A DNA stretch of 43,553 nt. Source: a virus. Under the pieces are notes generated by a model. It was not told the DNA's origin and searched no databases. It saw only the letters and a program-made list of their open reading frames with translations. Every line of letters begins with the position of its first letter. Within the stretch, counting starts at the first letter, position 1. Location of the stretch: the IMG/VR virus record IMGVR_UViG_3300045988_180307. One strand, given 5' to 3'. Shown here piece by piece: positions 1 to 43,553 of this stretch. Both the position numbers and the translations under genes were made by a program.

Positions 1-34
1 CACAATCTTTTATCCTCTTTACTTTTAAAACAGT
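1..34. repeat. 34-bp direct repeat, left copy (candidate attL core, or terminal overlap of a circular assembly)
   Basis: CACAATCTTTTATCCTCTTTACTTTTAAAACAGT at 1-34 recurs exactly at 43520-43553. The integrase start is about 60 nt inside. Confidence 0.9.
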
Positions 35-54
35 CGGACAAAAGTCGGACAAAA
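33..54 (+). promoter_or_regulatory. Tandem 11-mer GTCGGACAAAA x2 (candidate integrase arm-type sites)
   Basis: Perfect tandem copies at 33-43 and 44-54, abutting the terminal repeat and upstream of int. Confidence 0.4.
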
Positions 55-97
55 AATAATTGAATTCATTAACGGTATACATTTTCGAACTCGAAAA

Positions 98-1279
98 ATG
101 TATAAAAAAATGTTTTCAGAAAGAAAAAGAAAAGGAACTTCTCTGTATGATGTTGTAACCTACACTCTCCCCAAACTGCACACTGGCAAAAACTGGTATG
201 TGGATTTCAAGTGCTACGATCCGCAAGAAGGAAGTATGAAACGAAAAAAATTCATGCTTGACTCAATCACAAAAATTTCGGAACGTAAGAAAAGAGCCAC
301 TGAAATCATAACAGTCACCACACAACGCCTCAGGAACGGCTGGAACCCATGGGCGGAAGCCACAACAGACAGACAATGTGCTAACTTTGTCTATGTCACA
401 GAAATCTATAACAAGTATCTGGAAAAACTCACTTCTGCCAAAACACTAAAACAGAAGACACTCTATGATTACCAATCAAGATTAAACATGCTGCTAGAAT
501 ATAATAACAGCAGGCACCTGCCTATTATGTATATGTATCAATTCGACCAAGCATATATAAGCGACTTTTTGGATTATATCTTATTAGACCGTGATGCCAG
601 TGCCCGGACACGGAATAACTATCGCACCTGGTTATCTACCTTCTGTACCTGGCTGAAGGAAAAAAAATATATCGAGGACAACCCGACCGATAAAATCCGC
701 TCTTTAGCGGAAGAAACGAAATTCCGCTCCGCACTTACGAAAGAGGAGCTTGCACAATTACATGAATATCTGAAAGAGACCAACAAACACTTTTTATTAG
801 CCTGTCAAATGGAATATTATACCTTTATCCGTCCGGACGAGCTAAGCAATATCCGATTAGGAGACATTAAAATCAAGGAGCAAAAAGTTTTTGTATCATC
901 CACTATCAGCAAGAACCGACGCGACGGAATGGTCGGATTGAATGACAGTTTGGTCAAACTGATGATTGAATTAGACATCTTCAAGAACAGTTCAGACTAT
1001 TACCTTTTTGGCAAGGATTTCAAACCCTCTATTCAAAAAGCAGACTCACGCATTTTCCGAGAATACTTCAACAAAGTACGAGCTTTTTTGCGATACCCGA
1101 AAAACTATCAGTTTTACAGTCTAAAAGACTCCGGCATCCGTGATCTGGCAAATGCCGAAGGCATCGTGATAGCCCGTGATCAGGCACGTCATGCGGATAT
1201 CAGCACCACCAACAAATATCTGAAAGGAGATAATATGACCGTACATGAAGAAACCAAGCATTTTGAAGGAAACTTATAA
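98..1279 (+). CDS. int: Tyrosine recombinase / phage integrase
   Basis: 393 aa. C-terminal catalytic-domain signature: YTFIRPDELSNIRLGDI (Arg) and ARDQARHADISTTNKYLKG (His ... Tyr). The N-terminal KNWYVDFKCYDP segment resembles the arm-binding domain of Bacteroidales phage-type integrases. Adjacent to the terminal repeat. Confidence 0.9.
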   Translation: MYKKMFSERKRKGTSLYDVVTYTLPKLHTGKNWYVDFKCYDPQEGSMKRKKFMLDSITKISERKKRATEIITVTTQRLRNGWNPWAEATTDRQCANFVYVTEIYNKYLEKLTSAKTLKQKTLYDYQSRLNMLLEYNNSRHLPIMYMYQFDQAYISDFLDYILLDRDASARTRNNYRTWLSTFCTWLKEKKYIEDNPTDKIRSLAEETKFRSALTKEELAQLHEYLKETNKHFLLACQMEYYTFIRPDELSNIRLGDIKIKEQKVFVSSTISKNRRDGMVGLNDSLVKLMIELDIFKNSSDYYLFGKDFKPSIQKADSRIFREYFNKVRAFLRYPKNYQFYSLKDSGIRDLANAEGIVIARDQARHADISTTNKYLKGDNMTVHEETKHFEGNL

Positions 1280-1290
1280 AAAGAAGGTTA

Positions 1291-1340
1291 ATACATAGTA
1301 ATTTTACTATGTATTATTTGCACATAATAAATTTACTATG
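1291..1340. promoter_or_regulatory. Two operator-like palindromes (ATACATAGTA-ATTT-TACTATGTAT, plus a degenerate second copy)
   Basis: 1291-1314 is a perfect 10+10 palindrome with a 4-nt spacer. CATAATAAATTTACTATG at 1323-1340 repeats it 29 bp downstream with mismatches. Located between the int stop and the next small gene. Confidence 0.45.
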
Positions 1341-1568
1341 TATCTTTACAATGTCAATAAAACAAGAACCATGAATGAAAAAGAAGAAATTTCAGCCTTA
1401 CTCCATCGTTTAACACAGTTAAAAATGGAGTTGAAGATGACAGAGTTCACTTTCAAAAACAACAAAAAGTTAACAGAACAACAAGTAAATTCCATTCTAG
1501 ATGAAAAATTAAGAATAGAAAAATTCATCCGGATTCTGGAAAACAGATTGAAAGAGTTAGAAAATTAA
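1338..1568 (+). CDS. Small hypothetical protein, heptad-rich (coiled-coil-like)
   Basis: 76-aa ORF. A more plausible start is ATG 1371 (MNEKEE...), because the first codons overlap the palindrome. No family recognised. Confidence 0.5.
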   Translation: MYLYNVNKTRTMNEKEEISALLHRLTQLKMELKMTEFTFKNNKKLTEQQVNSILDEKLRIEKFIRILENRLKELEN

Positions 1569-1618
1569 TTGTTAAACCAGCCCCCTTAAACAAGGGGACA
1601 CAATCCTATATAATAAAT

Positions 1619-2041
1619 ATGTCAGACATCAAAAAAGAATTGAAGGAACTGGAAGAGATCATGCATTCAACAGATGAAGACAGAGAACAAAAATTCGAAA
1701 AGAAGTTTCTCTACATCCGAGAACATTACACCAGCGAAGAAGATAATGAGGCTATTTATAACTTTACCCTAAACGGATACAAACAAATCAATAATGAACT
1801 GGAAAACATGACTCGCTATTTGGAACTCCAGAATCAGATCAAAAGCGTAAAGGAAATAATACCTGTTTCATATATCGCCCGGAACTATTTCGGGAAAAGT
1901 GCCGCTTGGTTGCAACAACGTCTTTACGGTTATAAAGTAAGAGGTAAGGTATATACCCTTAACGAAAAGGATATCAAAACCTTAAACCTCGCACTACAGG
2001 ATATTAGCAAAAAGATTGGTTCACTCACCATCGCACTGTGA
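1619..2041 (+). CDS. Small acidic protein with a C-terminal HTH-like module (DUF5053-like from memory); possible excision or regulatory factor
   Basis: 140 aa. YIARNYFGKSAAWLQQRLYGYKVRGKVYTLNEKDIKTLNLALQDISKKIG resembles small proteins found next to Bacteroidales integrases. Followed by a strong terminator. Confidence 0.55.
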   Translation: MSDIKKELKELEEIMHSTDEDREQKFEKKFLYIREHYTSEEDNEAIYNFTLNGYKQINNELENMTRYLELQNQIKSVKEIIPVSYIARNYFGKSAAWLQQRLYGYKVRGKVYTLNEKDIKTLNLALQDISKKIGSLTIAL

Positions 2042-2061
2042 TGGTCTGTTTTATTGACATG

Positions 2062-2095
2062 ATCCCCGTAGTTGAACCGCTACGGGGATTTTCTA
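2062..2095. terminator. Bidirectional intrinsic terminator between convergent genes
   Basis: ATCCCCGTAG-ttgaaccg-CTACGGGGAT is a perfect 10-bp stem, followed by TTTTCTATT on the + strand. It lies between the stop at 2041 (+) and the stop at 2098 (-). Confidence 0.7.
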
Positions 2096-2097
2096 TT

Positions 2098-3867
2098 CTA
2101 GTCAATTCTATAAAATATACCTTTCATCACCTTGTTTATCCCGTTCACATCTATCTCCGCCTCTATTTTCTCACACAAATATTGTTTGTTACCAATTAAG
2201 AACACTTTATTCACATCCGGCAGTTTATCCGTAATGAACTGAATAGTATAAGGAATATCGGAATGAAACAGGTTAAGTGATGACAATTTGTTGCCGATAC
2301 TATCCGGACATACATCATTCAAGCTCAACGAATAAGGCATAAGTGTTGATACCAGCCCTTCAGGTCTTTGTTGGTAATCGGTAAACGGATAAGCATAATC
2401 AAATGATTGCCCGTTAACGGTATGGCGATTGAATATACCGGTATTGATCGCAACCTCCATAATATCACTTTTTTTTTGCTTCTCCTGCAATTCCACATTA
2501 CCTTCAATAGCCTCCTGGATATTGAAGGCACTCTGCTCGTAACCCACTTTATGAAAGCTCACGACCGGGATATTAAAAAACAAGGGAGTGTCTGTGCGCA
2601 CATAATCAAAATTATGTGAAAGAAAAGTGTAAGTACCTATATTGTATTGTACTATTTTGGCCGGAACGATCCGCAAAGAGGCGCTCGTTTCTGATTCCGG
2701 ATTCCGAATCAAGTCAGCATATAAGTTGACTTCACGAAGACTATTTTTATCACCCTCATTATAATTAATGTAATACCGCCTGCCAACCACAAAGAGCGTC
2801 TTTTTTCTGTTCTCATCAGACATGGCGTTATAAGCTTGCACCAGTTCGTCGTAAGTATTGTATTCAGTCTTTTGAGCCGCCTCTATCAATTCCCTATCCA
2901 ACCGTAAGAAGCCATCATCAGTCACAGACGGCAAATCATAACTGACATTGCCGGAACTGATATCTTTATCGTCTTTTTTATCTTCAATCTCCACAGAAAA
3001 CTCATGAAGTACAGCGTCTTCATTAATCACCTCTTTATCAGAAAAAGAAAAATAGTCATTTAATTTGGCGAAACGAACCACTTTTGTATGTTCATCCACA
3101 ATAGTAATCACACCCAAAAACTTCTCCAATTCATCAAAGAATTCTGAAACCGTCCAATGTGGGAGCGCACTGGATATTCCTAATGACGCCACCGCACTAC
3201 AGACATACACATTACGCAAAAAATTATTATCGAAAAAAGAGGTATCAAACGTGTAACCAAAATGCTCCACTATTTTTGTAATCACAGTCATTAAATAAGG
3301 CTGAATACATGTACGCAAGAACTCCGGACAAGGAAGAAATCGGTTAGAGCCATCTTCGTATTGAGCATTATTATTCAAATTCTCCGGATTCACATCCTGA
3401 TAGAAAACAGGAAGCCAGACAGATTCAACCTGATCAACCGATCCATAATAATCAACCATTTCAGAAGCCGGCAAAAATCCTCCAATGGGACGACCTACAA
3501 CCGGTGTCCAATCACTACCTAAATCCAACTCATCCACATAGATATCATCATTGGTCAGCAAATTAAACTCCGCATTTCCGGACACCAGCTGCACTTTAAC
3601 CCGTGTTTCTTCTACAGACATCAATACAGCACTGCCGGATAACAAACATCTGGCATCAACCATAAGGACGGCCGTCAAGATGGTTTTCTTCTTGGTCACA
3701 TCGAGCCGGTTAATATGACCAAAAATCGCGTAATTGGCCGACATTGGAAGTTCTATATCCAATGAATAGTTGGAACTGCGTGTAAAATACGGATTCTCAG
3801 AAGCCAACGTAAAATAAAAATCTTCTGACAATACAGCCAGTTGCCCGTTTATATATAATTCCGTCAT
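2098..3867 (-). CDS. Tail protein downstream of the tape measure (distal tail / baseplate-like, by position only)
   Basis: 589 aa. Its start overlaps the tape-measure stop by 4 nt (3864-3867). No motif recognised. Confidence 0.6.
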   Translation of the reverse strand: MTELYINGQLAVLSEDFYFTLASENPYFTRSSNYSLDIELPMSANYAIFGHINRLDVTKKKTILTAVLMVDARCLLSGSAVLMSVEETRVKVQLVSGNAEFNLLTNDDIYVDELDLGSDWTPVVGRPIGGFLPASEMVDYYGSVDQVESVWLPVFYQDVNPENLNNNAQYEDGSNRFLPCPEFLRTCIQPYLMTVITKIVEHFGYTFDTSFFDNNFLRNVYVCSAVASLGISSALPHWTVSEFFDELEKFLGVITIVDEHTKVVRFAKLNDYFSFSDKEVINEDAVLHEFSVEIEDKKDDKDISSGNVSYDLPSVTDDGFLRLDRELIEAAQKTEYNTYDELVQAYNAMSDENRKKTLFVVGRRYYINYNEGDKNSLREVNLYADLIRNPESETSASLRIVPAKIVQYNIGTYTFLSHNFDYVRTDTPLFFNIPVVSFHKVGYEQSAFNIQEAIEGNVELQEKQKKSDIMEVAINTGIFNRHTVNGQSFDYAYPFTDYQQRPEGLVSTLMPYSLSLNDVCPDSIGNKLSSLNLFHSDIPYTIQFITDKLPDVNKVFLIGNKQYLCEKIEAEIDVNGINKVMKGIFYRID

Positions 3868-6800
3868 AACTTATTGCGTGATTTATTGTTATTTAAACGA
3901 TTGTATTCTTTTTGCGCCTGATTAATGCCATGTTTGCCTGTAACATATGTTTCAGCCACCAACGGTTCTTGAAGGCGAGACTTAACTTTTTTCATTGTCT
4001 CAGCACATTCAACCACCAGACGATGCAGTTCCAAATCCACCCCGGTTCCACCTTCGGATACTGGCACCACAGCAGACGGAGCAACCACAGCCGACACATC
4101 GCTAGCAGTCAGGCTGCCCACTGTATTGGTACGCTGCGCATGATCAATCAAATTAAGTACGGGACGAATAGCCGGGTTTGCCACCGCAAAACGGTTGGCA
4201 ACAAATTCATTGGAATGTACAATACCCTGAGGGCGATCCCATTCACCAGGACCTGTGAAGCCTCCAGTATAGAAATTACCAATCATCCCCTTAACTGCTG
4301 CAAATGCAACTTTAATGGCCGCAATCTGGGCAGCCGCTTTCGCTATACCGATAAAAGACAAAGGAGCAGTAGCCGCTGCATTTTTTGCTGTGATTTCAAC
4401 AGCTGCGATTTCAATAACTTTCTCCAAGGCATCAACCGCCATTAGCAGGGTCTCACGGAGAAAACTCTTCATTGTCAGTTCTCCATTAGCAATCATTTCA
4501 CCTAAAGTCTGCCCATAATCCTCAGCTATCCCCTTAGCCATATCCGTATATTTTTGGGCCAAGGCCCTTTCTTTATCCTGAGCCTCTTTTCTTTTTTGGT
4601 ATTCCCGTTCATCCTCCTTCAACCTGTTAGCGTTAATTTGCTTTTGGAAGTCTGCTTTTTGTTGTTCTGTTAATTGATAATTGGCCAGCATATCGCTATA
4701 ATAACCGTATTCCAAATCAGACAAAACCTGAAGATAATCTTCTTCAGATGTCAGGTTTTGATAATGATAACGGGCAGCTGCTTCAACATCTAACTGATAT
4801 CGCTTTTCTCTGGCTGTCAAAGCACGTTGCTGTGCCTCTTTATACTCTTTATCATCTTCTTGCCTGCAACGCTCTTTGAATTTAATTTGTGCATCTAAAA
4901 TCTTTTGATTGATTTTTTCAATCTCATCTGGCTCCATACCAGCAATATCTAGCTGTCTGTTCAAATGCTGCATCTCTAAATCTTCAACCAACCGGGCATA
5001 CTCTTCTTGCGTCATCAAGTCACTGTCAATATACAATTGCTTGAGATGTGTCAATTCAGACAAATATTCTTTTTCCTCCTTAACCAACGCATCTTTTTTC
5101 GCTTTTGACCTCTCCCCTTCTGTTAAAGTGCCACCTCCATTGTTTTTACCATCGTTTTTTACTACATCGGGCTGAATGTCGCTAGCTGCAATTTCAGCAT
5201 TAACATCTTTAATGGCCTGATTTAACTGATCAAGACGAGCCTGAGTCTTATTCAGTTCTTGATTGGCTATCGTGAGCTGGCTACGTGCTTGCTGAGTAGA
5301 CGCATCTGTAGCTTTAGCCAACGCTCTTGTACCTTGTGTGCCCAAACTAGTAGCCCGAGCCGATGCCATAAACTGTGCCGCATTAAAATTGGCATTGGCT
5401 CGCTTCACCTCTTCTTGTTGTTTTCTCTCCAGCTTCTCCGTCTTGCGTTGTTCCCGATACAGTCCTGCCAACTCTTCTCTAGCCGCCTCCAGTTTGATTT
5501 GTTTCTCCAATTGCACCAAATAGTCTTTGATGGCACCCGTATTGTCATTCATCAACTTGCCCTCTTCATTTAGCATACCGTTGTAACCCGGAACGATTTG
5601 TTTCAATTCATCAATACAGCGACGGCGTTCATTATAGGAGAAATTCTGATTATGAATCACATTTGTCAGCAATCTAATTTTTGACTCCTGCTCGCCATAT
5701 TTATCATTCAAATCATTACTAATGCGCAACATTGATTTCTGACTTTCTGTAACCCTGTTTTGCTCTCTTTTTAAATCAATCAGCCTACCGATTAAAGCTG
5801 CTACCCCTACCGCTAAAAAAGCATAAGGATTTGCCTTAACAAATTTACCTAGAGAAAGCAGCGATGCAACGATTTTTTCATTCCAAACCACCTGTAATTT
5901 CGACCAGGCAACATCCGCTTTTTTATAAGCGATCAAAGCAAACAATGTCACACAGGTACTTGCTAACGCACCCTTGTATTTAACCAACCAATCAATCAAT
6001 GCCGGAGCCATACTAAGTAATTTAGTAGTCCATCCCGTCAACATATTGAGAGAGGGATTTAATTTTTCCATTAATTCAATGCCTGTCTCTCTTATTTTAT
6101 TCTTCAGCTGAGCCAAACGCGCCTCGTTGGTTTCAGAGTTAATTGCCGCCTGTTCCATGGCCACGTTAGTACCGGTCACCGCCTTGGTATAATATTCAAC
6201 TTTGTCCGCACCGTCTATCAAGGTCTGTGCTACCGTGTAGGTTTCTGCACCAAAACGCTTCACGATTTCTTCTGTAGATAGTTTTTGTAAATTCTTCAGA
6301 GCCGTTTGCAAGCCCACTATCTTGGGATTTGTCTCATCTGCTCCCGTCTGTAGGCGAAGGAAAAACATCTTCAGTCCAGTACCAGCCACCTCGTTCACAA
6401 TTCCTTTCTCTGCTAGAGTCTCGATGCTACCTACCAATTGCTCAATGGGAACATTAGCCGTAGAAGCGGAAACACCAGCTTTAGTGACGGCTGCCGTAAT
6501 GCTCTGTACAGCTGCGGAACCGTATTTGGACCCCGCAGCCATCACATTGGCATAGTCGGCCGCCTTCTCGGATGATGCCCCATATTGGTTCATTGATAAC
6601 GTAACCGCATCAACCGCTTCTTTTAAATCCATCTTGGCAGCCTTGGACAAACGCATCGCCTCAATGGTCACGGCATTCAACGCCTCTTTATTACCCAACA
6701 AATCCGGTTTGGCAGACCCTACCAACATATATGCCTCAAGAATCTCTTTACTGGACTGAGTAACCCGAAGTCCAGACTTGTGCATCGAAGTAGACAATAT

Positions 6801-7406
6801 CTCGGCCTGTCGGGCAAGCCACTGAATGGATGCATCATCCAACCCGGTAAGAGCCTTCAGATTGGCAGCCGACGCCTCTTTATCATCACGGTCTTTGCGC
6901 ATTTTGTTCAACGTCATGGATATACCGGTAATGGCAGCTATACCGGATGCCGCCAACGCCCCCCATTTGGCAAATCCATTATTAAACCGGGTCAACCACC
7001 CCTCAGATTCTTTAATTTCATCATTTACTTTACGAATCTCCGCATTGACCAACTTGAGTTGTGCCTGGTACTTCTTCCACTCTTCAGAACCTCGGGCTAT
7101 GTGACCGGAATTCAACTTAGCATTGATATCTTTCAACAGCCGTCGAAGTTCTTTTGGAGTGGCCAAACCAATATTGTTCATAGCCGCATCAATATTCCGA
7201 GCGTTATCCCTCATAGCGCGCAATGCTATATTGGTCTCTTTCAGTTCTTTTTGTAACTGCTTGACTTTTTTGGTATCACCCGCATTTTGGGCTTCAACAA
7301 TTCTGGCTTTTAAAGAGAGCGCATGTTGTTCCATCAATTGCATCTCTTTTCTAGCCTGCTCCCCATTCACCTGGAGTTCAACGGTCGCTTTTTCATGTAT
7401 AGCCAT
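3864..7406 (-). CDS. Tail tape measure protein
   Basis: 1180 aa. Long K/E/Q-rich coiled-coil-like stretches and hydrophobic segments (WGALAASGIAAITGISM, AFLAVGVAALIGRLI). The segment DYANVMAAGSKYGSAAVQSITAAVTKAGVSASTANVPIEQLVGSIETLAEKGIVNEVAGTGLKMFFLRL resembles the TP901-type tape-measure core. Confidence 0.8.
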   Translation of the reverse strand: MAIHEKATVELQVNGEQARKEMQLMEQHALSLKARIVEAQNAGDTKKVKQLQKELKETNIALRAMRDNARNIDAAMNNIGLATPKELRRLLKDINAKLNSGHIARGSEEWKKYQAQLKLVNAEIRKVNDEIKESEGWLTRFNNGFAKWGALAASGIAAITGISMTLNKMRKDRDDKEASAANLKALTGLDDASIQWLARQAEILSTSMHKSGLRVTQSSKEILEAYMLVGSAKPDLLGNKEALNAVTIEAMRLSKAAKMDLKEAVDAVTLSMNQYGASSEKAADYANVMAAGSKYGSAAVQSITAAVTKAGVSASTANVPIEQLVGSIETLAEKGIVNEVAGTGLKMFFLRLQTGADETNPKIVGLQTALKNLQKLSTEEIVKRFGAETYTVAQTLIDGADKVEYYTKAVTGTNVAMEQAAINSETNEARLAQLKNKIRETGIELMEKLNPSLNMLTGWTTKLLSMAPALIDWLVKYKGALASTCVTLFALIAYKKADVAWSKLQVVWNEKIVASLLSLGKFVKANPYAFLAVGVAALIGRLIDLKREQNRVTESQKSMLRISNDLNDKYGEQESKIRLLTNVIHNQNFSYNERRRCIDELKQIVPGYNGMLNEEGKLMNDNTGAIKDYLVQLEKQIKLEAAREELAGLYREQRKTEKLERKQQEEVKRANANFNAAQFMASARATSLGTQGTRALAKATDASTQQARSQLTIANQELNKTQARLDQLNQAIKDVNAEIAASDIQPDVVKNDGKNNGGGTLTEGERSKAKKDALVKEEKEYLSELTHLKQLYIDSDLMTQEEYARLVEDLEMQHLNRQLDIAGMEPDEIEKINQKILDAQIKFKERCRQEDDKEYKEAQQRALTAREKRYQLDVEAAARYHYQNLTSEEDYLQVLSDLEYGYYSDMLANYQLTEQQKADFQKQINANRLKEDEREYQKRKEAQDKERALAQKYTDMAKGIAEDYGQTLGEMIANGELTMKSFLRETLLMAVDALEKVIEIAAVEITAKNAAATAPLSFIGIAKAAAQIAAIKVAFAAVKGMIGNFYTGGFTGPGEWDRPQGIVHSNEFVANRFAVANPAIRPVLNLIDHAQRTNTVGSLTASDVSAVVAPSAVVPVSEGGTGVDLELHRLVVECAETMKKVKSRLQEPLVAETYVTGKHGINQAQKEYNRLNNNKSRNKL

Positions 7407-7508
7407 CTTTTTTTATTTCAAAAATAAGGTTATAAAAACAGTCGGTAAAAGACAAGAAAAACCCGACTCATCACGAGCCGGGGCAGTCCAATTTATAAAT
7501 TTAAAGTC

Positions 7509-8027
7509 TTATGATGAAGATTGTCTGTTGCGCCAATGTTTTACTATCAGCACAACAACAAGCAAAACGGTTACACAAACACAGGCAAAACCGATTTGTT
7601 CAGGCAGCGTGGATTCTTTTTTCTCCTTTACCCCTTCAGTCTTGGTTTTCTCATAGATATCGGAAGTGGTTTCCTTGTCAGCTTTCACCTCCGTACTGTC
7701 TTTGGTTGCAGTTTCCTTCTTTTCATTCTTATTGAAATCAGCTTCCACATGACCGTCCGCCAATAACGGAGGTTTCCCAGTCAGACTGTCGGGCGGTTTT
7801 CGGGTATCATAGATACGGAAATCAATTACATAGCTGCCATTAGTGGTTATCAGCTTTCTTAAAGAAGTAGCAGATCCATGTACGATATTGACCGATTCAC
7901 TGGCACTGTCCTTCCTGATTACTTCTGTATCGGATTTGACAGCCTTATGCGAGCTGCCACATGATCCGAACAGCAGGAACAGACACATGAAAGGAGCCAG
8001 CAATATATGCCGGCTTACCCAGTTCAT
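7509..8027 (-). CDS. Lipoprotein with a C-terminal transmembrane anchor (unimolecular-spanin-like lysis protein)
   Basis: From the internal start it reads MNWVSRHILLAPFMCLFLLFGSC|GSS, a signal peptide plus lipobox Cys. The C-terminus GFACVCVTVLLVVVLIVKHWRNR is a TM helix. It is the last gene of the holin-endolysin cassette. The ORF track extends to 8054. Confidence 0.6.
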   Translation of the reverse strand: MNWVSRHILLAPFMCLFLLFGSCGSSHKAVKSDTEVIRKDSASESVNIVHGSATSLRKLITTNGSYVIDFRIYDTRKPPDSLTGKPPLLADGHVEADFNKNEKKETATKDSTEVKADKETTSDIYEKTKTEGVKEKKESTLPEQIGFACVCVTVLLVVVLIVKHWRNRQSSS

Positions 8028-8031
8028 AACT

Positions 8032-8556
8032 CTAACCAACATAAGAGATGTCATTTATGCGGTTCATCCACCCTCTCTTAAATTTATTATTGGTCGGACG
8101 CTGAAGACAAATATCCTCAATAAAGTCAAACCGGGCAATCTTAATCATGTCGAACAACTCACGCGGATTCTTGGCATTTACTGCGGCAATGGTCTTGGAA
8201 CCTACAATGCCATCCACCGTAACACCAAGCAAGCGTTGAGGTATCTTTATTCCGTGCGCACCGGATGCCCACACCCAGTCCACAAGAATATTTGCCACAG
8301 ACTGATCCTGTATCAAATCAGCTTTCCATCTATCCCAATAATGTGGTTTGAGTACACGATTAACAACATCTTCACGGGTAAGTATGTGTAAATCATCCAC
8401 ATCTATATCACCGTCACCATCCTTATCATAGCCGCACGATTTCCATGTGCCGATAGTCACACCCATATTGGTAGCCCCTCCCAAATCATCAGGATCATCA
8501 ATAAAACCGCCTTCCCACTTTAGGATAAACGGTGCAAGTTTATTCACATCAGCCAT
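8032..8556 (-). CDS. Endolysin, glycoside hydrolase family 108-like with a C-terminal peptidoglycan-binding region
   Basis: 174 aa. [28 protein letters not shown] is the GH108 (DUF847) N-terminal signature. Its start overlaps the holin stop. Confidence 0.85.
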
Positions 8557-8797
8557 TTTTATTTTCCTCTTTATCTTTTAATTTATCCACTAAATGATTA
8601 AACTTGGTTGTTACATAAACTCCGATACCAAATATGCCTCCGGCATACATCAAGCATTGAGCAAAAAACCACAATACGGATTCATGTATCTGACCTGTCG
8701 GTTCCACAATGAACCCCGCCACAGACAAGCCAACACCAGCCACTAACATACTCACTGCTGTATAAATCTGCACTTCCTCTTTTGTTTCTTTCTTCAT
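8549..8797 (-). CDS. Holin-like small membrane protein (two TM helices)
   Basis: 82 aa. Two hydrophobic helices ([42 protein letters not shown]) and a charged C-terminal tail. Immediately upstream of the endolysin. Confidence 0.7.
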
Positions 8798-8902
8798 GAT
8801 ATTTTTTATGCCGCTTTATAAAAACAGGCACAAACCAACCAATAAATAACAATATAAAAAAAGACAAGAAAAATTGATTATAAAGCTTTCTGCTAAACCC
8901 AA

Positions 8903-8950
8903 TAGTAGAAATCTAGTAGAAATATTAACATACAAACACTTATTTCTACT
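8903..8950. repeat. TAGTAGAAAT motif: two direct copies plus one inverted copy in a divergent intergenic region
   Basis: TAGTAGAAAT at 8903-8912 and 8914-8923. The inverted copy ATTTCTACT is at 8942-8950. Located between the holin start (8797, -) and the fibre gene start (9046, +). Confidence 0.5.
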
Positions 8951-9006
8951 GAATATCTACCACTATTCAATAAAATGATATTATCAATTGATATTCAACT
9001 TATCAT

Positions 9007-9152
9007 CCAAGTTCCGGCGGAACTTAGGCTAAAACAGGAGATATTATGGTAAAAATGCATAAACTGACGAAGGGCGGACAAACCATTTACCCGGCTACCA
9101 TCTATGATGCGGTGGTCAATCCAAAGACGCGTAAGAGCTTGACTACGGAAAT
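9007..9152 (+). repeat. Inverted repeat, left arm (5' UTR + RBS + first ~35 codons of tail-fibre gene A)
   Basis: Reverse-complement match to 14077-14223. The outer 62 nt are identical apart from one extra A in a homopolymer. The inner 84 nt have 11 mismatches by hand alignment. Contains the palindrome GTTCCG-G-CGGAAC. Confidence 0.9.
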
Positions 9153-11814
9153 ATCTGATTTAGACGTTGGATTAACTTCTATTAAAAACAAGACAGAAGG
9201 TATTTATAATACGATTGACCAGATAACAGATAAAACAATAGCTAAAATTGTAGGGTCCGATTTTAACGAAACGTATGTAACATCATGGGGACAAGGTGGC
9301 ATATCCACTACGACTGGCGCTATTGAAGAGGGAGGCAAAACAAGAATACATTCAGATCTTATAAATACAGGTGTTGACATTTCAATAGAAAGTGGATATA
9401 GATATTATATAATTTATTACAATGAAAATGGGTCTTTTGCTGCTAAAGATGGCAATTGGAAAACTGATAAAAGCACAACATCAACATCTTATAAGAAATT
9501 TCGTATCATGGTTTCTTTGATTAAAGAAGCCACTATAGATATAGAATCAGGGAAACGGGTTACTATAAGTAAATTATATCAAAATGAGGCGTTATGCCCA
9601 GATATCAAAAAGTTCAATAATACGGTTGAACAGATAACTGATGAAACAAAACAAATTGCACAATCATACAATGATTTGAGTAATGAAATGGAACGCAACC
9701 TAACCGAGATTAAGGGTGGCAATTATATGGAAAAACAGGATCTATTGTGCGTACAAGGGAGTATCAATTCGCAAAGCGGTATACTACAACCAGGTGGGAC
9801 CAACAGGGTCTATACCAAGATAATTGATACAGGAACTGATATCATTATCAAGCCTGGTTATAGAATATATGTCATGTTTTATAATGACCCTGCCGGTGAG
9901 TCTTTCAATTCAAAAGATGGTAATTGGAATACTGTATATACTACCATTCCCACAAAAACCCAATATTGCAGATTGATGATCGCTAAAATTGATGATACGG
10001 ACTTGTCCCCATCGGATGCATCTGAGAATGTTCTGGTAGGGGATTTGACCAGTTATCCTTCAATGTTTATGCCATTAATGAATTTGAGCACTAATCCTGC
10101 CGGATCATTTATGGCAAAAGATGATTTATTGACTTTATTTTTTTACTTAAGGGATAATCAAAGAAAAAAATACGTAACATCATTATCTAAGACCTATTAT
10201 GTAAGTACAGTCAATGGCTTGGATACCAATGATGGTTTGTCTGACTCAACTCCGTTGAAGACTTTGAATAAAGCCGATGAACTGATGACCGATGGGGACA
10301 CGGTCCTTATTGAACGAGGAAGTATATTTAATACAGAGGTACAAGTCTTGTCTAAAGAAGGAATCAGAGTGGATTGTTATGGCGACATGTCCAAGGATAA
10401 ACCTTTGTTTTTGAATTTGCAGACAATACCGACCGTATCTATATCAGATATTAGCTCTGTTAATGACATTGAGTCTTTGGATAAATTATACAAACTGCGC
10501 GGCTATAGTAACATTTATGTTCTAAAGCATCACTATGGTTCGGGCAGCAAGGCCAGATTTGTTTGTCAGGTATTTTTAGACGGGAAAAGAAATGGATGGT
10601 GGCTTGACGCACAGAAAAAGTCCAGTTCGGATGCCATGGACTGGCTAGAAAACAATCCGGGTAGCTCCTATTGGTTCAGCGGATACGATTCAGAGTCATG
10701 GGGGGAGGGGGATTATTATATATATTTATCAACAACCGATATTGCAGGAAAAATAGTGGAGATAACTCATGAAGTGACAGAGATTGGGAAAAAAGGACAA
10801 AAACTGCAAATCACCCAATATGCTTCTGATATTCGTAATATCGTTTTTCGAGGTGGTGACTCTACAGACGGTACTGTTATTCCTAATGGATTTTATGAGG
10901 GGGTAGAAAGTTTGGATTTTGGTAGACATGGTTTTCTGTTTAACAGGTCTGCGGCTCCCCATACTCACATGATGCTGAATTGCAGAGCTGTATCAAGAAG
11001 TGGAGCAAATGGAGAGTATTATCATCACATGTATTATAATTACCATTATTATGGAGAACTATTGGCATTTATCGGTTGTGAGGCCATAGGCAGACATGAA
11101 TATCTTGGTACTGCATTTGCCGGGCATGGCACAAGTTCGGTAACAGGGATGCCTTTCGATGCCATGTATCTGTATGACTGCTACTGCGAGGGTGTTAATG
11201 TGGTTGTCGGTGCCAATGGAGCGCAAATGAATTATTTAAGGAATATAAGAGTTAAGGAGGTTGGACATATTTGCATACGTACACAGGGATTACATGCAGT
11301 AGGTATTTTCGGAACATTGTATCCCCCGCAAAATAATTGGAATGAACCTGTATTCGCTGAACCAATCGGTTATAATGTCTTAAAAAATATACGTATAAGG
11401 AGTCGAACAGGAATGGGGACATTACTTATTTATAAAGACTCGGCGAACAAAGATGCAGGAAAGGTGGTTTTTGAAAACGCTACAATTATAGTGGAAAGTG
11501 AAGGGAAACAGGCTCCTGTATATAAATTTGGGGCGACTCTGTTTAGATTGGCTGACAATATATCTGTTGTTTTCAATAGGTCATTCGTTGCTGTAGATAA
11601 TGGGCTGGAAACCACATCCTCCATGTTGTGGGATAACGAAACGACACCAGACATAGAGTTTATAGATTCAGAGCTATACGGTATCAAGGATAATCGTTTG
11701 CACAGCGATGATAAAAATTCATATTTCTATGAGAGTATGGATGGGATTTTTTCAAAAATCAACAATCTAACAAAATTAAGTTATGTTGAAGATAACTGTA
11801 TATTCAATTTGTAA
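9046..11814 (+). CDS. Tail fibre / tailspike A: shared N-terminal anchor, two tandem ~95-aa modules, C-terminal beta-helix (pectate-lyase-like) depolymerase-type domain
   Basis: 922 aa. The N-terminus MVKMHKLTKGGQTIYPATIYDAVVNPKTRKSLTTE is shared with the 734-aa ORF. Internal repeats are at aa ~82-175 and ~237-330. From aa 384, YYVSTVNGLDTNDGLSDSTPLKTLNKADELMTDGDTVLIERGSIF is a typical entry into a right-handed beta-helix glycanase domain. Confidence 0.75.
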   Translation: MVKMHKLTKGGQTIYPATIYDAVVNPKTRKSLTTEISDLDVGLTSIKNKTEGIYNTIDQITDKTIAKIVGSDFNETYVTSWGQGGISTTTGAIEEGGKTRIHSDLINTGVDISIESGYRYYIIYYNENGSFAAKDGNWKTDKSTTSTSYKKFRIMVSLIKEATIDIESGKRVTISKLYQNEALCPDIKKFNNTVEQITDETKQIAQSYNDLSNEMERNLTEIKGGNYMEKQDLLCVQGSINSQSGILQPGGTNRVYTKIIDTGTDIIIKPGYRIYVMFYNDPAGESFNSKDGNWNTVYTTIPTKTQYCRLMIAKIDDTDLSPSDASENVLVGDLTSYPSMFMPLMNLSTNPAGSFMAKDDLLTLFFYLRDNQRKKYVTSLSKTYYVSTVNGLDTNDGLSDSTPLKTLNKADELMTDGDTVLIERGSIFNTEVQVLSKEGIRVDCYGDMSKDKPLFLNLQTIPTVSISDISSVNDIESLDKLYKLRGYSNIYVLKHHYGSGSKARFVCQVFLDGKRNGWWLDAQKKSSSDAMDWLENNPGSSYWFSGYDSESWGEGDYYIYLSTTDIAGKIVEITHEVTEIGKKGQKLQITQYASDIRNIVFRGGDSTDGTVIPNGFYEGVESLDFGRHGFLFNRSAAPHTHMMLNCRAVSRSGANGEYYHHMYYNYHYYGELLAFIGCEAIGRHEYLGTAFAGHGTSSVTGMPFDAMYLYDCYCEGVNVVVGANGAQMNYLRNIRVKEVGHICIRTQGLHAVGIFGTLYPPQNNWNEPVFAEPIGYNVLKNIRIRSRTGMGTLLIYKDSANKDAGKVVFENATIIVESEGKQAPVYKFGATLFRLADNISVVFNRSFVAVDNGLETTSSMLWDNETTPDIEFIDSELYGIKDNRLHSDDKNSYFYESMDGIFSKINNLTKLSYVEDNCIFNL

Positions 11815-11863
11815 AGTATGACTCAGAATATTTGAAATTTCATAAAGCATATACTATGATGTA

Positions 11864-11890
11864 AGGGCTGATCTTGGTGTGGTCAGCCCT
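11864..11890. terminator. Hairpin between the convergent fibre genes (weak bidirectional terminator candidate)
   Basis: AGGGCTGA-11 nt-TCAGCCCT, an 8-bp stem with no clear U-tract. Confidence 0.3.
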
Positions 11891-11978
11891 CTACCCCTAG
11901 AACCATTCTGCATTTGGGTGTACTTCTACGGACAGACGGAACATTATTTTAGTGATTAACTTTTTAATTATCATAATT

Positions 11979-14183
11979 TTACATTTTTGTATCTTCGATG
12001 TAAGGATTGGTTAGATCCATAAGAACATATTGAATTAAAGCATCAATAACAACGTTAGCTATCTTCATGCCTCCTGCGGAATTTGGATGAACCTGGTCTT
12101 GCAGATACGTTGTGATATTAAGCGTTGATATTCCACTTAATGCATTTACATCAATTACGGGGACGGAATATATTGCACATACTTCTCTTATCACACTCCC
12201 GTAATCTTGTATCGTTAATCCTATATTATTTTTATAAGGATAATCAGCATTATTATGAGAGTTGTAAAAATTATGTGGTATGCAAGCGAATATCTTGGCA
12301 TCCGGCAATCTTTTGATAATCTTTCTCAACATTAGCCCATAGGCGTATTTTAAATGAGTTTCGTCCTGATCGTCAAGCTCCCCGATTTGGGCATTTGCCG
12401 TAATATCATTAGCGGAGGCATATATGACTAATACATCCGTATCGGTCGGAATAGTATTTATTCGCCCGTCACCACACATATTATCCTGTATAGTGATAGT
12501 TCCTTCTTCGGGATGAGCGGCATTATAGTAGCCATTTTCGTCCACTTTCTTGGTTTGTGGGGAAATGGATGTAACCTTGGAGCCTCCGATACCTCGGCAA
12601 TAATGTGTTGAGAATTGAAGATATTTCCACACATACTTCTGCCACGAGATCAGTTCTACGATCGAGTCTCCAAATGAACAAAACTTCTTCCCTTTATACG
12701 CCATATTGATTATTTCATCTCTATCTAACTTTACATTTCTCACATTTTGCGGATTGCAAGGGTAATAATTCAACGAGACAAACGGGGAGTCCACACTGTT
12801 GAAATTAAAAATTATATATTCCCAATTTTTTTCACCTGTCATCACCTCCCTAAAGGTTTTTACTTGACTGCCCCTATACCCAATCCACGTACCATCTGCT
12901 GCATACACGGCGACTGAAAATGCATTGGTAAATACAGATGTTATGTTGTCAACGACTCTGATCAATCGTGTAGTATTATAAGCTTCGTTTGACTGTAACG
13001 ATCCATTTACATTGTTATAACCATCAATAAGATTATCATTTGTTATCAGATTTTTATCTAAATAAGTTTCAGGAAGCTGTGTTATACCGAATTCAAGCGG
13101 AATAAAATTCTCATTGAATGATAGATAATAAAAATCTCTTGCGTTATTATTCCAAGCCCTGCAATATGATGCTTCTGATGGTATTTCTCTTTTTGAGATA
13201 TTCTTTCCCGTTGAAGCACCCATATTAACCGTGCCAAGCAGCGTGCCCTTATCTCTATAAAAATAAACCGAATATGCATTGGTATAGATATACTCTTCTC
13301 CTGCCGGTATATCAATTCTTTCTATAACAATCCCATTTCCATTTACAATATTTCCGACTCCGTCTATTGTTTTATTGGCGAGCAAAAGTTCATCATATAC
13401 CTTGTTGATTGACACATCCTGCAACATGTGTCGTATTGTCATCAAGTCGTTTTTAACCTCTTCAAGAGAGTCAATGGTTAATACTTCGATCCAATTCTTG
13501 TCATTTATCCAATTTGAATTCTCTACACTATCAGATTTATATATTTCAATTGTAAACCTGTCTTCGTTTTGATACGATAAGATAAATCCTTTTCTCCGGT
13601 TAATACTGCTTATCGACAACCTCGTATTAGATTTGTTCGAATTATACACGACAGAATCGTACATGTAAGAATCAAGCGGTATATAATTACTCGTTTCAGA
13701 ATTGTACAGATATACCCTATATCTGTTTGTCAAATCTCTATAAGTGAAAACCAATCCGATTTTTTTATTGTAAGTATTCGGCAGAGCATTCCTGGCAGCA
13801 TCGGGCGTGTTGTAATTATTGCCGGTTATTGCCGTGATGTTGATAAAGGGAAATTTGGTCGATGGCAGCAATGGGCACCAGAATAAATCATCGCTCCAAT
13901 ATTGATCATCCATAGATGTTCCCATATACATTTCAACAGTGAGTTCCCCAGTTGCTCCATTCCTATAACTTAAAATCTTTCCTGTACTTCTATTTTCTTT
14001 TGGAATTCCAAGTCTGGTTTTTGAAAAATCTGTATCAAATTGTGTTGAAATGGCACTTCCTTTATTCAACCCCGACATTTCTGTAGCCAGACTCTTACGC
14101 GTTTTGGAATTAACCACCGCATCATAGATAGTAGCCGGGTAAATGGTTTGTCCGCCTTTGGTCAGTTTATGCATTTTTACCAT
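11979..14183 (-). CDS. Tail fibre B: shared N-terminal anchor, duplicated internal modules, C-terminal SGNH/GDSL esterase domain
   Basis: 734 aa. Same first ~35 aa as fibre A. SGNH block I is FCSFGDSIVE (GDS codons at 12663-12671), a mid block is VLVIYASANDI, and block V is DQVHPNSAGG (about 12079-12099). Repeated modules ILSY.N...E.Y...W and TNA(Y/F)SV..Y...G. Confidence 0.8.
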   Translation of the reverse strand: MVKMHKLTKGGQTIYPATIYDAVVNSKTRKSLATEMSGLNKGSAISTQFDTDFSKTRLGIPKENRSTGKILSYRNGATGELTVEMYMGTSMDDQYWSDDLFWCPLLPSTKFPFINITAITGNNYNTPDAARNALPNTYNKKIGLVFTYRDLTNRYRVYLYNSETSNYIPLDSYMYDSVVYNSNKSNTRLSISSINRRKGFILSYQNEDRFTIEIYKSDSVENSNWINDKNWIEVLTIDSLEEVKNDLMTIRHMLQDVSINKVYDELLLANKTIDGVGNIVNGNGIVIERIDIPAGEEYIYTNAYSVYFYRDKGTLLGTVNMGASTGKNISKREIPSEASYCRAWNNNARDFYYLSFNENFIPLEFGITQLPETYLDKNLITNDNLIDGYNNVNGSLQSNEAYNTTRLIRVVDNITSVFTNAFSVAVYAADGTWIGYRGSQVKTFREVMTGEKNWEYIIFNFNSVDSPFVSLNYYPCNPQNVRNVKLDRDEIINMAYKGKKFCSFGDSIVELISWQKYVWKYLQFSTHYCRGIGGSKVTSISPQTKKVDENGYYNAAHPEEGTITIQDNMCGDGRINTIPTDTDVLVIYASANDITANAQIGELDDQDETHLKYAYGLMLRKIIKRLPDAKIFACIPHNFYNSHNNADYPYKNNIGLTIQDYGSVIREVCAIYSVPVIDVNALSGISTLNITTYLQDQVHPNSAGGMKIANVVIDALIQYVLMDLTNPYIEDTKM

Positions 14184-14223
14184 AATATCTCCTGTTTTTA
14201 GCCTAAGTTCCGCCGGAACTTGG
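14077..14223 (-). repeat. Inverted repeat, right arm (5' UTR + RBS + first ~35 codons of tail-fibre gene B)
   Basis: Reverse complement of 9007-9152 (see left arm). Begins 28 nt downstream of the stop codon of gene 14251-14682. Confidence 0.9.
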
Positions 14224-14250
14224 GCTGTTGTTATTTTATGTAATTATTTA

Positions 14251-14682
14251 TTAACTATTAAAATCACTCAGTACATCATCATACTCCTTATCTGACAGAG
14301 ATACGCTCTGCACCGCATTGTATGCGGCATAATCCGGATAGGGCATGATCTCCGCTGTGCTCTCATCCGTCTTCCCGGTAGTCAGCACAATCCCTGTATC
14401 TTCAATAGATACAAGGTTGCAGATGCCATCTCTAAAGTCAGAATCAGAAATGAAGTATTCCCGTTTGACCTTCAGCAAACCAGGGGAGAAGCCGGGGTTG
14501 TCAAAAGCGACAAGCAGACTGCCATCTTCCATACGGCTGCACCCCACATACTCTTGCCCATCAAAGGAGGCTATAAACTTTCCCTTAAACGGATTGAAGT
14601 AAGTAAACCGGAAGGGAGTTGATATGTCTCCATTCAGGTTCTTCTCTATAATTTTAAAATCAGACTGGTAATTAATTTTCAT
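14251..14682 (-). CDS. Hypothetical virion/tail protein
   Basis: 143 aa, tightly packed in the minus-strand virion operon just upstream of fibre B. No family recognised. Confidence 0.6.
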   Translation of the reverse strand: MKINYQSDFKIIEKNLNGDISTPFRFTYFNPFKGKFIASFDGQEYVGCSRMEDGSLLVAFDNPGFSPGLLKVKREYFISDSDFRDGICNLVSIEDTGIVLTTGKTDESTAEIMPYPDYAAYNAVQSVSLSDKEYDDVLSDFNS

Positions 14683-14684
14683 AA

Positions 14685-15023
14685 CTATAATATTGATGTT
14701 ACATCGTCTATCTCCTCGGCTGTCAGGATACCGGAAAGATCAACACTTCCACCGCCTCCTGTCGTGCCTGTATCACTCCAAACGCCTCTCGTCTTACATT
14801 GATACAGAGGACCCGGTATGGTATCCCCCACAACTGCCCAGTCACCCACAACAGGAGATGGGACAGCAGCCTGCAATGCTTCTACTGTTGAAAACAATCC
14901 CTTGTTGCGGACACTGTTCTGCTTGACCTTATCAATCTCGGTAGAAGTCTTACTAAAATTGTAGTTAAGCCGATCTGCCGCCTCACTCCAAGTACCTGTT
15001 TTATTAATACTATTAAGTTCCAT
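14685..15023 (-). CDS. Small tail-fibre-associated protein
   Basis: 112 aa. KGLFSTVEALQAAVPSPVVGDWAVVGDTIPGPLYQC...GVWSDTG is a motif I associate with phage fibre or hyaluronidase N-terminal regions. Also has a Gly-rich tract. Confidence 0.6.
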   Translation of the reverse strand: MELNSINKTGTWSEAADRLNYNFSKTSTEIDKVKQNSVRNKGLFSTVEALQAAVPSPVVGDWAVVGDTIPGPLYQCKTRGVWSDTGTTGGGGSVDLSGILTAEEIDDVTSIL

Positions 15024-15024
15024 A

Positions 15025-17328
15025 TCACTTTCTTACCTTTAACACTCCATTTGTCACTATTCCTTCAAGTGTTTCATATTCCACATATACCTGCCCGGAG
15101 CTGACGTTATCTTTAGACGGCCAATTACTGCATTCAATATTTGCCACATATTTAGACACAGCCCCTCCGTCATATACCGGTTTCATCCCAACCAACAGAG
15201 TTTCGCCTTTAGAGCCATAGAAAGAAACGTTATTGGGAGTAAGAATAATATCCGTATTTTCCACATGATTCTGTATTCTGATACGTTCCGGATATACAGT
15301 CGTTTCTTGTATCAATTGGTCCCCTACATATTTCCGTAGAATCAAATCACCATACTCCCATCCGTCTGATGATGTGTCGAACCTTAATATCAAGGTGGCA
15401 TGTCCTTCAGTCGTGTACATTTCAAGAGTATTTTTATCCGGATCAATGACAATGCGTTTCCCGTCAACAGATGTTTCTACTTTTCCGCGGAAAAATCCGC
15501 CCAAGGCTTCAACCACACCTCTGAACTTACCACCCAAGGCATAAATATAGCCACGAAGGAACGTATCGCCACCATGAGTGGCAACAAAGTTCGCCATATT
15601 CGCCCATTCTTCATCCGTAGGCTGGTAATTTGGATCATTACGAAACCTCATTACAGTCAGAATCGCCTGTTCAAGTTTTCCTCCCGCCCAAAACACCACA
15701 TCATCATCGTCATTGTATATGCCGCTAACTCCGGCTGTGACCTTCTGTAACTTGCCATCCTTGTAATTACCCAGTTGGATCATATTGGCCAATATCAAAC
15801 CGCCAAGGATATCCACAGATCCATCCTTAATAGCACTGGCGATATAATTAATCGCCTGAAAACCGGCTGTTGCCTTGTCATTATCAAGAATGGACGGTTT
15901 CCAGTCTGTGGCGATGGTTCCACGCTCTAACTGAAGGTCACAAACGGTTGCGGTACCACTGACAAGAAATATACCACTGCCATTGAAGGTGATCTTATGG
16001 GTATATCTCTGATAAGAGGATGTGAGAGGTTGAGAAACACTGAAAGAGCCGCACAAAACAGCCACAGACGTACCCTTTGCTTTATAACTGATAACATAAC
16101 TTTCTCCTTTAATCAATGACACGGATTGGGACAAACTACCGATTGCAGCAGAGTACCCAGAGCCGGCAGCACTATCTGCGGATACGGTAGCCACACCCGT
16201 CCAATACTTTAATTGCTTGCTGAAAAGTTCGGTGTCCGCCAACAATTGAGTATCAGAGGACAATATTTCACTTTCATAATCTCCAGTAAACCCGGAGTTA
16301 CGCAACAGATTGACACTTCCGACAGCCGCATTGTCTATCGCATCCTGAGCCTTTTGGGCCAGATCGGCAGCCGCCTGTATCTCATCCGGAAGACCTTCCA
16401 TATTACGCCATCCGGTGGAACCTTGTTCGATATGAAACATACCCTTGATATCAACACCGCCTTTCTGGCTATAACGGATGTAAGTGCTCTCATCCTTGGC
16501 ACCGATATAGGCATCACCATACACATTGATATAAGCGTGTCCGGTGGACTTGTCAAAGCCCAGCCCGATGACTTCTTTCCCGGCAAGAGAGAAAGAGTTG
16601 ATACCTTGATAAAAAATAATGGAAGGCGAAGTTTCATTAACAGACGAAAGGATTATAGCTGCCTGACGGGTGATATCCGTCAAATGCCCAAGCCCGATGA
16701 TATCATCACCGGCAGCCGGAACATCACTGTCCTTGTCAGCATTGGTTTTGCTCAAGTCAATATAGTCAGATCCTACACCTGTCACCTCACGCCAATAGTA
16801 GCGGTTGGATACATTGTGGGATGTCCCTTCTTTAATGTTAAATTCTTGGGCTAATGCTAATGTACCTACTGTAAATTCGTTATTGATTGTCACTCCATCA
16901 ACTTCTGACAAAAAGAAACAACGGTAGCTCTCATCAAGTTCCTCCACCCTGACACACTTCATACCGGCCGGAGATATGATCTGTTCACCACCTACATGCG
17001 TCTTCTTCTTTACTTCAAGCTCGTCAAAGACAGCCTTAATCTTCACATACAAGCGGTCAACAACGGCTTGTGTCGTACCATCTTCCAATACAGTCCAACC
17101 GCTACCGTTTTTACCAATCAAAAAACCCTTCAGGAACGTTATCAGCTCATTGGCGATATCTTCTTTATCTTTACGAAGAAAATATTTTTCAAAATCAGTT
17201 ATATCAGCACCTGCATCAATCATGGCCAACAACAAAGAACCGACACGCAATGCCGTATTCGCTCCGGCATTACGTTCATCCCTTATCTGCTCCGCCAATT
17301 TTTTTAATGTGTCTTTAATATCCGCCAT
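15025..17328 (-). CDS. Large tail fibre / baseplate-associated structural protein
   Basis: 767 aa. Size and position next to the fibre genes. N-terminal helical segment (ANTALRVGSLLLAMIDAG) followed by beta-rich sequence. No enzymatic motif seen. Confidence 0.6.
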   Translation of the reverse strand: MADIKDTLKKLAEQIRDERNAGANTALRVGSLLLAMIDAGADITDFEKYFLRKDKEDIANELITFLKGFLIGKNGSGWTVLEDGTTQAVVDRLYVKIKAVFDELEVKKKTHVGGEQIISPAGMKCVRVEELDESYRCFFLSEVDGVTINNEFTVGTLALAQEFNIKEGTSHNVSNRYYWREVTGVGSDYIDLSKTNADKDSDVPAAGDDIIGLGHLTDITRQAAIILSSVNETSPSIIFYQGINSFSLAGKEVIGLGFDKSTGHAYINVYGDAYIGAKDESTYIRYSQKGGVDIKGMFHIEQGSTGWRNMEGLPDEIQAAADLAQKAQDAIDNAAVGSVNLLRNSGFTGDYESEILSSDTQLLADTELFSKQLKYWTGVATVSADSAAGSGYSAAIGSLSQSVSLIKGESYVISYKAKGTSVAVLCGSFSVSQPLTSSYQRYTHKITFNGSGIFLVSGTATVCDLQLERGTIATDWKPSILDNDKATAGFQAINYIASAIKDGSVDILGGLILANMIQLGNYKDGKLQKVTAGVSGIYNDDDDVVFWAGGKLEQAILTVMRFRNDPNYQPTDEEWANMANFVATHGGDTFLRGYIYALGGKFRGVVEALGGFFRGKVETSVDGKRIVIDPDKNTLEMYTTEGHATLILRFDTSSDGWEYGDLILRKYVGDQLIQETTVYPERIRIQNHVENTDIILTPNNVSFYGSKGETLLVGMKPVYDGGAVSKYVANIECSNWPSKDNVSSGQVYVEYETLEGIVTNGVLKVRK

Positions 17329-17378
17329 TTACTTTTTTATTCCAAAGTAACAACAAAGCCAAAAGCCGTAAAAAGACA

Positions 17379-17954
17379 TCATTTCTTTTGATGATGCCCC
17401 CATAAATGCGAACGCATGGAGGTACTGCGCTTGTGATTCGCCTCTTCAATCTTCTCCGCAAGCAGACCACAGAACTCCTCACCATACATGTATGCCATCT
17501 GCTCTTTCAAGACCATGACCGAAGCAAAATAGGCACGTGAGAACCATTCACGGGGTTTGCGAGGTTCACCTGAGGTAATCTTGCCGGATTTTTGTCTGTG
17601 CACATAATTCTTGCCTCTCAAATCCGGATTCAAAAACTTCAAATCACCCTTGTTATGCCCTCTATGCCCGTCATTATACAACTGGCCGTCGATCTCATAT
17701 CCCCGCCCCGTACCACAATCCTGATAAATGCCATATTCCATAAACTTATGCTGTATCACCGTCAGTTCACTGCTGCCCATTGTCACATTCTCCGTAATAT
17801 CATTGTGCAGTAACACCGTATCAACCACGTGCAGTCTCATGATCTTCTCCCTCCAGATAGTGACCATCATCTCGGCCCACGCCTTCTTATACTTTGCCCG
17901 ATCTTCAGCCGTGGACTTCGGCCTGTTCTCATTCCTCCCACTCATCACTGTCAT
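17379..17954 (-). CDS. Hypothetical virion protein
   Basis: 191-aa ORF that overlaps its upstream neighbour, consistent with operon packing. Confidence 0.55.
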   Translation of the reverse strand: MTVMSGRNENRPKSTAEDRAKYKKAWAEMMVTIWREKIMRLHVVDTVLLHNDITENVTMGSSELTVIQHKFMEYGIYQDCGTGRGYEIDGQLYNDGHRGHNKGDLKFLNPDLRGKNYVHRQKSGKITSGEPRKPREWFSRAYFASVMVLKEQMAYMYGEEFCGLLAEKIEEANHKRSTSMRSHLWGHHQKK

Positions 17955-18468
17955 AAATTAGAGATACCGGTTCGGAAACATCAATCATAAAATACAGGCC
18001 TGTGCATCCGGAAATAAAGTATTCACCCAGTTCGCGTGAATACACATTATCCGTATTCAGGTACACCAGTTCGTTATCCAGATTCTCACGGTCAACCAGC
18101 ATCCTGCTGTGCACCTGGCGGAACAGCTGCCGGCACACCTCCAGTGCCGCTTGGCGTTCCGCCATATCACTGATACGGTACCGCATCATGAGAAACACGG
18201 TAAAAGTACGCTTTTTAAAATATCCTCCGGAACGCTTCTCGGTCACTCCGTCATTCGTATCATCTACCGCGAAAAAAGCGGATTCGCGCCGAAGGTTCTG
18301 AAGAACCTCTTCAAGCGAGTTTATGCCGGAACAGACACACGGATAAAAAGCGTGAGCCTTGGCCAATTTGTTTTTTTTGCACATTCCTTTAAAATAGGAC
18401 AGCGCATCGAATAAATTATTTGCATCCATATCTCTGTTGTAACTCCTGTGCCTCGCGGGCCTTCTCAT
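17929..18468 (-). CDS. Hypothetical virion protein
   Basis: 179-aa ORF. The alternative start MDANNLF at 18429 would reduce the overlap with the upstream gene. Confidence 0.55.
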   Translation of the reverse strand: MRRPARHRSYNRDMDANNLFDALSYFKGMCKKNKLAKAHAFYPCVCSGINSLEEVLQNLRRESAFFAVDDTNDGVTEKRSGGYFKKRTFTVFLMMRYRISDMAERQAALEVCRQLFRQVHSRMLVDRENLDNELVYLNTDNVYSRELGEYFISGCTGLYFMIDVSEPVSLIYDSDEWEE

Positions 18469-19207
18469 TCAGTTCGGTCAACGCCCGCCAGCAATCCATC
18501 TGCAATACTTCTCTCTCCTTTGTGATATCCCCGCCTGTCAATGCCCGAATCTCCGCATTGACGAGTTCAAGCATATTAAAGGCTTCACCCTCCAGTTGTT
18601 CCGGAGGACGGAACAGATAGGGAAAGCATTTTGTAAAATGATTCTTAACCGATGCAATCCACAAAAACACGGACAGCAGTTCTTCTTCCGAAGGATTGAA
18701 CCGGCGGGGATGCCGCCCTTTGCGATCCACGTACAACAAAATTGCCATGGAACGCAGAAGAGCGTTATCGCGCGTGTGTAAAAAGCCCTGATAATAATTC
18801 TCAATACTGACATACTCCTTAAACGGAACATCATGCAACCGGGCATCCACCGACCGGAACCTGCCGATCCGCCACAGGCAGAAAGGCATATCACCCGGAC
18901 GCTCGATAAAGTCCAGCGTGTGCAGGAAACACTGTACCTGCCACGAATGAACAAAGAACCGAACCTTTTTCCATCCGTTGCGAACAGAACAAACCCACCC
19001 GTCCTCCTGTCTGCGCAATACAGTGATCCCCAGCAGCCGGACAAAGATGTATGTCTTTGCCGTGACCGGATCAAAACGGGTCATAATATAACACACATAG
19101 CGCAACTGCCATTGCTCCAGCTTGTGCCATGCATCCGGCAGATGGAAGTTGATCAACCTATCCCCAAAAGTAGCAGGTATCTTCTTTTTCATTTTTATAG
19201 TATTCAA
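18416..19207 (-). CDS. Hypothetical protein (virion morphogenesis region)
   Basis: 263-aa ORF in an operon context. No family recognised. Confidence 0.55.
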   Translation of the reverse strand: MNTIKMKKKIPATFGDRLINFHLPDAWHKLEQWQLRYVCYIMTRFDPVTAKTYIFVRLLGITVLRRQEDGWVCSVRNGWKKVRFFVHSWQVQCFLHTLDFIERPGDMPFCLWRIGRFRSVDARLHDVPFKEYVSIENYYQGFLHTRDNALLRSMAILLYVDRKGRHPRRFNPSEEELLSVFLWIASVKNHFTKCFPYLFRPPEQLEGEAFNMLELVNAEIRALTGGDITKEREVLQMDCWRALTELNEKAREAQELQQRYGCK

Positions 19208-19970
19208 AATGTTTTACCTTATACGCATCGCTATCCTTATACGCCGGAAAATCGTCCGGACACCCCTCCAGCAAGTTAACCACATTCGCCAGTTCCACAC
19301 GGAATGCCGGCAACTGCTTGTTGATCCAAAACCCTATCGCCCTACGGAGCGCACAAACCAACGGTATCTCGGCTTCAGCCAGTGACTTATGCCGGATTTG
19401 TTCAAGCAAATGATCAAACAAAACTGCGGATATCTCGCGCCGGATATATTCTTCAGCCTCGCTGATTTGCGGACGAAGTTCGAGCAGATCAGTACGGATA
19501 GCTGCCGGTCGGCCTGCAAAATCACGCACATGGGCACCGGTATAGTAAAGGGAACTGATCACCAACCGGGCACAAACTGAGGAAGACCAAGCGTCATCAC
19601 CAGTCATGCCCTCAATAATACAGTCCAGCGCATAATCCGCCTCACGCTGTATCTGCACGCGCAACGATTCAACCCGGTCACGTGATGCCGGAGATATATT
19701 CTGGTTATTGACAATACCGAACCCCGTATCCGTCAGTATCAGATCCAGCCCCGGGATCGCCTGATAAAACGCATCAAGACAGATATAACGGCACACATCT
19801 TCTTTAACGGGCAGCGTATCCACATCCGTATCACGCCCCAGCACCGTGCCAAAGAGCTTATGTTCAGCCTGTTCAAACCGATCTTGTATCGCATCAAACA
19901 CATACACGTTTGCCGAAGCGGCTGCAAAAACGACCTTCTCAAAAGTCTGTTTATCAATTATCATCTTCAT
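19158..19970 (-). CDS. Hypothetical protein following the portal-like gene (possible head completion / connector, by position only)
   Basis: 270-aa ORF whose start overlaps the end of the portal-like ORF. Confidence 0.55.
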   Translation of the reverse strand: MKMIIDKQTFEKVVFAAASANVYVFDAIQDRFEQAEHKLFGTVLGRDTDVDTLPVKEDVCRYICLDAFYQAIPGLDLILTDTGFGIVNNQNISPASRDRVESLRVQIQREADYALDCIIEGMTGDDAWSSSVCARLVISSLYYTGAHVRDFAGRPAAIRTDLLELRPQISEAEEYIRREISAVLFDHLLEQIRHKSLAEAEIPLVCALRRAIGFWINKQLPAFRVELANVVNLLEGCPDDFPAYKDSDAYKVKHFEYYKNEKEDTCYFWG

Positions 19971-21363
19971 CGTTGTTATGGTTTATCCGGTTAGCTGTCG
20001 TTGATTTGGCATCGGTATTCTGATCCAGAGTCGTGAGCAGGATCATCGGCACATCCGGATAGACCTTCTCACCCCATCCGTTATAATGAATCACCACGTT
20101 ATGCGGCATGTACATCAGATCATGAAAGGCAATCTCAAGCGACTGCTTGAGAGTAAACAGCTCGCGCTTGTCAGATCCGGAGTTATTGGACTGTGACTTG
20201 CCCGGAGTGGCCCCCACCAGATTAGGATGAATATTATCACCATAACAGGTAATATTGGACGCCTCTTGAATGTCTTCAGACCAGTCGCCACCCTCTTTAG
20301 TCGTATCAATCACATTGATACGCACCATACGGTTCTCCTTGCCGTTAGGATCGATGTAATAACCGGTAATCCAGACCTTGCCGGAATTCTCGATGCCGGA
20401 CACAAAATTTTTAATATTCTCTTTTTCTTTCTTAATGCGCTCCAGCTGCTTTACAGGCTCGGTTATGTGCTCTTCAGCCAACAGATTGGACCAAAAATCC
20501 TTGTGGACTTCAACCTGGTACTTAACCGTCGCATGATTCTTCAGCTTGGCTTTTTTCCCCTTACCGATCAACCGCTTGATGTCAAACCAGTCGCCTCGAA
20601 ATATAGAAGTATAGTTGGGTAACGGATAGTACCGGCAACCGGGCGTCGGAAAACGGACCAGAATGGCAAACTTGCGGTCTTTGGTGGGTGGAGACTTTTT
20701 TCCGTCCTTGCCGGGCGCACGCCCCATCCGGACCTCCAGATCACCCAACGGGTCTTTTTCGTCAAGCAGCGGCAGCACCTCGATCTCATCCTCACGCAAG
20801 GCCGACTTCCGGAAGTTGCCATAGAAGACATGATTGATACGCCCCTTGTCATCCGCCTTTTCAAACCGGCAATAACAAGCCTCCTTGTGCCGGAGCCTGA
20901 CAATCCGGGAACCGTCAACAGACAGTATGATCACCGACACACAGAAAAAATAATACTTCATATCTGTCGCCTGTTCAAGCATGAAGGAAGGTATACTGTT
21001 ATGCAGCATCCATTTTTTAATTTCCTTATCAACAGTCGGTCTGCCGGTATCATAGTCATTATACTTCTGCCCGGCACCGTAACAGGTAAGCACATTGAAC
21101 AACTTGTTCTGAGACATCACCTCGTCAACCCCTATCAACCTGATCAGCTCATACGGTAGCCTGTTGTCAGCGCCCCAGTTCACGTATTTATAACCTTTCG
21201 CCCCCGGCAACGTCGTCGAGGACACATCTTCGCCATCCTCGTCAAAAACCGCCGAACTGTCCTCGACCGTCTCCATGGATGCCTGCACGCCGGATTTACC
21301 CACCTCAAACACGCCTGAAGGGATATAGTCCAGCCGCACCCTGCTGTTTGTCTTATTTTTCAT
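19954..21363 (-). CDS. Putative portal protein
   Basis: 469 aa. The size, an acidic C-terminal tail and the segment GKSQSNNSGSDKRELF are compatible with portal proteins. This is a weak assignment by eye. Confidence 0.5.
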   Translation of the reverse strand: MKNKTNSRVRLDYIPSGVFEVGKSGVQASMETVEDSSAVFDEDGEDVSSTTLPGAKGYKYVNWGADNRLPYELIRLIGVDEVMSQNKLFNVLTCYGAGQKYNDYDTGRPTVDKEIKKWMLHNSIPSFMLEQATDMKYYFFCVSVIILSVDGSRIVRLRHKEACYCRFEKADDKGRINHVFYGNFRKSALREDEIEVLPLLDEKDPLGDLEVRMGRAPGKDGKKSPPTKDRKFAILVRFPTPGCRYYPLPNYTSIFRGDWFDIKRLIGKGKKAKLKNHATVKYQVEVHKDFWSNLLAEEHITEPVKQLERIKKEKENIKNFVSGIENSGKVWITGYYIDPNGKENRMVRINVIDTTKEGGDWSEDIQEASNITCYGDNIHPNLVGATPGKSQSNNSGSDKRELFTLKQSLEIAFHDLMYMPHNVVIHYNGWGEKVYPDVPMILLTTLDQNTDAKSTTANRINHNNDEDDN

Positions 21364-21599
21364 AAATAAACCTCCATACCATTAATTGAAAACAATGTGA
21401 TATCACGCAACCTGCGCGGCAGTCCGGATTTGGGACACTTGACCAGATGCGTGCCTCCCCGCCAATGGGAACCGATACAGATCACCCCCTTGTACTCAAT
21501 GATGTCACCTGTGGACAATTTCCAGACACGCAAATCAACCGGCTGTCCGGATTCCAGCAGCCGGATGGCATCAAGCCTATGTATTACCTTTATGCCCAT
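21360..21599 (-). CDS. Small hypothetical protein
   Basis: 79 aa counted from the internal start MGIKVIHRL. That start lies 1 nt downstream of the upstream gene's stop (21601). The longer 159-aa track ORF overlaps that gene heavily. Confidence 0.45.
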   Translation of the reverse strand: MGIKVIHRLDAIRLLESGQPVDLRVWKLSTGDIIEYKGVICIGSHWRGGTHLVKCPKSGLPRRLRDITLFSINGMEVYL

Positions 21600-21600
21600 A

Positions 21601-22635
21601 TCACTCAAACGTATAATCAAATGTATTATCAAACACACGTCCGGCACGCGGCAACTGCAAGATATTGTGATTACGCTGCGCATACCGATAAGAGAAAGTA
21701 AAGAACGGCAAATGATCCGGATCGTTGCTGCGCTTCGATTCCGACTCGGTGATGGTAACCTCCTTGCCCACTGTCGTACCGTCCAGCAGATAAATCTCTT
21801 TAGATCGGAACAAATCATCAAGCCACAACGCCATCTCATGTGTCAACACACCCGTATTGGCCTTGAACACCTTGGTCTCATCAATCCGATAATTACGGAA
21901 CATGCCATTAGTGTAAGCGGTGGACCGGACGTATTCCGGCTCCAACGCATGAGTTCCGGTACAGTAAACCGTCTCCTGGCACCCGAAAGAATTGGTGAAC
22001 AACAGAACCGGAGCGACATCGGGCGCATCAGGATCGAGTGAGAAGGTCTGCGTCCGTACTCCGGCATGAATAATATAGCGCACCAGCTCGAAGCCCGGTT
22101 TGACCAACAATTCGGGAGAAACTTCTACCGTAACGATCTTGTCCGTATCTGTCACCTGCCGCAAACTCACCTCACGGGTAGACAAACCGTCTTCGTCCCG
22201 GTAATAGACACAGGTAGCGGTCACAGGACATGCCTCAGTCGTGACCAGATGCACGAACTCCTTGCGCCCTATCGCCGTAACCTTCTCTCCCATCAGCGTG
22301 GACAGAAAATAACCCGCCATAAAATCCGCAGCCGGCATGGAGGACTCGGCAGCACAGAACTGCACCGTAAAGTTTTTATTCTGCTCGGATGATCCGTCCG
22401 TTATCCGATAACTGCACCGTTCTATCAGGTTTGTCACCAAATACGGTTCTATCAAGCCCTGCAAATCATTGATGGTTATCCGGCCGGAAGTATCCGGAAT
22501 GTAAGTTTCGGACAGAATCTCTTTTTCTCCGACCGTCAATGAGAAAACAGCCTTATTCTGATCCGTAGCGAACACCAGCTCGTTCAGTCCGGAACTGAAG
22601 GCGTAGGCCGGGATATCCTTTACTAAAACTATCAT
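21601..22635 (-). CDS. Hypothetical protein (possible virion protein)
   Basis: The likely start is MIVLVKDIPAYAF at 22635. The track ORF extends to 22695. Confidence 0.55.
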   Translation of the reverse strand: MIVLVKDIPAYAFSSGLNELVFATDQNKAVFSLTVGEKEILSETYIPDTSGRITINDLQGLIEPYLVTNLIERCSYRITDGSSEQNKNFTVQFCAAESSMPAADFMAGYFLSTLMGEKVTAIGRKEFVHLVTTEACPVTATCVYYRDEDGLSTREVSLRQVTDTDKIVTVEVSPELLVKPGFELVRYIIHAGVRTQTFSLDPDAPDVAPVLLFTNSFGCQETVYCTGTHALEPEYVRSTAYTNGMFRNYRIDETKVFKANTGVLTHEMALWLDDLFRSKEIYLLDGTTVGKEVTITESESKRSNDPDHLPFFTFSYRYAQRNHNILQLPRAGRVFDNTFDYTFE

Positions 22636-22746
22636 ATAACCTTTTTTTATCACAAAAATAAGGCAAATACCACGGGCAATAAAAGACAAGGACACCCTGT
22701 TTCACAACAGAATGTCCCCTATGTAAAATGTATAAAAAAATGTTTC

Positions 22747-23001
22747 TTATCGACGCATCATCATCCATTTGGGACGATTGTCACTGTCTATATGGATATG
22801 ATAGCCTGTATCACGCATCGTAGATGCAATATCATTCAAGGACAACTCCACCATATCAGACAAATCATCTTGAATATCTTGTGTGCTTTTCAACAACACA
22901 CCATCACCATCGGGTTGATCAGCCGGAAGAAATGCCATCAGATATTCAATCAATACATATTCCTCTACACGAGATTGATTGGGAGTAGAATTATTTTTCA
23001 T
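22747..23001 (-). CDS. Small acidic hypothetical protein
   Basis: 84 aa, preceded by AAGGAGGTGAAGC-ATG. Confidence 0.5.
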   Translation of the reverse strand: MKNNSTPNQSRVEEYVLIEYLMAFLPADQPDGDGVLLKSTQDIQDDLSDMVELSLNDIASTMRDTGYHIHIDSDNRPKWMMMRR

Positions 23002-23173
23002 GCTTCACCTCCTTTGTAACATAGTCATGCAAAAACGCATCTAATCGGATTAATTGTTCATGATTTATTTCGGATATATCTCCATAATTTTGAGCAAATA
23101 AATGGAATTTGACTTCTTTATTACCGTCACTACCTATCTCGACAGTCTTCATTATTGAAAATTCGTCATTCAT
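22991..23173 (-). CDS. Small hypothetical protein
   Basis: 60 aa, preceded by GGAAGGAGGTTTGCG-ATG. Its start overlaps the upstream stop (ATGA). Confidence 0.5.
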   Translation of the reverse strand: MNDEFSIMKTVEIGSDGNKEVKFHLFAQNYGDISEINHEQLIRLDAFLHDYVTKEVKHEK

Positions 23174-23514
23174 CGCAAACCTCCTTCCAGCATTTTCGGG
23201 TTTGAAGCTTCACAGAAACGGAACTCGCCGCGTACTGGATAAATATGAACTATGAAGACAGTATTATACGGATTCTTATCGGGATAGACCTCAATATGAT
23301 CATTGTTTCTGGAAACATCCACATGAAGCGGTTTGGTTCTTGGAAACTCTTCATCCAACATGGACGCTTTGGCACGAATACTCTCAATAAAGGCATCACG
23401 TGACAGTTCATCAGGAATCAATACATGAGTGAAAGTGGAAATCCATTTGTTCATAGCCCTGCCTTTATTGTTGACAGACAGGTAAGTTTTGGGTTCATCA
23501 ATAAAGAATTTCAT
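23170..23514 (-). CDS. Hypothetical protein
   Basis: 114 aa from MKFFIDEPKTY, preceded by GGAAAGGAGGTCTGAG-ATG. The Cys-rich N-terminal extension in the track ORF looks spurious. Confidence 0.5.
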   Translation of the reverse strand: MKFFIDEPKTYLSVNNKGRAMNKWISTFTHVLIPDELSRDAFIESIRAKASMLDEEFPRTKPLHVDVSRNNDHIEVYPDKNPYNTVFIVHIYPVRGEFRFCEASNPKMLEGGLR

Positions 23515-23780
23515 CTCAGACCTCCTTTCCAAGCAAGATGTAACGACACAACAAACCAAGCCAGGCAAAGCAATGCAGGAACAGCCGACACAAAACCGGC
23601 ACATACCAATGCAGAAAAAGCCAAGGAAGCATGAGCCATAAGGCACACCTGACGGTTAGACACTGAATCTTCAAGTACGGAAGAAAATAATTGATTCTCA
23701 CGGTTCAGCCACATAGTTAGGACTGACGATTTGCTCACGACATTTATGTCGGTAGCAGGAATTGAAACTGTTTGTTTCAT
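23511..23780 (-). CDS. Small membrane protein
   Basis: 89 aa with C-terminal hydrophobic helices (LMAHASLAFSALVCAGFVSAVPALLCLAWFVVSL). Confidence 0.45.
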   Translation of the reverse strand: MKQTVSIPATDINVVSKSSVLTMWLNRENQLFSSVLEDSVSNRQVCLMAHASLAFSALVCAGFVSAVPALLCLAWFVVSLHLAWKGGLR

Positions 23781-23783
23781 ACG

Positions 23784-23855
23784 ATTATGGTTTTGTTTAG
23801 CATTTTAGACAGATAAACGGCTGTCCTATCCCGTGTCGCTAAACAAAACCATAAT
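23784..23855. repeat. Perfect 18-bp inverted repeat ATTATGGTTTTGTTTAGC / GCTAAACAAAACCATAAT (38-nt spacer), with a third 16-nt copy at 24001-24016
   Basis: Arms at 23784-23801 and 23838-23855. ATGGTTTTGTTTAGCA recurs at 24001-24016. On the minus strand the element ends at or just before start codons. Confidence 0.8.
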
Positions 23856-24002
23856 CCACTCCGCAGAGCAAAAATAGTTGGGAAAGACAGCCGTAACTTT
23901 ATCACAAAAGTTGTGACTTCTACAATATCTTAATCTATTAGGCACAAAAAAAGCCCATTCATCATGAGCATTAACCGTTGCTCTAACGTCATGAACACAC
24001 AT
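23826..24002 (-). CDS. Doubtful small Cys-rich ORF
   Basis: 58 aa from MCVHDVRATV, preceded by the repeated GCTAAACAAAACC leader. It overlaps the repeat, so coding status is uncertain. Confidence 0.25.
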   Translation of the reverse strand: MCVHDVRATVNAHDEWAFFVPNRLRYCRSHNFCDKVTAVFPNYFCSAEWIMVLFSDTG

Positions 24003-24057
24003 GGTTTTGTTTAGCACCGCAAATATGAGGATTATATTTGAGAGTGCCAAACTTTAT

Positions 24058-24582
24058 TTAAAATAAATCCTGCTGTTGTGGGATTTTAGTCGATTCTTTA
24101 TATCGTTTTACCATATCCAGCATTAATTCATCACGATCTATAGCCGCCTGAATACGTTCATTCAAATCAGCTGAATTCTTCTTATCTTTCAGATCTTTTT
24201 TATTCTGCAACACATGTCCTCTTGCACGTGAATCCATATAATCAAGTACTCGTTCTTCTGTCGTAAATTTCAGCTTTCGATAAGGAGTATTACTTGCATT
24301 AATTTTATCCTCTATCATCTGTATGAATGCATCTTTATCACCCTGTTTAAAACGCTGCATCATATTATCTGATAAAATAACAATCGTAATGTCCTTATCA
24401 AAATCTACCAAACGAGCGTATCCACCTACATTACCCAACATCTGCATAAAAATATCTTTCTTTCCAGCTAAACCTGCTGAAATGAAAATCTCTTTTCCAT
24501 AAAAATTGATATCCCAACTGTCCATGAATATCTTAAACTCTAACGCTTCATACGTTAAGTTTATCATTGTTTTTATTGCCAT
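24058..24582 (-). CDS. BRCT-like domain protein
   Basis: 174 aa. FYGKEIFISAGLAGKKDIFMQMLGNVGGYARLVDFDKDITIVILSD follows the BRCT pattern (f.gk.fv.tG.l....r.e....i...Gg.v). Charged helical C-terminus. Confidence 0.5.
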   Translation of the reverse strand: MAIKTMINLTYEALEFKIFMDSWDINFYGKEIFISAGLAGKKDIFMQMLGNVGGYARLVDFDKDITIVILSDNMMQRFKQGDKDAFIQMIEDKINASNTPYRKLKFTTEERVLDYMDSRARGHVLQNKKDLKDKKNSADLNERIQAAIDRDELMLDMVKRYKESTKIPQQQDLF

Positions 24583-24595
24583 AGCACTATTTTTT

Positions 24596-25582
24596 TTAAA
24601 ATTTCAGTCTTATACTATCCATCTCAGCTGCAATATATTTTTTCCAGTCAATTTCGCTCTGCAAGCCCATCATATCTATAAAATCTGTTTCAGAAAGCAA
24701 TTCTATTTCAATGCCTTCTTCTCTATATTTTATAGCTTTCTTCTGTTTACTACTTAACCCATCCGGTCCAACTTGTGATGGACTTTGAGCACCAACAACC
24801 AAATAGTTAGTCGCTTTTGTCAAATTGCCTAAACAATGTCCTCCTATCCGACATACATAATCTTCCGCCTCATTTCTTGTGAAATATTCTAGTTTACCTG
24901 TAAATACAACATTCTGATCAAAGAAGGGATTACTTTCATCAAACTTTTCAGAATCATATATTTTGTCCTCTATCTCTTTTAATCTGTTTTTATAAATACG
25001 TTTAATATAGCATTTATTATAAGCAGCTAAAGAAACAGCACCTAACACCAATCTATTATTTTCGGCAAAATCTATCAAATCCTTATCTTTCTTAGATTCG
25101 CACGCACGGATGATCAACTCACACCAGTTTGTAGCCAAGTTCAAAGGCATATTATCTATGACTTCTATTTTAAGTAATTCACACAAATCATCGAAACGAT
25201 ATGAATATGTTGATATAGCGCAGCGTATTATATTTTTAGCAGTAAGAACCCTAATCGGAGCACAATCTATATTGTATTGTGTTATCACATTATGTAATAC
25301 AGTTGTATCATATCCATCAGCCGGTGATACCAGAACTGGAAATTTTTTTATAAAAGAATAAAGTTCCTCCCAGTGTTCTATCAAAGTTCCTTTACCCCGT
25401 AAGTCTTCTAAACTAAGTCCTGAAGTCAAGAAGTCAAAAGGAGCATCTTCAGGATCAACGAATATTTCTTTTTTGGATACAATACTTGCATCCTTAACCC
25501 CTATAAGAGCTATCCGACAAGGGGCATTTTTATACTGGTTGCAACACTCAACGCGTATTAATGCAAAATTCAAATTATTCAT
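24596..25582 (-). CDS. DnaQ-like (DEDD) exonuclease-fold protein with degenerate catalytic residues, fused to a C-terminal BRCT domain
   Basis: 328 aa. NFALIRVECCN sits where exonucleases have FvaiDfETan. VLVSPADGYDTTVL sits where they have lvaHNasFD..vL. The C-terminus FFDQNVVFTGKLEYFTRNEAEDYVCRIGGHCLGNLTKATNYLVVG is a classical BRCT, as in NAD-dependent ligases. Confidence 0.65.
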   Translation of the reverse strand: MNNLNFALIRVECCNQYKNAPCRIALIGVKDASIVSKKEIFVDPEDAPFDFLTSGLSLEDLRGKGTLIEHWEELYSFIKKFPVLVSPADGYDTTVLHNVITQYNIDCAPIRVLTAKNIIRCAISTYSYRFDDLCELLKIEVIDNMPLNLATNWCELIIRACESKKDKDLIDFAENNRLVLGAVSLAAYNKCYIKRIYKNRLKEIEDKIYDSEKFDESNPFFDQNVVFTGKLEYFTRNEAEDYVCRIGGHCLGNLTKATNYLVVGAQSPSQVGPDGLSSKQKKAIKYREEGIEIELLSETDFIDMMGLQSEIDWKKYIAAEMDSIRLKF

Positions 25583-25592
25583 CTGTAAATAA

Positions 25593-25666
25593 TCTATCCC
25601 CCATACCGTGCGCTCACCGGAACCACCCGGAACCTGTCTTGCAGATTACACGATATGAGGGATAGA
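25593..25666 (-). other. Long imperfect hairpin in the 5' leader of the exonuclease-BRCT gene
   Basis: TCTATCCCCCATACCGTG (25593-25610) pairs with CACGATATGAGGGATAGA (25649-25666) at 16 of 18 positions, enclosing 38 nt. On the minus strand the 3' arm ends 10 nt before the ATG at 25582. Confidence 0.5.
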
Positions 25667-25707
25667 AAAAATCGGTTTATTTTGAGCATTCAAATATGGT
25701 GATAAAA

Positions 25708-25740
25708 TTTGAAACTGCAAAAGGAATAATCGTATCTTTG
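25708..25740 (+). promoter_or_regulatory. Bacteroides-type promoter candidate (-33 TTTG, -7 TATCTTTG)
   Basis: TTTG at 25708-25711 and TATCTTTG (= TAnnTTTG) at 25733-25740, separated by 21 nt. Located 12 nt upstream of a small + strand ORF. Confidence 0.4.
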
Positions 25741-25751
25741 TAAAAAATGAA

Positions 25752-25868
25752 ATGATTATGACAATAATACAGTATATTAAAGCCAATTACAAAAGCAGGG
25801 ACAAATATCTATTCATCATGTGCTTTATCATCAGCTTTATAGCATCCATAATAGCAAGAATGATATAA
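25752..25868 (+). CDS. 38-aa hydrophobic peptide (MIMTIIQYIKANYKSRDKYLFIMCFIISFIASIIARMI), type I toxin-like
   Basis: Not in the ORF track because it is under 60 aa. One predicted TM helix. Opposite strand to all neighbours, with the promoter-like motif just upstream. Confidence 0.3.
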   Translation: MIMTIIQYIKANYKSRDKYLFIMCFIISFIASIIARMI

Positions 25869-25942
25869 TAGAACCGGCAACATTTTTTCAAGCAATCGCA
25901 TTTTTAATGCGTTCCCTTATCGCAATTCTATTGCGTTAAACA

Positions 25943-26030
25943 AAAAATTCCGCTTTCCCCCTGCGGTGGCTTGCAGACACAGCCTCCAAACAAAGAGCAG
26001 GAGGTTGTGTCTGCAAGCCACCGCAGGGGG
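25943..26030 (-). terminator. Very long GC-rich hairpin (25 perfect bp, 31 bp with an extension) after the methylase-like gene; terminator candidate
   Basis: CCCCCTGCGGTGGCTTGCAGACACA (25957-25981) pairs perfectly with 26006-26030. GCCTCC/GGAGGT extends the stem, and the loop is 12 nt. On the minus strand it is followed by AAAGCGGAATTTTTTG. Confidence 0.5.
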
Positions 26031-26096
26031 CGACACGCAAAGGCACTCCATCCCCCGAATCGAGGTATAGAGCACCTTTTCAGACTTTCTAACGCA

Positions 26097-26846
26097 TTAT
26101 CTAGCGCCAAAACGGACAAACTGAATCTGCGGTGTCATATCCTTAACAGGCTGAATATTTCCCTGCAACTTCATCGGTTGCAAATCTGCTGAGGATTCAT
26201 GCGGTGTCGGTGTATTGTCCGTCACTTCATAGATTGTCGGTAATTTAGTAAAGCTGTCCACAATAACTAACCATCTATGCCAACAAGTATCAGAAGACAG
26301 TGAATCCATATGAAGAACCTCACCACTCAAGGAATACAAACACATATTCACTAAAGTCATCAAACAACAAGTATAAGAGATATCCGCTGCAACAAAATAA
26401 CGATTACGGTCTTTTCTCGCACAAGCCAAAATAAGCCCACCACTACCACAACAAGGGTCGTATATGCGTTTATCATTATCCGTCTTATCAGCTTTATCAA
26501 CAGTAGGAATATATTCCAATTGTGCCAGCAAATCCGCAACAGGTCGAGGAGTAAAAAATTGCCCGCTACCTGCATTTAAAAGATTTTGTTCAAACCAGCC
26601 ATAAAAGGGGTCCTGTAATTCTTTACGTGTCATTTCATCCACCAACGAAGCAAAAGCCAAAGAAAAATATTGTAATTCATCCCGACTATATTTCTTAATC
26701 GTCTTAAAATAAAGTTCTTCTGCTCTCCCCATCTGCAAACAACAGACTATAATCTGTAAAAAGTCCTCAAACACCTGTCCTTTATCGTATTTGTGCGCCA
26801 ACATATTCAAATACGTTCCATAAGGCTTCAAATCATTGTTTTTCAT
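26097..26846 (-). CDS. N6-adenine DNA methylase-like protein lacking the catalytic NPPF/Y motif
   Basis: GQFFTPRPVADLLAQL and RIYDPCCGSGGLILA (motif I) are HsdM/N6_Mtase-like. There is no (N/D)PP(F/Y) after GEVLHMDSLSSD. The likely start is MKNNDLKPYG at 26846. Confidence 0.6.
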   Translation of the reverse strand: MKNNDLKPYGTYLNMLAHKYDKGQVFEDFLQIIVCCLQMGRAEELYFKTIKKYSRDELQYFSLAFASLVDEMTRKELQDPFYGWFEQNLLNAGSGQFFTPRPVADLLAQLEYIPTVDKADKTDNDKRIYDPCCGSGGLILACARKDRNRYFVAADISYTCCLMTLVNMCLYSLSGEVLHMDSLSSDTCWHRWLVIVDSFTKLPTIYEVTDNTPTPHESSADLQPMKLQGNIQPVKDMTPQIQFVRFGAR

Positions 26847-27234
26847 AGACCTGCAAATTAGAGAACACAAAACAAATCGGGAAAAAGTTCAAAGGGTCAT
26901 TCTCTTCCGTATCCGCTTCATCAACTTTCGGCGTCCGTTGCTTGGGCTGTCCCCATAGACAAAGGGCGTGCTCACCTTTACGAATTTTCTTACCCTCACG
27001 ATTCCATTGCTTCAATGTTTTCAACTCACAATGACCCGACTGGGCATAAACAGTCTTTAACCCCTCGTTTATACATTCTATCTGCCCCATCTTCACCAAT
27101 ACTTTAATCGGTTCAGAGAGTTGTTTCAAAATACTACGTTTTTCCTGTATTGTTTTGGCATTTTCAAAATAATTTCCCATTTTTGCATAAGATTTTAATG
27201 AGTGAAACTTTTGTTTTACATCACCCTCCTGCAT
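26833..27234 (-). CDS. ArdC N-terminal-like (DUF1738-type ssDNA-binding) domain protein
   Basis: 133 aa. LKTLKQWNREGKKIRKGEHALCLWG resembles the ArdC-N motif (TfkQ...lGg.VrKGek...v). It has no metalloprotease C-terminal domain. Confidence 0.5.
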   Translation of the reverse strand: MQEGDVKQKFHSLKSYAKMGNYFENAKTIQEKRSILKQLSEPIKVLVKMGQIECINEGLKTVYAQSGHCELKTLKQWNREGKKIRKGEHALCLWGQPKQRTPKVDEADTEENDPLNFFPICFVFSNLQVYEKQ

Positions 27235-27261
27235 TGGTGCAACAATGCAGGAGGATTTTTT

Positions 27262-27762
27262 TTATAAAAGGTGTTCCAATTCTGTCCGCAAATTATTCTC
27301 AACCTCTTTTAATTTACTATTAAGGTCTTTCCCCCAATCCGCCAGAAGATTTTTAATTGCTGTCGGATTATGAGTAACAATGCTCATGCCCCTAGCATCA
27401 ACCAATGTCAGTTGCGCTGTTTCCTCTTCATGCTTCAAGACAAAAGCCTGTAACTGCTTGCGTTTGCTACGAATCTCAGAATATTTGTTCTGCAACATAT
27501 ACACCCTTTCGGCTTTATCAGTCAGTTCATCAATACTCATTTTTTTACTCTTAGGAGCAGCTTGCTGTGATTCTGTTTTTTCCGTCTTGACTTTAGCCTC
27601 CGTTTTAGTTTTTTTCTCCTTAGGTTGTTCGGGGAGCGTAGGCAAAAGAATAAGTGAAGCATTCTCAACTGCCGTTTCTTGTTTGTTAGCCACTTCTTTT
27701 GTGTTTCCCATCACTACTGCTTTTGCAGTTTCCACACTCTGTGCATTTTGATTTGCATTCAT
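27262..27762 (-). CDS. Hypothetical protein (low-complexity K/E/T-rich N-terminus, helical C-terminus)
   Basis: 166-aa ORF, the first gene of the AT-rich island. Confidence 0.55.
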   Translation of the reverse strand: MNANQNAQSVETAKAVVMGNTKEVANKQETAVENASLILLPTLPEQPKEKKTKTEAKVKTEKTESQQAAPKSKKMSIDELTDKAERVYMLQNKYSEIRSKRKQLQAFVLKHEEETAQLTLVDARGMSIVTHNPTAIKNLLADWGKDLNSKLKEVENNLRTELEHLL

Positions 27763-27850
27763 AATTAAAATTTTAATGAGTTAAACATTTGTTATTATTA
27801 GGAGTTAAACAGCATAAAGAGTGCAACCTTTATGCCTTATCCTTACAATA

Positions 27851-27858
27851 CAAAGATA
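27851..27858 (-). promoter_or_regulatory. Candidate Bacteroides -7 box TATCTTTG upstream of the accessory island
   Basis: CAAAGATA on the + strand equals TATCTTTG on the minus strand. It lies about 90 nt upstream of the ATG at 27762. The -33 element is not convincing. Confidence 0.3.
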
Positions 27859-28075
27859 GTGATTTTATAGTTAATACGCAACAGCAAAACATCGCACAAC
27901 AAACTATAAATCAATATATTATATATAAATATAGTTTATAAAAGCACAATAAAAAGCCATAAAGCCCAATCATTTTTTTTATGAGTTGAAAATCAAAAAA
28001 CATACAAACGTCTAACCCACACCTTTAAAATAATCCATTTTTCGCTTAAAGATTAAAAATAGTTAATAATCAACG

Positions 28076-28169
28076 GATTACCTATTTTTTTCAAGCATTT
28101 ACGACCATATTTTTTTCAGTTTTCCAGCGCTCAAAAAAATGATTGCCTATTTACCAAGCATTTACAGCC
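28076..28169. repeat. Two imperfect ~30-bp direct repeats, GATT(A/G)CCTATTT..CAAGCATTTAC..CC
   Basis: Copies at 28076-28106 and 28141-28169, in the 600-bp non-coding stretch just downstream of the terminase large subunit. Confidence 0.6.
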
Positions 28170-28362
28170 TTTTTCACCCGCACTTTGTGCGGAACTAGCG
28201 AAGCGTACCCCCCACCGCGCTATCGAAAAAATCATTACCCACCCCCAAAAAGCAGCGGAATATGTAACTTATTATTACCAAGCGGACGGTATGCCGCAAA
28301 CTAGGACAAAAAAACCGCACATCATATGATGCACGGTAATGAGATATACACTTCGGTAATCT

Positions 28363-29970
28363 CTACAACGCGGAAGTAACAAACAGGTTGATATGAGTAT
28401 GTGGAAATTTCTCACAACCGATACACAAGGTATCAAACGCATCGGAGCCATCGGTACGCCCTTCAAGCCGGTCCTCCTCCGTTTCCGCCAGCTTCTCACC
28501 CCGTTTGTCCTTGCCCCCATTGTACACACCTGCCGTCTGGATGGATATCAGCAGATCTTCATTATTCTGCTCGTTAAAGAAAGGTATAAGATTCGCCTGT
28601 CCGGACAACATACGGTTGACCAGCAGATATTTCTCAATGTGACTCATAGGCTTGCCTATATACACTTCATCCACCTGCCAGCCACGCTTGCGGAACTCAT
28701 GCGCAATAACCCACCTGAAATCCTGATCATTGACTGCATAATTGGAACCCAATGCCGTACTGTCATAGTAGAACACCACCTTCTTACGCTTGTGATGCCG
28801 GTAATAAGTACAAAAATCATCCACCAGTTCAGGCAACTTACGCTCGTACTTTACAAAGAAGGACTTGAGCACTCTCAGCTTGCGCCCCTGCGGCTGTCCT
28901 GCCACCAGCCAGTTGATATTCGCATTGTAATCGAAAGCTATGCAGATGGGCATTTGAGTCTCCACATCGGCATCAGCCAACGAAGTGGGAACCTTGAGCT
29001 TGTCAAACTTGTACTCCAAACTGTCAAGGTAGGAAAAGTTGGTAGCACTGTACTTGTGACCGGAACGCAACGAAGAATAGAATCCGTCACGGGTGATGCC
29101 TATGCGCTTGCACAGGATAGCCGTCATGAAGGTCAACGGAGGCAGGTCACGTTTCATGTCATTAACCCACTTCTCACCCAACACCTGCATGTTCCAGATA
29201 CTTGAATATTCCTTGTACATGACCGCCACGGAACGCATCCGGCACAGATCACGTGAAAGAGTACGGAGATAAGAACGCAGATAAGCAGGTATCTCCTTAC
29301 CTGCCGCAACCAGCTTCTTGATTTTATCTTTGGTCTTCCATATTTCAAAAACAGCGCCCTGTATCACCTCAATCAGTTCGGGATCACACTTCTTCTCATA
29401 ATCCAGGAACCAAGACCCTTTTTTAGTGACCGGCATATCAGAGGAGATCAACATGCCATGGTGAAAAAAGTGATGCCCGAAGTGCTGCTTGTTACCACGA
29501 TTGGCCGGAAGTGTCTCATCCTTCAGCTGTTCGAAGTCAATAAACTTGGCTTCGTCAATATCCAGTGCGTCATAAGAATGCGAGTTGGATGTACCGCTCC
29601 GGTCCTGAGAAATGATATAGCCGATTGATCCGTTATACAAGGATAGAATATTCTCCCAGTTATCGGGTTCAAAAATAGGCTCACCCCACCCCCATGACTT
29701 CGGCGGCTTGCGACCGACACACCAATGCAGGTCACGCTTAAATCCCCAGTTCTCCCAATGTATCAGCATGGAGGGCAACGTATTAGTCAAGACACGCTTG
29801 CAGTTGGCACCGACAAATCCTGTAATGGAACCGGGCATACGCTGCATGTTGCGCAAATTCCATGCCGCATGAATCAATCCTTTCCCGATACCACGACCAC
29901 CCACAATCACCGAATCTTTGGCCGCCGTGTACATCACTTCCTGCTGAGGGTCATTAAAGTATTGTTTCAT
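28363..29970 (-). CDS. terL: Terminase large subunit
   Basis: 535 aa. N-terminal P-loop-like VIVGGRGIGKG, Walker-B-like YDALDIDEAKF, and an acidic nuclease-half C-terminus. The size is typical. Confidence 0.8.
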   Translation of the reverse strand: MKQYFNDPQQEVMYTAAKDSVIVGGRGIGKGLIHAAWNLRNMQRMPGSITGFVGANCKRVLTNTLPSMLIHWENWGFKRDLHWCVGRKPPKSWGWGEPIFEPDNWENILSLYNGSIGYIISQDRSGTSNSHSYDALDIDEAKFIDFEQLKDETLPANRGNKQHFGHHFFHHGMLISSDMPVTKKGSWFLDYEKKCDPELIEVIQGAVFEIWKTKDKIKKLVAAGKEIPAYLRSYLRTLSRDLCRMRSVAVMYKEYSSIWNMQVLGEKWVNDMKRDLPPLTFMTAILCKRIGITRDGFYSSLRSGHKYSATNFSYLDSLEYKFDKLKVPTSLADADVETQMPICIAFDYNANINWLVAGQPQGRKLRVLKSFFVKYERKLPELVDDFCTYYRHHKRKKVVFYYDSTALGSNYAVNDQDFRWVIAHEFRKRGWQVDEVYIGKPMSHIEKYLLVNRMLSGQANLIPFFNEQNNEDLLISIQTAGVYNGGKDKRGEKLAETEEDRLEGRTDGSDAFDTLCIGCEKFPHTHINLFVTSAL

Positions 29971-30578
29971 TATTCTTTCGGTTTAGGATTAAAGATATCA
30001 TCTTCATTGAACTCAACCTCTTCAAAGTCCACATCCTCAATATCGTCAGACCAATATTGTTGAATCTTTGATTTAATTCTATCCCGGACATTAGGAATAG
30101 GCTTGATGCCAAGCACGGTCGGATCATCCGTCGGCTCGAAAGGCTGCACTATAATCTTATCATAACCTTTGTCCAAGATGTCTTCTTTATTCAACTGGGT
30201 GTATTTGCCATAATAATTGGCGGCAGCCCCCATGGCGCGCGCATCCTTGATACGCCGGGCCATTTCGAAAGTCTCATCAATCATCTGGCAGAACTTGTAG
30301 CGATGGTAATCCTTGGTTGTCTTGGCCAGATCACCCAACAGACGCTTGATAATGCGTACATCATCGTATGCGGAAGATTTGCTGATCTTGTAGCGATACT
30401 CCAGTTCCTGCACAATCTCCAAATCTTTTTTGCGCGGGAACTGTAACCAGTAATTATACATATCCCGGAGCCGGATCAACCGCTGTTGAATCAGTTCGGG
30501 AATGCCGTCAGCCGCCATCTCGTTGACATCGGCGAACAGATATTTCTCACATACTTCTATCGTAGCAGGTACAGGCAT
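29970..30578 (-). CDS. Putative terminase small subunit (by position)
   Basis: 202 aa. Its stop abuts the terL start. Helical N-terminal part and acidic C-terminal tail. No motif-level support. Confidence 0.4.
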   Translation of the reverse strand: MPVPATIEVCEKYLFADVNEMAADGIPELIQQRLIRLRDMYNYWLQFPRKKDLEIVQELEYRYKISKSSAYDDVRIIKRLLGDLAKTTKDYHRYKFCQMIDETFEMARRIKDARAMGAAANYYGKYTQLNKEDILDKGYDKIIVQPFEPTDDPTVLGIKPIPNVRDRIKSKIQQYWSDDIEDVDFEEVEFNEDDIFNPKPKE

Positions 30579-30583
30579 AGTTA

Positions 30584-30865
30584 TTACAGATCTTCATCAG
30601 CGTCCATATTCAACAGATAACCGTTTGTCAACGACACCGCCAACGGACTGCCCACATTCGCCAGTTCGATCTCCTGTCTACGCAGTTTCAGTGCAGTGGA
30701 TGCTTTGGCGTAATAATACGCCCTGGAAACAGGCGAATTACGGTCAAGGATATCCAGACGCAACGTGTCCGCATCCACATCAAGCAGCACTGCCATATCG
30801 GATATAGGGGTCAGCAGAGCCGCCAGCTCGCTGATCCGATCAAGTTGTTCCGTTGAATAGACCAT
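30584..30865 (-). CDS. Small hypothetical protein (HTH-like)
   Basis: 93-aa ORF in the packaging region. Confidence 0.5.
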   Translation of the reverse strand: MVYSTEQLDRISELAALLTPISDMAVLLDVDADTLRLDILDRNSPVSRAYYYAKASTALKLRRQEIELANVGSPLAVSLTNGYLLNMDADEDL

Positions 30866-31340
30866 CCAGTTGTATAGCGTTAGTATTAATAATATGAGCG
30901 TAACGCTCTCTCAGTTGTATAAAAACAGCGGGATCGGTTGTGATGATTCCGCTCTCGACACGATTGCCCCTTGTCTGATTCTGTGAGGTGCATATCGACA
31001 CCTGCCACCTTGCATTTTGAATGAGAATCACTTTTGAATGATTTTCAGACAAGTACACTTCATCGAACACATTGGCTATGAAAGTATAAAGATTGACCGT
31101 CTTACGGGATGCTTTCAAGTCCGCCAACATGGTAGCCCGGATAAGCTGACCGCGCCGCTTCAAGCGATAGATCCGGCGGAGAAACTCTTCGGAAGTGGAA
31201 AAGGTGGAGATGTAAATCTCCGCCGGACCAGTCTCGCTCAGAATCATCTCGATGATGTCGAATAGCTGCACACGGTTATCCAAATACGCTTGCAAGGGTG
31301 CTTCGGACAGTGACCGCAACAATTGCCTAACCTTTTTCAT
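30840..31340 (-). CDS. PLD-superfamily (HKD-like) domain protein, possible nuclease
   Basis: 166 aa. HSKVILIQN...VSICTSQNQTRGNRVESG resembles the HxK(x)4D...GSxN...E motif of Nuc-like PLD enzymes. Q replaces the D. Confidence 0.45.
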   Translation of the reverse strand: MKKVRQLLRSLSEAPLQAYLDNRVQLFDIIEMILSETGPAEIYISTFSTSEEFLRRIYRLKRRGQLIRATMLADLKASRKTVNLYTFIANVFDEVYLSENHSKVILIQNARWQVSICTSQNQTRGNRVESGIITTDPAVFIQLRERYAHIINTNAIQLDGLFNGTT

Positions 31341-32133
31341 CGGTTGAGATGGTCACTCCCACCGCCGCCAGTTCCGCTGCCTGTGTCTCATCCACCACAT
31401 TACCGGTAGCAATCAGGAAGTCATACCGCTGCTGTACCTTCTGCAACAAGGCAGTAAACTTGCCGGCATCTGTATCCTTCAACTCCGCCAGCTTCTTCTT
31501 GTTATCAGACAGATACTTGCGTGCCGCACCCACTTTTTTAGCGATTTCAGCCGGGTCCAGACCGGAAGCATCTTCCGTCTTCGTCACCGGATCACCAGGC
31601 TTATAATCATCGTATGCCTGCAGGTTGGCACGATACTTCTTGTCCGCTTCATCAAGCAGCTTCAGGTATTCGTAACGGTCACAAGCCGGCGCCGACTCCA
31701 TGCCCTTCAGCTGCTCAAACAACTCTTTGATCTTAAACCATAACGCCCCGTTATCCGTCCACAGACGTTGAATCTCAGGGGGAAGGCGGTCATGATCCAT
31801 ACGCCTGCCTTTGGCGACATTCGCCTCCGGGAACTCATCATCCACATCCAGTACCGGAACACCTCCGTCTATGATCCGTTGTGCGGAAGGTATGACCGTG
31901 ATATTCATCCGTGCGATATCAGATACGGTTTTTCCATCCAAACGGATTTTCAAGTGCTTGCGCAATTCGTACTCCACCTTATCGGCAAACTTTTCCGGCT
32001 TGCGGATTACATTCTGAAACAAAATCTTATTACGGTTCAAGGACAACAACAGAGTGGCACCCGCCACCACATCACGCTCAGAAGGCGGTGTATCCAGATA
32101 GTCCTGTATTTTATGAGTCAATTTCTCATCCAT
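31327..32133 (-). CDS. Hypothetical protein (helical, coiled-coil-like C-terminal half)
   Basis: 268-aa ORF in operon packing. Confidence 0.55.
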   Translation of the reverse strand: MDEKLTHKIQDYLDTPPSERDVVAGATLLLSLNRNKILFQNVIRKPEKFADKVEYELRKHLKIRLDGKTVSDIARMNITVIPSAQRIIDGGVPVLDVDDEFPEANVAKGRRMDHDRLPPEIQRLWTDNGALWFKIKELFEQLKGMESAPACDRYEYLKLLDEADKKYRANLQAYDDYKPGDPVTKTEDASGLDPAEIAKKVGAARKYLSDNKKKLAELKDTDAGKFTALLQKVQQRYDFLIATGNVVDETQAAELAAVGVTISTDEKG

Positions 32134-32203
32134 ATATTAAAATATTAAAAAAGTGGCGGCATAGACCAGCCACACCACCACTCCGATTTATAAACTTAAA
32201 GAA

Positions 32204-32818
32204 TCAAGGCTCATCCAAAGAAGAATCGCTCCATGCGGAACCGTCCGCACCGGAGATATCCCCATCCTCCGTTTCAATTTTACCCGGATAGAAGGGAGCC
32301 GGGCACACATCGGTCGCTTCTATCTCAAGCGTGGTACCGGCCTCTCCGGTTACTCCCTCGCCCAATGCCTGGGCGGGCTTGGTCACTGTCTCGAACTCCT
32401 CACACCCCATCACACGGAACTTGCCGTTGCGCTGCTGTACAAGATAGACCAGATCATCGGCCATCGCCTGACGGCAGAAACCCGCCGCATCTTCTTCAGT
32501 ACCCGGATGCTTGATCGTGCATTTGTTCAGACATGTGACACTCGGACGCTCTCCCTGCACCTCGGTAGTCACATTAGATTTGGCGGACAAGGAATTAAGC
32601 GTTAGCCACTTCTTATCCGACGCCATCGTAAAATTACCCTTGTAGGTGGCCAGTTCACCCATTTTTTTCGCCTCACCCAACTTGGGAAGCGTAGGCCAGG
32701 CCGCAATATTGGATTTCTTCTGAAAGAAAACCTTCGGACGGATGCCCGGAAGCACCGTCTGACCGTCACACCAGTTCAGTGACTGGTACATATCCGCTGT
32801 CGTACAATCTGTTGCCAT
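32204..32818 (-). CDS. Hypothetical virion protein immediately after the capsid gene
   Basis: 204-aa ORF. Position only. Confidence 0.55.
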   Translation of the reverse strand: MATDCTTADMYQSLNWCDGQTVLPGIRPKVFFQKKSNIAAWPTLPKLGEAKKMGELATYKGNFTMASDKKWLTLNSLSAKSNVTTEVQGERPSVTCLNKCTIKHPGTEEDAAGFCRQAMADDLVYLVQQRNGKFRVMGCEEFETVTKPAQALGEGVTGEAGTTLEIEATDVCPAPFYPGKIETEDGDISGADGSAWSDSSLDEP

Positions 32819-32832
32819 ATCACCTCCTTTTT

Positions 32833-33804
32833 TTAAATCGGGGTCGTACCATCAATGGATGCCACCAGCAGACGCTCCTTGGACAAACTCTCGAACTCCA
32901 CACCGAAAAACATCGTCGCGATGAACTGGAGCACAAATGCCTTGAAGCGTGCCACCTCCACGTTCTCCTCCTCACCGGTCTGATTAACACCCACCAGCAT
33001 GTTACGCTTGACCGTCATGTGGATGAACGGACTGTTCTTCTTATTCGCCAACGGCACAATATTCACATTGTCAAACCCTTCGACATAGTACTGCTTGTAT
33101 TCACGGTTGTACGGAATTGCTCCTGTAGTGCTCTTGTAGTCCTCACAATAGTCGAAAAGCACATGTTTCGGAACAAACAGCTTGACCGAAGACTCCTCGG
33201 TCAGCATATCGTCAGCCGCCATGCAGACCGCTTTGAGCGTATCGACGGCATTTTCTTTGGTAATCGCCTCAATGACCTTGTAGTTGCCTAACTCTTCAGA
33301 AAGTTTTTTGCCATCCAGCTCTTTTTTAGTAATGGTGTCAAAGCCATTGAACAGATCCTTGGAAGTCTCACCCGAATCATTACGGACCGCATTCCACAGT
33401 ACCATATTCAGGTTCTTGCCCAACTGGGCGGTCAGATACGCCAGCACCTTACGGGTGATCTCGGTATTCTTCAACGCCTCGCCCTTGGTAATGTCGGAAC
33501 CCCACATGGACTGATAAATCTTGTTCGGTGAGAAATTACGCACGACAGAACCGAAGTAGGTATACAGGGTGCGCGGATTGATCACCACCTCACTGTTATC
33601 CTCACGGGTTTCGGAGTACGGTCCGAACTGCATGTCACCCGACAGTTCACCCACAGTCTCGGCATAACGGATGCCTGGACGCAGAGTCATGTGCTGCAAA
33701 GAACGTGACAGCCCCAATACAGGCATCTGCAACAACTCCTTACGGTACTTGCGAGCACTCTTCTGAAGGTCCTCGCTGGTAATATTCACGCTAACTTGTG
33801 CCAT
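32833..33804 (-). CDS. Major capsid protein (by position)
   Basis: The likely start is MAQVSVNITSEDL at 33804, 2 nt after the protease stop. About 323 aa, directly downstream of the protease/scaffold gene. Confidence 0.65.
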   Translation of the reverse strand: MAQVSVNITSEDLQKSARKYRKELLQMPVLGLSRSLQHMTLRPGIRYAETVGELSGDMQFGPYSETREDNSEVVINPRTLYTYFGSVVRNFSPNKIYQSMWGSDITKGEALKNTEITRKVLAYLTAQLGKNLNMVLWNAVRNDSGETSKDLFNGFDTITKKELDGKKLSEELGNYKVIEAITKENAVDTLKAVCMAADDMLTEESSVKLFVPKHVLFDYCEDYKSTTGAIPYNREYKQYYVEGFDNVNIVPLANKKNSPFIHMTVKRNMLVGVNQTGEEENVEVARFKAFVLQFIATMFFGVEFESLSKERLLVASIDGTTPI

Positions 33805-33805
33805 A

Positions 33806-34807
33806 TCAAATATAGTCTTTAACTTCGTCATACATGGATGCAGCGGACACCGCATCATTTTTTTCGTCTTCTTTCACACTCGTGGTGGTAGTGTCACCAT
33901 CGGATTTTTGCAGGTTCTTGATCTGCTCGTCACGCTGTCTGACCAGATCCTTCTGTTCGCCGACCTCCGTCTCCAGCGCATCCAGCCGGTCATTGACAGC
34001 CTTAACCTGTTCCTCGGTGAGTATTACCTTGCCATCCGAGTCCTCCACCCCCTCCACATTCAGAAGGGTGTTGATTTTGGTGTAATCTTTTTTCATTTCG
34101 GAAACAATAGAAGGGGCGGACTGTTTTTCTTTGGATGAAAACAATCCGTCCAGTTTAGTTAATATTTTGTTTAGTAATTTATGACTATCAGCCGTATCCC
34201 GCTCACTCCCGGACGCAACCGGCAAAGGGGACAACCCCAGCATATTGACCTTGCCTTCGTAAGCGGCAAGATTGAGCTTATCCTCATCGCCCTCGATGAT
34301 CTCGTCCACAAAGCCATACTCCAACGCCTCTTGTGCGGTCAGCCATCTGCCCGCCTTCAGAACATCAAGAATATCATCTACCTTTTTGTTGCACTTGGCC
34401 GCATACATGTTCGCCAGTACCAGATCGAACTTGTCGTTCTGCAGCTTGTTCTCCTTCAGCTCATCGATGAGCTGTTGGATCTGGTCAGCGTTATACTGCC
34501 CCCAGGCATCCACCCAGTTACTCACCTTGTGCACCAGGAACAGACAATATCTGGAAATGCACACCTTTTTCGCACCCAGTGCGGCAATAGTAGCCGAACT
34601 TGCCACCAGCCCATACAGGTAGGCGGTCACGTCTCCATGATCAACAAACTGCTGACGGATATCCAACCCGTCATCAACCGCACCTCCCAAAGAGGAGATG
34701 CGGACATTGACAGGCTTGCCTTTCAAGCCTGCCAGCTGATTGCGGACATACTGTTTGGAGTAGCCCCAACGGCCAATGTAGTCATCTATGTTCAGGTTAT
34801 AGGTCAT
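33806..34807 (-). CDS. ClpP-like (S14) prohead protease fused to a scaffold-like C-terminal region
   Basis: 333 aa. ISSLGGAVDDGLDI, then GLVASSATIAALGAKK (Ser) and CLFLVHKVS (His), follow the ClpP pattern. The C-terminal half is coiled-coil and acidic. Confidence 0.8.
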   Translation of the reverse strand: MTYNLNIDDYIGRWGYSKQYVRNQLAGLKGKPVNVRISSLGGAVDDGLDIRQQFVDHGDVTAYLYGLVASSATIAALGAKKVCISRYCLFLVHKVSNWVDAWGQYNADQIQQLIDELKENKLQNDKFDLVLANMYAAKCNKKVDDILDVLKAGRWLTAQEALEYGFVDEIIEGDEDKLNLAAYEGKVNMLGLSPLPVASGSERDTADSHKLLNKILTKLDGLFSSKEKQSAPSIVSEMKKDYTKINTLLNVEGVEDSDGKVILTEEQVKAVNDRLDALETEVGEQKDLVRQRDEQIKNLQKSDGDTTTTSVKEDEKNDAVSAASMYDEVKDYI

Positions 34808-34858
34808 ATCACATTTTTGATTGCAATATTACACTATACCTTATATATATAAAAATAC

Positions 34859-35272
34859 CTAATCTATGATACGAAGCAAGGGCAGAATGCCTGTATAGGT
34901 GGCCACCATGGCACTTCCACACCTGGAAGAGAGGGTATCGGGTATAGTATCTGTGGAGGTAATGAGGGAATACGGGCGGTCACCTGAACCCAGCATAAAA
35001 TATTCTCCGGACACAGTCCGAAGCCGGAAGCACAGCTTCTTGTTGCCCACCTCGAACCGTTCAGGCAGGAAAACCGCCAGCTTAGATACGAAAACACGCT
35101 GTTTGTTCTCGATTTTGTCGCTAACTTCGACCGAAGCCAGTCCGACCATGGGTAACCGCGTAAAGTTTGCGGCCGGTGGAACCAAGGCAAATTGTTTTTT
35201 TACAACTGTCATGGCGGTCAGTTCTCGGACTTCACAGTACTCCACGCGGCTGATGTAGTGAATTTCGCTCAT
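34859..35272 (-). CDS. Hypothetical protein
   Basis: 137-aa ORF whose start overlaps the upstream stop. Confidence 0.5.
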   Translation of the reverse strand: MSEIHYISRVEYCEVRELTAMTVVKKQFALVPPAANFTRLPMVGLASVEVSDKIENKQRVFVSKLAVFLPERFEVGNKKLCFRLRTVSGEYFMLGSGDRPYSLITSTDTIPDTLSSRCGSAMVATYTGILPLLRIID

Positions 35273-35802
35273 AATTGTTCGGTGTTGTTCGCAGTTGTTC
35301 GGTGTTGTACAAAAACAGGGGTCTTATCCTCTCTTTTTCTTGTTAAAGAACCTAAAAACAAGCCTTTCCGGTTATAGGCATTGCGCATCCGATAGTATTT
35401 CTGCCGGACTGTCTCTATGTAGTCAATGTCAATGCCATGCATCTCGCACCAAGCCGCAATTGTCTTGTTCAGCCCCACAGAACTGCTGGTCATATCTCCC
35501 AGTTCAGACCAAAGATTGCGCCGGAACAGGTCTTCGATGGATTCAACCACCGCCTCTTTGGCCAACGGACCCAGGTAATTGTACACTGCCGGATCTTTCG
35601 CCTTGGAATCAGGGATCACAATCGCGACCGTATCATCGGACGGCATTTCGGGTAACTTGTCCGGTGGCAGCTTCTGCAGAAAGCGCCGTATAACCGAGTT
35701 CTCATTGCTCTGTGCCGGAAAACGCACCGGATTGCCCAGCGAATGTGTCAACCACTGAGCCAGGTAATGCTCCAGTTTAATATAAAACACGAAATCTTTC
35801 AT
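35269..35802 (-). CDS. Hypothetical protein, first gene of the morphogenesis operon
   Basis: The likely start is MKDFVFYIKLEHY at 35802. A TATCTTTG box lies between this ATG and the longer track start at 35832. Confidence 0.55.
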   Translation of the reverse strand: MKDFVFYIKLEHYLAQWLTHSLGNPVRFPAQSNENSVIRRFLQKLPPDKLPEMPSDDTVAIVIPDSKAKDPAVYNYLGPLAKEAVVESIEDLFRRNLWSELGDMTSSSVGLNKTIAAWCEMHGIDIDYIETVRQKYYRMRNAYNRKGLFLGSLTRKREDKTPVFVQHRTTANNTEQL

Positions 35803-35819
35803 AATCAAAAGTTTATCTA

Positions 35820-35827
35820 CAAAGATA
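35820..35827 (-). promoter_or_regulatory. Candidate Bacteroides -7 box TATCTTTG for the morphogenesis operon
   Basis: CAAAGATA on the + strand, 18 nt upstream of the ATG at 35802. Confidence 0.35.
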
Positions 35828-36000
35828 CACATTTTCAGCTGTACATAAAAAAGAATAATCTGAAAAATGCGCTTGGAAAAGTACCCTGGGGCAGGATTTC
35901 TTGTATTTTAACAACACGCGTGCATTTGCCCATGAATATATATCGGTACGTTTTTGTTGTATCTTCGGTATAGTTTGATTTGCCCAGAAATTTATGCGTT

Positions 36001-36440
36001 TTTGCAACCCTGCATTTTTCAACAACAACACTCTGTAAACCATTATATTACGAAGACACAAAAACAAAAAAGCATTTTGCAACCGGGTACATAACTTTGT
36101 AATCTTGCATCTTTGCGCCAACCTAATTTAAGCGGTTGCAAACTACAAAAACTTTGCAACCGATCCGCAACCGTTTTTGTAGCCGACTTGAAACCGACAT
36201 AACCCCCTATTTCTTAATTATTTATCTTTCCTTTCCTATTTTGGGTACAAAGTTGCAAAGTTTTAGTACAAAAAAGGAAAAGAGGACGGAGAAACAGCAA
36301 TCAACCGCCGTCATCGGTTGAAAAATGCAAAGGAACGGTCGGTTATGTATCTTTACATGATGCAGGAAGAATAGAAAAAGGGCGTGTATGTTCCATAACC
36401 GAACATACACGCCCATAGGCACAGTAATACAAGGTTGCAA
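36001..36440. repeat. Iteron cluster: TTGCAACC / GGTTGCAA in both orientations, with nested inverted repeats (candidate origin or regulatory hub)
   Basis: Exact 8-mers at 36002-36009, 36077-36084, 36134-36141 (inverted), 36154-36161 and 36433-36440 (inverted). Degenerate copies at 36165-36172 and 36252-36258. GGTTGCAAA-N10-TTTGCAACC and CTACAAAAAC...GTTTTTGTAG (36143-36152 / 36173-36182) are perfect inverted repeats. Confidence 0.8.
36375..36414 (-). terminator. Intrinsic terminator ending the early/replication operon
   Basis: GGGCGTGTATGTTC-cataacc-GAACATACACGCCC is a perfect 14-bp stem, followed on the minus strand by TTTTT (36375-36379). It lies 27 nt after the stop at 36441. Confidence 0.8.
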
Positions 36441-36743
36441 TTATCCAAGTCTTTTTTTGCGGGGGCGGGGGAAAAGCTCCGTCCGACGAATTTTGGTATA
36501 GTCAGCATTGAGATCGTAACATCGCCAATGCCCTTCGCTGCGCATGAATTCGCCAACGGTGACGAGCATCCAGCGCAGCTTCTCTCCATCAGCCCTCAGG
36601 TTCATGCGCTGCCCAGGCTGCATCTCGGCCAGGAAGTTATATAGCTTCAGCATGTATTTTGATGCCTCTTTGTCGGTCATCAACGCATGAACATATTCGT
36701 CTGAGTGCTTAATGAGGTCAGAACGGATCTCCGGAGTCATCAT
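36441..36743 (-). CDS. Hypothetical protein
   Basis: 100-aa ORF that overlaps the primase-helicase stop region. Confidence 0.55.
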   Translation of the reverse strand: MMTPEIRSDLIKHSDEYVHALMTDKEASKYMLKLYNFLAEMQPGQRMNLRADGEKLRWMLVTVGEFMRSEGHWRCYDLNADYTKIRRTELFPRPRKKRLG

Positions 36744-39576
36744 CTTCTATGTTTGCATTAAAGTTAAGCTCGTCAATGGTGCTTCCAACCGACTGAAGGT
36801 ATATCATATCTTCACTCTTGCCGTCAACCTTGCGCGTGATACGGTCGGAACCGTTGCGCATACTCTCCGGATTCAAGGTTTGAACATAAGGACATAAGGC
36901 TGCAAAGCCCTTGAGCGCCTTGGTAAACCTCTGCATAGACCAAAATGTATTTGTCACCTTTGCGAAATCCTTGAAGTCATCGTATGCCTTTTTGCGGACA
37001 ATCAACCTGTCTAAGTTACCACTGTCCTTTGCAAAGTAAGTATTCGCCCACGCCTCGAAATTGTCGCCCATATCCGCCTTGTGCTTGCGCTTCATGATGT
37101 TACCCATGGGCGGTTGTATCTTAATACCGGAATGGACGGTGCTCAGATAGAACTGAAGGCAGCGGGCAAAGAAATTCAAGTCGGCATTCCACTCTGATTC
37201 TGTATAATCCGTTTGAGAAAAGAGATTTTTGCCGAAATCATCATAGATTGAACGAGTCTCCAAGTAATCGTTTTCATCGGTTTTTTGGTGGTAATAATCA
37301 GAAAATACCGTATATATCAACCGGGCATCTGAACTGGAGTCGAAGTTACCCGGCACGTAATTCGTGCTGAAAGCGAACTTCGGGCTGCTCTCAAACTCGA
37401 TATAGAAAGAATGGTTGTTTTTCGGGTTGACAGTCATACCTCCTGTGATACTGTCGTAAAACAAACCGGTATCCAAGTAACGGTGACAGTCATCAACGAT
37501 GATGAAGTCGGTGTGCTGGTTGACTTGCTCAAACACGTGGTTATTATCCATCAGTTTCGGATTTCGTCCGGACAAGACTACAGTACGAAGAAACTGTTTC
37601 AGGGAAGTCAGGAAAAAGGACTTGCCCGAACGCCCATTGCACTGCCCCTCTTCGCCAATCTTGTTGTCCATGGCATACACCGCCCATGCCCGTGAGGGCG
37701 ACTTGTAGCGGTGCAGGTTATAGCCAACCGCGAAGATCTTATTCACGAAATTCTGCTTTTGTTCATGAATCTCTTCGGCACTGAGTAATGGACCGGCCAA
37801 GTCGAATTTATGCTCCGCCCGGTAGGCGGCCGCCTGGTCCTGGTCTTTGTCCGCCCACAGTTCTTCTAACTCCTTGCGCCAATGAACACGGCTGGAGTTG
37901 ATAAGATAATCCATGTAGTGACTGTCATGTGGGTTGACGGTTACATCCCAACTCCCATCAGCTGCCCGTTTGATCGTGAAAGGCTCCGGCAGCACTTTCA
38001 CCTTGTGAGGGATGATGTTGTTCGTCCAAACGTACACACCACCTGCCTCTTTGACCTCTTCTATGCCGGAACCTGTAATCTTCCAGTTCACATTGTCGAA
38101 GAACATGGTCTGGCTGTTGAACGTGTGTGCGGTGAAATTCAGGTCAATCTCATCGAGCATAGACAAGCCGCTGCCTCCAACACGAGGAGAATCCAGAATC
38201 AGATTGCGTATATCGACAGGCAGGAACCGACGCATAGCGTCACTCTTCAGGAACGACACAATATCGCCAGCCTTGATCTCGCTGACCTTGAATCTGTCCA
38301 CATGCACATAGCGGGGCGTATCGCTATTATCATCCTTCAGAATGTAATAGCCGTTCAGTCTGAGAAAATAATGCAGGTATGACGAGTTGACCGTATAGGT
38401 CTTGTTGCCGTTGCGCTGCCCGATTTTCTCCTCCCAGTACTGGGCAGGCATAGCCAGTGCCAGCAAGTTGCGGAAATCCTCATTGGACGGGTGCAGTTCT
38501 ACATAATCACGGAAGTCCTTGCGCGGCTTGCCCCGGCGGTCACGGTACCGTCCCAAGGATTCGGGCAGCCACACGGTATAAATGTGCAAAAATTCCAAAG
38601 CCAGTTCCGTGCCCCTACGGATGCCTGTACTATCAATGTCGGGGATATTATAGAGACGCTTCACGTATTTCATGATCTCTTTAATTTCATCAGACGTGAT
38701 CTTTTGTGTCTCACTATTGAACCACAAGGGATAATACCCCAACGCCCTGACACACAGCGCATCACGCTCACCTGAGCAGATGAACGCCTCTTCGAGCTTC
38801 TGCGATATGTAAGGCTTGCCCTCATTGGCCGGATCATCAAAAAACTGCGTCTCTTGTGAGGCGTTCCATTTCGCCCAAGCAGCCTTCAGCTCGTACAGCC
38901 CATTGGTATAATACCGGGGTTTGACGCCATCAGGCGTATAGCTAAAACGCCACTGCTTGTCCGGATTCAACGGCTCATAAATCTTGTAGAAAGATTTTTC
39001 GCTCTCCGGCTTGCCGTCCGCTCCGGGAATGACACACTGACGCATCAGAATCGGGTAAGTCGGTGTGGTGTATTTGGTGGTCACCTCGCGGTTCTTGACG
39101 TAGCTGATTGACTTGGCCACATGCCAATGCAACGCATCGCAATGCTCCTGTTTCACACGAGGGCCCAGTATGGCAAGCTGCTCAGGAGTAAACGCTTCTT
39201 CAAGTTCGAAGAACCGGGAACCTTCAGCTTCATCAGCCGAAGCCGGTCTCTTGCGGATATCAGGCTTGTTGACGGAATGCTTCAGTTCGTCGGAAACATT
39301 ATAGCGCGCAGCCAGCAAGACAACGGCCTCGCCAAAACTGACGTGCTCCTCCCTCATGCAAATATCAATCGGGCTGGTAGCCGTTCCCTGGTCACCAAAA
39401 TCGGTCACCTTGTAACAATCACCGTATTTGCGTATGCATGCGGACGCATCGTCTTCGTCCGGACGAATCTTAAATTTCTTACGGTTATCAACACATCCCT
39501 CGGCCTGTGGATAATAATACAGAATGATATCCAGACCATCATGAGAAGCGGCATATATATCTGAAGCTTTTATCAT
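36718..39576 (-). CDS. Bifunctional DNA primase (TOPRIM) / P-loop helicase (D5/P4-like)
   Basis: 952 aa. The central FICSGERDALCVRALGYYPLWFNSE is TOPRIM-like. The C-terminal part has Walker A GQCNGRSGKSFF and Walker B DFIIVDDC. Confidence 0.8.
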   Translation of the reverse strand: MIKASDIYAASHDGLDIILYYYPQAEGCVDNRKKFKIRPDEDDASACIRKYGDCYKVTDFGDQGTATSPIDICMREEHVSFGEAVVLLAARYNVSDELKHSVNKPDIRKRPASADEAEGSRFFELEEAFTPEQLAILGPRVKQEHCDALHWHVAKSISYVKNREVTTKYTTPTYPILMRQCVIPGADGKPESEKSFYKIYEPLNPDKQWRFSYTPDGVKPRYYTNGLYELKAAWAKWNASQETQFFDDPANEGKPYISQKLEEAFICSGERDALCVRALGYYPLWFNSETQKITSDEIKEIMKYVKRLYNIPDIDSTGIRRGTELALEFLHIYTVWLPESLGRYRDRRGKPRKDFRDYVELHPSNEDFRNLLALAMPAQYWEEKIGQRNGNKTYTVNSSYLHYFLRLNGYYILKDDNSDTPRYVHVDRFKVSEIKAGDIVSFLKSDAMRRFLPVDIRNLILDSPRVGGSGLSMLDEIDLNFTAHTFNSQTMFFDNVNWKITGSGIEEVKEAGGVYVWTNNIIPHKVKVLPEPFTIKRAADGSWDVTVNPHDSHYMDYLINSSRVHWRKELEELWADKDQDQAAAYRAEHKFDLAGPLLSAEEIHEQKQNFVNKIFAVGYNLHRYKSPSRAWAVYAMDNKIGEEGQCNGRSGKSFFLTSLKQFLRTVVLSGRNPKLMDNNHVFEQVNQHTDFIIVDDCHRYLDTGLFYDSITGGMTVNPKNNHSFYIEFESSPKFAFSTNYVPGNFDSSSDARLIYTVFSDYYHQKTDENDYLETRSIYDDFGKNLFSQTDYTESEWNADLNFFARCLQFYLSTVHSGIKIQPPMGNIMKRKHKADMGDNFEAWANTYFAKDSGNLDRLIVRKKAYDDFKDFAKVTNTFWSMQRFTKALKGFAALCPYVQTLNPESMRNGSDRITRKVDGKSEDMIYLQSVGSTIDELNFNANIEDDDSGDPF

Positions 39577-39601
39577 AGAGTCTTATATTAGCGGTACAAA
39601 A

Positions 39602-39910
39602 TTACAGAGTTGCATTTTTTTCGGAAAGACCAGCCTCTCCCCCTGCCTTTAGGGGAATGTCATAGTCTCTCTTGCGAATGTTATGTGTGCCTGCATAGCA
39701 GCGTCCGTATCCGTCCCAAAACACGCGCCTGTCGGTCGGAATCCGGCACATCACTCCATTCACCAGTTTTCGCTTGAGCACACGAATGGCACCTGTCACC
39801 TTGCGGACCTCGCCGGAATGGTCGGTAAGAAAGAACCGGAAGAAGGACACCCCCTCGGGTTGTGCCAGCTCCCATTCCCGGATAGTATATAGTCTGTATT
39901 GATTCATCAT
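39602..39910 (-). CDS. Hypothetical protein
   Basis: 102-aa ORF. Confidence 0.5.
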   Translation of the reverse strand: MMNQYRLYTIREWELAQPEGVSFFRFFLTDHSGEVRKVTGAIRVLKRKLVNGVMCRIPTDRRVFWDGYGRCYAGTHNIRKRDYDIPLKAGGEAGLSEKNATL

Positions 39911-39936
39911 CAGAACTTTGTTTTTAGCGATTTGAA

Positions 39937-40623
39937 TTATAACATTTCCAGAATCTCATCATAGGTTATTTGCCCTTTTCGCCTTTCCGGTGTCCCGACC
40001 AATGCCATACGTTCCCTTTTCCTTTCACAGAAATAGCTGCGTACACACCGGCGGAGATAATTGTAAGGATCAATTGTGAACAGTTTCTTTTCACACACAC
40101 CTGATATTACACGGGTGATGATACTTTGCCATGCTTCCTTTATAACATCCTGGCTGTTAGTGAATCCTCCTGAATACATATAGCCTTTGATCTTTGATTC
40201 GTAAGTGGTAAAGGCTGATGTCATTTCCTCCATATCACTTTTTTCATAAAAGTCTATCATAACTTCGGCTATACGGACAGCCTCGCGATAGCGTTGGACC
40301 AGATCTCTTTGGGAAGAACTGTGTCTGAAAGGTATTATAACTTTCTTGCAATAATCCCCGCGTGTCATCAGAACCGGTTTGCTATCTTCCGTCATAATGA
40401 CTATCCCTTTTATGGAATCAGGGGATACCTCATGCTCAACCGCATACAGGAGCCTGCCTAAAGTGAACCGATACATACGCTTCTGTTTTCTTAGCAAGTA
40501 ACGTCCATCAGAACCGGGTCTTATCAGTCTTCCGGTGTTGGTGTTCCATAATTCACCATTCCTGCTTATCTCATAGTGAAATCCATGAATAAGATACCGT
40601 TGATTTTTATCTAGTGTATTCAT
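39937..40623 (-). CDS. Hypothetical protein with a NUMOD4/HNH_3-like N-terminal module (catalytic His apparently absent)
   Basis: 228 aa. YLIHGFHYEISRNGELWNTNTGRLIRPGSDGRYLLRKQKRMYRFTLGRLLYAV resembles NUMOD4 plus a degenerate HNH_3, with LGRLLYAV in place of vHRLVa. Confidence 0.45.
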   Translation of the reverse strand: MNTLDKNQRYLIHGFHYEISRNGELWNTNTGRLIRPGSDGRYLLRKQKRMYRFTLGRLLYAVEHEVSPDSIKGIVIMTEDSKPVLMTRGDYCKKVIIPFRHSSSQRDLVQRYREAVRIAEVMIDFYEKSDMEEMTSAFTTYESKIKGYMYSGGFTNSQDVIKEAWQSIITRVISGVCEKKLFTIDPYNYLRRCVRSYFCERKRERMALVGTPERRKGQITYDEILEML

Positions 40624-40640
40624 TTTGGTTTAGTTTTGAA

Positions 40641-40790
40641 TTAAAGTACAAAGCATTTCACCTTGTAAAACAATCTACCTGGTGAACTCATGGCATAAAC
40701 GTCTCCGTTGGCAAATTCAATTTTATTGCCTGTGCAGTTGATTATTCTATTATCTTCACTCTCCAATTTAAGAACCTCTTCTTTTGTCAT
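40641..40790 (-). CDS. Small hypothetical protein (49 aa, MTKEEVLKLESEDNR...)
   Basis: Not in the track. Its ATG overlaps the upstream TGA (ATATGA). Confidence 0.4.
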   Translation of the reverse strand: MTKEEVLKLESEDNRIINCTGNKIEFANGDVYAMSSPGRLFYKVKCFVL

Positions 40791-41020
40791 ATTTCATCCT
40801 CCTCTATTTCAAGTAAGACATTAAGTTCCACACTATCCGTAAATCCATCATCAGGATATACAGTTTCTTTTTCTACATATTCAATCCCGTGAACACGTAT
40901 AAATTTAGCGTTCTCTTCATCCTAGTTTGATTCTGTTCTATCTGTGAGCATAAATACATTGGCTGATTTAGGCATTTTTTTAAGCTTTTCTATAAGCTCT
41001 CCAACAGTTAATGTTTTCAT
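40787..41020 (-). pseudogene. Small gene interrupted by a single in-frame TAG (32 aa + TAG + 44 aa)
   Basis: Hand translation: MKTLTVGELIEKLKKMPKSANVFMLTDRTESN-TAG-DEENAKFIRVHGIEYVEKETVYPDDGFTDSVELNVLLEIEEDEI-TGA. The second half has no in-frame ATG and ends in an ATGA overlap with the next gene. Confidence 0.45.
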
Positions 41021-41045
41021 AATTTTATTCCTTTTTAATTTAATA

Positions 41046-41264
41046 TTAATCATCTTCAACGAAAGTGTTAGTCGTGTTTATCACACCAGCAGAATCAACG
41101 CTCTTACCATCCCGGATAAACACTTTTTCTCGCATTAACTCTTCATAGTCATATCGTGACATTCCGATTACACACACACGACCATCAACATACAATTTAC
41201 ATTTCATTAATTCAGTTTCTTCTATCGGACCGATAACATCTATTTGAATTGTTCTTTTATTCAT
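41046..41264 (-). CDS. Small hypothetical protein
   Basis: 72-aa ORF. Confidence 0.5.
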   Translation of the reverse strand: MNKRTIQIDVIGPIEETELMKCKLYVDGRVCVIGMSRYDYEELMREKVFIRDGKSVDSAGVINTTNTFVEDD

Positions 41265-41289
41265 AATTCATTCCTTTCTAAATTAATTA

Positions 41290-41772
41290 TTAGTTAATTG
41301 GCAGTTTCATAAAACACATCCACATAGTCTTTCCATGTCTTCCAGTAGTATGGCCGAAGAGTGGTTGCCGATTGATGGCACTCAATACTTCCCTAACTGT
41401 TATCTGATCCTCATTCCATTTGAAAATCAGAACTCCGTAGTCATCCAGAACACGAAAGCATTCATCAATTCCCTTTTTTATCACCCTTGGCCAATCTTCA
41501 GGAAGTTTACCATACTTCTTGGCTAACCAACTATTTTTGCCAACCTTTAGCAAATGGGGTGGATCAAACACTACCAGTTTAAAGGATTTATCCAAAAACG
41601 GCATATCGGTAAAGTCCGATACGATGTCTGGGTGGACTTTCAGATTCCGCCCATCACAAAGAATGTATTCTTCGTCCCTAATGTCAGCAAACAAAGCCAA
41701 AGGGTTTTTTTTGTCAAACCAAAACATCCTACTGCCACAACAGGCATCTAATATTATTTTTGTTTCACTCAT
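41290..41772 (-). CDS. Small SAM-dependent DNA methyltransferase (DPPH motif; N6-A or N4-C type)
   Basis: The likely start is MSETKII at 41772. Motif I is ILDACCGSRMFWF, motif IV is VVFDPPHL, followed by RVLDDYGVLIFKW. Confidence 0.65.
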   Translation of the reverse strand: MSETKIILDACCGSRMFWFDKKNPLALFADIRDEEYILCDGRNLKVHPDIVSDFTDMPFLDKSFKLVVFDPPHLLKVGKNSWLAKKYGKLPEDWPRVIKKGIDECFRVLDDYGVLIFKWNEDQITVREVLSAINRQPLFGHTTGRHGKTMWMCFMKLPIN

Positions 41773-41789
41773 TTCTATTCCGTTTCGAA

Positions 41790-42011
41790 TCAAACTATAC
41801 CAACCCACTCATTAATCGTAGTATTCAAAGCCCCCATAACAAACATCTTGTCACTTTCATCATACTCCATCAGCACCTCCACCATCCGGTCACCATTACA
41901 ATCATCGAATTCTTTTCCCGTCTGAATATTGACAGGAAGATCATTCTCATGGACTGCTCCAAGCCACGCCTCGAGCAATCCTTTGTTCATTTCCACTTTA
42001 TCACTTTTCAT
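41790..42011 (-). CDS. Small acidic hypothetical protein
   Basis: 73-aa ORF. Confidence 0.5.
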   Translation of the reverse strand: MKSDKVEMNKGLLEAWLGAVHENDLPVNIQTGKEFDDCNGDRMVEVLMEYDESDKMFVMGALNTTINEWVGIV

Positions 42012-42016
42012 AATCT

Positions 42017-42577
42017 TTATTTCATTTGATTTTGATGCCAGTAGGCAATCAACTCGCCCACGTTACGCACCTTGATTTTTGCTTTAATATTTTCTCTATG
42101 CCGATTAACGGTACAAGGTGATATGTGCAATTCTGCTGCGATATCGTCCGTCTGGTAATTGGATGCTATTAACCGAAACACTTCCATCTCACGTTCTGTC
42201 AATGAAGTATTCAACTCAGGACGACATATTACCCCCTCATGCTCACACTCGCCCCGAAGAGGACATTTAACCTCTTCGAAAACAAATAGGCCATCTCTGT
42301 TTATATCTAAATTATGCTGATCATATTCGCCGAAGTTACAGCGTATGAATCGATGAACAACCCGGAATTCATAATACCAACGATTCATTGTACTGCTTGA
42401 ATAAATCTGCATCAAACGGGTATGTGCTTTAGGGTATCGATCTCGAATAACTGATAACATGCACTCTATCGTCGGACGGTTGTTCTCATCCAAAACCACA
42501 GCCGGCCGCCCTAACTCCTTCATCATAACATCCCCTTCGGGCGTGTTGTAGAACTCTATGTTGGCTATCTCATTCAT
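42017..42577 (-). CDS. LuxR/GerE-family HTH transcription regulator with a Cys-containing N-terminal domain
   Basis: The C-terminus LTEREMEVFRLIASNYQTDDIAAELHISPCTVNRHRENIKAKIKVRNVGELIAY is a canonical LuxR-type HTH. The N-terminal ~130 aa (CPLRGECEHEGVIC) is unassigned. The likely start is MNEIANIEF at 42577. Confidence 0.75.
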   Translation of the reverse strand: MNEIANIEFYNTPEGDVMMKELGRPAVVLDENNRPTIECMLSVIRDRYPKAHTRLMQIYSSSTMNRWYYEFRVVHRFIRCNFGEYDQHNLDINRDGLFVFEEVKCPLRGECEHEGVICRPELNTSLTEREMEVFRLIASNYQTDDIAAELHISPCTVNRHRENIKAKIKVRNVGELIAYWHQNQMK

Positions 42578-42773
42578 CTTTAGATGGGAACAATTCTTCA
42601 ACACTCATACCAAGATATTCGGCTATGATTTTTTGCTTAATAGGAGCAGGAGGATTCAACCCGTTTATCCACCTGTACACCGATGCCGGAGTAGAGCACG
42701 TGATTTCTGCTAACTTTTTAATAGTATCCATCTGCTGATTCGGCAAGCTCTTCATGTAGTCTGTAAATACCAT
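42570..42773 (-). CDS. Cro-like HTH protein
   Basis: 67 aa. IKKLAEITCSTPASVYRWINGLNPP is HTH-like. It is the first gene of the minus-strand early operon and is divergent from the CI-like gene. Confidence 0.65.
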   Translation of the reverse strand: MVFTDYMKSLPNQQMDTIKKLAEITCSTPASVYRWINGLNPPAPIKQKIIAEYLGMSVEELFPSKDE

Positions 42774-42858
42774 AATTGATAAATTATTAAAGTTTTATAT
42801 TCGTTTAATATCTCTTTTTACTAACTTAGCTACGTGAATTTATTAACATGATGCAAAT

Positions 42859-42909
42859 ATGATAACTATATTTATCATATACAAATAGAATGATATTTAT
42901 ATTTATCAT
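42859..42909. promoter_or_regulatory. Two 20-bp operator-like palindromes (ATGATAA-N6-TTATCAT type) in the CI/Cro intergenic region
   Basis: ATGATAACTATATTTATCAT at 42859-42878 (9 of 10 symmetric) and ATGATATTTATATTTATCAT at 42890-42909 (8 of 10). Centre-to-centre spacing is 31 bp. Confidence 0.6.
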
Positions 42910-42928
42910 GTTAACTTTTATTATATAT

Positions 42929-43321
42929 ATGATGATAAAGCAACGCTTACTTGACATCTGTGAAGCTCTAAATATATCAGCTAATCAATTTAGCATTGAT
43001 ATAGGTATGAGCAGATCATACATAGCTAATTTAAAAAAGGACATAACAACAGAAGTACTGCTAAATATACATGTCAAATACCCTTCAGTTAATATCATGA
43101 GGATTATTACTGGAGAAGGAGATATCTTGCTCTGCAAACAAAATTTGCAGATTGACAATTCTTTTTTTTTAGAAAAATATAATCAGCTTGAAATCGAAAA
43201 CAAGAAATTGCTTTTGGAAGTGGGAGAACTAAAAGGTGAACTCAAAACAATTAAAAAACATGCCCAAGTGGAAGACAATGCAATATGTGCCGATGCAAGC
43301 GGATCAGATTTGGAGAGATAG
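42929..43321 (+). CDS. CI-like repressor (HTH_XRE-type N-terminus, coiled-coil C-terminus, no S24 peptidase domain)
   Basis: MMIKQRLLDICEALNISANQFSIDIGMSRSYIANLKK is a Cro/C1-type HTH. The C-terminus EKYNQLEIENKKLLLEVGELKGELKTIKK is heptad-like. The track start at 42890 lies inside operator 2, so I prefer ATG 42929 or 42932. Confidence 0.7.
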   Translation: MMIKQRLLDICEALNISANQFSIDIGMSRSYIANLKKDITTEVLLNIHVKYPSVNIMRIITGEGDILLCKQNLQIDNSFFLEKYNQLEIENKKLLLEVGELKGELKTIKKHAQVEDNAICADASGSDLER

Positions 43322-43498
43322 AATATATAGTAAAAAAATATTAATAATCAAAACGATAGGGAACTATATCTATAAAATAAATAGGACATATTTCGGACTC
43401 ACACATATAATTTTAACCCATTTCGGGAATGTATATCGTTGATTTTCAATCACAATCATCTTATAAAAAGACAAATAAGGTCAGGCCTCCGCAACTAG

Positions 43499-43539
43499 AA
43501 AGAGGATAAATGATTGAATCACAATCTTTTATCCTCTTT
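43499..43539. repeat. 12-bp inverted repeat AAAGAGGATAAA / TTTATCCTCTTT flanking a 17-bp spacer, overlapping the right terminal repeat (candidate core-type recombinase sites)
   Basis: Arms at 43499-43510 and 43528-43539. The second arm lies inside the 34-bp repeat. AATCACAATC also occurs twice, at 43447-43456 and 43516-43525. Confidence 0.6.
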
Positions 43540-43553
43540 ACTTTTAAAACAGT
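43520..43553. repeat. 34-bp direct repeat, right copy (candidate attR core / terminal overlap)
   Basis: Identical to 1-34. Confidence 0.9.

Follow-up and report, generated by a model that had tools for sequence, protein, structure and literature searches.

Gut Bacteroides escape phages by switching their capsules and surface proteins through DNA inversion. The Mu G (Gin), P1 C (Cin) and e14 (Pin) elements place two opposed tail-fibre specificities on an invertible segment with short inverted sites, and a serine invertase gene adjoins the segment. In Mu G and P1 C, whose hosts are enterobacteria, the segment does not include the constant 5' part of the fibre gene, crossover makes alternative C-termini, and the flip decides which fibre stands behind a fixed late operon, which yields alternative host ranges from a lysogen population. 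Serine-invertase switches have 26-bp gix/hix-type sites, in which crossover occurs at the central 2 bp, and an enhancer bound by Fis. Phages of the K1-5 / SP6 type encode two receptor-binding proteins with a shared N-terminal anchor; unrelated enzymatic bodies sit on this short conserved anchor, which is a hot spot of horizontal exchange, and the genes are co-oriented and co-expressed and do not invert.

In a temperate gut Bacteroidaceae phage, the BV01-like phage of Phocaeicola, the tail fibre is diversified by a multi-cassette shufflon of 1.7 kb, located at the 3' end of a single fibre gene, which uses a 10-bp motif (TGGGAGAACT) and an adjacent recombinase to generate six C-terminal isoforms and is a proposed counter to phase-variable capsules (preprint PMC13596623, 2026). 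Inversions in R64-type (Rci) shufflons and in the Rin shufflon of Bifidobacterium prophages (PMC6109161) likewise change the adhesin or receptor-binding protein that determines the specificity of a mobile element, and there a dedicated adjacent tyrosine recombinase exchanges C-terminal segments between several short repeats in many permutations. The invertible regions of B. fragilis, mostly chromosomal promoters or SusC/SusD 5' ends with short inverted repeats, are flipped in trans by the master invertases Mpi, Tsr0667 and Tsr19 (PMC4747536), such that one recombinase encoded elsewhere serves many distant sites. We found no published description in the literature of a two-gene flippable fibre cassette.

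Here we describe such a cassette in a gut Bacteroides prophage, using a 43,553-nt stretch of DNA (IMG/VR virus record IMGVR_UViG_3300045988_180307), referred to below as the window. Inversion of the segment at 9007-14223 is, judged from sequence comparison, nearly certain. For the full account, in which a site-specific enzyme flips the two-fibre segment and thereby switches fibre expression, we estimate a probability of roughly 0.65. The features on which this account is built are listed in Table 1.

Table 1. Features of the fibre segment and its surroundings, in window coordinates.
Feature	Position	Strand	Remarks
Lysis cassette	7509..8797	-	82-aa holin-like gene, GH108 endolysin, 181-aa spanin-like protein; transcribed away from left arm
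Lysis-side flank LY1, 150 nt	8857..9006	+	Conserved; hairpin GTAGAAAT...ATTTCTAC at 8905-8960
Left arm (lysis side)	9007..9155	+	28-nt core 9007-9034, leader with AGGAG 9035-9045, ATG and ~36 codons of N-terminal anchor; A4 after core
Core palindrome AAGTTCCG-G-CGGAACTT, left copy	9009..9025		Putative crossover somewhere within 9007-9034
Fibre gene A, 922 aa	9046..11814	+	Faces tail operon; non-operon position in window
G+C-rich hairpin between convergent fibre genes	11861..11894		-20.2 kcal/mol, z -2.2 on + strand
Fibre gene B, 734 aa	11979..14183	-	Directly behind tail operon; C-terminal SGNH/GDSL esterase domain
Right arm (tail-operon side)	14074..14223	-	Same parts as left arm; A5 after core
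Core palindrome, right copy	14205..14221		Terminator-like score on + strand with T-rich operon flank, 14199-14227
Tail-tip genes of virion operon (767, 112, 143 aa)	14251..17328	-	Common to BS-TP3, 74-91% aa identity

The segment measures 5217 bp and contains two complete fibre genes. As the earlier note had read them, and as the list of open reading frames agrees, these genes are convergent, and the 734-aa gene starts 67 nt past the stop of the 143-aa gene (14251-14682, minus strand) of the virion operon, whose tail-tip genes read into whichever fibre gene adjoins them. The gap between the two fibre genes is 164 nt. A repeat search and an alignment confirmed that the arms are inverted copies bracketing these 5.2 kb. 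One pair of matching stretches (9007-9034 and 14196-14223; 28 nt) is 100% complementary and adjoins a second (9031-9155 and 14074-14198; 125 nt) at 90%; the earlier hand count of 11 mismatches in the inner 84 nt was approximately right. After the 28-nt core, the arms differ by one A in a short A run, are identical for 33 nt including AGGAG and ATG, and then accumulate scattered mismatches, with similarity fading past about codon 37-42. The AGGAG ribosome-binding site reported earlier is present in both arms of the window but is not conserved across the family, in which the leader upstream of the fibre genes has at least five alleles.

The encoded proteins conform to the earlier description of a shared start followed by complete divergence: identity is 86% across residues 1-42, and the remaining parts are unrelated. 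In the 922-aa protein, the shared 42-aa N-terminus is followed by a duplicated domain of ~150 aa, and residues 378-456 resemble a part of lacto-N-biosidase / fibronectin type III chains. The 734-aa protein matches phrog_5240 (tail fiber protein) and contains an SGNH domain, and the 767-aa operon protein has tail-protein PHROG matches.

Measured against Mu G and P1 C, the module would work in the same manner with a different architecture. Here the invertible unit comprises the entire genes together with their leader and start codon, and exchange takes place in the 5' UTR; the arm alignment and a crossover mapped upstream of the leader bear out the earlier claim that the constant part including the start codon lies within the repeat, unlike in Mu and P1. 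The fibre cassettes are enzyme-bearing and come without a separate assembly-chaperone gene, the host belongs to the Bacteroidales, and no serine invertase gene adjoins the segment (Pfam, 49 ORFs). Unlike the BV01-like shufflon, the locus has two whole genes, two sites, a different site of 22-28 nt located in the 5' UTR and no adjacent recombinase. The features of shufflons, namely three or more repeats and an adjacent tyrosine recombinase, were not found here, and neither arm copies nor copies of the N-terminal motif ever exceeded two at any locus. The inverted sequences are phage fibre genes, in contrast to the B. fragilis regions, and they are convergent and inverting, in contrast to the fibre genes of K1-5 / SP6-type phages.

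The earlier note had predicted that a flip between the arms would swap the fibre behind the operon, and the flipped form of the window's own prophage is present in public assemblies. Among 24 public contigs encoding the identical 734-aa protein, 14 have the order holin, 734-aa gene, convergent 922-aa gene, then the 143-, 112- and 767-aa genes, and 10 have the window order; the identical 922-aa protein is found in 13 flipped contigs and about eight in window order, plus other backbones. In flipped contigs, fibre gene A adjoins the tail operon. Comparison of the window with the flipped contig L343 (k127, 51,850 nt) revealed that the segment is an exact reverse complement (5217/5217 nt) between collinear flanks (1-9152 at 99.88% and 14074-21251 at 99.83%). 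A search of relatives for both orientations was likewise positive, and identified four further cassette pairs in both states at 99.95-100% identity. The cultured phage BS-TP3 carries a 6294-nt segment that is inverted at 99.968% relative to L094+L093 (flanks 99.67% and 98.65%), L019 and L072 differ by inversion of 5701 nt (99.947%), L053+L071 and L215 differ by inversion of 4800 nt (100%), and the cassette pair of L039 has the other orientation in contig 136426. For the window's own cassette, counts of the two states are near-equal across samples.

An artefact of assembly from the repeat would also place both orientations in databases, and about 30 repeat copies do lie at sequence ends inside the repeat, some of which are ends of fetched chunks rather than of contigs, so that short-read assembly is indeed disturbed by the repeat. 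However, the arms have no identical run longer than 33 nt, a length far below the k of 127 or 141 used for the flipped contigs, the BS-TP3 genome is finished and comes from a cultured phage, and five different cassette pairs show exact, reciprocal flipped junctions, which together make an artefact hardly credible. The presence of the segment in both orientations in public assemblies suggests that the phage can very probably swap its fibre. Based on assembly-graph reasoning that assumes k-mer sizes of 55 and 77, single samples probably contain both orientations: contig 136426 opens with 27 nt of the operon flank followed by the 28-nt core (55 nt in all) and has the full operon flank at its segment's other end too, and a 5745-nt MAG contig spans precisely one such segment with 23 nt of flank on either side.

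We also considered where the exchange takes place. Each fibre gene is preceded by the 28-nt site CCAAGTTCCGGCGGAACTTAGGCTAAAA, whose 22-nt centre is palindromic. The palindrome described earlier in the outer repeat is real but longer than had been stated (AAGTTCCG-G-CGGAACTT), and it occurs twice in the window, both times at the arms, versus 0.06 occurrences expected by chance. The 22-nt centre, CAAGTTCCGGCGGAACTTAGGC, is identical in 58 of 58 loci that were retrieved through the neighbouring 143-aa protein (gene at 83-99% DNA identity) without reference to the core. The core takes the form of an odd-length palindrome with 7-8-bp arms around a 1-3-nt centre, and variation is confined to the 3-nt centre, which reads GGC or CCC.

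In all three cases in which the crossover could be located (window/L343, the BS-TP3 pair and the L039 pair), it can be placed in the 5' UTR, inside the 28-nt core: the arms differ immediately past the core, these differences travel with the gene body, and the exchange is precise, with no bases gained or lost. The same breakpoint emerges family-wide from 164 non-redundant repeat copies, in which linkage to the flank breaks at the core; normalised mutual information of leader and codons is 0.01-0.05 with flank type and 0.3-0.85 with gene body. The earlier note had suggested a crossover in the palindromic, non-coding outer part of the repeat, and these two lines of evidence support it. Because the core is invariant and crossovers are confined to so short an interval, we favour catalysis by an enzyme specific to this sequence over general homologous recombination.

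Could host RecA or a phage annealing protein instead flip the segment by general homologous recombination between arms of ~150 bp and 90% identity? The core would then be conserved for an unrelated reason, such as a leader hairpin, a regulator site or a linker for module exchange, and would serve for crossovers merely as one of the longest perfectly identical stretches. The core does persist in about 60 relatives that encode only one fibre and lack the second arm, in which inversion is impossible, and this persistence implies that the core has a role unrelated to inversion, alone or in addition; a second role, for example through a hairpin formed by leader RNA or DNA, is probable. Mosaic leader alleles and N-terminal haplotypes on one body indicate recombination inside the coding part of the arm as well, one cassette pair occurs in at least three backbones, and a BS-TP3 gene is annotated with a PHROG match to the NinB/Orf homologous-recombination family. 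However, the crossover of the window pair lies in the 28-nt block and not in the adjacent 33-nt identical block, and all three mappable events fall within at most 28 nt, which is near or below the usual RecA minimum, a length established for efficient exchange in E. coli. Compensatory changes in the stem are also absent from all of the more than 190 copies of the core, and such invariance fits recognition by a protein better than a simple hairpin. We therefore regard homologous recombination as doubtful, though as a serious competitor to a site-specific enzyme.

Pfam scans of the 49 window ORFs detected no resolvase domain and no Gin/Hin-type serine invertase, and no invertase is encoded next to the segment. 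In agreement with the earlier note, the sole recombinase in the window is the tyrosine integrase at 98-1279, 7.7 kb away. This integrase might flip the segment as a second activity; it is the only recognisable recombinase present, and Bacteroides inversions are catalysed by tyrosine recombinases (PMC4747536). However, the window phage and BS-TP3 have only the tail-tip module in common, BLASTP gives no significant similarity between their integrases (that of the window against BS-TP3 gp18 and gp48, E >= 0.15), and flips of segments with the identical core are seen on both integrase backgrounds. Furthermore, a comparison that allowed up to 7 mismatches gave no match between the core and the 74-nt att repeat of the prophage. 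Because phages sharing the module have unrelated integrases and the att repeat is unlike the core, we consider the integrase a very improbable catalyst. The enzyme is not a phage-encoded Gin/Hin-type invertase and very probably not this integrase, and of the drivers proposed earlier, which included the integrase and a host invertase, the latter becomes the leading candidate: a recombinase of the Bacteroidales host that would act in trans. Action in trans, as by the B. fragilis master invertases, would explain how a phage module flips without an enzyme of its own. To our knowledge, the Mpi repeat consensus is ARACGTWCGT, which is absent from the 28-nt core.

Each fibre gene brings its own 5' leader, start codon and shared anchor of ~40 aa, and reciprocal recombination between the two inverted 28-nt sites produces a precise flip, after which either the 734-aa SGNH-esterase fibre (the window state) or the 922-aa fibre stands immediately behind the tail operon. 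According to the switch account, the gene at that place would be co-transcribed with the tail genes and supply the virion fibres, and the opposite gene, across the hairpin, would be silent or differently expressed. The virions released by a lysogen population would then bear one of two glycan-targeting fibres, following the logic of Mu G and P1 C. We infer that only the operon-side fibre is expressed and that host range is phase-variable. The hairpin between the genes is a possible two-way terminator, and it is absent from the listing of the terminator scan.

The lysis-side flank bears on this point. LY1 is 97.5-99.7% identical across relatives with diverged backbones, whose operon flank falls to 78%, and contains a hairpin (z -5.9) and a TCTACC motif 45 nt before the repeat. 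Three unrelated lysis-side flank types share one architecture, in which a GTAGAA/TTCTACC hairpin ends exactly 45 nt before the repeat and a ATTSATWTTCAAY box lies at -20 to -8. LY1 is accordingly a candidate promoter, insulator or accessory site, and if it is an independent promoter, both fibres may be made in every cell. The inversion would then be real without acting as an on/off switch: read-through would express the operon-side gene, a separate promoter in the 150-nt flank would drive the lysis-side gene, virions would have both fibres attached through the common N-terminal anchor, and the flip would be neutral or would shift dosage or timing. The conservation and promoter-like architecture of the flanks are consistent with such co-expression, both genes are intact in every genome examined, and two-spike, one-adaptor phages are known (K1-5 / SP6 type). 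However, inspection by eye did not reveal a Bacteroides-type promoter consensus in the flank, and the LY1 dyad is unique in the window, with no copy at any other late gene. In L348, a long-read assembly, the non-operon gene is without such a flank, has a G+C-rich hairpin directly before its leader and looks silent. Near 50:50 orientations with precise crossovers at an invariant site would also be odd machinery for a neutral event. Expression of both fibres thus appears unlikely, though plausible enough to temper the expression part of the switch account.

The module is widespread. We counted 242 relatives of the neighbouring 143-aa protein in IMG/VR and more than 100 human-gut metagenome stretches with the core, and the exact 922-aa protein occurs in 130 data blocks. 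The 28-nt site and the conserved N-terminus also serve as junctions at which at least 25 different fibre bodies are exchanged among otherwise unrelated backbones. More tentatively, and with rather less confidence than we place in the switch itself, the locus may be a portable, recombinase-free host-range module, whose invariant 22-nt site is flipped in trans at high frequency by a host (Bacteroidales) invertase or an unrecognised type of enzyme and also trades these bodies; the phage would thereby borrow the phase-variation machinery of its host against phase-variable capsules. A widespread module with which a phage changes its own receptor-binding protein through inversion would be the counterpart, on the phage side, of surface switching by the host, and would help explain long-term coexistence of phage and host as well as the broad or shifting host ranges of temperate gut phages. 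Prediction of host range from a phage genome must then take orientation into account. The defined site of 22-28 nt and the whole-gene cassettes lend themselves naturally to plug-in engineering of Bacteroides phages with swapped fibres, and the missing enzyme is a concrete target for which a cultured system exists, BS-TP3 on B. salyersiae BG8.

Two minor observations concern the core centre and the lysis genes. The central triplet is matched between both cores of one genome in 24 of 27 two-copy loci (18 GGC/GGC and 6 CCC/CCC), a matching between partner sites that is confounded with lineage. The 181-aa protein of the lysis cassette has a lipobox and a C-terminal membrane helix, which suggests that it is a single-component spanin.

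A repeat search of the window recovered a perfect inverted repeat of 28 nt (9007-9034 against 14196-14223) and an adjoining inverted pair of 125 nt with 90% identity (9031-9155 against 14074-14198), which, together with an alignment of the two arms, bears out the earlier note's claim of an inverted repeat around two convergent genes. In that alignment, the 28-mer is followed by a single A4/A5 length difference and then by 33 identical nucleotides spanning the AGGAG and the ATG. Mismatches are scattered past this block, and similarity ends at about codon 37-42. The palindrome AAGTTCCG-G-CGGAACTT has two sites in the window, both within the arms, where 0.06 are expected by chance. Residues 1-42 of the two fibre proteins share 86% identity, and the rest of their sequences is unrelated. 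The 734-aa protein carries an SGNH/GDSL esterase domain at its C-terminus and hits a PHROG with the annotation tail fiber protein, and the 922-aa protein contains a duplicated domain and a short region (residues 378-456) that resembles a portion of lacto-N-biosidase and of fibronectin type III chains. The two copies of the duplicated domain, which is about 150 aa long, lie at residues ~85-140 and 247-300 and follow the pattern G.I....G.....G..R.......TG.DI.I..GYR.Y...YN......SKDGNW.T. Neither the 112-aa nor the 143-aa protein matched Pfam or PHROG; both look structural.

Genes of the invertible segment, its neighbours and other genes of the prophage
Feature	Coordinates or position	Strand	Basis
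Fibre gene, 922 aa	9046-11814	+	ORF; convergent with the 734-aa gene, between the arms
Fibre gene, 734 aa	11979-14183	-	ORF; convergent with the 922-aa gene, between the arms
Tail genes, 767, 112 and 143 aa	upstream of the 734-aa gene	-	ORFs
Holin-like gene, GH108 endolysin, 181-aa protein	other side of the segment (lysis side)		ORFs and domain matches
RNase_T-type exonuclease with BRCT domain	24596-25582	-	weak to moderate Pfam match
N6 DNA methylase	26097-26870	-	weak to moderate Pfam match
Protein with PLD-like nuclease domain	30840-31340	-	weak to moderate Pfam match
LuxR/GerE-type HTH protein, 195 aa	42017-42604	-	weak to moderate Pfam match

The earlier note had predicted that the segment flips, and the flip was found for the window's own prophage. 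Using a 51,850-nt human gut metagenome contig assembled at k127 (L343), we compared the two stretches by nucleotide and found that window positions 1-9152 and 14074-21251 are collinear with it at 99.88% and 99.83% identity, while 9007-14223 matches as its exact reverse complement, gap-free over 5217 of 5217 nt. The longest run of identity between the arms, 33 nt, is far under the assembly k-mer, so the flip in this contig is not an assembly artefact. Furthermore, the exact 734-aa protein is present in 24 public contigs, 10 of which have the window order (767-112-143, 734, 922 facing 734, lysis genes) and 14 the opposite order (lysis genes, 734, 922 facing 734, 143-112-767). For the exact 922-aa protein, 13 contigs are flipped and about 8 are in window order. 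We consider DNA inversion to be established, with hardly any doubt, as far as public assemblies permit.

Related prophages also show both orientations, as the check proposed earlier had sought. The nearest deposited genome belongs to BS-TP3, a temperate Bacteroides phage that infects B. salyersiae and is in culture, in which the SGNH fibre gene lies on the opposite side of the segment relative to the window. Stretches with the 28-mer or its 22-mer centre numbered 113 in IMG/VR and 102 in metagenomes. When each arm was sorted by its outer flank and inner gene body, at least 25 body types emerged, and the common ones stand behind both flank kinds. Both orientations are represented for five cassette pairs, in phages that are nearly identical elsewhere: the window against L343 (inverted segment of 5217 nt, 100% identity), BS-TP3 against the related stretches L094 and L093 (6294 nt, 99.968%, with flanks at 99.67% and 98.65%), and, among further such stretches, L019 against L072 (5701 nt, 99.947%), L053 and L071 against L215 (4800 nt, 100%) and L039 against contig 136426 (about 5.8 kb, with 100% identity in the portions available for comparison). 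We left out two cases. Stretch L320 has lysis-side flanks on both sides, probably because it is chimeric in assembly, and the core-like match in L326, whose centre is GCA, falls within coding sequence and is at chance level. In some invertible segments, the two fibre genes are separated by an additional gene, which is cargo that flips with the segment. In BS-TP3 this is gp12 (11946-12806 of L001, its handle here), a DUF2971 protein of 286 aa, and ORFs of 286-288 aa occupy the same place in L305 (5330-6190) and L320 (8030-8896).

The ends of two contigs hint that both orientations coexist in single samples. Contig 136426 starts with 27 nt of operon flank and the 28-nt core, a total of 55 nt that is consistent with an assumed k-mer of 55, and the full operon flank is present at its other segment end. 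Among 185,579 representative genomes, the single match was a 5745-nt SPAdes contig of a Phocaeicola MAG, which spans precisely the segment and 23 nt of flanking DNA on either side; with the 54 nt shared between the arms, this gives 77, again an assumed k-mer size. Such ends are the pattern expected of a branching assembly graph in which all four junctions are present in the reads. Contig ends lying 54-55 nt inside the repeat were dropped as evidence of heterogeneity, since the identical run there equals k=55 and a collapsed repeat accounts for such ends.

The flipped pairs also locate the crossover. In the window, BS-TP3 and L039 pairs, the arms of one genome diverge right after the 28-nt core, by A4 against A5 or by CAGGAG against ATAAGA or TAGAAT, and in the flipped partners these differences travel with the gene body, which places the crossover within CCAAGTTCCGGCGGAACTTAGGCTAAAA in all three pairs. 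In the window pair, the adjoining, longer block of 33 identical nucleotides was not used. In 164 non-redundant arms, neither the leader nor any codon is appreciably linked to the type of flank (normalised mutual information of 0.01-0.05); linkage to the gene body is far stronger (0.3-0.85, increasing inwards). We assessed conservation in loci fetched via the neighbouring 143-aa protein, which are hence unselected for the core. In this set, CAAGTTCCGGCGGAACTTAGGC is identical in 58 of 58 loci, across which the 143-aa gene itself varies between 83 and 99% DNA identity, and the leader right after the core has at least five alleles, some of which lack AGGAG. The core was seen to vary only at its central triplet, which reads GGC or CCC; both sites of one genome carry an equal triplet in 24 of 27 two-copy loci, a count confounded with lineage. 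The three mapped crossovers and the invariant core support the earlier suggestion that the palindromic outer part of the repeat is the crossover site.

In about 60 relatives, the operon is followed by one fibre gene only; these lack a second arm and yet retain the core. These single-fibre loci include L042, L091, L126 and L218-L295, whose leaders contain an identical 22-nt core. Retention of the core without a second arm suggests that it probably has a role beyond inversion, or else that single-fibre phages serve as a reservoir for cassette exchange. Within the leader, the core is predicted to fold into a 7-bp hairpin with a 3-nt loop, and in a terminator scan its antisense at the operon side scores as a terminator. 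At 14199-14227 on the plus strand, reading out of the segment into the tail operon, flanking bases extend the core hairpin to 13 pairs, followed by TTGTTATTTT. This intrinsic-terminator-like element could stop antisense transcripts from entering the tail operon.

We also considered which enzyme might catalyse the inversion. A scan of 49 ORFs in the window returned no resolvase-type invertase and a single recombinase, the tyrosine integrase at 98-1279, in agreement with the earlier note, which had proposed this integrase as one possible driver. Comparison with BS-TP3 makes that role unlikely. Flips occur on both backbones, and the two integrases lack significant similarity (E >= 0.15). The second tyrosine recombinase of BS-TP3, gp48, has no homologue in the window. 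Furthermore, the core bears no resemblance to the direct att repeat, which is about 74 nt long. The whole window forms one complete prophage, with this repeat, GTCAGGCCTCCGCAACTA...AAAGAGGATAAATGATTGAATCACAATCTTTTATCCTCTTTACTTTTAAAACAGT, at its right end (43480-43553); positions 1-34 are the last 34 nt of the repeat, and L343 has the left copy at 915-990, after a host TetR gene and before the integrase. These copies are probably attL and attR. The two phages have in common only the 767-, 112- and 143-aa proteins, the fibres, the 150-nt lysis-side flank and the 181-aa protein (window regions 14088-17328 and 7509-8054 are shared with BS-TP3, handles L001 and L297), and the capsid, replication, integrase and endolysin genes gave no BLASTP match at 1e-8. 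A recombinase hidden in the shared module was rejected as well, its proteins being the tail proteins, a fibre and the 181-aa protein, which reads as a spanin. The identical 922/734 cassette pair was found in at least two further backbones (L348 and L349), and this, together with the restricted set of shared genes, indicates that the fibre module moves between backbones as a unit. This leaves as candidates a trans-acting host enzyme, an enzyme of an unrecognised type, or recombination over very short stretches of homology. We favour a sequence-specific enzyme because the crossover interval is narrow and conservation of the site is absolute. In B. fragilis, master invertases flip numerous sites that lie far apart (PMC4747536).

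Just outside the left arm, the 150 nt at 8857-9006 retain 97.5-99.7% identity in phages with an operon flank that has fallen to 78%. This flank holds three GTAGAAAT motifs, which form a very stable hairpin, GTAGAAAT...ATTTCTAC, at 8905-8960 (-15.8 kcal/mol, z -5.9) that occurs nowhere else in the window. Two further, unrelated flank versions keep a GTAGAA/TTCTACC hairpin ending exactly 45 nt before the arm and have a similar box at -20 to -8. The flank may serve as a promoter of the non-operon fibre gene, as an insulator or as an accessory site in recombination. With a promoter there, both fibres might be made, and flipping would alter their context rather than act as an off-switch. We rejected GTAGAAAT as an integrase arm site or general late-promoter motif, as it is confined to the lysis-side flank. 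A search of Rfam with 8500-14800 gave only one sub-threshold microRNA match, overlapping the flank hairpin, and a sigma-70 promoter scan gave 31 sites against 26 expected, using a model that is uninformative for Bacteroides. In L348, a long-read assembly, the 922-aa non-operon gene has neither the core nor the conserved flank (5788-6045). Directly before its CAGGAG leader is a G+C-rich hairpin related to the one between the window's fibre genes (11861-11894), and this gene looks like a locked, possibly silent copy.

The functional logic of the segment is that of Mu G/Gin and P1 C/Cin. Unlike those systems, the window has no adjacent serine invertase and no constant gene part outside the segment, and its crossover lies in the 5' UTR. 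It also differs from shufflons in never having more than two sites and in lacking an adjacent recombinase. The paper reporting BS-TP3 does not mention inversion, and a full-text literature search for the core sequence, BS-TP3 and invertible Bacteroides-phage fibres returned no description of the system. We take the sole literature match that pairs AAGTTCC with GGAACTT to be an unrelated yeast FRT site. A 2026 preprint describes BV01-like Phocaeicola phages with a C-terminal multi-cassette shufflon and its own recombinase (PMC13596623), from which the present segment differs in architecture and in site. We conclude that the reading as a host-range switch, in which whole fibre genes are exchanged at a defined 5'-UTR site, has good support and is unproven at the level of expression, and we put its probability at roughly two in three. 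The two-fibre module is common in phages of human-gut Bacteroidaceae, and a cultured system is available.

Other genes of the prophage were also inspected. The 181-aa protein, whose gene follows that of the endolysin on the minus strand (7509-8054), carries a lipoprotein-type signal (LLFGSC) at its N-terminus and a membrane helix at its C-terminus, and reads as a putative single-component spanin tied to the lysis cassette. It is present in 24 of 42 two-fibre loci and in 0 of 60 loci with a single fibre gene. Downstream of the lysis cassette, towards the integrase end, 2098-7406 (minus strand) encodes two proteins, one of 1180 aa that carries a phage minor-tail (tape-measure-like) domain and one of 589 aa with no assigned function; this is an unusual site for tail genes, and both are absent from BS-TP3. 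The 195-aa LuxR/GerE-type protein could be a transcription regulator of the phage.
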